From Actinobacteria bacterium UBA3086 (GTDB lineage Bacteria; Actinomycetota; Coriobacteriia; Anaerosomatales; UBA3086): a stretch of 36,852 nucleotides of DNA. Location of the stretch: contig DFBG01000162.1 of NCBI GenBank assembly GCA_002367305.1, positions 1-36,852 of the forward strand. Direction: 5' to 3'. The notes under the pieces were generated by a model that saw only the letters and a program-made list of their open reading frames with translations, was not told where the DNA came from and ran no database searches. Below, one piece after another: positions 1 through 36,852 of the stretch (position 1 is its first letter; each line of letters begins with the position of its first letter). The position numbers were made by a program, and so were the translations under genes.

Positions 1-768
1 TTCTTCAACTTCAGACCGGATCGCGCGCGTCAGATCACACACTCCTTCGTGGACGAGGAGTTCGATCACTTCTCTCGTCCCGTGACCCCGGACGTGAGGT
101 TCGTCTGCCTCACAGAGTACGATCCCAACATCCCTGCAGCGGTGGCGTTCCCCAAGGCACTGCCGTGCTGCGTGTTGGCCGATGTACTCGCCGACGAAGG
201 ACTCCGTCAGCTGCACATTGCGGAGACGGAGAAGTACGCACACGTGACCTTCTTCCTCAACGGGGGACAAGAGGCCCCCAAGGTTGGCGAGGAGCGCGTG
301 CTCATTCCCAGTCCCAAAGTGGCCACGTACGATCTCCAGCCCGAGATGAGCGCGGTCGAGGTCACCGATGCGCTGGTTTTGGCGATCAAAGCCGAGCGAG
401 CGGATTTCTATGTGGTCAACTTCGCGAACTGCGACATGGTTGGCCACACGGGTGTGCTGGAGGCAGCTGTTGTCGCCGTAGAGACGGTCGATGGGTGTGT
501 TGGCCGTGTAGTGGACGCGATTCGCGATCTGGGCGGTGCGGTACTGATCACAGCGGATCACGGCAACGCCGAGCGGATGGTGGCTGCGGATGGAAGCAGT
601 CCCTTCACCGCACACACACTGGCCGACGTGCCATTTTGTGTCGTGGCGGACGGCGTCACGGGTGTTCGTTCCGGAGGTAAGCTAGCGGACGTTGCACCTT
701 CGATTCTGTCTCTATTGGACATACCGGCACCTCAGGAGTGGACGGGCGGAAACCTCCTGCTATACTGA
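1..768 (+). CDS. gpmI: 2,3-bisphosphoglycerate-independent phosphoglycerate mutase, C-terminal portion (5' end outside window)
   Basis: Frame 1 is open from base 1 (FFNFRPDRARQITHSF...) into the listed 49..768 ORF. NFANCDMVGHTG and ITADHGNAE are the metal-site signatures of cofactor-independent PGM. Confidence 0.9.
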   Translation, partial: FFNFRPDRARQITHSFVDEEFDHFSRPVTPDVRFVCLTEYDPNIPAAVAFPKALPCCVLADVLADEGLRQLHIAETEKYAHVTFFLNGGQEAPKVGEERVLIPSPKVATYDLQPEMSAVEVTDALVLAIKAERADFYVVNFANCDMVGHTGVLEAAVVAVETVDGCVGRVVDAIRDLGGAVLITADHGNAERMVAADGSSPFTAHTLADVPFCVVADGVTGVRSGGKLADVAPSILSLLDIPAPQEWTGGNLLLY

Positions 769-828
769 TTCTTCGGCTTGTCAGATCAGGCACGTCAACT
801 GGCGTGTGTAGATATCCAAGGAGAGACC

Positions 829-1074
829 GTGAACGCATTCATCATCTTCACTATCATCGTCCACATGATCGTGTCAGTTGGACTGATCGTGTTCATTCTG
901 CTGCACTCGGGTAAGGGAACAGGGGTGTCCTCCATGCTCGGGGCTGCTCTTCCCACGACTTCGACGGGAACAGGCATCATTGAGAAGAACTTGGACCGGA
1001 TCACCATTGTCCTCTCGTTGATATTCGCGGTTACTCTTCTGATCCTCATGGTGGGATACTCGCCTGGCGCGTAA
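829..1074 (+). CDS. secG: preprotein translocase subunit SecG
   Basis: Small two-TM protein with the LLHSGKGTGVSS loop typical of SecG. AGGAG lies 5 nt upstream of the in-frame GTG at 829, so 829 is preferred over the ORF-track start 778. Confidence 0.8.
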   Translation: MNAFIIFTIIVHMIVSVGLIVFILLHSGKGTGVSSMLGAALPTTSTGTGIIEKNLDRITIVLSLIFAVTLLILMVGYSPGA

Positions 1075-1105
1075 TATTCTTTCTTAATCTATTAGCACGA
1101 ACGAA

Positions 1106-1139
1106 GGGGTGTCGCGTATGCGGCATCCCTCTTTACGTT
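1106..1139 (+). terminator. putative intrinsic terminator after secG
   Basis: GGGGTGTCGC-GTAT-GCGGCATCCC forms a 10-bp stem (two G:U pairs) at 1106-1129, followed by TCTTTACGTT. Confidence 0.5.
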
Positions 1140-1331
1140 CATCTTGGAGAAGCTGCTGACTATACGTTTCGGCTTGCCATTCCATACAAAGAAGGGGAAA
1201 CTTACGGGAGCACTGAACCCCCCGGTGCGTATGGGGTCGCTGGAGGGGTTCGACATTTGGGTGCAGCTTATGCCCCTAGATGGGTAAGTTTGGATGTATG
1301 CGTATTGTCGTAGTACGGAGGGAGGCACATC

Positions 1332-3005
1332 TTGTTTGATCGATATCGGAAGGTGTTGGTACTCCTGCTTGGTCTAGCACTGGTTTTCTCAGTGTTTGGC
1401 ATAGCAGGTTGTTCCGACGCAGAAGAAGAGGATGAGCCGGCCGACGAGCCGGCCGCCGAAGAGCCTGTTAGCGATGAGGGTCCTGTCGCTGGTGGCACTA
1501 TGGCGTTCTACATCAGTGAGCCCGCGTTCATTGATACCGTGAACGTGCAGGAGTCCGAGGGCACGCAGGTCGCACAGGCTGTCTTTGACAGCTTGGTCGG
1601 TTTCGATCCTGAGACCGCAGAGATCATGCCGGCAGCCGCTGAGTCGTGGGTTCCCAACGAGGATGCCTCGGTTTGGACCTTTAACTTGGTCAAGGGCGCC
1701 ACGTTCCACAATGGTGAGCCTGTCACCGCTGCGGACTTCAAGTTCGCTTGGGAGCGCATCTGCAATCCCGACAACGAGTCCGAGATCTCTTACCACCTTG
1801 CACCCGTCGTGGGCTATGACGAGATGCAGGCCGGCGATGCAACTGAGCTTCCGGGCGTCGTTGCAGTTGACGACACCACCCTTGAGGTCACGCTGCAGTA
1901 CCCGTTCGGCGACTTTGAGTATGTCGTCGGTCACCCCGCCTTGGCACCGGTCCTTGAAGCTGAGGTCGCCAAGGACGGTTACTCCGACATGCCGATCGGT
2001 AACGGCCCGTTCATGATGACCGAGCCTTGGTCACACGACCAGTTCATCAATGTCGAAGTCTACGACGGCTACTATGGCATGGCTCCGTATATCGACGGTG
2101 TCGATTTCAAGATCTTCACCGACCAGGACACCGCGTTCCTCGAGTTCGAGGCCGGTAACCTGGACTTCACCTCTATCCCCACAGGTCAGATCCAGTCCGT
2201 CATCGACTCGTACGGTGAGTCAATGGACGGTATGACCGTATCGCCCGGCGAGCAGGCCGTCATCGGCCCGCAACTCGCCATTTACTACCTCCTCATGAAC
2301 AATGAGGATGAGGTTCTCAAGGATCCGAAGCTCCGTGCTGCGCTGTCTCTGGCGATCAATCGCCAGACCATCGCTGACGTGGTTTTCGAGGGCACGCGAG
2401 TTCCCGCCACGGGTATTGTCCCGCCGGGTATCGTGGGCTTCCAGGAGGACGCATGGGCCTACTCCAAGTATGACGTGGATGCTGCCAAGGAGATGCTGGC
2501 TGAGGCTGGCTACGCCGACGGCGAGGGTCTACCCGCGATCAAACTTGAGTTCAACACCGGTTCCGGCCACGAAGATATTCTGCAGCTCGTCCAGCAGGAT
2601 CTCACCAACGTCGGTATCGACTCTGAGCTCGTAGGCACTGAGTGGGCACAGTATCTCGACAAGCTGCTCGAGAAGACCTATCAGGTCGGGCGTCTTGGTT
2701 GGATAGCTGACTATCCGATCATGGACAACTTCCTGTATCCGATCTTCACGACTGGCAGTGGCGACAACTATGCGTTCTATAGCAACACTGACGTCGATGC
2801 TCTTCTGACAGAGGCCCGTCAGACGACCGACGCCACCGATCGTGTTGCGAAGTACCAAGAGGTCGAGCGCATGATCGGCGACGACGCTCCTGTCATCCCG
2901 ATCGTGTTCTATCGCAACCTCCGTGTTGGTTCCGAGCGCCTGCGCGAGGCTGTATTCAGCTCGCAGGGTATGATGAACTTCGATCAGCTTTGGCTGTCGG
3001 AGTAA
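1332..3005 (+). CDS. ABC transporter substrate-binding lipoprotein, family 5 (OppA/DppA/NikA type)
   Basis: TTG start just after GGAGGGAGG. Signal peptide with lipobox GIAGC, an acidic linker, then family-5 solute-binding sequence over the full length. It heads a permease-permease-ATPase-ATPase operon. Confidence 0.9.
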   Translation: MFDRYRKVLVLLLGLALVFSVFGIAGCSDAEEEDEPADEPAAEEPVSDEGPVAGGTMAFYISEPAFIDTVNVQESEGTQVAQAVFDSLVGFDPETAEIMPAAAESWVPNEDASVWTFNLVKGATFHNGEPVTAADFKFAWERICNPDNESEISYHLAPVVGYDEMQAGDATELPGVVAVDDTTLEVTLQYPFGDFEYVVGHPALAPVLEAEVAKDGYSDMPIGNGPFMMTEPWSHDQFINVEVYDGYYGMAPYIDGVDFKIFTDQDTAFLEFEAGNLDFTSIPTGQIQSVIDSYGESMDGMTVSPGEQAVIGPQLAIYYLLMNNEDEVLKDPKLRAALSLAINRQTIADVVFEGTRVPATGIVPPGIVGFQEDAWAYSKYDVDAAKEMLAEAGYADGEGLPAIKLEFNTGSGHEDILQLVQQDLTNVGIDSELVGTEWAQYLDKLLEKTYQVGRLGWIADYPIMDNFLYPIFTTGSGDNYAFYSNTDVDALLTEARQTTDATDRVAKYQEVERMIGDDAPVIPIVFYRNLRVGSERLREAVFSSQGMMNFDQLWLSE

Positions 3006-3026
3006 TCTCGCATTGTAGTTGATGTG

Positions 3027-3060
3027 GGTGTCGGAGCGGCCGCAGGGCCGCTCCGACACC
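3027..3060 (+). terminator. intra-operon stem-loop after the binding-protein gene (attenuator or mRNA stabiliser)
   Basis: Perfect 14-bp stem GGTGTCGGAGCGGC / GCCGCTCCGACACC with a 6-nt loop. No U-tract follows. Confidence 0.45.
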
Positions 3061-3110
3061 ATCCTTGAGTTGAATCCTTGGTACTGTACGCCTCGAGCAA
3101 GGTTGTGCTG

Positions 3111-4076
3111 ATGATCAAGTACGTGCTCCGGCGCCTCTTACAAATGATTCCGGTCTTTATTGGCGTGACGATGCTACTGTTCCTGCTTCGCGCCCCTGGC
3201 GTGCTTCCCGGTGATCCCATTCGGATGATCACTGGTGAACGCGCGATTCCCGACGCACTGCGTGTTGAGATCGAAGAGAAGTACCACTTCAACGATCCGC
3301 TGCCGGTGCAGTATGGTTACTACCTTTCGGACCTCGTTCACGGTGATCTTGGCGACTCTCTTCAGAAGGGTCGTCCGGTGACTGACATTTTTGCGGACAA
3401 GTATCCGAACACTATCAAGCTTGCTCTCGTCGCCATCGTCATCGAGGTCATAATCGGTGTTGGTGCAGGCATTGTCTCAGCGGTGAAGCAATACTCCTTC
3501 TGGGATGTGCTCGTGACGCTTTCTACGTCCATTCTCGTGTCTATGCCCGTGTTCTGGTTAGGCATGTTGTTCCAGATATTCTTTGGTATCAAGTTCAAAC
3601 AGTGGGGGTTACCGTACCTGCCTATCTCAGGAATGGGGAACCCGCCTGATCTTGTGCACCTGATCCTGCCCGGTGTCACGCTTGCATCGGTCTCGACTGC
3701 GTATGCGGCGCGTATCATGCGCTCACAGATGCTCGAGGTCATGAGCCAGGACTACATCCGCACGGCGTTGGCCAAGGGCCTCTCGTGGTCCACGGTCGTG
3801 CGTCGGCACGCGCTCAAGAATGCTTTGATCCCGGTTGTCACATTCATGGGTATCGACCTAGGCGCGATGCTCAGCGGCGCAATCCTCACGGAGACCGTTT
3901 TCAACTGGCCCGGTGTGGGACTCGAGATCTTCCTTGCCATCGGTCAGCGTGACTGGCCCGTTGTCATGGGCGGTGTCGTGGTCGTTGTCATCGCGGTTAT
4001 GTTCGTCAATCTTCTTGTCGATATGAGCTATGCGTTCCTCGATCCGAGGATCCGCTACGGTTCGGGTACGGAGTAG
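3111..4076 (+). CDS. ABC transporter permease (DppB/OppB type)
   Basis: The N-terminus MIKYVLRRLLQMIPVFIGVT is typical of DppB/OppB, and the protein is multi-TM. ATG 3111 is preferred over the upstream in-frame TTG 3078. Confidence 0.9.
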   Translation: MIKYVLRRLLQMIPVFIGVTMLLFLLRAPGVLPGDPIRMITGERAIPDALRVEIEEKYHFNDPLPVQYGYYLSDLVHGDLGDSLQKGRPVTDIFADKYPNTIKLALVAIVIEVIIGVGAGIVSAVKQYSFWDVLVTLSTSILVSMPVFWLGMLFQIFFGIKFKQWGLPYLPISGMGNPPDLVHLILPGVTLASVSTAYAARIMRSQMLEVMSQDYIRTALAKGLSWSTVVRRHALKNALIPVVTFMGIDLGAMLSGAILTETVFNWPGVGLEIFLAIGQRDWPVVMGGVVVVVIAVMFVNLLVDMSYAFLDPRIRYGSGTE

Positions 4077-4078
4077 CC

Positions 4079-5071
4079 GTGACCAAATCAACTAACGACC
4101 CACAGGGGACGAATTTGGATCCAAAGGATGCGAGCGGTCACGCTGTGCGTGATCTGTATTCGCCACTTCCGGTAGCTCCGCTCGAAGAGCACGATGTCTC
4201 CGGGCCCACGCGCACGCTCTGGCGCGATGCGTGGCGCCGTCTTCGCAAGAACAAGCTGGCTATGGCCGGTCTGGTCTGGGTGGCTCTCGTCATCTCCATC
4301 ACTCTGTCCGCCGATCTCTGGGTCCCGGATGCGTTCGGTGATCCTGAGGCGATCGATACCGCGACTGCCGCGCAGAATTACCTACTGCCTCCGTCGGCAG
4401 ATCACCCCTTCGGCACCGATAAACTCGCACGTGACGTGTTCGCACGTGTGGTATATGGGGCACGCATATCGCTTTCCGTCGGCATTATCGCGGTGTTCAT
4501 CTCGATAGCCATCGGACTCATCATGGGGGCACTGGCTGGATACTACGGTGGCCTAGCGGATGTGCTGGTCATGCGATTAGCCGATGTCTTCCTCGCATTT
4601 CCCTATGTACTTTTCGCAGTGGCGCTGATCGCGGTCCTTGGGCCCGGCTACATCAACGTGTTCATCGCCATTGGTGTGTTGGGATGGCCCACGATCGCTC
4701 GCGTATTTCGCAGTTCGATACTCTCGGTCAAGGAGAACGAGTACATTGACGCGGCTCGCGCCATGGGTGCGTCGGATGCGCGGATCATCTTCAGGCATAT
4801 TCTCCCCAACGCCATTGCGCCGATTCTTGTGTACGGAACCATGGCAACAGGCGGAGCGATTCTGACTGAGGCCGCACTGAGCTTTTTGGGTATGGGCGTG
4901 CAGCCTCCCACACCTTCGTGGGGTCTTATGCTCTCAGATGCCAAAGCGCTTATGCAGCGTGCTCCGTGGATGATGATCTACCCCGGCGCAGCGATTCTCA
5001 CGACCGTGCTCTCGTTCGTTCTCATGGGTGACGGTCTTCGGGACGCCCTCGACGTGAAGATGAAGGACTGA
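4079..5071 (+). CDS. ABC transporter permease (DppC/OppC type)
   Basis: GTG start 3 nt after the previous stop. Long hydrophilic N-terminus followed by an OppC-type membrane domain (ARVVYGARISL, RHILPNAIAPILV). Confidence 0.9.
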   Translation: MTKSTNDPQGTNLDPKDASGHAVRDLYSPLPVAPLEEHDVSGPTRTLWRDAWRRLRKNKLAMAGLVWVALVISITLSADLWVPDAFGDPEAIDTATAAQNYLLPPSADHPFGTDKLARDVFARVVYGARISLSVGIIAVFISIAIGLIMGALAGYYGGLADVLVMRLADVFLAFPYVLFAVALIAVLGPGYINVFIAIGVLGWPTIARVFRSSILSVKENEYIDAARAMGASDARIIFRHILPNAIAPILVYGTMATGGAILTEAALSFLGMGVQPPTPSWGLMLSDAKALMQRAPWMMIYPGAAILTTVLSFVLMGDGLRDALDVKMKD

Positions 5072-5075
5072 CAGC

Positions 5076-6092
5076 ATGACAAGACTGCTTGAAGTAACCG
5101 ATCTCCACACGCACTTCTTCACCCGTGACGGTGTCGTGAAAGCCGTCGATGGTGTGAGTTTCACGTTGGACAAGAGCGAGACGCTGGGCGTGGTGGGCGA
5201 GTCCGGCTCAGGTAAGTCCGTGACCGCGATGTCCATCATGCGACTGATCCCGGATCCTCCCGGTAAGGTCGTCGGTGGCGATATCGTGTTCAAGGGCGAT
5301 TCTGTTCTGGGCATGTCGGCTTCCGAGGTTCGCTCTCTGCGGGGCAACCGCATCGCGATGATCTTTCAGGATCCCATGACGTCTCTCAATCCCGTATATC
5401 GGGTTGGTGCGCAGATCGGCGAGTCAGTGCGTCTCCACAAGGGAGCTTCCAAGAAGGAGGCGTTCGAGCGAGCCGTGGAGTTGCTCGATCTTGTTGGTAT
5501 CCCGCACCCGCGCGAGCGTGCTCGGGACTATCCGCATCAGTTCTCAGGGGGCATGCGTCAGCGAGCGATGATCGCCATGGCGCTCGCTTGTGATCCGGAT
5601 ATCCTCATCGCCGACGAGCCCACCACGGCTCTCGATGTGACCATTCAGGCGCAGATCCTGGATCTCATGAACGAGCTTCAGGATCGTACGGGCACTGCGA
5701 TCATCATGATCACCCATGACTTGGGGATCGTCGCCGATATGGCCGACAAGGTCCTTGTCATGTACGCGGGGCGTCCAGTTGAATATGGTTCGGCAGCGGA
5801 CGTCTTTTATCGTCCTCGGCATCCCTACACGTGGGGCTTGCTCGACAGTCTGCCTCGTCATGACGTGGCCGAGAAGGATGAGTTGAATCCGATCCAGGGT
5901 CAGCCGCCCAGTCTCATCCGGGTACCCAAGGGTTGTTCGTTCAACCCACGCTGTCCGTACGCGTGCATGATCTGCGCTGAGCAGGAACCGGTGCTCAAGG
6001 AAGCTGAGTCCGGGCACATGTGTGCGTGTCACTTCACTGGTAAAGAGGGATTCCAACGAGGCGAAGCTCAAGCCTGTAGGGTGGTGGGCTAG
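5076..6092 (+). CDS. ABC transporter ATP-binding protein (DppD/OppD type) with Cys-rich C-terminal domain
   Basis: Walker A GESGSGKS, signature FSGGMRQR, Walker B ILIADEPTTALD. C-terminal oligopeptide-transporter domain with several Cys. Confidence 0.95.
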   Translation: MTRLLEVTDLHTHFFTRDGVVKAVDGVSFTLDKSETLGVVGESGSGKSVTAMSIMRLIPDPPGKVVGGDIVFKGDSVLGMSASEVRSLRGNRIAMIFQDPMTSLNPVYRVGAQIGESVRLHKGASKKEAFERAVELLDLVGIPHPRERARDYPHQFSGGMRQRAMIAMALACDPDILIADEPTTALDVTIQAQILDLMNELQDRTGTAIIMITHDLGIVADMADKVLVMYAGRPVEYGSAADVFYRPRHPYTWGLLDSLPRHDVAEKDELNPIQGQPPSLIRVPKGCSFNPRCPYACMICAEQEPVLKEAESGHMCACHFTGKEGFQRGEAQACRVVG

Positions 6093-7103
6093 ATGACATT
6101 GCTCAAAGTCGAGGGTCTCACCAAACACTTCCCGGTCGAGCAGGGCGTGATCCTCTCTCGTGTGGGTGCGAGTGTGAAGGCCGTCGATGGTGTGTCGTTC
6201 GAGGTGAACCAGGGAGAGACCCTGGGGTTGGTCGGCGAGTCGGGTTGTGGAAAGTCCACGACCGGTCGTTGCATCATTCGCCTCATCGAGCCCACGTCCG
6301 GGCTCATCGAATTCGAGGGCAAGAGTGTGCGAGACATGGGACGTCGGGCACTGCGTGAGTTCCGGCGCGATGTACAGATCATCTTCCAGGATCCGTACGC
6401 ATCATTGAATCCGCGAATGACGATCGGTGAGATCGTTTCAGAGCCTCTCTCTGTGAACAACATGGGAACTGCAGCTGAGAAGCGCAAAGCCGTTCAGGAT
6501 CTTCTCGACGTTGTGGGGCTCAACCCCGAGCACATCAATCGGTACCCGCATGAGTTCTCAGGTGGGCAGCGTCAGCGCATCGGTATTGCGAGGGCACTCA
6601 CTCTCAAGCCCAAGTTGATCATATGTGACGAGCCGGTGTCGGCACTCGACGTGTCGATTCAGGCTCAGGTGGTCAATCTGCTCCAGGATCTTCAGGATCA
6701 GTTCGGTCTGACGTATCTGTTCATTGCGCACGACCTTTCCGTGGTTCGGCATATTTCGGACAGGGTCGCAGTCATGTATCTGGGCAAGATCGTCGAGATC
6801 GCCGACTACAAGGGTCTGTACAACGCGCCGCACCACCCGTATACGCAGTCGCTGCTCTCTGCTGTGCCGGTGCCCGATCCCGAGCTTCAGCGCGAACGTG
6901 AGCGCATCATCCTGCAGGGAGACGTTCCGAGTCCGATCAACCCGCCCTCGGGATGTCGGTTTCATACACGTTGTCCGATCGCGCAGCCGGTGTGCTCCGA
7001 GAAGGAACCTGAGCTTCGCGATGTGGCTCCCGGCCAGAAGGCTGCGTGTCACTTTGCGAAGCCGTTTCCAATCGACGTGAAAAAGGCTGTTCAGAGGGGG
7101 TAG
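6093..7103 (+). CDS. ABC transporter ATP-binding protein (DppF/OppF type) with Cys-rich C-terminal domain
   Basis: Walker A GESGCGKS, signature FSGGQRQR, Walker [16 protein letters not shown] lies immediately after the upstream TAG. Confidence 0.95.
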
Positions 7104-7129
7104 GCAAGCCCAATCGGGATTGCTATACT
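7101..7129 (+). promoter_or_regulatory. possible sigma-70-type promoter for tRNA-Leu
   Basis: TAGGCA-17 nt-TATACT ends about 34 nt upstream of the tRNA 5' end. The -35 element is weak. Confidence 0.3.
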
Positions 7130-7162
7130 CACCTTCGCTGTCCCCAAGGGGGCAGGTATCGA

Positions 7163-7248
7163 GTCGGAGTGGCGGAACGGCAGACGCGCTAGCTTGAGGG
7201 GCTAGTGTCCTTAGGGACGTGAGGGTTCAAATCCCTCCTCCGACACCA
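7163..7248 (+). tRNA. tRNA-Leu (anticodon GAG), class II with long variable arm, CCA encoded
   Basis: Folded by hand. Acceptor GTCGGAG/CTCCGAC; 3-bp D stem; anticodon stem CTAGC/GCTAG with loop TTGAGGG; 15-nt variable arm; T arm GAGGG-TTCAAAT-CCCTC; discriminator A plus CCA. Total 86 nt. Confidence 0.9.
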
Positions 7249-7253
7249 TAGTG

Positions 7254-7289
7254 AGAACGCGAGGGCCTCCGAAAGGGGGCCCTCGTTCT
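7254..7289. terminator. putative bidirectional terminator between tRNA-Leu and the convergent phosphatase gene
   Basis: AGAACGCGAGGGCCTCC-GAAA-GGGGGCCCTCGTTCT forms a GC-rich stem with a GAAA tetraloop. Only a weak T-run follows. Confidence 0.5.
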
Positions 7290-7312
7290 GTGTTCGGGCA
7301 GAGACTCTTCGG

Positions 7313-9748
7313 CTATGCGGGTGCTTTGCCCGTGAATCTGATCGCGACGATGGTCACGTCGTCGTTGATGCGGCCTCCAGCGAACCGTTCCGCCGATGCG
7401 AGGAGGTTCTCCACGGTCGCGTCCACAGGAGCGTGGCCAGCTCGTTCGACGATGTCGCGCACACCCTCCTCGCCCAGGAATCCACTGTCGTTGCGGGCGT
7501 CCAGCAGTCCATCGCTGAACAAGAGGATGGTCTCATCCAGCTCAAGAACATGCGACGAAGTCTCATAGAGTTGACCGGGGATCACGCCGAGAGGTGGATG
7601 GCTTTCAATCTGTTCACTCAGGCAGCGCCTCTCACGAATGAACATCGGGAGAGGGTGACCGGCACAGGCGAGATCCACGCGACCGGTTGTTGTGTTGATC
7701 GTGCCGTACACGGCAGTGATGAACTTTGACTCCTCTATCTGCTCGCCAATGACGTCATTCGATTTGGCAAGCACGCTTGCCGGAGTGTCATCCAGGTGGG
7801 CGAAGGCCCGAATCGTGCTGCGAGCAGTTGCGGTCAGTGTGGCTGCGGGAAGTCCCTTTCCTGAAACGTCTCCGATGACGAAGCCGACGAGATCCTCAGA
7901 GATCACGAAGGCGTCATAGAAGTCGCCTCCGATCCGAGCGAGTCGCTCGGCGCTGCGGTACGCGTGTCCGAGCGTGACCCCGGGCAGTGTCGAGGGCATG
8001 TCGAGAAGCGCGTTCTGAAGAGTCTCCGCGATGTTCCGCTCATTTTCGTAGAGATCGGCGTTCTCGATGGCCAGTGTGAGAGAGGTCGCCACCTTGCGAC
8101 CGAAGTCGATCTCATCATCGGTGAAGTGGTGCCTGTGTGCGTGGAAGTTGAGATAGAGGGTGCCGAAATGCTGACCACGCAGAGACAGGGGAACGGCAAG
8201 GACCGATCGTATGTCGAGCTGAATCATAATCTCGCGCTTGACTCGCGCGTCGTTGTGGGCGTCATCGATCGCCACCGGTTCGCCCAGTTGGGCGGCAAGC
8301 GTCGCGTGAGGCACGGTGTCGTCGGTGAACCCGCGACCGATGATATCGGTGGGGAAGCGGTAGGCATATCGGGTGACCCATAGATCCTTTTCGCGCATGG
8401 TGATAACCGCGCTGTCCGCTCCGAGGCCCTGGGCAGTGCGCACGCATGCCTTTGACAGGGTGTCGCCGATGTCCAGAGTCGAGTTGACCGCCATATCGAC
8501 CTCGTTGATGGCGACATTCAACTCGGCAGCCCTCTGCATGTTTTGCTCAGCGGTCTTGCGAGCGCTCACATCCTCGATAACTGAGATGAAATAGAGCGGG
8601 TCTCCGTGTTCGTTCCTCTGAACGGTTCGATTCACGTTCACCCAGGTCTCTCCGCCGCCCTTCCGAATGTAACGCTTCTCCAGGCGATATTGGTCGACCT
8701 CGTCGGCAAGCAGCCGCTGGATCAGGTGTTCCTCAAGGGCAAGATCATCCGGGTGGGTGACGTCGCGATAGCTCAGATGCTCCATTTCGCCGGGCTCGTA
8801 ACCAGTGATCTCGAGCAGGCGACGGTTCATTCGAAGCCAACGACCTTCAATCGAGATGTGTGCGATGCCAACGGAGGCTTGCTCGAATGTCGTCCGAAAG
8901 CGTTCCTCGCTCTCCGCCAGAGCCGCCGCCGCTTCGGTCAAGTCCTGGAACATCACATTGAGCGGTCGGGAAAGGGACGAGACGATGACCGCTCGGTAGA
9001 AGGCGAAGTAGGCGAATAGACGGACAACGTGTCCGATGATGTTCATGATTCCGAACACATCGTCGAAGTAGAGGGAGAAGGCGACCTCTCCGATCACGGT
9101 GAGGAGGATGGCCGTCTGCAGCAGTGAGAACACCGTCGGATCGAGCCGCGAGCGCCCCATGCGCAGGCGCACCAGCGAGGCGAGGAGGAGAACGCTGATG
9201 ACCACTTCGCTGATCAGTTTGAATGTCGTGAGCCCTTTGCCCTCAACGAAGGTTGCAGGGAGGACTCCCGTGAACGCAAGGACGACCAGAACAGTTGTGA
9301 GAGCACCCAATCCAACGAACGCGGGCCAGGGCCTCAGCTCCCGTATGAGGAATGTGGGTGCGATGAGAAGCGCCAAGGCCTGCAGATAGCGACCGAGGAT
9401 CCAGAGGGTTGTGGGCAGGTCCGTGTCGTACCCCGGGAAAACGCCGAACCCGGAGGGCCCCATACCCTTGTAAGCGAGCGTGTGCAATGCATCGATGCTA
9501 CCGATGAACAGGAATGCGATACCTATGAAGAGAAGAAGACTGTTGTCGTTGAATCGTCGCGAGTTCCAGGCAACCATGAACGTTCCTGTGGCGAGGACGA
9601 CCGAGATGAACTCGGCGAGTGAGTGAAAGATTGTTCCCCCGTCGTCTCCACCGATGCCGAATCGAATCGCGACGAGGCCTGCGGCCACGATGATGCCGCC
9701 GATCGCATAGACCCAGTTGCTGGAACGCGCGCGCGTCTTCGTATTCAT
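7313..9748 (-). CDS. membrane sensor PAS-GAF-PP2C (SpoIIE/RsbU-type) serine phosphatase
   Basis: About 270 aa of multi-TM N-terminus, a PAS domain (ERFRTTFEQASVGIAHISIEGRW...), a GAF domain, and C-terminal PP2C motifs GGDFYDAF, GDVSGKG and SDGLLDA. Confidence 0.85.
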   Translation of the reverse strand: MNTKTRARSSNWVYAIGGIIVAAGLVAIRFGIGGDDGGTIFHSLAEFISVVLATGTFMVAWNSRRFNDNSLLLFIGIAFLFIGSIDALHTLAYKGMGPSGFGVFPGYDTDLPTTLWILGRYLQALALLIAPTFLIRELRPWPAFVGLGALTTVLVVLAFTGVLPATFVEGKGLTTFKLISEVVISVLLLASLVRLRMGRSRLDPTVFSLLQTAILLTVIGEVAFSLYFDDVFGIMNIIGHVVRLFAYFAFYRAVIVSSLSRPLNVMFQDLTEAAAALAESEERFRTTFEQASVGIAHISIEGRWLRMNRRLLEITGYEPGEMEHLSYRDVTHPDDLALEEHLIQRLLADEVDQYRLEKRYIRKGGGETWVNVNRTVQRNEHGDPLYFISVIEDVSARKTAEQNMQRAAELNVAINEVDMAVNSTLDIGDTLSKACVRTAQGLGADSAVITMREKDLWVTRYAYRFPTDIIGRGFTDDTVPHATLAAQLGEPVAIDDAHNDARVKREIMIQLDIRSVLAVPLSLRGQHFGTLYLNFHAHRHHFTDDEIDFGRKVATSLTLAIENADLYENERNIAETLQNALLDMPSTLPGVTLGHAYRSAERLARIGGDFYDAFVISEDLVGFVIGDVSGKGLPAATLTATARSTIRAFAHLDDTPASVLAKSNDVIGEQIEESKFITAVYGTINTTTGRVDLACAGHPLPMFIRERRCLSEQIESHPPLGVIPGQLYETSSHVLELDETILLFSDGLLDARNDSGFLGEEGVRDIVERAGHAPVDATVENLLASAERFAGGRINDDVTIVAIRFTGKAPA

Positions 9749-9875
9749 GGCTCCTCGGTGACGAGTACGTGTTCGTCCTCGTTTCGACCCTGCTCATCTT
9801 ATGGTCGCACGCTGGGAGGGGCGGGGCAACATCTGAGGATTCGATTGGTCTAGACTGTCTGCTGGAGGTGGCGAG

Positions 9876-10589
9876 GTGCTTCGGTTCAATCAGATCGTGA
9901 TCGGGGAGGGCGGACTCCCTTCCTGTGGCAAGTGCGCGCCTCATGCTGACGCGGTGTTCCGCTCGTCGGACAAGATCATTGAGAATATTCACGAGGCGGC
10001 TCAGAGTCTCCGCGGACCCGTGCTCAATGTCTCGTTCGTTGGAACTGAAGCGTTCCTTCATCCCGAAATGCCCTTGCTTGTCACTTCGGCCGTGGAAGCG
10101 GGCGCAAGCCGCGTGGGCGTCATGACCGGCGGCCAGGCGCTTTCACACGGCAACAATGCCGCAGGCATCCTTCATGCAGGTGTGAGACATGTCGACGTGG
10201 TGTGTCTGGGCGACGAGGCTACACACGATGAACTCACCCGTTCCCCTGGTTCATTCGCTGCCGCTCGTGCGGGGGTGAAGGCGGTTCATGCTGCGGCGGG
10301 AGAGGCCGGTATCCACATTGCGGTCATGGGGCATGTACCTGTGTGTCGGCACAACGTTCATGCGATCCCCGGTGCCGTGATGGAGCTCATCACCATGGGT
10401 GTGATCGCGGTGCATCTCCAGCCTGCGAATGACCTTGACGTGGCTCACAATATCGAGTGGTTCGGTGCTGCATTTCAGACAGGCATCATGCATGGAACGT
10501 GGGTGTGTGCTGAGCCTGCGGACATCAATCTCTTCGAGCGTTGGTCCCTGCACGTCGGCGATCCGTGTCACGTGGGGGTGGCACGATGA
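9876..10589 (+). CDS. hypothetical protein, radical-SAM-fold paralogue lacking the CxxxCxxC motif
   Basis: GTG start after GGAGGTG. FVGTEAFLHPEMPLLV and VGVMTGGQAL resemble the GGEPLLHP and TNG strands of MoaA/PqqE-type enzymes. The N-terminus has only SCGKCAPH (CxxC). Confidence 0.4.
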   Translation: MLRFNQIVIGEGGLPSCGKCAPHADAVFRSSDKIIENIHEAAQSLRGPVLNVSFVGTEAFLHPEMPLLVTSAVEAGASRVGVMTGGQALSHGNNAAGILHAGVRHVDVVCLGDEATHDELTRSPGSFAAARAGVKAVHAAAGEAGIHIAVMGHVPVCRHNVHAIPGAVMELITMGVIAVHLQPANDLDVAHNIEWFGAAFQTGIMHGTWVCAEPADINLFERWSLHVGDPCHVGVAR

Positions 10590-11845
10590 GTGAGCCCCTT
10601 CGCATTGCACTTGTCGCTCTCAATTCTCCGGGATATCAGTCGCTCGGCCTGGCGTATGTGCGCGCTCACGCGCAGGAGGACACTCGTCTGCGCGGGAGGG
10701 TCGCGTTCACCACACTCGATCTCTCCTCGGATGAGGATCCATGGTGGGTGGCGTATCGGGTGCTCACCATGGAGCCCGACGTGGTGGCGTTCTCGGTCAT
10801 GTGCTGGAATGCGCGAAGGATCTACGATGCCGCCGCACTCATCAAGGCCGCTCGTCCCGACACGCGGATCGTCCTCGGGGGTCCCGAGGTCTCCGAGAAT
10901 GCCCATGCGGTCCTTGCCGACAATCCGGCTGTCGAGGTCGTCGTGCGGGGAGAAGGAGAGCAGACGTTCACCGAACTCGTGGATGTCATGCGCAACGGGC
11001 GCAAGGTCAGTTACGTTGACGGTGTGACCGCGCGAGCCGGTGAACGTATCATCGCCGCTCCAGACAGGGCACTCGCCAATCTCGACGACCTGCCCTCTCC
11101 GTATCTGACGGGCGTGCTTCAACCTCTTCAGGGTTCGACCTACCTGGAGACGTTCCGCGGGTGCCCGCACAGTTGCGCGTACTGTTTCGAGGGCAAAGGG
11201 TTCCCTCAGATCCGAAGCTTCTCTCCCGAGCGCGTCAAGCGTGAAGTTCAGATGATCACCGATGCGGGTATCGATGAGTTCTCATTCATCGATCCGGTGT
11301 TCAACCTGAACAGGTCTCGGCTCGAGTTGGTGTCAGGCATCATGAAGCCCTTCGCGGACAAGGGAGTTCGTCTCCATACGATCGAGGTCGACATCGAACG
11401 CATTGACGCGGAAGAGGCCCAGCTCCTGTGGGATGCCGGTGTGCGAACAGTTGAGACCGGACCGCAGACTGTGGGTGCCAAGGCGCTCGAAATCTGTGAC
11501 CGCGGCTTCAATCGTGAACGGTTCATCACCGGGGTCGAGTCGCTCAAGAACGTGGGTATATCCGTTGAGTGCGATCTCATCGTTGGGCTTCCCGGCGACA
11601 CGACCGCCGATGTCCTCCAGAGCATCGCATTCGTGCTTTCTGTGGATCCAGGGAAGTTGCAGATGTCCACTCTGTGCGTGTTACCCGGTACCACGCTCTG
11701 GGATCGCGCCGATGAGCTCGGACTGGTGTACAATTCGCAACCACCCCACGAAGTCATTCAGACCGCTGATATCGACTTCGCTGACCTGCGGCGACTCGAG
11801 GCGTATGGCACCGCTCTCGCCGCCCGCTATCGGGCCCGTATCTGA
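10586..11845 (+). CDS. B12-binding-domain radical SAM enzyme
   Basis: The ATG overlaps the upstream stop (ATGA). N-terminal cobalamin-binding-like domain (VVAFSVMCWN...VLGGPEVS...VVRGEGE), then CPHSCAYC, which fits CxxxCxxC. Confidence 0.8.
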   Translation: MSEPLRIALVALNSPGYQSLGLAYVRAHAQEDTRLRGRVAFTTLDLSSDEDPWWVAYRVLTMEPDVVAFSVMCWNARRIYDAAALIKAARPDTRIVLGGPEVSENAHAVLADNPAVEVVVRGEGEQTFTELVDVMRNGRKVSYVDGVTARAGERIIAAPDRALANLDDLPSPYLTGVLQPLQGSTYLETFRGCPHSCAYCFEGKGFPQIRSFSPERVKREVQMITDAGIDEFSFIDPVFNLNRSRLELVSGIMKPFADKGVRLHTIEVDIERIDAEEAQLLWDAGVRTVETGPQTVGAKALEICDRGFNRERFITGVESLKNVGISVECDLIVGLPGDTTADVLQSIAFVLSVDPGKLQMSTLCVLPGTTLWDRADELGLVYNSQPPHEVIQTADIDFADLRRLEAYGTALAARYRARI

Positions 11846-11871
11846 GTGTGTTCCTGCCGAGAGGAGCTCTC

Positions 11872-13032
11872 GTGAGTCCTGTTTCACGCCGCGCCGACGC
11901 CATCCGCCCCTTCGTGGTCATGGATATCGTCGCGCTGGCCAAGCGACTGCAGGCCGAGGGTCGCGACATCGTGCGGCTGGAGATCGGTGATCCTGACATG
12001 CCCACACCTGAGGTCGTCAAAGAGGCGGCTGAGCGGGCCATGCACGCGGGTCACACCGGCTACACTGAGTCCGCAGGCATCCCTGATCTGCGTGAGGCCA
12101 TTTCCGCGCGTTATGTCAGGGACTATGACGTGCGCGTTGATCCCGACGACATCATCGTCACTCAGGGCACCTCACCGGCCATGCTGCTCCTCTTTGGCAC
12201 ACTGCTCGATCCCGGCGACGAGGTCATCATTTCCGATCCCTGCTATCCGGCCTACGCGAACTACATCAACTTCCTGGGTGGCGTTCCGGTTCCCGTGCGC
12301 GTGCGCGCCGAAGAGGGATTCACGTTCCGCTCAGCTGAGGTGCGGGCAGCGATCACGCCGCGCACACGGGCGATCATGATCAACAGTCCAGCCAACCCCA
12401 TGGGAACCGTGCTCGGAGAGAAGGACCTCGCCGAGCTCGCAGCAATCGCCGAGGAGCACTCTCTCTATATCGCCAGTGACGAGATCTATCATGGTCTCCA
12501 GTTCGAAGGCAAAGAACGAAGCATCCTCGAATTCACCGATCGAGCATTCGTGCTCAATGGGTTCTCCAAGGCGTATGCCATGACTGGATGGCGCTTGGGA
12601 TACATGATCGCGCCGCGGCAGTTCGTCCGTCCCGCCGAGAAGATACAGCAGAATTTCTTCCTCTGTGCGAACCACTTCGTGCAGGTGGCGGGCGCAGTCG
12701 CGCTTGCTCAGGTTGGTGGCGAGGTCGACCGTATGCGTGCGATATATGACGAGCGGCGGCGCTATCTCATAGGTGCACTCAGGGGCATTGGCCTCAGAAT
12801 CGCAACCGAACCGACAGGTGCGTTCTATGTGTTCGCAGATGCCAGTCATTGGGGCGAGGATTCGTTGGATCTCGCGTACCGTCTGCTTCATGAGGCGGGC
12901 GTGGCGACGGCGCCAGGCATCGATTTCGGTTCCGGGGGAGAGGGTTTCCTGCGGTTCAGCTATGCGACATCGATGGATCGCCTCAAGGAGGGCGTTTCGC
13001 GCCTTGACACGTGGGCAAAAGGCGCTCGGTAG
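11872..13032 (+). CDS. class I/II pyridoxal-phosphate-dependent aminotransferase
   Basis: PLP-lysine motif SKAYAMTGWRLGY, NSPANPMG, and N-terminal IRPFVVMDI...LEIGDPDMPTP. GTG 11872 follows GAGGAG; the ORF-track start is 11848. Confidence 0.85.
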   Translation: MSPVSRRADAIRPFVVMDIVALAKRLQAEGRDIVRLEIGDPDMPTPEVVKEAAERAMHAGHTGYTESAGIPDLREAISARYVRDYDVRVDPDDIIVTQGTSPAMLLLFGTLLDPGDEVIISDPCYPAYANYINFLGGVPVPVRVRAEEGFTFRSAEVRAAITPRTRAIMINSPANPMGTVLGEKDLAELAAIAEEHSLYIASDEIYHGLQFEGKERSILEFTDRAFVLNGFSKAYAMTGWRLGYMIAPRQFVRPAEKIQQNFFLCANHFVQVAGAVALAQVGGEVDRMRAIYDERRRYLIGALRGIGLRIATEPTGAFYVFADASHWGEDSLDLAYRLLHEAGVATAPGIDFGSGGEGFLRFSYATSMDRLKEGVSRLDTWAKGAR

Positions 13033-13168
13033 CGCAGTTCGTACGGGTATGGATGTTGTCCATCAGATGATACTTGTCGGATGCCCCATCTATGCCGATA
13101 GCAGATATGGACGTTGGGTTATCGCAACCCAGTGAGATTCCCACATCGGTATGGGATTTGCTCAATAA

Positions 13169-13942
13169 GTGCGACATGAACCGACGTGGTCGAATAGGCC
13201 ACAAGGGGGCATTCCAAGAGTGAACGATACATGGAGCAAAGCTGATCTTCATATGCACAGCAGCCATAGTGACGGGCTGGCTCGGATTCCTGAGATCATG
13301 GACTACGTTCAGGATCACACCGATCTAAAGGTCATTGCCATCACCGACCACAACACCATCGACGGTGCGCTCTTCGCGCAGTCTCTTGCAGAGATGTATG
13401 ACTTCGAGGTTGTCGTCGGCGAAGAGGTCTCGTCAAAGTCCGGTCACATAATCGGACTCTATCTCACGGAGAACATTCCTGCGGGCCTGTCGGCGGCAGA
13501 GACCATCTCTCGCATCAACGACCAGAACGGTGTCGCCATCATGCCTCACCCGTTCTCAAGCCAGGGCGTATTCGGACCCCTGGGAACATCGGGTTTTGGA
13601 GCCGCGGTTAACGATCTCGCGTTCCATGCACTTGAGGTCTACAACTCAATGCCGTTCCTGGTCTGGGCCAACAAGATCGCTGCCAAGATGTTCGCTGGCG
13701 GCACCGGACTCGCCGCGACCGGCGGTTCGGACGCCCATATGCTCAAGAGCATCGGCAAGGGATATACGATGTTCAGGGGAACGACCGCGGATGAGCTGCG
13801 TGCGAGCCTGGATCGTCTGGAGACTCGCGGAGAGGCCACAGGGCGTGGCGGTCTGGGAGTGATGCTGCGCTACGCGTTCCACTTCCCGCAGATTCGTCGC
13901 CGTCAGGCATGGAACTGGGATCGCTGCAAGGCGAGCGAGTAG
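13169..13942 (+). CDS. PHP-family metal-dependent phosphoesterase
   Basis: ADLHMHSSHSDG and ITDHNTIDG are the PHP His/Asp motifs, with GGSDAH near the C-terminus. The start is uncertain (GTG 13169 or GTG 13220). Confidence 0.75.
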   Translation: MRHEPTWSNRPQGGIPRVNDTWSKADLHMHSSHSDGLARIPEIMDYVQDHTDLKVIAITDHNTIDGALFAQSLAEMYDFEVVVGEEVSSKSGHIIGLYLTENIPAGLSAAETISRINDQNGVAIMPHPFSSQGVFGPLGTSGFGAAVNDLAFHALEVYNSMPFLVWANKIAAKMFAGGTGLAATGGSDAHMLKSIGKGYTMFRGTTADELRASLDRLETRGEATGRGGLGVMLRYAFHFPQIRRRQAWNWDRCKASE

Positions 13943-13946
13943 TCTC

Positions 13947-15179
13947 CTAGTCGTCCAGTTCCACTGCTGTTTCCCGAACAGCCGTTGCGAGTGCTTCCGC
14001 TACTTCCGCCCGATCTCCCCATGCGCCCATCTGTACGGTCCTGATCCGCGGGTCGACCCGAGACTGTCTGACCGCCATGGGGAAGTCCAGTAGGGTGGAG
14101 ATGCAGTCGACTGGATGACAGGCGGGACTGATCAGTACCTTCGAAGCTCCCAGTGCCGCGAGATGACGCACTGTCTCGGTGATGTTCGGATCACGCCAGT
14201 CGGCCCAGGCAGTACGGATCAGGTGGTTCTCCATGCCTTTCTCCAACAGGATCATCCGCACCCGATTGATGAATGACTGCTCTTGGGCATCGAATGCGCG
14301 ATGTGCTTGTTCACGTGCCTCCGGCTGCCCATGTGAGACGAGTGCCACCCCCGTCACGCTGGAGTCCTCTGTCGCGCCCAGGATCCTGTTCGCCACGAGT
14401 TGAGCCAGTTGTTCGGATGCCCACAGCGGAGGAGCGTAGACGATGCGTATCCCCGCCAGATGCGGTTTAAGGACATCCACCGCGCATTTGGCCTTGTCTA
14501 TGTGGAACGCCTCCGCCACTGAGATGCCGACAATGACGAATCGGCGGTATCCCTGATCCGCCGCCTGGGCGACCGCGGTATCAAGACCGCGGTGACCGAT
14601 GCACCATACGGCATCCACAACGGGATACTCATCCGCGTCGAGCAGCGATCGGACTCGCTTGATGATCGCGCGTACATCGTTGGTCGCCGGACTCGTTCCC
14701 TCGATCGCGCGGTATCGAGCTTTCTGCGCTGCGTATAGGAACGGTGTGATGCCGACGGAATGCTCGGGACCGCCCTCCATCGCGATTTCCTCAAGGTCGC
14801 CGGCAGTGGTGAAGGGATCGTAGGTCTCCGGTTCAGCGCAGGTGACGAACAGTGCAACCGTACCTGGGCGTTCCGGGGGGAGCGGGTTGGGGAGGGAAAC
14901 GTTCGGTACTCTTCTTCTGAGGCCGCTCAAGTATGCCGAGGCGAGACCGTAGCCTCCAGCGAACGCCGCTAGGCTCAGCAGGGCTGCGTATGCGGTGATG
15001 TCCGCCCGCTGAAAGGCTGTCGTGATTGAGACCGAACCCCATGCAGTGAGGGCGAGCGCGGAGATTGCCGCGATGCCGGATCCGATCTCAAACCGGCGAG
15101 GAGCGGCTAAGGCACTCACGGCCGCCGCACCCACCACCAGGGCGCCGACCGTCAGGGCTATCCACGCGCCTGTGAGCAT
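13947..15179 (-). CDS. ferrochelatase-like (class II chelatase fold) protein with N-terminal 3-TM anchor
   Basis: AAGGAGG RBS. Three hydrophobic helices, then two chelatase-like half-domains (YAAQKARYRAIEGTSP..., VALVSHGQPE..., WADWRDPNI...VLISPACHPVDCISTL), aligned by eye. Confidence 0.45.
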   Translation of the reverse strand: MLTGAWIALTVGALVVGAAAVSALAAPRRFEIGSGIAAISALALTAWGSVSITTAFQRADITAYAALLSLAAFAGGYGLASAYLSGLRRRVPNVSLPNPLPPERPGTVALFVTCAEPETYDPFTTAGDLEEIAMEGGPEHSVGITPFLYAAQKARYRAIEGTSPATNDVRAIIKRVRSLLDADEYPVVDAVWCIGHRGLDTAVAQAADQGYRRFVIVGISVAEAFHIDKAKCAVDVLKPHLAGIRIVYAPPLWASEQLAQLVANRILGATEDSSVTGVALVSHGQPEAREQAHRAFDAQEQSFINRVRMILLEKGMENHLIRTAWADWRDPNITETVRHLAALGASKVLISPACHPVDCISTLLDFPMAVRQSRVDPRIRTVQMGAWGDRAEVAEALATAVRETAVELDD

Positions 15180-15221
15180 AGAGTTCCTCCTTACACTTGA
15201 TGATACCTTTCCGGTCGTATG

Positions 15222-15249
15222 TTGACACCAATACCCCAGGGGGTATACT
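15222..15249 (+). promoter_or_regulatory. sigma-70-type promoter of the trxA operon (TTGACA-16 nt-TATACT)
   Basis: Consensus -35 at 15222-15227 and near-consensus -10 at 15244-15249, about 42 nt upstream of the trxA ATG. Confidence 0.6.
15231..15246. promoter_or_regulatory. CsoR-family operator 1 (ATACCCC-AG-GGGGTAT)
   Basis: Perfect 7-bp inverted arms fill the promoter spacer and overlap the -10 element. The same arms recur at 16610-16626, next to the CsoR-family gene. Confidence 0.6.
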
Positions 15250-15290
15250 TAGGGGTACAAGTCTCGTATAGCCTGAGATAGGAGATAGAA

Positions 15291-15617
15291 ATGAGTTCTG
15301 CTGTGAAGGACGTGAACGCCGCCCAGTTCGCCGCTGAGGTGCTGGATTCGGGTAAGCCGGTCGTCGTCGATTTCTGGGCGCCGTGGTGTGGACCGTGCAA
15401 GGTCGTGGGCCCTGAAGTTGACAAGTTGGCCGCTCGTTTCGGCGACGACGTCAAGTTCGTGAAGCTCAACATAGATGATAATCGCGATATCGCAATCAAG
15501 TATGGAGTCATGAGTATTCCTACCATCGCCAAGTTCGAGCGTGGAAGTGTCACGGCCCAGGTAGTCGGCGCACGTGGTGCCGATCAGCTGGTTCGTGAAC
15601 TCTCGCTGGAGGGATAG
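15291..15617 (+). CDS. trxA: thioredoxin
   Basis: 108 aa with the WCGPC active site and a GGAGAT RBS. Confidence 0.95.
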   Translation: MSSAVKDVNAAQFAAEVLDSGKPVVVDFWAPWCGPCKVVGPEVDKLAARFGDDVKFVKLNIDDNRDIAIKYGVMSIPTIAKFERGSVTAQVVGARGADQLVRELSLEG

Positions 15618-15620
15618 ACG

Positions 15621-15821
15621 TTGCCTACCTATGACCTGACGTGTAAGGATTGTGGTGAGCACTCAGAGAAGTTCATGATGCGGTTGATTCGCGAGGAGGA
15701 CAAAGTCTGTTCCTCATGCGGTTCCACCAACGTCAGTCAGGGGCTCGGAGGCGGGTATCTGAGTGGCGGCACGGTGACTTCTGAAATCGAGAGCGGGTGC
15801 GGCGGCGGAGGGTTCTCTTGA
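15621..15821 (+). CDS. FmdB-family zinc-ribbon protein
   Basis: MPTYDLTCKDCG...CSSCGS (CxxC...CxxC) with a Gly-rich tail. TTG start 3 nt after the trxA stop. Confidence 0.8.
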   Translation: MPTYDLTCKDCGEHSEKFMMRLIREEDKVCSSCGSTNVSQGLGGGYLSGGTVTSEIESGCGGGGFS

Positions 15822-15866
15822 GCCTGATGTAGCGCATCGGTTCGATGCTGACAAAGTGAGGAAAGA

Positions 15867-16247
15867 GTGGATTTCGCCTACAAAAAGGCGCATACCGGCG
15901 GTTTTGCCGCCACACTCGAAGCCGTGGAGCGTGCTGCGCGCGCCCGCGGCTTCGCTGTTGTAGAGCTGCATGATATCCGGCAGACGCTCGCAACCAAGGG
16001 CTTCGAAATCCGACCGCTCAGCATATTTGAGCTCACGCTTGTTTCCGGGGACGCGGTATCAGCGATGGATCTCCTGCTCCCGGTTCGGGTCAATGTCTAC
16101 GAGGAGGGGGAGCTCGTCTGGGTGGCGGCCCTCAGGCCCACTCTGTTCTGTCAGGTCTACCCTGAACACGAGTTGGACGAACTGGCGGCACGCCTCGAGG
16201 ACGATGTGGCAGCCGTGGTGGACGCCGCAACATCCGAAGAGGGGTAG
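15867..16247 (+). CDS. DUF302 domain protein
   Basis: 126 aa. The pattern FAATLEAVERAARARGFAVVELHDIRQTLATKGFEIRPLSIFEL is typical of DUF302. Confidence 0.7.
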   Translation: MDFAYKKAHTGGFAATLEAVERAARARGFAVVELHDIRQTLATKGFEIRPLSIFELTLVSGDAVSAMDLLLPVRVNVYEEGELVWVAALRPTLFCQVYPEHELDELAARLEDDVAAVVDAATSEEG

Positions 16248-16257
16248 TGCAGGACCG

Positions 16258-16554
16258 CTATTTCACGCAGGATGAGTACTTGAGGAAGACCTTGATCGCC
16301 TCGTCGATAAGCTCATCGCGTGTCTTGTCCTCATCATCAATGAGGCAGTTCTTCATCGAGTGGCCGATGATGTGCATGCCGACCTGATTGAGCGCCGACT
16401 TGGCCGCCATTATCTGCGTGAGAACCGCTTCGCACTCTTTGCCTGACTCCAGCATGCTTTGGAGACCGCGAATCTGCCCCTCAAGCCGCTTGAGTCGATT
16501 GATGATCCGCTTGCGCTCAGCAACCTCGGCGACAGCTGCTATCGGTTCAGTCAT
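16258..16554 (-). CDS. CsoR/RcnR-family metal- or thiol-sensing transcriptional repressor
   Basis: INRLKRLEGQIRGLQSML...CEAVLTQIMAAKSALNQVG...HSMKNC is the CsoR-family helical-bundle signature with the two sensing Cys 29 residues apart. Confidence 0.85.
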   Translation of the reverse strand: MTEPIAAVAEVAERKRIINRLKRLEGQIRGLQSMLESGKECEAVLTQIMAAKSALNQVGMHIIGHSMKNCLIDDEDKTRDELIDEAIKVFLKYSSCVK

Positions 16555-16609
16555 GGGTTCGCTCCTCGTTCTTGGATGCGGTATCCTGAATCGTTACGTT
16601 GAGCATAAC

Positions 16610-16626
16610 ATACCCCCTAGGGGTAT
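16610..16626. promoter_or_regulatory. CsoR-family operator 2 (ATACCCC-CTA-GGGGTAT) in the divergent csoR-like/CDF promoter region
   Basis: Same 7-bp arms as operator 1. It sits 56 nt from the repressor start and 54 nt from the CDF start. The terminal TAT of each arm can serve as the start of a -10 element (TATGAA on +, TATGTT on -). Confidence 0.6.
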
Positions 16627-16680
16627 GAAATCGCAAGCAATCGATTCGAGTTCCTTCTGATTTGGGTTCGGGGGTGCGCC

Positions 16681-17625
16681 GTGGGCTACACACGCGTGGA
16701 CACTGAGATGAGCTCTGTTCGTATCTCGCGTATCAGGCGCGTACTCATCGTCATACTCGTTCTGAATCTCGCCGTTGCCTTCGCCAAGCTCGCATGGGGT
16801 GTCATATCCGGCTCGGTCTCGATGCAGGCCGACGGTTTTCACTCGCTGTTCGACGGTACATCCAACGTGGTTGGTCTCGTCGGTCTGTATCTCGCCAGCA
16901 GGCCCGCTGATCATGATCATCCCTATGGACACGGCAAGTATGAAACGTATGCCTCCGCAGCCATCGGGGCGATGCTCATTCTGGCCGCGTACAACGTGGG
17001 CTCGTCGGCGATACGACGGCTCATGGATGGAGGTGCGTCGCCTGACGTCACCGCAGTCTCCTTTGCGGTCATGATCCTGACGCTGATGGTCAATGTCGGT
17101 ATCACGCTCTACGAGCGGCGGGTGGGAGCAGAACTACGAAGCGAGATCCTGATCGCGGATGCGAGCCACACCGCGAGTGACGTGCTGGTCAGCGGCGGTG
17201 TACTTGCCGGATTGCTCGTTGTGAAACTGGGATTCCCTATCGCTGACCCCTTGATTGCGCTCGGGGTTGCGGGTGCCATTACGTTCAGTGCGTGGCGAGT
17301 GTTCGGACAGGCGAGTGCCACGCTCACCGATTCGGCGAGGATTCCTTCGTCGGAGATATGCGATATCGTACTCGCGGTCGACGGCGTGCTGGGCTGCCAT
17401 CACATACGCACGCGTGGGTCGGCCTCCGAGGTCTATGTGGACATGCACATCCAGGTTGATCCTGCGCGTAGCGTGGAGTCCGGTCACGAGATATCCGAGA
17501 ATGTTGAACGTGCCGTCTGTGTCGGACTCGGCAATGTCGTCGATGTCATCGTGCATCTTGAACCTCTAGATGACTATCAGAGTGAGAAGACCGCTGAGGA
17601 GATCGATGCAGGACTTGCAGACTAG
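16681..17625 (+). CDS. cation diffusion facilitator (CDF) family divalent-metal efflux transporter
   Basis: HSLFD (TM2) and HTASD (TM5) form an HD-HD site, plus DHDHPYGHGKYE and a C-terminal cytoplasmic domain. The exact start is uncertain. Confidence 0.85.
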   Translation: MGYTRVDTEMSSVRISRIRRVLIVILVLNLAVAFAKLAWGVISGSVSMQADGFHSLFDGTSNVVGLVGLYLASRPADHDHPYGHGKYETYASAAIGAMLILAAYNVGSSAIRRLMDGGASPDVTAVSFAVMILTLMVNVGITLYERRVGAELRSEILIADASHTASDVLVSGGVLAGLLVVKLGFPIADPLIALGVAGAITFSAWRVFGQASATLTDSARIPSSEICDIVLAVDGVLGCHHIRTRGSASEVYVDMHIQVDPARSVESGHEISENVERAVCVGLGNVVDVIVHLEPLDDYQSEKTAEEIDAGLAD

Positions 17626-18616
17626 GGAGACGCCCCGGGAAGTGCGTGAGGGCGCGACGAGCCCCTCTGACTCGTGGAAGGGGTACGCTCTCGCGGTTCT
17701 GGCGGCGGTGAGCTGGGCCACGGGCGGGCTCATGGCCAAGTGGCTGTTCAGTCCAATCGATGCGACGACCGCTGACTGGCCTTTTCCCCCACTGGGCATC
17801 GACGTGGACCCCATGACACTCTCGGCTTCTCGAGCAGTGGTCTCGGCATTGATTCTCATGACGTATCTGCTCTTGCGTCGACGAGATGAGCTTCGGGTCA
17901 CTAGGCGGGAGCTGGCATTCCTTGCCTTCTTCGGTGTTGTGGGCCTTGCGATAGTTCATTTCACGTATTTCCAGGCGATCAGCTACACCAACGTGGCGAC
18001 GGCGATTCTGCTTGAGTATCTCGCACCCGTGATCGTGCTCGTCTTTTCGGTCGCGTTCCTGGGCGAGCGGCTGACCTGGACGCTCCCTTTCGGCGTCGGC
18101 CTCTCCGTCTCAGGGTGTGCACTGGTCGTGGGTGTTGCGAGTGGCGAGGGGATGATGATCTCGTCCGGGGGACTCTTCTGGGGCCTGGCTTCTGCGGTAT
18201 TCTTTGCAGGCTACTCGCTCCTCGGTAAGTATGCGTCCAAGAGATTCACGCCCTGGACGATGATGTCTTACGGACTCTCATCTGCGGCGATCTTCTGGTT
18301 GATCGTGCAAGGAGGTCCCAGTCGAGTTTTGGAGTTCACTGGTAGTCCTGCGGGCCTAGGCGCGGTCGTTTTCATTGCGATCGTGGGAACGATCATCCCG
18401 TTCTCATCGTTTCTCAAGGCGCTCCACTACATAGACGCGACCAAAGCGACAGTGACAGCCACACTTGAGCCAGTGCTCGCGGGTTTGGTGGCATATGTTC
18501 TGTTCGGTGAGTCCTTCGATCTCATTCAGATGACCGGTGGATTCATGGTCATCGCGGCGATCATGGTGGTTCAATCGTCCGGTCGCGCAGATCAGCTGGT
18601 TCCTCCTGCAGCGTGA
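17570..18616 (+). CDS. DMT-superfamily (EamA-type) transporter
   Basis: About ten TM helices in two EamA-like halves. The start is ambiguous (ATG 17570, ATG 17606 or GTG 17642) and it overlaps or abuts the CDF stop. Confidence 0.75.
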   Translation: MTIRVRRPLRRSMQDLQTRETPREVREGATSPSDSWKGYALAVLAAVSWATGGLMAKWLFSPIDATTADWPFPPLGIDVDPMTLSASRAVVSALILMTYLLLRRRDELRVTRRELAFLAFFGVVGLAIVHFTYFQAISYTNVATAILLEYLAPVIVLVFSVAFLGERLTWTLPFGVGLSVSGCALVVGVASGEGMMISSGGLFWGLASAVFFAGYSLLGKYASKRFTPWTMMSYGLSSAAIFWLIVQGGPSRVLEFTGSPAGLGAVVFIAIVGTIIPFSSFLKALHYIDATKATVTATLEPVLAGLVAYVLFGESFDLIQMTGGFMVIAAIMVVQSSGRADQLVPPAA

Positions 18617-18651
18617 TTGATCTCCAAGAATGAATGGCTCGGGGCTGAGAG

Positions 18652-18667
18652 TGGTATATAGTTTGCT
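18652..18667 (+). promoter_or_regulatory. candidate -24/-12 (sigma-54-type) promoter upstream of rpoN
   Basis: TGGTAT-ATAGT-TTGCT has correct GG/GC spacing and sits 45 nt upstream of the rpoN ATG. It has two mismatches to TGGCAC. Confidence 0.3.
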
Positions 18668-18711
18668 AGAGGCGCGATTCTCGCCGAATGTGTTGCGTGG
18701 TTGGAGGAGCC

Positions 18712-20109
18712 ATGGAGCTCACACAAAGGCCCAGTCTACGACAGAAGGTCACACTCTCGCCACAGGTCTATCAGGGCTTGAGTATCCTTGCTATGCCCGT
18801 TGCTGATCTGGCGCAACTCGTTGAGTCTGAGATGCTTGAGAACCCCACTCTCGAGGTGGAAGAGGTCGAGCCAGAGGTCGACGATGCCCCTGACGAGCGC
18901 GAGGAGAGGGACGCTGAGGATGAGCGTGCCTGGGATGAATGGCTCGAGATGTATGACGATCTCGATTCCTCCGATCAGGCCGCTCCCCGAGATCCCAATG
19001 CCGAGGCTGTGAACACGGACGACTTTGTCGGTGGTGTCCAGACTTTCGATGAGCACCTGAACAATCAGATCGGCATGCTCGATATCAGCGAAGAGGTGAC
19101 ACACGCCGCTCAGGCGATCGTGGGCTCTCTTGATCGCGATGGTTTCTTCGAGGGCGATCTCGAGGAGATCGCCCTGCAGACCGGCGTGGATACTGCGACT
19201 GCTGAAGAAGCGCTGTTCGCCGTTCAGCAGTTGGACCCGCCAGGTGTAGGGGCGACTGATCTCGCCAGTGCCCTCTCCATACAGATGCAGCATCTGGGCA
19301 TCGAGGAGCCGTTGCTGGAGATGATCGTGCGCGAGCATCTCGATGACATCGCGGCTAACCATTACCGCAAGGTTGCCCGGATGTTGAAAGTGGATGAGGC
19401 GGAAGTGCGTCGGGTCGTGGAGATCATGCGTACACTCAATCCGCGACCGGCGGGAGCATTCTCGCCTGGGCCTTCGCCGGGCTACATCGTTCCAGATATC
19501 ACGCTACGTCGTTTCGATGACGACTGGCTCATCATTGCCAACAACGAGGCAGTGCCCACTTTGAGGGTGTCTCCTCGATATCGCTCAATGTTGCGCAGCG
19601 GATCAAGCGCTGACGATGAGACGCGTCGCTATCTCAAGGAGCGGATTCGATCGGCCGAGAGCTTCATCCGCAACGTGGATCGTCGCAAGGACACAGTCAG
19701 TCGCATCGCGGAGATCATCCTCGAGGTACAGTCTGAATTCTTCGAGGACGGAAAGGGTCCGCTGCGTCCGTTGCGTCTTGAGGACGTGGCAGTTGAGATA
19801 GGTGTTCACCTCTCCACGGTGAGCCGAGGTGTTACCGCCAAGTATATGGATACGCCATACGGACTGTTCGAGCTCAAGCATTTTTTCTCGGGTGGCTACC
19901 GCACGAGACAGGGGTTCGATATTGCGGCGACCAGCATCAAGCAACGTTTGCGTGAGCTCGTAACCGAAGAGGACGCTGCAAAGCCGCTGTCCGATCAGAA
20001 GATCGCCGAGCTGCTGAGTAACGAAGGTGTCACCGTGGCGCGACGCACCGTGGCCAAGTATCGTGAGGAGCTCACGATCGAGCCTTCGTGGGCAAGGCGA
20101 CGCCGATGA
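18712..20109 (+). CDS. rpoN: RNA polymerase sigma-54 factor
   Basis: Region I MELTQRPSLRQKVTLSPQVYQGLSILAMP, an acidic region II, and the C-terminal RpoN box ARRTVAKYR. ATG 18712 follows GGAGGAG; the ORF-track start is 18688. Confidence 0.95.
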   Translation: MELTQRPSLRQKVTLSPQVYQGLSILAMPVADLAQLVESEMLENPTLEVEEVEPEVDDAPDEREERDAEDERAWDEWLEMYDDLDSSDQAAPRDPNAEAVNTDDFVGGVQTFDEHLNNQIGMLDISEEVTHAAQAIVGSLDRDGFFEGDLEEIALQTGVDTATAEEALFAVQQLDPPGVGATDLASALSIQMQHLGIEEPLLEMIVREHLDDIAANHYRKVARMLKVDEAEVRRVVEIMRTLNPRPAGAFSPGPSPGYIVPDITLRRFDDDWLIIANNEAVPTLRVSPRYRSMLRSGSSADDETRRYLKERIRSAESFIRNVDRRKDTVSRIAEIILEVQSEFFEDGKGPLRPLRLEDVAVEIGVHLSTVSRGVTAKYMDTPYGLFELKHFFSGGYRTRQGFDIAATSIKQRLRELVTEEDAAKPLSDQKIAELLSNEGVTVARRTVAKYREELTIEPSWARRRR

Positions 20110-21635
20110 CGCCGCTCTCCGACATTCCTTCATCGCAGGAGTTGGGTCGGGCAGATCAGGGCGATCAGGGCAAACGGATCCGGTCTGTGTCGGCGATCGT
20201 CGCGATGTTGCTCACGGTAACGATCCTGCATCTGTTCACCAATGCGACGGGGGACAACCAAGTCCTCCACATGCTGTATCGCAGGCTCTACTACATTCCC
20301 ATCCTGTATGCGGCGTTCGTCTTTGGACGTCGGGGAGGAGTGCTGTCCGCATTGGCGGCGGCGATTCCCTTTGGCTTTCACGCACAGATGACGCTCGGCG
20401 GGTTGACTGGTCCGCATCTGGACAACTCCATGGAAATCGTGATGTATCTCGGCGTAGGACTTCTCTTTGGCCAGCTGCGTGATACGGATGAGCGACGTAA
20501 TCGTGATCTTCGTGATCTCTCGGGACGGCTGGAGGACGCCTACAAGACTCTTGAGGATCGGGCCATAGAGCTCATCAACGTCCAGGATTTCTCGCAGTCC
20601 ATTCTGAGATCGATCACGTCCGGCGTGCTCACCATCGGCCCCGATGGTTCGGTCATGACCTCGAACCCCGCAGCTGAGCGCATGTTAGGGCTTTCCGAGT
20701 ACGAGATGGTTCCGCAGCATATTCGCACGCTGTTCAGAGATGATGGCGGACTCACGCTTGATATCGAACGGGTTCTCTCCGGCCGACTGCCGCTGACACT
20801 TCGCGAGGTCTCGCTCGTGACGCGAGCCAACCGAACGATGCAGGTCCAGGCGTCGTGCTCACGTATGCGGGCGGTGGGAGGTAGGATCCTCGGTGCTGTT
20901 CTGACCATTGAGGACATCTCGGAGGTCAAATCGCTGACGGAGCAGCTGATCCGTTCGGATCGACTCGCCGCCATGGGCGAGTTGACGGCGGGTGTTGCAC
21001 ATGAGGTCAGAAACCCGTTGGGGGTCATCCGGGCTTCCGTGCAACTGCTTGAAGATGCAAAGTGCGACGAGGGCCGGATGCTCGAAGCGACGGGTGTCAT
21101 CAAACAGGAGATCGATCGTCTCGACAAGGTCGTCAAGGCCCTCCTCGACTTCGGTAGACCCTCACGGCCGACACTCTTGGCCATTCCGGTCGAAGGCGTG
21201 CTCAACGATGTCGTTCTCTTCACAAAGCGTTTCGCCAAGCAGGCGGAAGTCTCGATCAATCTGAACTTCCCAGATGACCTCTCTCCGGTCTTGGGTGACC
21301 CCGACCAACTGAAACAGGTGTTTCTCAACCTCGTGACCAATGCGGTTCAGGCCATGGAGAAGCAGGGTGGTCACATCGAGGTGAACGCGGTCAACGATGG
21401 CGACTTCGTTGAAGTGAGAGTTATGGATGACGGCCCAGGCATTCCGTCCCGCGATCTTGGGAAGGTGTTCGACCCCTTCCACTCCACGCGCGATGAGGGC
21501 ACGGGGTTGGGACTGACGATCGTTCATCGAATCATAGAGGAGCATGATGGGCATATCGAGGTAGAAAGTGACCCGGATGGTACGGCGTTCACGGTATCGT
21601 TACCGATCGCAATAGAACACGGGGGAGTGGAATGA
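20106..21635 (+). CDS. membrane PAS sensor histidine kinase (NtrB-like)
   Basis: ATGA overlap with the rpoN stop. N-terminal TM helices, a PAS domain, H-box HEVRNPL, N-box NLVTNAVQAM, and G-boxes DDGPGI / GTGLGL. Confidence 0.9.
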   Translation: MTPLSDIPSSQELGRADQGDQGKRIRSVSAIVAMLLTVTILHLFTNATGDNQVLHMLYRRLYYIPILYAAFVFGRRGGVLSALAAAIPFGFHAQMTLGGLTGPHLDNSMEIVMYLGVGLLFGQLRDTDERRNRDLRDLSGRLEDAYKTLEDRAIELINVQDFSQSILRSITSGVLTIGPDGSVMTSNPAAERMLGLSEYEMVPQHIRTLFRDDGGLTLDIERVLSGRLPLTLREVSLVTRANRTMQVQASCSRMRAVGGRILGAVLTIEDISEVKSLTEQLIRSDRLAAMGELTAGVAHEVRNPLGVIRASVQLLEDAKCDEGRMLEATGVIKQEIDRLDKVVKALLDFGRPSRPTLLAIPVEGVLNDVVLFTKRFAKQAEVSINLNFPDDLSPVLGDPDQLKQVFLNLVTNAVQAMEKQGGHIEVNAVNDGDFVEVRVMDDGPGIPSRDLGKVFDPFHSTRDEGTGLGLTIVHRIIEEHDGHIEVESDPDGTAFTVSLPIAIEHGGVE

Positions 21636-22990
21636 ACGAGCGGATTCTGATCGCTGATGATGAGAAGAACATGCGCTGGGTTCTGAGTCAGGCGCTCGAG
21701 GCCGCTGACTTCGAGGTCATTCAGGCCGAGAATGGGAAACAGGCTCTCAAAGCGATAGAGGAGCAACAGCCTGATGTCATGATTCTCGATCACCGGATGC
21801 CTGCGCCAGACGGTATGGAGGTTCTGCGCACGCTTCGTTCAAAGGACTACACCTTCCCCGTCATCATGCTCACTGCTCACGGGAACGTGCAGCTCGCGGT
21901 CGAGGCGATCAAGGCCGGGGCGAGTGAATATCTCACCAAGCCTTTCGATCTCGAGGAGCTCAAGCTGGCGATCGACAAGGCCATCCGCATGAGCGGGCTG
22001 GCTGCTGAGGTGCAGCGGCTGCGTGACGAGGTGGGACGCGACTACGATATGGAAGGCATCGTCGCAGGTGACGAGGGCATGCTGGCGGCTCTCGATACCG
22101 TGCATAAGGTGGCACCCACGAATGCGACCGTCGTCGTCTACGGTGAGTCCGGAACCGGCAAGGAACTCGTTGCTCGGGCGATCCATGAGCTTTCCGAGCG
22201 CAAGGGCAAACCGTTCGTATCGATCAGTGCCGGTGCGCTGCCGGAGACACTGCTCGAGAGCGAACTCTTCGGCTATGAGAAGGGGGCATTCACCGGTGCA
22301 GTCAGTGCGAAGCCTGGACGCTTTGAGATGGCCAACGGTGGCACTCTGTTTCTGGACGAGATCGGCGACATCACCCCTGCAGTTCAGGTCAAACTCCTGC
22401 GTGTGCTTCAGGAGCGTCGTTTCGAGAGGCTCGGGGGGACCCGGACCATCGAGGTGGATGTGCGCGTAGTAGCTGCCACCAATCGAGATTTGCAGCAGTT
22501 GATCGTGGACGGGGAGTTTCGAGAGGATCTCTTCTACCGCCTCAATGTGGTTCCGCTCACGCTTCCGCCACTCAGGCAGAGGTCGAGCGATGTGCCCATG
22601 CTCGTCGCTCATTTTCTGGAGAAGTTCAATGCCGGGAGCAAGCATATTTCCGATGAAGCTATGCAGGCGCTCATCGGGTACAAGTGGCCAGGCAACATTC
22701 GCGAGCTGGAGAACACGATAGAGCGACTTATCATCCTGTCCCATGAGGATAAGATCACCACGGCTGATCTACCGGTGGAGATTCGCGCGGGTCTTGGGTC
22801 GTTCTCCGATGCCAGGCCGGGTGGGTTCCTGTTGCCCGATGAGGGGATAGACCTCGAGGAAGTGGAACTCGATCTGGTCAGACAAGCACTTGAGCGATCA
22901 GGGGAGTCGGTACCGAAGGCGGCCAAACTCTTGGGACTCACGACCAAGACCATGGAGGCGCGCCTGTCACGGTTCGGCCTAAAGAACTGA
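21632..22990 (+). CDS. sigma-54-dependent response regulator (NtrC family enhancer-binding protein)
   Basis: ATGA overlap with the kinase stop. Receiver domain (ILIADDE, ILDHRMP, TKPF), AAA+ domain with GESGTGKE and GAFTGA, and a C-terminal Fis-type HTH. Confidence 0.95.
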
Positions 22991-23039
22991 TTACCGTTCA
23001 CCGTCTCGCTGCCACCACTCATCGGAGCGGCCGGTTTCT

Positions 23040-23055
23040 TGGCACACCAGTTGCA
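23040..23055 (+). promoter_or_regulatory. sigma-54 (-24/-12) promoter TGGCAC-ACCAG-TTGCA
   Basis: Full match to TGGCAC-N5-TTGCW. It lies 49 nt after the activator stop and 45 nt before the AAGGAG-ATG of the next gene. Confidence 0.75.
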
Positions 23056-23099
23056 CTTCTCGGAGAAAGATCAACTGTACGTCCAAAAAGGAGCAACGG

Positions 23100-23483
23100 A
23101 TGGCCGGCAGGCCACATACACGCTTGTTCATCATCATCACCACTGCGGTGTCGTTGGTGCTCTCTCTGTTCGCTGTGCTGCATATCGCCAACGGTGGGTT
23201 GGGATTCGAGGGATGCACTGCTACGGCGACGTTCGGTTGGCTTATTCCGTTACTCTCAGGAGCGCTGGTTGCGGTAATCGCGTGGATGCTCATCGATGGG
23301 GACCGTGGTGGTCCCTCGGACTCGGTCAAGGGCGACCCTGAGGCTACCGTCTGCATGTATTGTGGGAGCGGCATCCTTCAAGAGTGGAAGCTCTGCCCCT
23401 ACTGCGGGCAGTTGAGGGAGTGCGACATGCGTATCGATCCTCATGCTGGGCGTCGCTCGGTGGAGGATTCACCACAGACCTGA
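23100..23483 (+). CDS. 2-TM membrane protein with C-terminal cytoplasmic zinc ribbon
   Basis: AAGGAG RBS, two hydrophobic helices, and C-terminal CMYCG-x10-CPYCG. Confidence 0.6.
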   Translation: MAGRPHTRLFIIITTAVSLVLSLFAVLHIANGGLGFEGCTATATFGWLIPLLSGALVAVIAWMLIDGDRGGPSDSVKGDPEATVCMYCGSGILQEWKLCPYCGQLRECDMRIDPHAGRRSVEDSPQT

Positions 23484-23509
23484 CTCTGCCACCGATGTTA
23501 GGGGTGCAC

Positions 23510-23737
23510 ATGGCTTCATTGACCAACACTGTGCTTGAGACAACGGGACTGCATTGTCGGTCCTGTTCCATGATGGTGGATATGACGGTCGGCGATCTCG
23601 ATGGGGTTGTCTCGTCCGAGACTGATTATGTGACCGGAGTCACCAAGGTGGAATTCGATTCTGACGTCGTTACCCTAGAGGGTATACTGGACGCGATTCG
23701 TTCTGCAGGATATGGTGCAGAGATTCCAAGCAAATAG
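23510..23737 (+). CDS. heavy-metal-associated (HMA, CopZ-like) domain protein
   Basis: 75 aa with the ferredoxin-like HMA pattern. The metal loop is GLHCRSC instead of GMTCxxC. The long ORF-track N-terminal extension (23360) overlaps the previous gene. Confidence 0.7.
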   Translation: MASLTNTVLETTGLHCRSCSMMVDMTVGDLDGVVSSETDYVTGVTKVEFDSDVVTLEGILDAIRSAGYGAEIPSK

Positions 23738-23764
23738 CCTGAATTGCGAGAGGACATTCTGACA

Positions 23765-24316
23765 ATGACTGAACAGGCGTACACCACTGGCGCACGCACG
23801 AAGTATCTCCTTATCGGCGTTATCGTGGTGCTCGCGTTCTTTGCCAGCTATGGTTTCGCGGCATCCCGGAGTGCATCGGTGAGTGAGGCGAATCTGGAAA
23901 CTGGCGGTGCGTATCCTGCTGCCTATGGTACGGATACCTCTCTCGCTTGTGACGGCGCAGAGTCGGGTGGCTGTGGTGGCGAAGGAGAAGGCGAAGAGTC
24001 GGGCGGTTGCGGTGGCGGTTCAGGTGCCGTGGTCGAAGGTGCGACCGTTTCGGATGGCACGGTGCAGTCCATTGCCATCGACCTGTCTGAGGGATTCTTC
24101 AACCCAAATGTGATCTACGTCGAGGCTGGCACGCCGCTCGTGCTCGAGTTTGGTGAGGGACATGGATGCATGGCCGAGGTCATGTTCTCAGAGTTCGGCA
24201 TCTTGGAAGATGTCACCGATGGTGGCGCAGTGATCGAGCTGCCCGCCCTCGAGATCGGCGAGTACGGATTCTCCTGCGGCATGGAGATGGTATACGGCGT
24301 TCTTGTCGTCCGCTAG
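23765..24316 (+). CDS. signal-anchored protein with Cys/Gly-rich linker and cupredoxin-like C-terminal domain
   Basis: One N-terminal TM helix, then the linker ESGGCGG-EGEGE-ESGGCGG, then a beta-rich domain ending EGHGCMAEV...YGFSCGMEMVYGVLVV. This resembles EfeO-type cupredoxin-like domains. Confidence 0.5.
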   Translation: MTEQAYTTGARTKYLLIGVIVVLAFFASYGFAASRSASVSEANLETGGAYPAAYGTDTSLACDGAESGGCGGEGEGEESGGCGGGSGAVVEGATVSDGTVQSIAIDLSEGFFNPNVIYVEAGTPLVLEFGEGHGCMAEVMFSEFGILEDVTDGGAVIELPALEIGEYGFSCGMEMVYGVLVVR

Positions 24317-24409
24317 TAGACACACGTTTGCCCATGACGCCTGCCTGGGGATATTGTTTCGCAGGTGATGATATGTATGGTGCCCTACGGTGCCTGCCGC
24401 GCATTCTGA

Positions 24410-25153
24410 GTGAAGGGACTTCTCGTGGACGGTAGTTCGATCGGCTTCGTCGCGGCATTCGTCGCGGGTCTTGTGTCGTTCCTTTCGCCCTGCGTTCTTC
24501 CGCTGATACCCGGATACATCTCATTCATGACCGGTCTCAGTATGAGCGAGCTCAATGAGGGCAAAGGTGGCGTCCGGGCGATTCTCGCGCCGTCACTGTT
24601 GTTCGTCGCTGGTTTCTCATTCGTGTTCGTGGCCCTGGGTGCCTCGGCATCGGTCCTGGGCTCGGTCCTCATGGACTATCGAAGTCAGCTCGAGATAGCC
24701 GCCGGTGTTCTCGTGTTCCTCCTGGGCTTCTTCATGCTGGGCATCATCAAGGTGCCCTGGCTGTATGGTGAGGCTCGCATGGAGATGTCGCGCTCCAGGA
24801 GTTTCGGCAAAGGTGCCGCGCTCATCATGGGCATGGCCTTCGCCTTCGGATGGACCCCGTGTGTCGGACCGATCCTGGGTTCGATCCTTGCACTCGCTGG
24901 GTCCAGTGGCAGTGTCGGTAGGGGTGCGGCGTTGTTGGCCGTCTATTCGTTGGGACTCGGCGTACCGTTCATACTCACGGCACTGTTGTTCGGTCGCATG
25001 ACCGGTGTGCTGAGGTGGCTGAACCAGCGTTCACTCGTGATCAACCGCGTGGCCGGAGCGTTGCTCATGGCTGTCGGCGTGCTCATCTTCACTGGCCGCC
25101 TCTCCATCCTTGCCGGATGGCTCACCAGGATCCTCCCGACGATCGAACTCTGA
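24410..25153 (+). CDS. ccdA: CcdA/DsbD-family transmembrane thiol:disulfide electron transporter
   Basis: FLSPCVLPLIPGY and GWTPCVGPILG are the two conserved Cys motifs of CcdA. Six predicted TM helices. Confidence 0.9.
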   Translation: MKGLLVDGSSIGFVAAFVAGLVSFLSPCVLPLIPGYISFMTGLSMSELNEGKGGVRAILAPSLLFVAGFSFVFVALGASASVLGSVLMDYRSQLEIAAGVLVFLLGFFMLGIIKVPWLYGEARMEMSRSRSFGKGAALIMGMAFAFGWTPCVGPILGSILALAGSSGSVGRGAALLAVYSLGLGVPFILTALLFGRMTGVLRWLNQRSLVINRVAGALLMAVGVLIFTGRLSILAGWLTRILPTIEL

Positions 25154-25211
25154 TACTCGTGCGATAGCGGCTTCTCCACAGGTGTTCTACCATGGACACT
25201 GAGGGGGACAT

Positions 25212-28200
25212 GTGTTGCACGTGGGATTCGGGCGCAGCCGCATAGCGAGCCTGGCAGCCAGACTCGTCGCCATAACAGTCGTGATCGTGATTCTTGCTGT
25301 CACGATCATCAGTACGACAGCGCTAGCCGGAGTGTATGAGCTTGCCCGGCACCAAGTGGGCGAACGTCATCAGACGCTCGTAGATGGCCTATCCGTTGAG
25401 ATCGAAACTCGTTTGAGTGGGGTTTCTCGGGTCGTTCAGCGAGGTGCTGCCAGCGCTGCAACTGCCGAGGCCGGGGCCTTCGACTCCGAGACGTTCCTTC
25501 AAGAGTACGCGGACGGGGTCACGTACATCGATAGGCTCGTGATAGCCCGTGATGGAGTGGTTCTCGGAGTGCTGCCGGTCTCTGACCCACCCACATTCTT
25601 GACGGGGGATGCTTCTTTACCCGCGACTTCTGTTAATCGCACCTTCTTCTATGAGCCGTTGGCCGATGGCACCATGGCGGTTTGGGCAACTCAGGAGACG
25701 CAGAACGGGCTCACGGTCTATGCAAGGATGCGCTCCAATCTCCTGGCCGAGAGGGTCTTGGAAGCTTCTGATGTGATGCAGGAGCGCGTGGCACTGGTCG
25801 TGGACGAGGACGGAGGAGTCATCGCGGAAGGGCGAGGAGCCTCCGACCTCGTGCTCTCTTCCGTTGAGTACGAGCACGATGACTCGATCGGTGGCGCAGT
25901 CAGCGTGAAGACCGTGGACGGGGTTTCGCTCATCGGTCGTTTTGCGGACTCAGACCCGAATCTGGGAGTCAACTGGCGCATCCTTGTGGCGGAGCCACGG
26001 ACTACGATGCGCGATGCGACGTTCGATGCGCTGATTCCTGCTGTGCTTGCTCTGATACTGACGGGATTCGTCTCGGTCATCATCGCCACCATTGCCGGTC
26101 ATAGACTGATTCGACCGCTGAAGGATCTTGAAGCGCGCGCGTATGAGGGTGCAGTAGGAGCGTACGTCCGCCCGATACGTGCGGAGCGTGCCGACGAGGT
26201 CGGTCGGTTGGCTGAAGCCTTCAACATGATCGCGCTGCGGTTGAATTCGCTTCACGATCTTTCTCAGCTTCTGGCCAGTTCATCACATTCGGATGAGGTG
26301 CTTGATCGGATACTCTCGGCTACCTCCCACATAGTGGGCACGGGGAGTGTGGCGATCTATCTCTTTGATGACGAGAGGACGTCGCTCTATCCTGCTCGTG
26401 CCAGAGGGTCGCTTCAGCACACGGCGCAATCGGTCGTGGACCACAAGAGCGGATGGCTCATGAATGCGGCCCTCGCAGGCGGCCCGACAGCGTTCTCTGG
26501 ATTGCCTCCCGAACTGGCGGCGACATTCGATGTGGAGGATTCCGACGAGCCCATCACCTGTCTAACCGCTCCTCTTTCTGTCGCCGATGACGTGCTTGGA
26601 GTCATTCTGATCATTCGACGGAATCGTCGTTCCATGACGCAGGCGGAAACGGAGATGATTCGAACTCTCTCTGCGCAGGCTGCCATCGCCGTGCACAACG
26701 CACATCTCTTCGCCGAAGAGTCCGCTTCAAGACGTGAAGCGGAGCTTATGCGAATAGTGGCGGAACATCTCGCTCGTCCGGGCGACCTTGCTGATTCGCT
26801 TGTCTCAGTCTGTGACATTGCCTGTGAACTTCTGGGCGGATACGTCTGCAAACTCGCTGTGATCGAACCGCAGCAGTTCGGTCTTTCGATGCCTGAGACT
26901 TCCGTGAACACGGCACTCTTGCAGCTCTGGCGAGAACAAGAACCCAAACAAGGGCAGGGTGTAATGCTCGTGGCGGGGCAAGATCAACGAGCCGATGCCC
27001 TTCTCGGGTTGTTTAGCGCACAGCAGGTGGAGCTGATCCCTGTTGTGAGGTCCAGTGGTCCTGCAGGGGTATTTGCCCTCTTCCACGCGGAGAACCATGG
27101 TCCCCCAACTGGCCATGAACGGACTCTCGCTGCTGCCGTGGCCCAACAGGTTGCTCTCGCACTTGAGAATGCCTTCTACTTCCAGGAGGCCCAAAATCGC
27201 ACTGCGGATCTCGAGACCGTATTTCGGATCAGCCAAGCAGTCAGCTCTTCGTTGCAGATCAAGGTCGTACTCAACCGTGTACTCGATGTGGTCCAGAAGA
27301 TCTTCTCGGCGGACGCGGTCGCCCTCATGACTTACGACGAGTCCCGCAAGCGACTGAGCACCGCAATGGCGCGGGGGACAGTTTCCTCTGGGCTGCTGCA
27401 CTACGATCGACCCGTCGGTGATGATGTGATCGGCTGGGTGTTCGAGTCTCACGAACCGACGCGTATCGACGCGCTGGATACGGTCGATGATGATCTGGCC
27501 AAGGGCGTGGCGCGCAGAGGACTCAGGTCATTACTCACTGTGCCGTTGCTGGCTCGGGGTCGCAGCATCGGCGTGCTTTCCGTGTTCTCAAGGGAGCCGA
27601 ATGCCTTTGGCGATGCAGATATGGAGCTGCTGCACACGTTCGCCTCGCAGGCGGCGTTGGCCATCGATACGGCAAATGTCTACAGTCGGGAGCACAAGGT
27701 CGCCTCCGTTCTGCAGTCGAGTATTCTTCCTGCGGAGTTGCCGGTGTTCGATGAGCTTGAGACCTCGACCGTCTACTTGCCCTCTGGAGGCGAGTCGGAG
27801 ATCGGTGGTGACTACTACGACGTGTTTCGCGCCCCGGATGATCGCATTGTTGCCGCGATGGCGGATGTTTGCGGTAAGGGCATCGAAGCGGCGACCAAGA
27901 CGTCGATGATCAAATACACGATCAGGGCACTCGTGGCTGCCGGGTATGAGCCGGCCCAAGTGCTGTCGGAAGTGAACCGTATGGTCGCAGCGGGAGGGCG
28001 TTCGACGGACATTGTGACCGTGTGGATCGGTTTTCTGGATGTCGCTGCAGGTGAGATCACACATGCTGATGGAGGGCATCCGCCTGCTCTGTTGCTCCGT
28101 GCGGACGGTGGTGAGGTTGACCGTCTCGGTGTGACCGGACCATTGCTTGGTGCGGTCGATAACGCAGTGTATGAGCAGGAGAGCACTCGTGTTCAGCAGG

Positions 28201-28427
28201 GAGATGTCGTTCTCCTGTACACCGATGGAGTGACCGAGGCGCGAGAAGGGAATAAGTTCTTTGGCGAGGGTCGAGTCCGCCGCGCTCTGCATTACGGTGG
28301 CTCGGCCGTTGACGTATCGCAGCGGTTGCACGCTGCACTTGATCGCTTCGTCCGCGGCGACCTGCGTGATGACGCCGCGGTACTTGTTTTGAAGATTCAC
28401 CCTCAGCATCAAGAGACGAGCACGTGA
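25212..28427 (+). CDS. membrane sensor: extracytoplasmic domain-HAMP-3xGAF-PP2C (SpoIIE/RsbU-type) phosphatase
   Basis: TM helix, about 250 aa of extracytoplasmic domain, second TM helix, HAMP domain (RPLKDLE...EVGRLAEAFNMIALRL), and three GAF-like segments. PP2C motifs are GGDYYDVF, DVCGKG and TDGVTEA. Confidence 0.85.
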   Translation: MLHVGFGRSRIASLAARLVAITVVIVILAVTIISTTALAGVYELARHQVGERHQTLVDGLSVEIETRLSGVSRVVQRGAASAATAEAGAFDSETFLQEYADGVTYIDRLVIARDGVVLGVLPVSDPPTFLTGDASLPATSVNRTFFYEPLADGTMAVWATQETQNGLTVYARMRSNLLAERVLEASDVMQERVALVVDEDGGVIAEGRGASDLVLSSVEYEHDDSIGGAVSVKTVDGVSLIGRFADSDPNLGVNWRILVAEPRTTMRDATFDALIPAVLALILTGFVSVIIATIAGHRLIRPLKDLEARAYEGAVGAYVRPIRAERADEVGRLAEAFNMIALRLNSLHDLSQLLASSSHSDEVLDRILSATSHIVGTGSVAIYLFDDERTSLYPARARGSLQHTAQSVVDHKSGWLMNAALAGGPTAFSGLPPELAATFDVEDSDEPITCLTAPLSVADDVLGVILIIRRNRRSMTQAETEMIRTLSAQAAIAVHNAHLFAEESASRREAELMRIVAEHLARPGDLADSLVSVCDIACELLGGYVCKLAVIEPQQFGLSMPETSVNTALLQLWREQEPKQGQGVMLVAGQDQRADALLGLFSAQQVELIPVVRSSGPAGVFALFHAENHGPPTGHERTLAAAVAQQVALALENAFYFQEAQNRTADLETVFRISQAVSSSLQIKVVLNRVLDVVQKIFSADAVALMTYDESRKRLSTAMARGTVSSGLLHYDRPVGDDVIGWVFESHEPTRIDALDTVDDDLAKGVARRGLRSLLTVPLLARGRSIGVLSVFSREPNAFGDADMELLHTFASQAALAIDTANVYSREHKVASVLQSSILPAELPVFDELETSTVYLPSGGESEIGGDYYDVFRAPDDRIVAAMADVCGKGIEAATKTSMIKYTIRALVAAGYEPAQVLSEVNRMVAAGGRSTDIVTVWIGFLDVAAGEITHADGGHPPALLLRADGGEVDRLGVTGPLLGAVDNAVYEQESTRVQQGDVVLLYTDGVTEAREGNKFFGEGRVRRALHYGGSAVDVSQRLHAALDRFVRGDLRDDAAVLVLKIHPQHQETST

Positions 28428-28447
28428 CGATACAAATGGAGAGTGGG

Positions 28448-29224
28448 ATGGCTGTAGGGATCCGCCGGGAAGGGCAGTCCGGTACGTGTATCGTTGATTT
28501 CGAAGGTGATATTGATATCTCCGTTGTGCCCGAATTCCGCCGTGAACTGGAGTTTGCACTCGCCGGAGGGTGTTCTCATATCGTGATCGACCTCAGTCGT
28601 GTGGAGTATGCGGATAGTTCAGCGCTGGGACTTCTCGTTTGGCTGGATCGCCGTTTGACTCCTATCGAGGGGCGTTTGGTCCTAGCGGGAGTGACCCATG
28701 ATGTCGCTCGTGTTTTGGAGCTTTCCGGTCTCGTGTCGGTGGCTAGATCGATCACTACCACGTCCAGCGTGAAGATCGCGCTCGAAGGACTCGATTTCCA
28801 AGAGGCTCAAGTAGATCCTCTGTGGACGCGTCGGGTCTTGATGAGCGCTGACGTGGATGTGCTGGGGGATATGCGGCGGGAGGTCTGCCGCATAGCTGGG
28901 CCGCTCGGATTCTCTGAGGCCGCTCTATTCGATATCAAAGTGGCGGTCGGGGAGGCCCTAGCGAATGCAGTGCGACACGGCTCATCCAGTGTCGAGGACA
29001 GTATTGAGATCGTGATAAGGGCCTACGATGATCGCTTGGTCATCGATGTGGAGGATACCGGGGTAGGCTTCGATGGCGAGCACAATGGGGCAGATGATCC
29101 GTATGCATCTGGCGGTCGGGGCATAATGTTCATGCGGGCACTTATGGATCGCGTGGAATTCTCGTCACGGGAGAAATCGGGTACGCTCGTGACACTCGTG
29201 AAGCATCGAGCTCCCGTGGGCTAG
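28448..29224 (+). CDS. fusion protein: STAS anti-sigma-antagonist domain plus RsbW/SpoIIAB-type serine kinase (HATPase) domain
   Basis: N-terminal half has the STAS pattern with the phosphorylatable DSSALG motif. C-terminal half has EALANAVRHG (N-box), DTGVGF and GGRGIMFM. ATG 28448 follows GGAGAG. An alternative GTG at 28424 overlaps the phosphatase stop (GTGA). Confidence 0.8.
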   Translation: MAVGIRREGQSGTCIVDFEGDIDISVVPEFRRELEFALAGGCSHIVIDLSRVEYADSSALGLLVWLDRRLTPIEGRLVLAGVTHDVARVLELSGLVSVARSITTTSSVKIALEGLDFQEAQVDPLWTRRVLMSADVDVLGDMRREVCRIAGPLGFSEAALFDIKVAVGEALANAVRHGSSSVEDSIEIVIRAYDDRLVIDVEDTGVGFDGEHNGADDPYASGGRGIMFMRALMDRVEFSSREKSGTLVTLVKHRAPVG

Positions 29225-29254
29225 AACACGCGGCGGGCAACAGGAGGATCATTC

Positions 29255-30352
29255 TTGGAAGCCCGTCGAATTCTGATTCTCACAGCGTCGTACGGCGGCG
29301 GCCATCGCGCCGTTTCATCGGCGATAGAAGCTTACTATCGTGACTATTCAGACGCAGAAGTCCGCGTGATCGATCTTCTCGATGTTGCGGCCCCTCAACT
29401 CAACGTTCTGGCCAAATTCGCCTATCAGCGATCGGAATCGTTCTTTCCGACAATGACCGGCTCATTCTCCCAGCTGGAGGAGGCGTTCCCCGATAGCCAG
29501 GTCGTCCAGGAGGTCAAGGCGAGCGGTCTGGGTCATCTGGGTAGCATCATCGATGATTGGGCGCCTCATGCGGTCGTTTCCGTGTGTCCACTAGCAGCCG
29601 GGATTGCTGCAGAGGTGAAGGCGAATCGAGCATTTCTCGCCGTTTCTGTATCACTGGACTATCGGGGTGAGAGTTCATGGATCCATCCGTCGACGGACAT
29701 CCATTTCGTGCCCTGTAAAGAGACGCGGGAGGATCTCGTCGTGCGCGGTATTCCCTGGGATCGGATCGTCGTGTCCGGCATTCCGGTCTCCAAGAGCTTC
29801 TCTGAGCCTTGTTCGCGCACTGATGCTCTATCGGAGTTCGGCTTGCTGGATCGCTTCACCGTGCTGTTCACGCCGACAACGGGTACTCCAGCGGATATTC
29901 GCGAGATCGTGAAGCGCCTGCTTGATCAGGGAGTGCAAGTCGCGGTGGTCGCAGGACACAACGACAGACTGCGACACAGTTTGGAGGCGCTTGGGGAGTC
30001 GAATCGATTTTTACGGGTATTCGGTTATGTAGAGGATATGCCTAGTATGATGTGTGCAGCAGATCTCTTCGTGGGCAGGGCCGGTGGACCTGGGCTCCCC
30101 GAGGCGCTTGCGTCCGGATTGCCGTTGATCATCATGGGCCCGGTCCCCGGACAGGTGTTGCCGAATGTGGATTTCATCGCCAACTACGGGGCAGGACTGT
30201 ATGCTCGGGACGGCGATGACGTGGTCGAGAAGGTCAAGTTCCTGTCATCGCATGTGGAAAGGTTGGCCCAGATGGCAACGGATGCCAGGCTCATGGGTAG
30301 ATCAAATGCAGTGCACACTGTGTGTGAGCGCGTCGCCGCCGCTGTGCGGTGA
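29255..30352 (+). CDS. GT28-family glycosyltransferase (MGDG synthase / UgtP-like diacylglycerol glycosyltransferase)
   Basis: The N-terminus ILILTASYGGGHRAV matches the UgtP/MGDG-synthase N-terminal motif, and a GT-B C-terminal half follows. TTG start after AGGAGG. Confidence 0.7.
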   Translation: MEARRILILTASYGGGHRAVSSAIEAYYRDYSDAEVRVIDLLDVAAPQLNVLAKFAYQRSESFFPTMTGSFSQLEEAFPDSQVVQEVKASGLGHLGSIIDDWAPHAVVSVCPLAAGIAAEVKANRAFLAVSVSLDYRGESSWIHPSTDIHFVPCKETREDLVVRGIPWDRIVVSGIPVSKSFSEPCSRTDALSEFGLLDRFTVLFTPTTGTPADIREIVKRLLDQGVQVAVVAGHNDRLRHSLEALGESNRFLRVFGYVEDMPSMMCAADLFVGRAGGPGLPEALASGLPLIIMGPVPGQVLPNVDFIANYGAGLYARDGDDVVEKVKFLSSHVERLAQMATDARLMGRSNAVHTVCERVAAAVR

Positions 30353-30374
30353 AGGTCAAAATGGGAGGCCGAAG

Positions 30375-30944
30375 ATGGAACTGCGCGATGCTCTGAAAGC
30401 GCGTCGATCGATCAGATCGTTCGAGGACCGTCAGATTCCGGACGATCTGCTCGAGTCAGTAGTCGGTGCCGCATCATGGGCCCCGTCCGCATTCAATGAG
30501 CAGCCGTGGCATTTCCGTGTCGTTCGCCACGAACTGCGCGAGAAGCTCCTGGGGATCATGGTGCAGAACACCGCGTACCTCGAGGAGTTCATGAAGGTGC
30601 TTGGGCGTGAAGCGACGCCTGAGGCTATACAGTGGTACAGCGATCTCGGTGGCGCGCCGGTGATCCTAGCGTGCACCATGCCCATTGTGGACGACGAGTT
30701 CCGCGCCATGAACAAGTACCTCTCGATCGGTGCCGCAGTTCAGAACATCCTTCTTGCTGCGACGGACGCCGGTCTCGGCTCGTGCAGCGTTACGTTCTCA
30801 TTCTGGGTACGCGACGAGATCGGGGAGCTGCTCGACATCCCCAAGGACCGCATGCTCGTAGGGTTGATTGCGCTTGGGTATCCACGCGCGCTTCAGGCAC
30901 CCGTTCCTGAGCACAGGCGCGACATAGTCACGTTCATGGACTGA
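30375..30944 (+). CDS. nitroreductase-family flavoprotein
   Basis: LKARRSIRSF, APSAFNEQPW and a C-terminal GYP pattern. ATG 30375 follows GGGAGG. The ORF-track start 30165 overlaps the upstream gene. Confidence 0.8.
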   Translation: MELRDALKARRSIRSFEDRQIPDDLLESVVGAASWAPSAFNEQPWHFRVVRHELREKLLGIMVQNTAYLEEFMKVLGREATPEAIQWYSDLGGAPVILACTMPIVDDEFRAMNKYLSIGAAVQNILLAATDAGLGSCSVTFSFWVRDEIGELLDIPKDRMLVGLIALGYPRALQAPVPEHRRDIVTFMD

Positions 30945-31645
30945 TGTCTGTGGTGAGAGCTGTATTCTTCGACGTCGGCAACACGCTTGTATATCCCTAT
31001 CCGAGCGTTTCCGAGGTCTGTCACGAACTGCTTTCGCGCGCCGGGCATGAGCGCGATCTGGGTCTCATCGACTCCTACATGCCGCTCGTCGATGAGTACT
31101 ACGAGGATCGTTATCGCGAGGACGACACCTTCTGGACTGATAGAGAAGAGACGTCCAAGGTTTGGATCGGCATGTATTCTCTTCTCTGTCGCAAGCTGGG
31201 AATCGAGGACATGGCCGAGGAGCTGGCACGGGCGGTCTACGACGAATTCGGGTTTCCACATCGCTGGCGAACGTATGAGGATGTCGCACCCGCGCTCACG
31301 CGACTGCGCTCGCAGGGTCTGCGTGTCGGCATCATCTCCAATTGGGATGATCGTCTTGTCTGTCTCCTCGATGGACTCGGTGTCAGTCACTTGCTGGACA
31401 CGGTGATCTCCTCGGCGGATGTGGGTCTTCACAAGCCCGATCCTCGTATTTTCGAGCTGGCATGCGAGCGGCTCCAAGTCGAGCCGCATGAGGCGATGCA
31501 TGTGGGTGATCATCACTACGCTGATGTCCTTGGAGCGGACGCGGCCGGGATGGTTCCCGTTCTCATCGACCGTCACGGCGGTCAGGCTCCCAGCAGCGGC
31601 CGTTTTCTCCGCACTCTTGACGAACTGGACGAATACCTGCGATAG
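30944..31645 (+). CDS. HAD-superfamily hydrolase (subfamily IA-like)
   Basis: Motif I FFDVGNTL, motif II ISNWD, motif IV VGDHHYADVLGADAAGM. The start overlaps the upstream stop (TGATG). Confidence 0.8.
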   Translation: MSVVRAVFFDVGNTLVYPYPSVSEVCHELLSRAGHERDLGLIDSYMPLVDEYYEDRYREDDTFWTDREETSKVWIGMYSLLCRKLGIEDMAEELARAVYDEFGFPHRWRTYEDVAPALTRLRSQGLRVGIISNWDDRLVCLLDGLGVSHLLDTVISSADVGLHKPDPRIFELACERLQVEPHEAMHVGDHHYADVLGADAAGMVPVLIDRHGGQAPSSGRFLRTLDELDEYLR

Positions 31646-31653
31646 GGGATCTC

Positions 31654-33363
31654 ATGCGCCGTTTTGGTACGTGGCTGTTGTTCATTGTGGCGATGATCGT
31701 GACGCTGGGCTCCGCATACGGGGCTTACACGTTGGCCGGCTATTCGTGGTCTCAGGTAGTGGACTACCGGAGCCCATTCGCTGACTATGATCGCCCGTGG
31801 ATCAACGAGAGCGGGCCTGCCATCAGAGGGGGCTCAGCCTCTGCCGAGGACACCGTGACACCTGAGTCCAGGCGCGTAGTGCTCGTCATTATCGACGGCC
31901 TGCGTATGGATGCATCGACGACCATGACCTCCCTGGACATTCTGCGCGGCTATGGTGCTGATATGGCAGCCACCACGCCTCAACCCTCACTTTCGTTCCC
32001 GACGTGGACCACCATCCTGTCCGGAGCGCCGCCGCAGATCAGCGGCGTGCCGACCAACTGGTTCGAGAATCCCGTGCCGGTGGAAACTCTGTTCGACACG
32101 TCGCTTGCAGCCGGAAAGACCGTGGTTGTCTCCGCGCCTGACGACTTCTCCATGCTCTACGAGGCGGAGCGCGCCGATGGCTCATATTTCGAGTCATGGA
32201 AAGAGGATGAGTACATGTCCACCCGTATGGTGGACAACGCGATCTCTCTCGTCGCAGAGCACGATCCTGAGCTCCTCGTAGTACATCTTCCTGATGCCGA
32301 TGAGGCTGGTCATCAGTATGGATCGGACTCGGATGAGTATCGTTCCACAGTGGGACAGATCGATGCTGATCTCTCGCGTCTGGTCCAGGCCTTGCAGGAT
32401 GATCGAACCGCATTCGTCATCTGCGCCGATCATGGGCACATCCCGACAGGTGGTCACGGCGGTTGGGAGCGGGATGTCACGGTCGTTCCGGCGATATTCA
32501 CGGGCGCGGGCGTTCGTCTCAACAGTGGCTCGATCGATCAGATAGATATCGCTCCTACGGTAGCGGCGCTGCTCGATATTGATATTCCGCGTAACGCAAT
32601 GGGCAGGGTTCGCGGCGAGGTTCTGCTCGCGGGTGAGGAGTACGCCGAGGAGTTCGGATCTGCTCACTACTCCGCCTTCGCTGAGGAGTATGTCGCGACT
32701 CTGGGAGGCACGACCGGGTTCTCTATCAAGTCGTCCACTGATGCACGCGCGGCGATCGATGCGATGACGCAGGAACGCGAGGACAGCGATCGCAACGATC
32801 GACTTGCGATGGCGCTCGCATTGGTGGGAGCTGCACTCGGTGCACTCGTCGTACTCGGCCTGGGCTCGTGGCGTGCCTTAGTGGCGGCGTCGGCGGGAAC
32901 GGCTGCGTACTATGCGATCTACAATGGCCTCTACTTCGTTTTTCACGGACATCAGTGGTCCCTATCGGCATTCAACAGTGAGGATCTCGTGGAGGCGTTC
33001 TTCAACCTCCGGATGATCGAGGCTACGGTGGCAGCCGTGCTTGGAGTCATCGTTGCCGGCGTCGTGTATCCGTACCTCAGGCGGCACCCCCAGGGACCGC
33101 GCCAGGGCTTCTTGGGTGGATGGCTCGCCCTGGGAACTGCCACGGTTCTTACCATGCAGGCGACGTTGGCGTTCCAGGTCGCATGGTTCCTCTGGCGCTA
33201 TGGGGCAGAGATCTCCTGGAGGCTGCCGAACCTCAAGTGGGGCTTCAAGTACGATCTCGATCTCATCCAAATGACCGGACTCGGAGCGGCGGTATTGGTC
33301 GCGCCGTTGGTCACGTACCTCGTCGGGCGGTATCATCCCAGAGTACGGCGCGCGACCGAGTAG
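31654..33363 (+). CDS. alkaline-phosphatase-superfamily (type I phosphodiesterase/NPP-like) membrane protein
   Basis: N-terminal TM helix, then a catalytic domain with IIDGLRMD, SLSFPTWTTILSG, DADEAGHQYG and CADHGH, then about five C-terminal TM helices. Confidence 0.7.
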   Translation: MRRFGTWLLFIVAMIVTLGSAYGAYTLAGYSWSQVVDYRSPFADYDRPWINESGPAIRGGSASAEDTVTPESRRVVLVIIDGLRMDASTTMTSLDILRGYGADMAATTPQPSLSFPTWTTILSGAPPQISGVPTNWFENPVPVETLFDTSLAAGKTVVVSAPDDFSMLYEAERADGSYFESWKEDEYMSTRMVDNAISLVAEHDPELLVVHLPDADEAGHQYGSDSDEYRSTVGQIDADLSRLVQALQDDRTAFVICADHGHIPTGGHGGWERDVTVVPAIFTGAGVRLNSGSIDQIDIAPTVAALLDIDIPRNAMGRVRGEVLLAGEEYAEEFGSAHYSAFAEEYVATLGGTTGFSIKSSTDARAAIDAMTQEREDSDRNDRLAMALALVGAALGALVVLGLGSWRALVAASAGTAAYYAIYNGLYFVFHGHQWSLSAFNSEDLVEAFFNLRMIEATVAAVLGVIVAGVVYPYLRRHPQGPRQGFLGGWLALGTATVLTMQATLAFQVAWFLWRYGAEISWRLPNLKWGFKYDLDLIQMTGLGAAVLVAPLVTYLVGRYHPRVRRATE

Positions 33364-33449
33364 CAGTTCGTGCGTGCGTTTTCTGCAATCTGACCGTTCC
33401 GCTGGGTATTCTCTCGGCGCTGAACGTTGATGCTGGAAGGGGCGTGCTC

Positions 33450-34943
33450 ATGGCGTTCAAGGATCTGCGCGAGTACATCGCGCTGCTCGAGTCAAAAGGT
33501 CAGCTCAAAAGGGTTACTGCGGCTCTCGACCCCGTGCTTGAGATTGGTGAAGTGACCGATCGCGTGAGCAAGAAGGGTGGCCCCGGCCTTCTGTTCGAGA
33601 ATCCCGTGAACCGAGAGACTGGCGAGGCGTACGACATGCCGGTCGCGATCAATCTCATGGGCAGTTACGACCGCATGGCGTGGGCCTTGGGCGTCGACTC
33701 CGAAACGGGTACCTGGAAGGGTCTCGATGAGGTCGCCCAGCGACTCATGGATTTGCTGCCTCTGGACATGCCTGCGAGCGTCAAGGGTAAGCTCGACGTG
33801 CTCATGGGGCTCAAGGATCTTGCCGGCGCAGGCGCCAAGGAGGTCAAAGCCAGCAAGGCTCCCTGCCAGCAGGTGGTCCTGCGTGGCGACGAAGTCGATC
33901 TCACCAAGCTTCCCGTGCTCACGACGTGGCCTGAGGACGGTGGCCCGTTCGTGACGCTGCCGCTCGTGGTCACGAGCAATCTCAAGGGTCGTCCCAATGT
34001 GGGCATGTACCGCCTTCAGATCTTCGACAAGAACACGACCGGGCTGCACATCCACTTCCATCACGACGGCAACAAGAACCTCCGTGAATGGAAGGCCGCC
34101 GGACATGATCGGGTGCCTGTCTCCGTCGCTCTGGGTGCCGATCCGTCCACCATCTTCTCGGCTACCGCTCCCGTGCCGCCCATGATCGACGAGTATCTGT
34201 TCTCTGGCATTCTGCGCGGCGAGCCCGTCGAGGTCGTCAAATGCGTGACCAACGACCTCATGGTGCCGGCCAATGCAGAGATCGTGCTCGAGGGATGGTG
34301 CGACCCGGACGAACTGCGCTGGGAAGGCCCCTTTGGCGACCACACGGGCTACTATTCGCTTGCCGACGACTTTCCGGTGTTCCATGTCGAGGCGATCACC
34401 CGCAGGAGTGATGCGATCTATCCGGCCACCATTGTCGGCCAGCCGCCCATGGAGGACTGTTTCCTGGGCAAGGCCACCGAGCGACTGTTCCTGCCCGTCA
34501 TCAAGGCCATGATGCCCGAGGTGATCGACTACGATCTGCCTCTGGAGGGCGTGTTCCATAACTGTGTGATCTTCCAGATCGACAAGGAGTTCCCCGGCCA
34601 GGCGCAGCGTGTCATGAACTTCGCGTGGTCCATGGGCCAGATGATGCTTACCAAGTTCGTCATCGTGGTCGACAAAGAGGTCGACTGCCATGACTACTCG
34701 GCCGTGGCGTGGCGCTGCTTCAACAACGTCGATCCCAACAGGGACCTGCTCATGAGCAAGGGTCCCCTCGACAAGCTCGACCACTCAAGCAACTTCGAGT
34801 CCTACGGCTACAAGCTGGGTATCGACGCGACCCGTCCGTTGCCAGGAGAAGGACATGATCGTGAGTGGCCCGAACCCATGGAGATGACACCCGAGGTCAA
34901 GTCTCGTATCGATGCGATGTGGGGTGACCTGGGACTTGAGTAG
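33450..34943 (+). CDS. UbiD-family prenylated-FMN-dependent decarboxylase (menaquinone late step)
   Basis: MAFKDLREYIALLESKGQLKRV is the typical UbiD N-terminus, and UbiD-like sequence continues over the full length. The ORF-track start 33120 overlaps the upstream gene and is rejected. Confidence 0.9.
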   Translation: MAFKDLREYIALLESKGQLKRVTAALDPVLEIGEVTDRVSKKGGPGLLFENPVNRETGEAYDMPVAINLMGSYDRMAWALGVDSETGTWKGLDEVAQRLMDLLPLDMPASVKGKLDVLMGLKDLAGAGAKEVKASKAPCQQVVLRGDEVDLTKLPVLTTWPEDGGPFVTLPLVVTSNLKGRPNVGMYRLQIFDKNTTGLHIHFHHDGNKNLREWKAAGHDRVPVSVALGADPSTIFSATAPVPPMIDEYLFSGILRGEPVEVVKCVTNDLMVPANAEIVLEGWCDPDELRWEGPFGDHTGYYSLADDFPVFHVEAITRRSDAIYPATIVGQPPMEDCFLGKATERLFLPVIKAMMPEVIDYDLPLEGVFHNCVIFQIDKEFPGQAQRVMNFAWSMGQMMLTKFVIVVDKEVDCHDYSAVAWRCFNNVDPNRDLLMSKGPLDKLDHSSNFESYGYKLGIDATRPLPGEGHDREWPEPMEMTPEVKSRIDAMWGDLGLE

Positions 34944-35874
34944 TACCGCCCAGGAAAATCTCGGCTTCGGCGCGCGGGTGAGTGGCAAGATCGCGATCTT
35001 CCTCGAGCTCGTCAAGTTCGAGCACAGTATCTTCGCGCTTCCGTACGCCTTCATCGGTGCGATCTATGGAGCCGCCTCGCTTGGAGGTTCTAACGATTGG
35101 GTCACCGCCAGCGGATGGCCCACGTGGTCGGCGATCCTCTGGGTGACCGTGGCCATGGTGGGCGCTCGAAGCTTTGCGTTCGTGGTCAATAGGGCCGCCG
35201 ACAAGGAGATCGACGCTCGTAACCCTCGCACTGCGGGCAGGGCGGTTCCTGCCGGGCTGATCAAGGCGTGGGAGCTCTGGCTGTTCTCAGGCCTGGTGCT
35301 CGCGGCGTTCCTGTTCGCTGTCTGGCAGCTCGATCCCATCACTCGCATGCTCTGGCCGTTCGTACTCGTGGCATTTCTGATATATCCCTACACCAAACGC
35401 TTCACATGGCTGTGTCACTACTGGCTGGGACTTTGCCTCGGTCTCGCACCCGTGGGAGCGTGGGTCGCAGTGACGGGCTTGGTGAGCGATCCTGCGCCGT
35501 GGGTCTTTGGTGCCGCCGTGGCACTCTGGACCGCTGGGTTCGATATCATCTACGCTACACAGGATGTCGAGTGTGATATCCGCGACGGGGTCCATAGCGT
35601 GCCGGCTGACCTGGGCGTGGCGCCGGGTCTCGTTCAGACCAAAGTCACGCATGTGGCCACCGTCGGGTTGCTCGTGCTGGGCGGGCTGCTCGTAGGCGCA
35701 GGTTGGCCCCTGTACGTCGCGGTGACCGTCGCGGCGGTTCTGCTCGCGTATGAGAACATGATCATCAGCGCCGACGATCTTTCACGCGTCAACGCTGCCT
35801 TTTTCACCACCAATGGTGTCATTGCCGTCATCATTTTCGTCGGCACTCTCGCAGATCGATTTCTCGCAACGTAA
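34912..35874 (+). CDS. UbiA-family aromatic prenyltransferase (menaquinone late step)
   Basis: Multi-TM protein with NRAADKEIDARNPRT (first Asp-rich motif) and YATQDVECD (second motif). The start is uncertain (ATG 34912, TTG 34936 or GTG 34978). Confidence 0.85.
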   Translation: MRCGVTWDLSSTAQENLGFGARVSGKIAIFLELVKFEHSIFALPYAFIGAIYGAASLGGSNDWVTASGWPTWSAILWVTVAMVGARSFAFVVNRAADKEIDARNPRTAGRAVPAGLIKAWELWLFSGLVLAAFLFAVWQLDPITRMLWPFVLVAFLIYPYTKRFTWLCHYWLGLCLGLAPVGAWVAVTGLVSDPAPWVFGAAVALWTAGFDIIYATQDVECDIRDGVHSVPADLGVAPGLVQTKVTHVATVGLLVLGGLLVGAGWPLYVAVTVAAVLLAYENMIISADDLSRVNAAFFTTNGVIAVIIFVGTLADRFLAT

Positions 35875-35893
35875 CTACTGAAAGGGCTTTGAC

Positions 35894-36490
35894 ATGGGAC
35901 GATATGTGGTCGCGATCACCGGCGCATCCGGAAGCGTGTATGGGTTGCGTCTCATTGAGCAGCTATTGCTTGCCGGCAACGAGGTCGTGTACACCGCCAC
36001 ACATGCGGGGCGCGACGTCATGGGCTTTGAGGTCGGCTTTGATATTCCACCAGAGCAGCCTGCTGAGGCGCTGCTCGAGTTTCTTGAGCTCGATAAGTCG
36101 CTGCCGCTGCGTCATGCGTGCGGCGAGGATCTGTTCGACCCCATAGCTTCCGGATCGCACTCCATGGACGGCATGATCGTGTGTCCTGCGTCCATGGGCT
36201 TCTGCGGCTCGGCAGCGCACGGACTTGCGTCGAATCTGCCCGAGCGCGCGGCAGATGTCATGCTCAAGGAGCGCAGGCGACTCGTGTTGGTCCCTCGCGA
36301 GACGCCGTTCTCGCTTATACACCTGCGCAATTTGACCTCATTGGCAGAGGCGGGAGCCGTAGTCGTTCCGGCGATGCCGGCGTTCTACACGCGACCCACT
36401 ACGCTCGACGAGGCCGTCAACTTCGTAGTGGGCAAGGTGCTTGATGTGCTTGGCGTGCAGCATGAACTCTTTCCTCGGTGGGGCGAGTAG
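35894..36490 (+). CDS. ubiX: flavin prenyltransferase UbiX
   Basis: MGRYVVAITGASGSVYGLRL, MIVCPASM and LVLVPRETP are the UbiX/Pad1 signatures. Confidence 0.9.
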   Translation: MGRYVVAITGASGSVYGLRLIEQLLLAGNEVVYTATHAGRDVMGFEVGFDIPPEQPAEALLEFLELDKSLPLRHACGEDLFDPIASGSHSMDGMIVCPASMGFCGSAAHGLASNLPERAADVMLKERRRLVLVPRETPFSLIHLRNLTSLAEAGAVVVPAMPAFYTRPTTLDEAVNFVVGKVLDVLGVQHELFPRWGE

Positions 36491-36493
36491 CCC

Positions 36494-36852
36494 GTGACTC
36501 AGAAAGAAACACGCACTGAGGGCACGACTCGTCGACTGGGGCAGATGCTCCCTGCATATTCGCGTTTCGTGGTCGGGCTGCCGGTGATCGGGCTGTTCGT
36601 CGGTGCTGTCACGCTTGTAGTGCTGGCCACGGTCGAGGTTGGTCGTGCTGTCGTGCATGCGATCCAGGGTGACCTGTCCAAGAAGGCCGCAGTTCTCGAG
36701 TTCATTGAACTGGCCGACGTGTTCCTGCTCGCAACTGTGCTCTACATCATGGCCATGGGTCTCTACGAGTTGTTCATCGATGACGACGTGCCGGTACCTG
36801 CTTGGCTGGAGATCCACACTCTCGATGATCTCAAGGAGAAGCTCGTCGGCGT
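36494..36852 (+). CDS. YqhA-family (UPF0114) membrane protein, N-terminal part (3' end outside window)
   Basis: Not in the ORF track because no stop falls in the window. My own translation from GTG 36494 is open to the window end: ...LEFIELADVFLLATVLYIMAMGLYELFIDDDVPVPAWLEIHTLDDLKEKLVG, the pattern of YqhA-like proteins. An alternative start is ATG 36545. Confidence 0.6.
   Translation, partial: MTQKETRTEGTTRRLGQMLPAYSRFVVGLPVIGLFVGAVTLVVLATVEVGRAVVHAIQGDLSKKAAVLEFIELADVFLLATVLYIMAMGLYELFIDDDVPVPAWLEIHTLDDLKEKLVG

Follow-up and report, generated by a model that had tools for sequence, protein, structure and literature searches.

A predicted sigma-54 regulatory module in an uncultured clade of Coriobacteriia

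In Rhodobacter capsulatus, the nifU2-rpoN operon has been described as an 'autoactivated superoperon' (Cullen et al. 1994, as cited in PMC6925177). In that account, rpoN has a sigma-54- and activator-dependent promoter that provides positive feedback, and basal expression comes from another promoter that is constitutive. The ZraSR two-component operon regulates its own expression through a sigma-54 promoter (PMC12316311), and the minimal sigma-54 systems of Borrelia and Chlamydia use a single activator (PMC3162934). Actinomycetota have been described as having no sigma-54 system (PMC3162934) and as a phylum that 'effectively lacks a functional RpoN' (PMC12316311); the reasons proposed in reviews and a 2025 survey include high GC content (PMC3162934, PMC12316311). 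We found no published work on sigma-54 in Coriobacteriia or OPB41. Here, a 36,852-nt stretch of DNA from Actinobacteria bacterium UBA3086 (contig DFBG01000162.1; the window) was analysed together with related loci. Its features (Table 1) suggest that the window probably carries a sigma-54 regulatory module that is functional and passed on vertically in an uncultured clade of Coriobacteriia.

Table 1. Positions of the genes and predicted promoter sites in the window
Feature	Position	Strand	Basis or remark
P0, sigma-54-type -24/-12 site CGGTATGGGATTTGCT	13147..13162	+	57 nt before PHP-family gene
PHP-domain metallohydrolase (CehA/McbA family)	13220..13942	+	NCBIfam NF038032, 88.2 bits, cutoff 80
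CsoR-family metal-sensing repressor, divergent from CDF gene	16258..16554	-	PF02583; conserved in 71 loci
CDF cation-efflux and EamA transporter genes, immediately upstream of rpoN	16681..18616	+	Pfam Cation_efflux, ZT_dimer, EamA
P1, -24/-12-type site TGGTATATAGTTTGCT	18652..18667	+	44 nt before rpoN ATG
rpoN (sigma-54), 465 aa	18712..20109	+	Pfam, NCBIfam, structure alignment
Sensor histidine kinase (AtoS/ZraS-like): TM block with short loops, PAS, HisKA, HATPase_c	20106..21635	+	
NtrC-class enhancer-binding response regulator: REC, AAA+ with GAFTGA, HTH_8	21632..22990	+	
P2, predicted consensus sigma-54 promoter TGGCACACCAGTTGCA	23040..23055	+	exact TGGCAC-N5-TTGCA
First target gene: 127-aa 2-TM membrane protein, C-terminal zinc ribbon (C-x2-CG ... 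W ... R-x-CP-x-CG)	23100..23483	+	
CopZ-like HMA metallochaperone, 75 aa, CxxC motif	23510..23737	+	PF00403
TM-anchored Cupredoxin_1-domain protein, 183 aa, Cys/Gly-rich linker	23765..24316	+	PF13473
CcdA/DsbD_TM thiol-disulfide electron transporter	24425..25153	+	PF02683

The rpoN, kinase and activator genes

Three proteins are encoded in 18712-22990, by genes with ATGA overlaps between neighbours: an RpoN with three domains, a membrane histidine kinase with a PAS domain, and an activator of the layout REC-AAA+(GAFTGA)-HTH_8. RpoN scored above the Pfam cutoffs for Sigma54_AID (PF00309), CBD (PF04963) and DBD (PF04552), with E values from 2e-12 to 1e-55, reached 399.9 bits against TIGR02395 (cutoff 277) and aligned end-to-end with solved sigma-54 structures (E 2e-74). 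The RpoN box ARRTVAKYR, which recognises the -24 element, is present in the window protein and kept in 80/80 orthologues. A candidate rpoN start at 18688 was rejected; the ATG at 18712 has a ribosome-binding site. The kinase begins with a DUF4118-like TM block, scoring below the Pfam cutoff, followed by PAS, HisKA and HATPase_c domains. The activator matched Response_reg (PF00072, residues 5-114), Sigma54_activat (PF00158, E 1.5e-70), AAA_lid_14 and HTH_8 (PF02954, 408-448), and carries the Walker A motif GESGTGKE at residue 171, GAFTGA at 218 and the Walker B motif DEIG at 242. GAFTGA was found in all 71 activator orthologues (71/71). The protein is a full-length structure match to Aquifex NtrC4 (4l4u), and the ZraR structure also matches it (E 1e-85). 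ZraS, ZraR and AtoS/AtoC were among the best NCBIfam matches for the kinase and activator, all under the equivalog cutoffs (AtoS 345.7 vs 646, AtoC 481 vs 714, ZraS 202 vs 479, ZraR 388.8 vs 760). These results suggest that the pair works like AtoSC or ZraSR while standing outside both orthologous groups. The original prediction of an rpoN with region I and an RpoN box, coupled by ATGA overlaps at 20106-20109 and 21632-21635 to a membrane PAS histidine kinase and to an activator with receiver, GAFTGA-bearing AAA+ and Fis-type HTH domains, was thus reproduced in every element, and the three genes are predicted to form one operon.

Candidate promoters and target genes

P2 is placed 49 nt past the activator stop codon and 44 nt before the ATG at 23100, which has AAAGGAG ahead of it. 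The exact P2 pattern is expected 0.02 times per window (2/100 shuffles). With one mismatch allowed, 0.94 sites are expected per window, which is not above chance, and the argument therefore rests on comparative conservation. The pattern TGGCAY-N5-TTGCA was detected in 67/69 loci, 7-84 nt past the end of the activator alignment and with a freely varying spacer. Among the 60 loci with a first ORF called, its start lies 36-44 nt after P2 in 45. Genes for the HMA protein and for CcdA/DsbD_TM are present in 63 and 57 related loci, respectively. The HMA protein matched CopZ/MerP-type NCBIfam models under their cutoffs, and both cysteine motifs are found in the CcdA/DsbD_TM translation. The Cupredoxin_1 gene is accessory; it is missing from most relatives, with few carriers among the loci listed, and is also found in an outgroup locus (L084).

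Two further sites of this type, P1 and P0, were found upstream. All three sites are on the coding strand, and P2, P1 and P0 precede RBS-preceded starts in the window by 44, 44 and 57 nt; across loci the median distance to the start is 47-48 nt for P0 and P1. The empirical background for -24/-12 patterns was 20 hits in 2.23 Mb, or ~0.0013 per 140 nt. The GG and TTGC elements are fixed across loci and the N5 spacer is variable, but loci were counted by pattern search, so that this invariance is in part built into the hits; the meaningful figure is the share of loci in which the pattern occurs. Collectively, these data point to three conserved, predicted sigma-54-type promoters within 12 kb.

P1 is a predicted autoregulatory rpoN promoter, possibly overlapping an extended -10 element. 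A [TC]GGTAY-N5-TTGCW match was detected at the P1 position in 72/79 loci. We considered whether P1 is instead an ordinary housekeeping sigma-70-type promoter (extended -10 TGnTATAnT), with rpoN not autoregulated and sigma-54 dependence confined to P2 and perhaps P0. In 49 of the 72 loci, A/T-rich bases come after a TGGTAT, and about two-thirds of genomes have a P1 that doubles as an extended -10 (TGGTATAnT); the seven loci without P1 carry a conserved, sigma-70-like GGGGATAATG at the same position, and in L084 TGGTAGAAT lies ahead of rpoN without a TTGC element. A self-dependent sigma factor needs a second promoter in any case, as with the constitutive promoter reported for the R. capsulatus nifU2-rpoN operon (cited in PMC6925177). 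However, TTGC[AT] lies exactly 10 nt past the GG in each of the 72 P1 loci, 23 of these have TGGTAC-type sites, mostly lacking a TAnnnT hexamer, and a second outgroup locus (L087) has a near-consensus TGGCACG-N4-GTGCT ahead of rpoN. We consider a purely sigma-70-type P1 unlikely, though it is the strongest of the alternatives weighed here. The sigma-54 and sigma-70 readings are compatible with each other, and a composite promoter fits all the data. Since GGGGATAATG replaces P1 in the seven-locus subclade, autoregulation would not be universal. The CDF and EamA genes are syntenic upstream of rpoN in most loci, and a terminator scan found no terminator-like site between EamA and rpoN; read-through from them is a possible basal source of rpoN transcript. 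Sigma-70 promoter and terminator scans over 16.4-29.4 kb gave hits at chance level.

P0 precedes a gene whose product gave weak matches to PHP phosphoesterases in the PDB. NGG[CT]AY-N5-TTGCW was detected upstream of the PHP orthologue in 51/68 related loci and was absent or undetected in 17/68, and the PHP gene is probably an extra regulon member. To look for enhancers (UAS), we searched upstream of P1 and P2 for exact dyads (half-sites of 4-5 nt, spacers of 0-14), which returned only repeats explained by the conserved coding sequence of the activator C-terminus; the DNA upstream of both sites is coding, which masks enhancer motifs. A comparison of 10-mers (<=2 mismatches) among the P0, P1 and P2 upstream regions of 40 genomes revealed nothing consistent. 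GCCGAT[AG] was rejected as a common enhancer; it was observed upstream of P0 in 38/51 loci (background 27%), but in only 16/72 for P1 and 3/67 for P2. Since no enhancer motif common to the three sites was found, P0 may be served by another activator.

The exact TGGCAC-N5-TTGCA at P2, its gap to the activator stop and the RBS-preceded ATG opening the target genes were as originally predicted. The prediction of one promoter and one target operon holds for P2 and its four downstream genes but falls short of the three conserved sites. Similarly, the colinear genes, P2 and the target operon do lie within 18652-25153, to which the sigma-54 parts had been assigned, whereas P0 lies outside, 5.5 kb upstream of rpoN. 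The least credible reading we considered is a relic in decay that has lost its function: the genes are full-length with invariant catalytic and recognition motifs in 71-80 species, promoter elements are kept while spacers drift, and ATGA overlaps couple the genes tightly.

Inheritance and host lineage

The related set comprises at least 80 species-level genomes, with RpoN 66-87% identical and the whole neighbourhood syntenic. The conserved gene order in about 80 genomes is AT-PHP-HemH-Trx-DUF302-CsoR-CDF-EamA-rpoN-HK-EBP-ZnR-HMA-CcdA-PP2C. The arrangement departs from the Firmicutes context in Fuchsiella (whiA-sigL-cggR-gap), in line with the original claim of an unusual rpoN neighbourhood. 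The RpoN clade is isolated, with its nearest outside relatives 39-43% identical. Two of these also have an rpoN-HK pair, one of them linked to the same target genes. In L084 (RpoN 42% identical), rpoN-HK-EBP is present and, at a distance of 6 kb, zinc-ribbon and cupredoxin gene homologues are preceded by a perfect TGGCACACTTCTTGCT; in L087, rpoN-HK has TGGCACGTAGCGTGCT about 55 nt ahead of rpoN. The clusters of nine L084 proteins contain no named members. No second activator-like match was found in 1.1 Mb of clade sequence, all from the same neighbourhood. When homologues were searched with the RpoN of the Anaerosomatales MAG, the best 120 were MAG or unnamed proteins only, with none from Anaerosoma or Parvivirga among them.

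The original prediction left a choice between lineage-specific retention and an acquired regulon. A recently acquired, mobile sigma-54 module would agree with the lack of rpoN in other Actinomycetota (PMC3162934, PMC12316311), with a self-contained architecture that is easy to transfer, and with a similar rpoN-HK-EBP cassette in two other high-GC lineages. In contrast, the cassette occupies the same position between the same flanking genes in about 80 species-level genomes, GC is constant along the window (0.56-0.62, with a host of about 58% GC), RpoN diverges in step with its flanking genes (HemH r=0.81, CDF 0.71), and no mobility genes were found among the ORFs and gene calls examined. We regard recent transfer as very improbable. 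Because of the synteny over about 80 species, the uniform composition, the co-divergence of RpoN with its flanks and the lack of any relative above 43% identity, long-standing inheritance within the clade is favoured; the system may have entered the clade's ancestor by an ancient transfer. The original prediction had also named, as the case that would count against it, a host clade in which this arrangement is common. It is indeed routine at the level of the clade, but not at that of the phylum.

By record labels and the NCBI lineage of Anaerosomatales, the host belongs to an uncultured Coriobacteriia clade of Actinomycetota (Anaerosomatales and relatives). Labels place 67/80 related records in Actinomycetota, mostly Coriobacteriia and one of them Anaerosomatales, and 12/80 are entitled 'uncultured Eubacteriales bacterium'. 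The latter raise the alternative that the clade is mis-assigned or its bins chimeric, and that the host is in a sigma-54-rich phylum such as Bacillota, which would make the finding ordinary. Moreover, tblastn with three WhiB-family queries gave no match in the window and the 1.1 Mb of loci, and an Rfam scan at gathering thresholds, covering the window and seven loci, detected one tRNA only and no Actinobacteria-specific RNA. However, the labels of the 67 records, which come from many separately named MAG sets (UBA, HGW, NC_groundwater, SMAG, MFD, Zodletone and others), read Actinomycetota, Coriobacteriia, Coriobacteriales or Anaerosomatales; several of these records are contigs 0.8-1.4 Mb long, and sister genomes are called 'Coriobacteriaceae' by the same submitter. 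The cassette is embedded in long syntenic contigs, so mis-binning is not at issue. Over about 10 kb beyond the window ends, tpi-gpmI-secG and housekeeping genes were found and no diagnostic marker; the linkage resembles the tpi-secG arrangement of actinobacteria, which is soft evidence. We consider mis-assignment improbable. The actinobacterial half of an earlier actinobacterial, Streptomyces-like placement thus agrees with most labels; the Streptomyces-like half gives way to an uncultured Coriobacteriia clade of about 58% GC. The original statement that the phylum is classically described as lacking sigma-54 matches PMC3162934 and PMC12316311.

Proposed role and comparison with known systems

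The mechanism that we infer is canonical NtrC-type activation. Low basal amounts of sigma-54, kinase and activator would come from read-through of the CsoR-adjacent CDF-EamA genes or from a sigma-70-like extended -10 overlapping P1. A membrane or cytoplasmic signal would lead the kinase to phosphorylate the activator receiver domain; the activator would then oligomerise and, through ATP hydrolysis and its GAFTGA loop, open closed complexes of the sigma-54 holoenzyme. P2 would yield the 2-TM zinc-ribbon protein, the CopZ-like HMA protein, the cupredoxin-like protein (where present) and CcdA, P1 would yield more of the regulators themselves as positive feedback, and P0 the PHP enzyme. These P2 targets suggest a role in envelope metal (copper-type) or thiol-redox stress, ZraSR-like in logic, with signal and target functions read from domain families only. 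Metal and thiol functions are abundant in the neighbourhood (Trx, CsoR, CDF, HMA, cupredoxin, CcdA).

The conserved sigma-54, kinase, activator and predicted promoters in at least 80 species-level genomes, mostly labelled Coriobacteriia, would revise the distribution map of sigma-54. With these genomes at about 58% GC and related cassettes at 63-71%, the high-GC argument is weakened. A sigma factor, sensor, activator and own promoter in one unit beside the targets would offer a compact natural system for sigma-54 feedback and the bootstrap problem, with the sigma-70-like rpoN promoter swap of the subclade as a natural comparison. It also leads to a testable hypothesis on how abundant Coriobacteriia of the subsurface and of sediments sense metal and thiol stress. 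More tentatively, and with less than even probability, an order-level Actinomycetota clade might have kept or anciently gained a working sigma-54, arranged as a minimal operon of rpoN, kinase and activator that activates itself, with this one activator and with three promoters in 12 kb as a compact local regulon for envelope metal and thiol homeostasis. If so, this would be the phylum's first functional sigma-54 system, behaving as an ECF-type stand-alone module as originally suggested, and its linkage to the same targets in a second deep lineage would mark it as an ancient and portable unit of regulation.

The E. coli/Salmonella ZraSR-ZraP system resembles this locus in its AtoS/ZraS-like kinase, NtrC-class regulator and theme of metal and envelope stress. 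However, ZraS has a periplasmic sensor domain, and the system targets ZraP, a periplasmic chaperone, and has no linked rpoN, whereas the kinase here has short loops and PAS only. Borrelia (Hk2-Rrp2-RpoN-RpoS) and Chlamydia (AtoS/AtoC-like CtcB-CtcC) share the AtoS/AtoC-like two-component pair and have a small regulon, as may be the case here; unlike in the operon predicted here, their rpoN is not known to be joined to the kinase and activator genes. In the Xanthomonas rpoN2-vemR-fleQ operon, the sigma-54 gene shares its transcript with genes for a response regulator and an enhancer-binding protein, both of which act with the sigma factor (PMC12271599, PMC6637908), but rpoN2 is a second paralogue for flagella, the operon has no kinase and VemR is single-domain, while the present locus has a complete two-component system and the sole rpoN seen there. 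Cereibacter sphaeroides RpoN3 works with a single dedicated activator, AprX, on a very small number of targets, as may hold here; it differs in that RpoN3 belongs to a proteobacterium with four RpoN paralogues, with no kinase and autoregulation not described (PMC11999139). In R. capsulatus, as far as the account in PMC6925177 goes, the constitutive promoter has the role that composite P1 or upstream read-through may have here, but NifA is encoded elsewhere and the regulon is that of nitrogen fixation. Here, in another phylum, sigma factor, kinase and activator are predicted to share one operon directed at metal/thiol envelope targets.

Regulators, target operon and predicted promoters

An operon of rpoN (sigma-54), a membrane PAS histidine kinase gene (HK) and an NtrC-type activator gene (EBP) forms a real and conserved module. 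Domain content and motifs bear out the original prediction for all three genes, and both ATGA overlaps that it placed between them are real. The rpoN start is the ATG after GGAGGAG, as in public gene calls, and RpoN scores above the TIGR02395 cutoff, and its alignment to sigma-54 chains of known structure runs from end to end. When one genome per GTDB species was scanned, 320 relatives emerged, the best 80 of them 66-87% identical. Among these, the RpoN box was kept in 80/80 sigma factors and GAFTGA in 71/71 activators, and this complete motif conservation points to a canonical NtrC-type mechanism. The best-scoring models for the regulators were AtoSC and ZraSR, yet the scores fell below those models' cutoffs, making the system an analogue rather than a member.

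Three sigma-54-type -24/-12 sites are predicted. P2, before the target operon, is the exact match that had been proposed, a pattern expected 0.02 times per window that would lose significance with one mismatch allowed. The four genes anticipated downstream of it were identified by domains as encoding a 2-TM zinc-ribbon protein (ZnR), a CopZ-like HMA protein, a membrane-anchored Cupredoxin_1 protein and CcdA. The first target ORF started 36-44 nt after P2 in 45/60 loci, and topology and zinc ribbon were its sole conserved features across loci. Relaxing the -24 element revealed P1, 44 nt before the rpoN ATG, and P0, which precedes by 57 nt a gene for a metallohydrolase of the PHP family (CehA/McbA). 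GGYAY-N5-TTGCW had only these three matches in the window, compared to 0.33 expected, all intergenic and on the coding strand. Across loci, where about 190 such sites were counted in all, the N5 spacers vary freely; elsewhere in the loci the -24/-12 pattern had only 20 matches in 2.23 Mb, both strands counted, a background of about 0.0013 per 140-nt search window.

Comparison of the upstream regions of P0, P1 and P2 found no common enhancer motif. GCCGAT[AG], lying 17-55 nt upstream of P0 in related loci, preceded the P0 -24 element in 38/51 loci compared to a 27% background, and was not enriched at P1 (16/72) or P2 (3/67). It could be the site of another regulator or a second promoter element. 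Further upstream are two overlapping genes, one for a radical-SAM-like protein of 237 aa and one resembling B12-binding radical SAM methyltransferases (KedN5/HpnJ-like matches below cutoffs); the pair lies ahead of the aminotransferase gene that precedes P0.

Features of the window and of two outgroup loci (locus counts are from the best 80 of 320 relatives)
Feature	Position	Strand	Description
tpi-gpmI-secG linkage	49-768 with L090/L091		contig edge
PP2C phosphatase	7313-9748	-	MASE3-PAS-GAF-PP2C
Radical SAM genes	9876-11845		overlapping pair
GCCGAT[AG]	13090-13100		motif upstream of P0
P0	13147-13162		CGGTATGGGATTTGCT; NGG[CT]AY-N5-TTGCW in 51/68 loci
P1	18652-18667		TGGTATATAGTTTGCT; [TC]GGTAY-N5-TTGCW in 72/79 loci
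Inverted repeat	18668-18690		GGCGCGATTCTCGCC; directly 3' of P1
rpoN	18712-20109		activator-interacting, core-binding and DNA-binding domains
HK	20106-21635		TM block with short loops, then PAS, HisKA, HATPase_c
EBP	21632-22990		REC-AAA+-HTH_8 with GAFTGA, Walker A, Walker B
P2	23040-23055		TGGCACACCAGTTGCA; TGGCAY-N5-TTGCA in 67/69 loci
PP2C phosphatase	25212-28427	+	HAMP-GAF-GAF-PP2C; overlaps next gene
STAS/RsbW-like kinase fusion	28424-29224	+	
L084 region	1750-2764		consensus -24/-12 site
L087 region	950-1012		consensus -24/-12 site

Expression of rpoN

In roughly two genomes out of three, the P1 sequence can double as an extended -10 (TGGTATAnT). In the 23 genomes with a TGGTAC-type P1, most lack the -10 hexamer and TTGC is retained at exact spacing. 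The most economical reading of these sequences makes P1 a sigma-54 promoter, overlapped in many members by a sigma-70-type -10. Seven genomes (L043, L053, L055, L060, L065, L066 and L068) are without P1 and have there a conserved GGGGATAATG (AATCGGGGATAATG), a sigma-70-like -10, about 55-60 nt upstream of rpoN. P2 is kept in 7/7 of them and P0 in 6/7, and in this subclade the promoter ahead of rpoN seems to have been naturally exchanged. The outgroup locus L084 has TGGTAGAAT at the equivalent position.

The overlapping sigma-70-type -10 would supply the basal expression that a self-dependent sigma factor needs. Read-through from the CDF-EamA genes could be another source, since a scan of 16.4-29.4 kb found no terminator-like site between EamA and rpoN. 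In the R. capsulatus nifU2-rpoN superoperon, according to PMC6925177, the same need is met by a separate constitutive promoter. GC-rich inverted repeats lie directly 3' of P1 in the window, L022, L031, L033, L035 and L036, differing in sequence between genomes but not in position; they may form a 5'-leader hairpin.

Host lineage and age of the module

Two sequencing runs have Logan assemblies that contain an RpoN identical to that of the window. Many homologues are 74-87% identical, and those with names are Coriobacteriia or Actinomycetota MAGs. The clade's placement in Actinomycetota was read from record titles: 67 of the best 80 name Actinomycetota, Actinomycetes, Coriobacteriia, Coriobacteriales, Coriobacteriaceae or Anaerosomatales (an order of Coriobacteriia), 12 name 'Eubacteriales' and one has no label. 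The 12 'uncultured Eubacteriales bacterium' TPA MAGs (L006, L010, L012, L013, L014, L017, L020, L021, L023, L034, L047 and L070) come from one submitter, who labelled sister genomes Coriobacteriaceae. With RpoN identities of 71-77% and full synteny with Coriobacteriia-labelled records, they are probably mislabelled. Three WhiB-family queries had no match in the window and 1.1 Mb of loci, and an Rfam scan of the window and seven loci returned one tRNA only, with no taxonomic pointer. Soft support for actinobacterial placement comes from the contig edge (with L090/L091, the contig's left extension), where an Opp-type ABC transporter is preceded by linked tpi, gpmI and secG, a mixture of a Firmicutes-type tpi-gpmI with an actinobacterial-type tpi-secG linkage.

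At 50% clustering a single full-length RpoN (69% identical) stood for the entire clade. Beyond it, the nearest full-length relatives were only 39-43% identical, and the named ones were scattered (Fuchsiella, Akkermansiaceae). The original prediction had offered retention or acquisition of the module. RpoN identity co-varies with that of flanking genes (HemH, r=0.81; CDF, 0.71; HK, 0.66) and GC content is flat along the window, which makes a recent acquisition unlikely. The closest outgroups, L084 and L087 (GC 63.5% and 70.7%), both have rpoN-HK. An activator gene follows in L084, where a perfect TGGCACACTTCTTGCT precedes zinc-ribbon and cupredoxin gene homologues 6 kb away, and L087 has a near-consensus TGGCACGTAGCGTGCT about 55 nt before rpoN. 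This makes the tie of the sigma-54/two-component unit to zinc-ribbon/cupredoxin targets older than the Coriobacteriia clade, and these lineages may extend the module's distribution further. By contrast, rpoN stands alone in another relative, and that of Fuchsiella lies in a Firmicutes whiA-sigL-cggR context.

Neighbourhood and relation to known systems

The order AT-PHP-HemH(-)-Trx-DUF302-CsoR(-)-CDF-EamA-rpoN-HK-EBP-ZnR-HMA-(cupredoxin)-CcdA-GAF/PP2C is kept across the best 80 of 320 relatives. Among the carriers of the cassette are the near-complete genomes OW818687.1 (2.5 Mb), CAWEJW010000001.1 (1.44 Mb) and CAVXGS010000002.1 (1.37 Mb). The targets and neighbourhood (Trx, CsoR, CDF, HMA, cupredoxin-like, CcdA) point to an envelope response of the metal or thiol-redox kind. 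The window also encodes two large PP2C sensor phosphatases (SpoIIE-type). Together with the STAS/RsbW-like fusion they place a partner-switching set on both sides of the module, and a GAF-PP2C gene is next after CcdA in most related loci.

According to Francke et al. 2011 (PMC3162934), the sigma-54 system is absent from Actinobacteria. Our literature search yielded no report of sigma-54 for Coriobacteriia or OPB41; automatic annotation of MAGs already names these genes sigma-54. The module would be of greater interest if these genomes encode one activator and an entirely local regulon, and of less if the clade's taxonomic placement is wrong. No precedent was found, within this phylum, for an operon that combines the following features with a kinase. 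Individually, the literature provides precedents for autoregulated rpoN (PMC12316311, PMC6925177), one-activator sigma-54 systems (PMC3162934) and dedicated RpoN-activator pairs (PMC11999139). In Xanthomonas, rpoN is co-operonic with an activator (PMC12271599, PMC6637908), whereas here the operon also includes the kinase. The module is canonical in its predicted mechanism, unexpected in taxonomic home and unusual in architecture.

Follow-up and report, generated by a model that had tools for sequence, protein, structure and literature searches.

The window analysed here is a stretch of 36,852 nt of contig DFBG01000162.1 of Actinobacteria bacterium UBA3086. It encodes a polypeptide in which an RsbV/SpoIIAA-type STAS domain is followed by an RsbW/SpoIIAB-type kinase domain, and both the acceptor serine of the former and the nucleotide-binding boxes of the latter are intact. 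In the reading that we prefer, and to which we give about an even chance, this protein is the core of a one-chain partner switch, and the protein held by it is most likely a sigmaB/F-type sigma factor whose gene lies elsewhere in the genome.

STAS and kinase domains of the fusion protein

The initial annotation had placed an anti-sigma antagonist and an anti-sigma kinase in one open reading frame from 28424 to 29224. The frame itself was borne out, whereas its start is more likely the ATG at 28448 (Met9) than the GTG at 28424, resulting in a protein of 258 aa. This ATG is the choice of the gene callers (P0001), has a GGAG sequence 6 nt upstream, and is the point at which the N-termini of homologues align. 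With this start, the fusion gene begins 20 nt past the stop codon of the upstream PP2C phosphatase gene and does not overlap it. Residue numbers given below refer to the 266-aa form, and the features of the gene are as follows.

28424 to 29224, + strand: STAS-kinase fusion, longest open reading frame, 266 aa from GTG
28469 to 28744, + strand: STAS domain of the RsbV/SpoIIAA antagonist type, residues 16 to 107 (Pfam PF01740, E = 2.3e-18)
28616 to 28618, + strand: codon of Ser65 (Ser57 in the 258-aa form), predicted phospho-acceptor in the motif YADSS
28844 to 29203, + strand: HATPase_c_2 kinase domain of the RsbW/SpoIIAB type, residues 141 to 260 (PF13581, E = 8.1e-23)
28952 to 28981, + strand: N box EALANAVRHG (Glu177, Asn181), residues 177 to 186
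29054 to 29071, + strand: G1 box DTGVGF, residues 211 to 216
29111 to 29134, + strand: G2 box/ATP lid GGRGIMFM, residues 230 to 237

The matches to PF01740, PF13581, and STAS_2 (E = 2.1e-17) all exceeded the curated Pfam cut-offs. Among the NCBIfam models, TIGR00377 (anti-sigma antagonist) scored above its cut-off, and RsbW and SpoIIAB gave partial matches. In PDB sequence searches the STAS half matched SpoIIAA (1th8_B, E = 4e-8, phmmer) and the kinase half matched RsbW (6m36_A, E = 2.3e-9). A Foldseek comparison with the AlphaFold model gave TM scores of 0.88 for the STAS half against SpoIIAA and of 0.82 to 0.91 for the kinase half against SpoIIAB and RsbW, and also matched 3ke6, the RsbW domain of Rv1364c. 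Pfam, NCBIfam, the PDB search, and Foldseek are thus in agreement with the domain composition originally read from this DNA, an N-terminal STAS domain and a C-terminal RsbW-type kinase. In the AlphaFold model (mean pLDDT 82.8, pTM 0.55) the single domains are confidently predicted, in contrast to the arrangement of the two halves relative to each other.

The kinase half shows the GHKL fold, has all three boxes (N, G1, and G2), and lacks a HisKA domain. All motifs named initially, YADSSALG (residues 62 to 69), EALANAVRHG, DTGVGF, and GGRGIMFM, are present, and the serine and the kinase boxes proved to be intact on alignment. Ser65 aligns with the phosphorylated serine of SpoIIAA (Ser58) and with Ser56 of RsbV, within a D-S-(S/T) loop.

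In crystal structures, residues Arg23, Asp42, Lys44, and Glu49 of RsbW form hydrogen bonds with Asp23, Arg87, Tyr53, and Ser56 of RsbV (PMC7340262). For all four pairs, identical residues are found on both halves of the fusion protein, namely Arg151, Asp170, Lys172, and Glu177 in the kinase half and Asp31, Arg96, Tyr62, and Ser65 in the STAS half. Glu177 aligns with RsbW Glu49, the residue contacting Ser56 of RsbV. All eight residues were invariant in alignment A1 (25 sequences) and seven of the eight in alignment A2 (81 relatives), where Lys172 was conserved in less than 90%. Since the residue pairs are identical and conserved, this argues that the two halves would dock like the separate RsbV and RsbW proteins, and at the level of sequence it supports the earlier idea of a phospho-switch acting in cis.

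Conservation of the fusion and of the adjoining phosphatase gene

An assembly or frameshift artefact could in principle join two separate genes into one reading frame. However, the identical 258-aa protein is encoded in contigs of three independent samples and assemblies, a relative of the fusion is encoded in 308 species genomes, of which the 80 that were kept all have full-length fusions, and both domains are present in all of the best 120 protein matches. The recurrence in independent contigs and the occurrence of fused relatives in many species led us to reject an artefact, the probability of which we consider negligible.

The initial annotation implied that the order STAS then kinase is unusual, which did not hold: this order is widespread, being found in 96 of the best 150 clusters at 50% identity, and it is also that of the published protein SipA. 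Carriers of the fusion occur across the class Coriobacteriia (hundreds of species), including Collinsella and Atopobiaceae, and a fused relative was also found in Armatimonadota. Complete genomes with the module include OW818687.1, that of Collinsella ureilytica (GCA_019795105.1), and those of Lancefieldella or Atopobium species, Collinsella and Lancefieldella being examples of cultured carriers. SipA (AMIS_54230) of Actinoplanes missouriensis is the anti-sigma factor of sigma-SsdA; its two halves bind each other, and its gene adjoins the sigma gene ssdA, the product of which itself bears a STAS domain (PMC10733313). Judged by its domain map, SipA resembles the UBA3086 protein in being a single chain of about 250 aa with an N-terminal STAS domain and a C-terminal RsbW-like HATPase, and it also comes from an actinomycete. 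With this precedent the fused STAS-kinase design is already known, the UBA3086 protein adds one case, and as a sequence feature the fusion will not surprise specialists.

The residues expected of a phospho-switch are retained among the relatives. Ser65 is invariant in all 81 sequences of A2, as are the glycines of the G1 and G2 boxes, and Glu and Asn of the N box show no variation in A1 or A2, nor in any of the 93 distant fused clusters. Across these clusters the acceptor serine and the same residues of the N, G1, and G2 boxes are largely retained, the position of Ser65 being occupied by Ser or Thr in 85 cases. The genes and sites surrounding the fusion that are relevant for its interpretation are listed below.

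7313 to 9748, - strand: second sensor PP2C, MASE3-PAS-GAF-SpoIIE (Pfam)
18688 to 20109: sigma-54 gene, the only sigma gene among the scanned open reading frames of the window
23040 to 23055, + strand: perfect sigma-54 -24/-12 promoter TGGCACACCAGTTGCA, predicted from the sequence
25212 to 28427, + strand: sensor phosphatase with TM, HAMP, two GAF, and SpoIIE/PP2C domains (Pfam SpoIIE, E = 8e-45)
29255 to 30352, + strand: GT28/MGDG-synthase-like glycosyltransferase (Pfam and NCBIfam)

As originally described, the phosphatase is a separate upstream gene (25212 to 28427). Of 85 related loci, 82 have a sensor PP2C gene immediately 5′ of the fusion. Different sensor domains are found on the PP2C in this position in Collinsella, Atopobiaceae, and one other lineage. 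PP2C, STAS domain, and GHKL serine kinase, which constitute the gene set of a partner-switching module, are all encoded together. The product of 25212 to 28427 is presumed to be the eraser of the STAS phosphate, and the PP2C encoded at 7313 to 9748 is a possible second input to the STAS domain. One relative (L089) has a GAF-SpoIIE gene in the matching place beside the opp ABC genes; the GAF-PP2C catalytic domains of distant relatives and those of both PP2Cs of the window all show about 30% mutual identity.

For SipA, constitutive binding of the two halves was proposed, with the serine not serving as a switch (PMC10733313). The same could apply to the UBA3086 protein, whose STAS domain would then be a structural cofactor of the anti-sigma domain. 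We regard this as improbable, because the acceptor serine, the ATP-binding boxes, and the catalytic Glu are invariant in the 81 relatives and the PP2C gene precedes the fusion in nearly all loci, a combination not easily reconciled with the absence of a phosphorylation cycle. For SipA, in contrast, neither a phosphatase partner nor phosphorylation has been reported.

Sigma factors and other neighbours of the fusion gene

The sigma-54 gene is the only sigma factor gene nearby, as noted at the outset, and the fusion is without a sigma-70-family partner in view. A search for Sigma70 domains revealed no sigma-70-family gene in the window or in its flanks, of which about 2.4 kb were covered on the upstream side and about 10 kb on the downstream side. 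The seven related loci with Pfam tables of called genes likewise showed none in the vicinity of the fusion, and in the remaining related loci the neighbours within 8 to 10 kb were recognised only by similarity to non-sigma genes of the window. The exception is a housekeeping rpoD gene located 3.5 kb from the fusion in one Armatimonadota locus. A gene like ssdA, encoding a sigmaB/F/G-type factor with a C-terminal STAS domain, was absent from the window, its flanks, and the related loci, which distinguishes UBA3086 from A. missouriensis with its adjacent sigma gene. Among the papers listed by our literature search on sigma factor repertoires of Coriobacteriia, none mentioned this class. The missing sigma gene does not argue strongly for a non-sigma output, because SipA, which has the same domain order, is a published anti-sigma factor. 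Many genes for RsbW-type anti-sigma factors in Actinomycetota are unlinked to their sigma genes.

The fusion could also belong to the neighbouring sigma-54 circuit, with its transcription driven by the promoter at 23040 and its product feeding back on sigma-54 or the NtrC-type activator. The perfect promoter at 23040 to 23055 precedes an unbroken string of same-strand genes that extends through the PP2C gene to the fusion gene, the interval between the DsbD and PP2C genes has no predicted terminator, and the order rpoN, kinase, NtrC, DsbD, PP2C, fusion is kept in most of the 85 loci. However, in Collinsella, Atopobiaceae, and two other lineages the fusion occurs without an rpoN cassette nearby, so that sigma-54 cannot be the general target of the family and is an unlikely target of the UBA3086 protein. 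Under a sigma-54 promoter, moreover, the module would be a target of the cassette and not its regulator, and no conserved sigma-54 site was found in the DsbD-PP2C gap of the relatives. To our knowledge, no RsbW-type protein binds sigma-54. The chance that such a circuit exists appears slim to us.

Among the sites considered for transcription of the module, a sigma-54 match at 25204 (two mismatches) in the DsbD-PP2C gap was rejected, since it overlaps the PP2C start codon and since similar matches with two mismatches were present there in only 5 of 72 loci, three of which represent the window's own sequence. A scan of positions 22900 to 31000 for promoters and terminators gave nothing exceeding the shuffled background. 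No RNA runs containing the window sequence were found, and a single DNA run (marine metagenome) contained it.

Another possibility is that the sensor PP2C and the fusion form a self-contained serine phospho-switch that operates without a sigma-70-family factor and steers a partner other than a sigma factor, for example an enzyme that modifies the envelope or lipids. An enzyme or regulator would then be under direct control, either by the phosphorylation state of the STAS domain or by the free kinase half. We consider this doubtful, although it deserves serious consideration. Candidate targets would be envelope or glycolipid enzymes and second-messenger enzymes, comparable to HsbA, SiaC, SypA, and the STAS-glycosyltransferase All4160 of Anabaena. 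In agreement with this possibility, no linked sigma-70-family gene was found in about 90 loci, most of which were judged by similarity to genes of the window, and membrane glycosyl- or lipid-modifying genes adjoin the fusion, the GT28 gene in UBA3086 and flanking PMT_2 and PEMT genes in the Armatimonadota relative. Partner-switch-like modules acting on non-sigma targets have been published, HenR-All4160 of Anabaena, whose target is a glycosyltransferase (PMC13555669), and SiaABCD of Pseudomonas (as described in PMC9239204). In both, PP2C and kinase have a STAS-type domain as their common substrate, and the output does not involve a sigma factor; unlike in UBA3086, the kinase is a protein of its own, and the STAS domain either forms part of the output enzyme or binds to it.

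The initial annotation had suggested the adjacent glycolipid gene as an output. This was not sustained, as the glycosyltransferase gene lies downstream of the fusion in 46 of the 85 loci and is missing from that position in 39, and GT28 as an obligate partner or output was therefore rejected. A non-sigma output in general is further weakened by the lack of any single non-PP2C neighbour conserved across the orders of Coriobacteriia, by the frequent separation of RsbW-type and sigma genes in Actinomycetota, and by the fact that both studied fused relatives, SipA and Rv1364c, bind sigma factors. The organisms for which a self-contained switch could be considered are found throughout the Coriobacteriia, among them genera of the human gut and mouth, and in at least one further phylum.

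Proposed mechanism and comparison with known partner switches

For a one-chain partner switch we propose the following sequence of events. The C-terminal RsbW-type kinase half would transfer phosphate from ATP to Ser65 in the N-terminal STAS half, and upon sensing its signal the membrane sensor PP2C (25212 to 28427) would strip off this phosphate; the second PP2C (7313 to 9748) may likewise dephosphorylate Ser65. The dephosphorylated STAS half would then dock on a kinase half via the RsbV-RsbW contacts, either in cis or with the second chain of a dimer, and docking would eject the protein held by the kinase half. The linker between the two halves has a length of about 6 to 8 residues. By analogy with SipA and Rv1364c, we infer that the protein held is most likely a sigma factor of the sigmaB/F type with its gene at another place in the genome.

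In Rv1364c of Mycobacterium tuberculosis, the kinase autophosphorylates Ser600 of the STAS domain, the protein's own PP2C domain dephosphorylates it, and the protein binds SigF (PMC10950880, PMC9138534). Rv1364c shares with the UBA3086 protein the presence of kinase and STAS domain in one chain. Its domain order, given correctly in the initial annotation as phosphatase-kinase-STAS, is PAS-PP2C-kinase-STAS in a single chain of 653 aa, whereas in UBA3086 the STAS domain precedes the kinase and the phosphatase is a membrane sensor with a gene of its own.

The predicted components, a PP2C, a phospho-serine STAS domain, and a GHKL kinase, resemble those of the Bacillus systems RsbU/RsbP-RsbV-RsbW-sigmaB and SpoIIE-SpoIIAA-SpoIIAB-sigmaF. 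The same four interface residue pairs are present, and there may be two PP2C inputs, comparable to RsbU and RsbP. In the Bacillus systems, however, antagonist and kinase are made as two proteins, their ratio is important, and the operon includes the sigma gene, whereas UBA3086 has them in a 1:1 fusion without a linked sigma gene.

With substrate and kinase fused 1:1, the problems of stoichiometry and cross-talk known from classical partner switches do not arise, and the protein therefore provides a clean system for the question of whether the halves dock in cis or between the two chains of a dimer. In Coriobacteriia the module is the rule and not an oddity, and this class includes common human gut and oral commensals (Collinsella, Atopobiaceae) whose signalling is essentially unstudied. 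It poses the direct question of what a partner switch without a linked sigma gene controls, and cultured carriers of the module exist.

The STAS-kinase fusion and its relatives

The open reading frame described in the initial annotation was borne out as a STAS domain followed by an RsbW-type kinase:

28424-29224 (+), fusion gene; residues are numbered from its GTG (266 aa)

Both domains were confirmed with Pfam matches above the curated thresholds, namely STAS (residues 16-107, E 2.3e-18), STAS_2 (E 2.1e-17) and HATPase_c_2 (residues 141-260, E 8.1e-23). In NCBIfam, the anti-sigma antagonist superfamily model passed its cut-off, and the RsbW, SpoIIAB and SpoIIAA equivalogs gave partial matches. 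A PDB sequence search matched the C-terminal half to Bacillus subtilis RsbW (6m36, E 2.3e-9) and the N-terminal half to SpoIIAA (1th8_B, E 4e-8). As YADSSALG of the fusion is aligned over FMDSSGLG of SpoIIAA in the 1th8_B alignment, Ser65 (codon 28616-28618) represents the acceptor position. With an AlphaFold2 model of the fusion built from 81 relatives (mean pLDDT 82.8), Foldseek matched the kinase half to SpoIIAB and RsbW (TM 0.82-0.91) and the STAS half to SpoIIAA (TM 0.88); the RsbW domain of Rv1364c was also matched. The ATG at 28448 (Met9) is more likely the start codon than the one called earlier, because it was chosen by gene callers, is preceded by GGAG 6 nt upstream, and coincides with the aligned N-termini of the homologues.

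The fusion is genuine and not an artefact: the same 258-aa protein was found, identical, on contigs of three independent samples, and when prokaryotic species were scanned with a single genome each, 308 species genomes encoded a relative, every one of the best 80 being a full-length fusion from uncultured Coriobacteriia or Actinomycetota. Among 5.8 billion proteins searched there were 815 matches, the best 120 of which (55-74% identity) all contained both domains; the named ones among these were annotated "anti-sigma factor antagonist" and came from Coriobacteriia MAGs. HMMER, run in full over 1.84 billion cluster representatives at 50% identity, gave 407 matches below 1e-10. When the best 150 of these were sorted by domain HMMs, 96 had the STAS-then-kinase order and 12 the kinase-then-STAS order, the remainder being mostly single-domain sequences, many of them short. 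Named STAS-then-kinase members include those of Collinsella ureilytica (WP_222198735.1), Atopobiaceae and Armatimonadota. This survey shows that the STAS-then-kinase order is common and occurs in at least two phyla. Among the residues that do not vary across an alignment of 81 sequences are Asp-Ser at the acceptor site, Glu and Asn of the N box, Asp and Gly of the G1 box, and Gly-Arg-Gly of the G2 box; the motifs are also largely kept in distant members.

Motif conservation among 93 full-length representatives of the STAS-then-kinase order (27-53% identity)
N-box Glu: 93/93
N-box Asn: 93/93
Arg matching RsbW Arg23: 92/93
G2 box: 90/93
D-S/T acceptor: 83/93
G1 box: 78/93

Probable docking interface of the two halves

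Fusion residues were placed by a HMMER alignment to RsbW and a BLASTP alignment to RsbV, the sequence used for the latter being taken as that of RsbV. Its residues 23, 53, 56, 84, 87 and 91 match those named in the study in which the RsbV-RsbW hydrogen-bond pairs were defined by crystal structures (PMC7340262).

Interface pairs and the corresponding residues of the fusion (kinase half, STAS half)
RsbW Arg23 - RsbV Asp23: Arg151, Asp31
RsbW Asp42 - RsbV Arg84/Arg87: Asp170, Arg96 (aligned to Arg87)
RsbW Lys44/Ser48 - RsbV Tyr53: Lys172, Tyr62
RsbW Glu49 - RsbV Ser56: Glu177, Ser65

On both halves the interface residues are identical to those of RsbW and RsbV. All eight were invariant in an alignment of 25 relatives and seven of the eight in the 81-sequence alignment, in which Lys172 was conserved at less than 90%. 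No other new evidence speaks as strongly for the halves docking in the manner of RsbV and RsbW, which would bring Ser65 to the catalytic Glu; the phospho-switch within the molecule suggested in the initial annotation is well supported by this conservation. In the model, whose pTM was 0.55, only ~6-8 residues link the end of the final STAS helix to the first strand of the kinase; docking and phosphorylation could be intramolecular or take place between the two chains of a dimer.

Sensor phosphatases and gene neighbourhood

The window also contains the following features:

25212-28427 (+), sensor PP2C gene upstream of the fusion, TM-HAMP-GAF-GAF-SpoIIE/PP2C architecture (Pfam)
29255-30352 (+), GT28 (MGDG-synthase-like) gene
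7313-9748 (-), second sensor PP2C gene, MASE3-PAS-GAF-SpoIIE (Pfam), adjoining opp ABC genes
9876-10589, 237-aa ORF before the radical SAM gene, no Pfam match
10541-13032 (+), B12-binding radical SAM enzyme gene, then a class I/II aminotransferase gene
33120-36487 (+), downstream UbiD, UbiA and UbiX-like flavoprotein genes in a row

In tblastn searches of the window proteins against 85 related loci, the PP2C gene was located directly 5' of the fusion in 82, and most loci keep the order rpoN, sensor kinase, NtrC-type activator, then DsbD, PP2C and fusion. The GT28 gene followed the fusion in only 46 of the 85, so that the adjacent glycolipid genes, earlier considered as a possible output, are not supported in this role; in loci lacking GT28, a nitroreductase gene directly follows the fusion. 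Loci with and without GT28 are interspersed when the 85 are ranked by identity. Against diglucosyl-diacylglycerol synthase models the GT28 gene gave an E of 1e-53, with a score far under the cut-offs. The UbiD/UbiA/UbiX-like genes are conserved in most related loci with 60-84% identity; the values for the fusion and PP2C are much lower, at ~50-60% and ~40%.

Across more distant fused relatives, the PP2C link recurs and the other neighbours change. Collinsella and Atopobiaceae have opp ABC genes, then GAF-SpoIIE, then the fusion; one further lineage has a PAS-PAS-SpoIIE gene that overlaps the fusion; DsbD directly precedes the fusion in two others, with GAF-SpoIIE 4 kb upstream in one of them; and one distant relative is an orphan. 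Since GAF-SpoIIE lies beside opp genes directly 5' of the fusion in Collinsella and Atopobiaceae, an older opp, PP2C, fusion arrangement may have been split in the lineage of the window. The PP2C encoded at 7313-9748 may be a second input; the catalytic domains of the two window PP2Cs and of the GAF-PP2C proteins of distant relatives are all ~30% identical to each other. One related locus, L089, carries a GAF-SpoIIE gene at the corresponding place.

In L089 and three other related loci (L023, L079 and L086), the fusion comes right after a DsbD/CcdA-like membrane protein gene with no PP2C between, a layout indicating that the DsbD-fusion adjacency is kept more widely than the GT28 link. The rpoN cassette, too, is missing from L086 and L089, where the order is CDF, EamA, DsbD, fusion. 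In an Armatimonadota MAG (GCA_029551395.1, L096 8001-8810), the fusion homologue is flanked by PMT_2-type membrane glycosyltransferase and PEMT-like genes; here again, perhaps by coincidence, the neighbours are genes for glycosyl or lipid modification at the membrane. The same homologue lies 3.5 kb upstream of dnaG-rpoD.

Possible target and proposed cycle of the module

Rv1364c of Mycobacterium tuberculosis (PAS-PP2C-kinase-STAS) autophosphorylates Ser600 in its own STAS domain and binds SigF (PMC10950880, PMC9138534). SipA of Actinoplanes missouriensis (243 aa; STAS 6-103, RsbW-like HATPase 158-239) acts as anti-sigma factor on sigma-SsdA, encoded next to it, and its halves bind each other (PMC10733313). 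SipA has the domain order of the fusion and is a closer match than Rv1364c. No phosphatase partner is described for SipA and phosphorylation was not part of that study (PMC10733313), whereas the fusion has a sensor PP2C gene directly upstream.

Pfam scans of the window ORFs detected sigma-54 as the only sigma factor. On contigs extending beyond the window, no sigma-70-family gene is present within ~2.4 kb upstream (TIM, iPGM, SecG) or ~10 kb downstream (UPF0114, cold-shock protein, TerC, DAG kinase, RNase D, exonuclease VII, HIT, RACo-type protein), in agreement with the initial statement that no sigma partner is in view. A non-sigma target, as in the partner switches of a STAS-bearing glycosyltransferase of Anabaena (PMC13555669) and of SiaABCD (PMC9239204), may be the output, although a sigma factor encoded elsewhere in the genome is more likely. 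Sigma-54 itself is an unlikely target, because four other lineages carry the fusion without an rpoN cassette nearby.

A perfect -24/-12 sigma-54 promoter element, TGGCACACCAGTTGCA (23040-23055, +), precedes a same-strand gene string with short gaps that extends from 23100 through DsbD, PP2C and the fusion to UbiX. As no terminator was predicted in this string, the PP2C-fusion pair could be transcribed from the promoter, in which case it would lie under the control of the rpoN cassette instead of regulating it. The gap between DsbD and PP2C contains no sigma-54 site that is conserved in related loci.

In the cycle that we consider most likely, the kinase half would phosphorylate Ser65, and the sensor PP2C, on its signal, would take the phosphate off again. 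The dephosphorylated STAS half would then occupy the kinase half, which would let go of its bound partner. The module is a partner switch with fused components, a kind already known; what is notable is that the fusion is the standard form across Coriobacteriia and is constantly paired with sensor PP2C genes (82 of 85 related loci).
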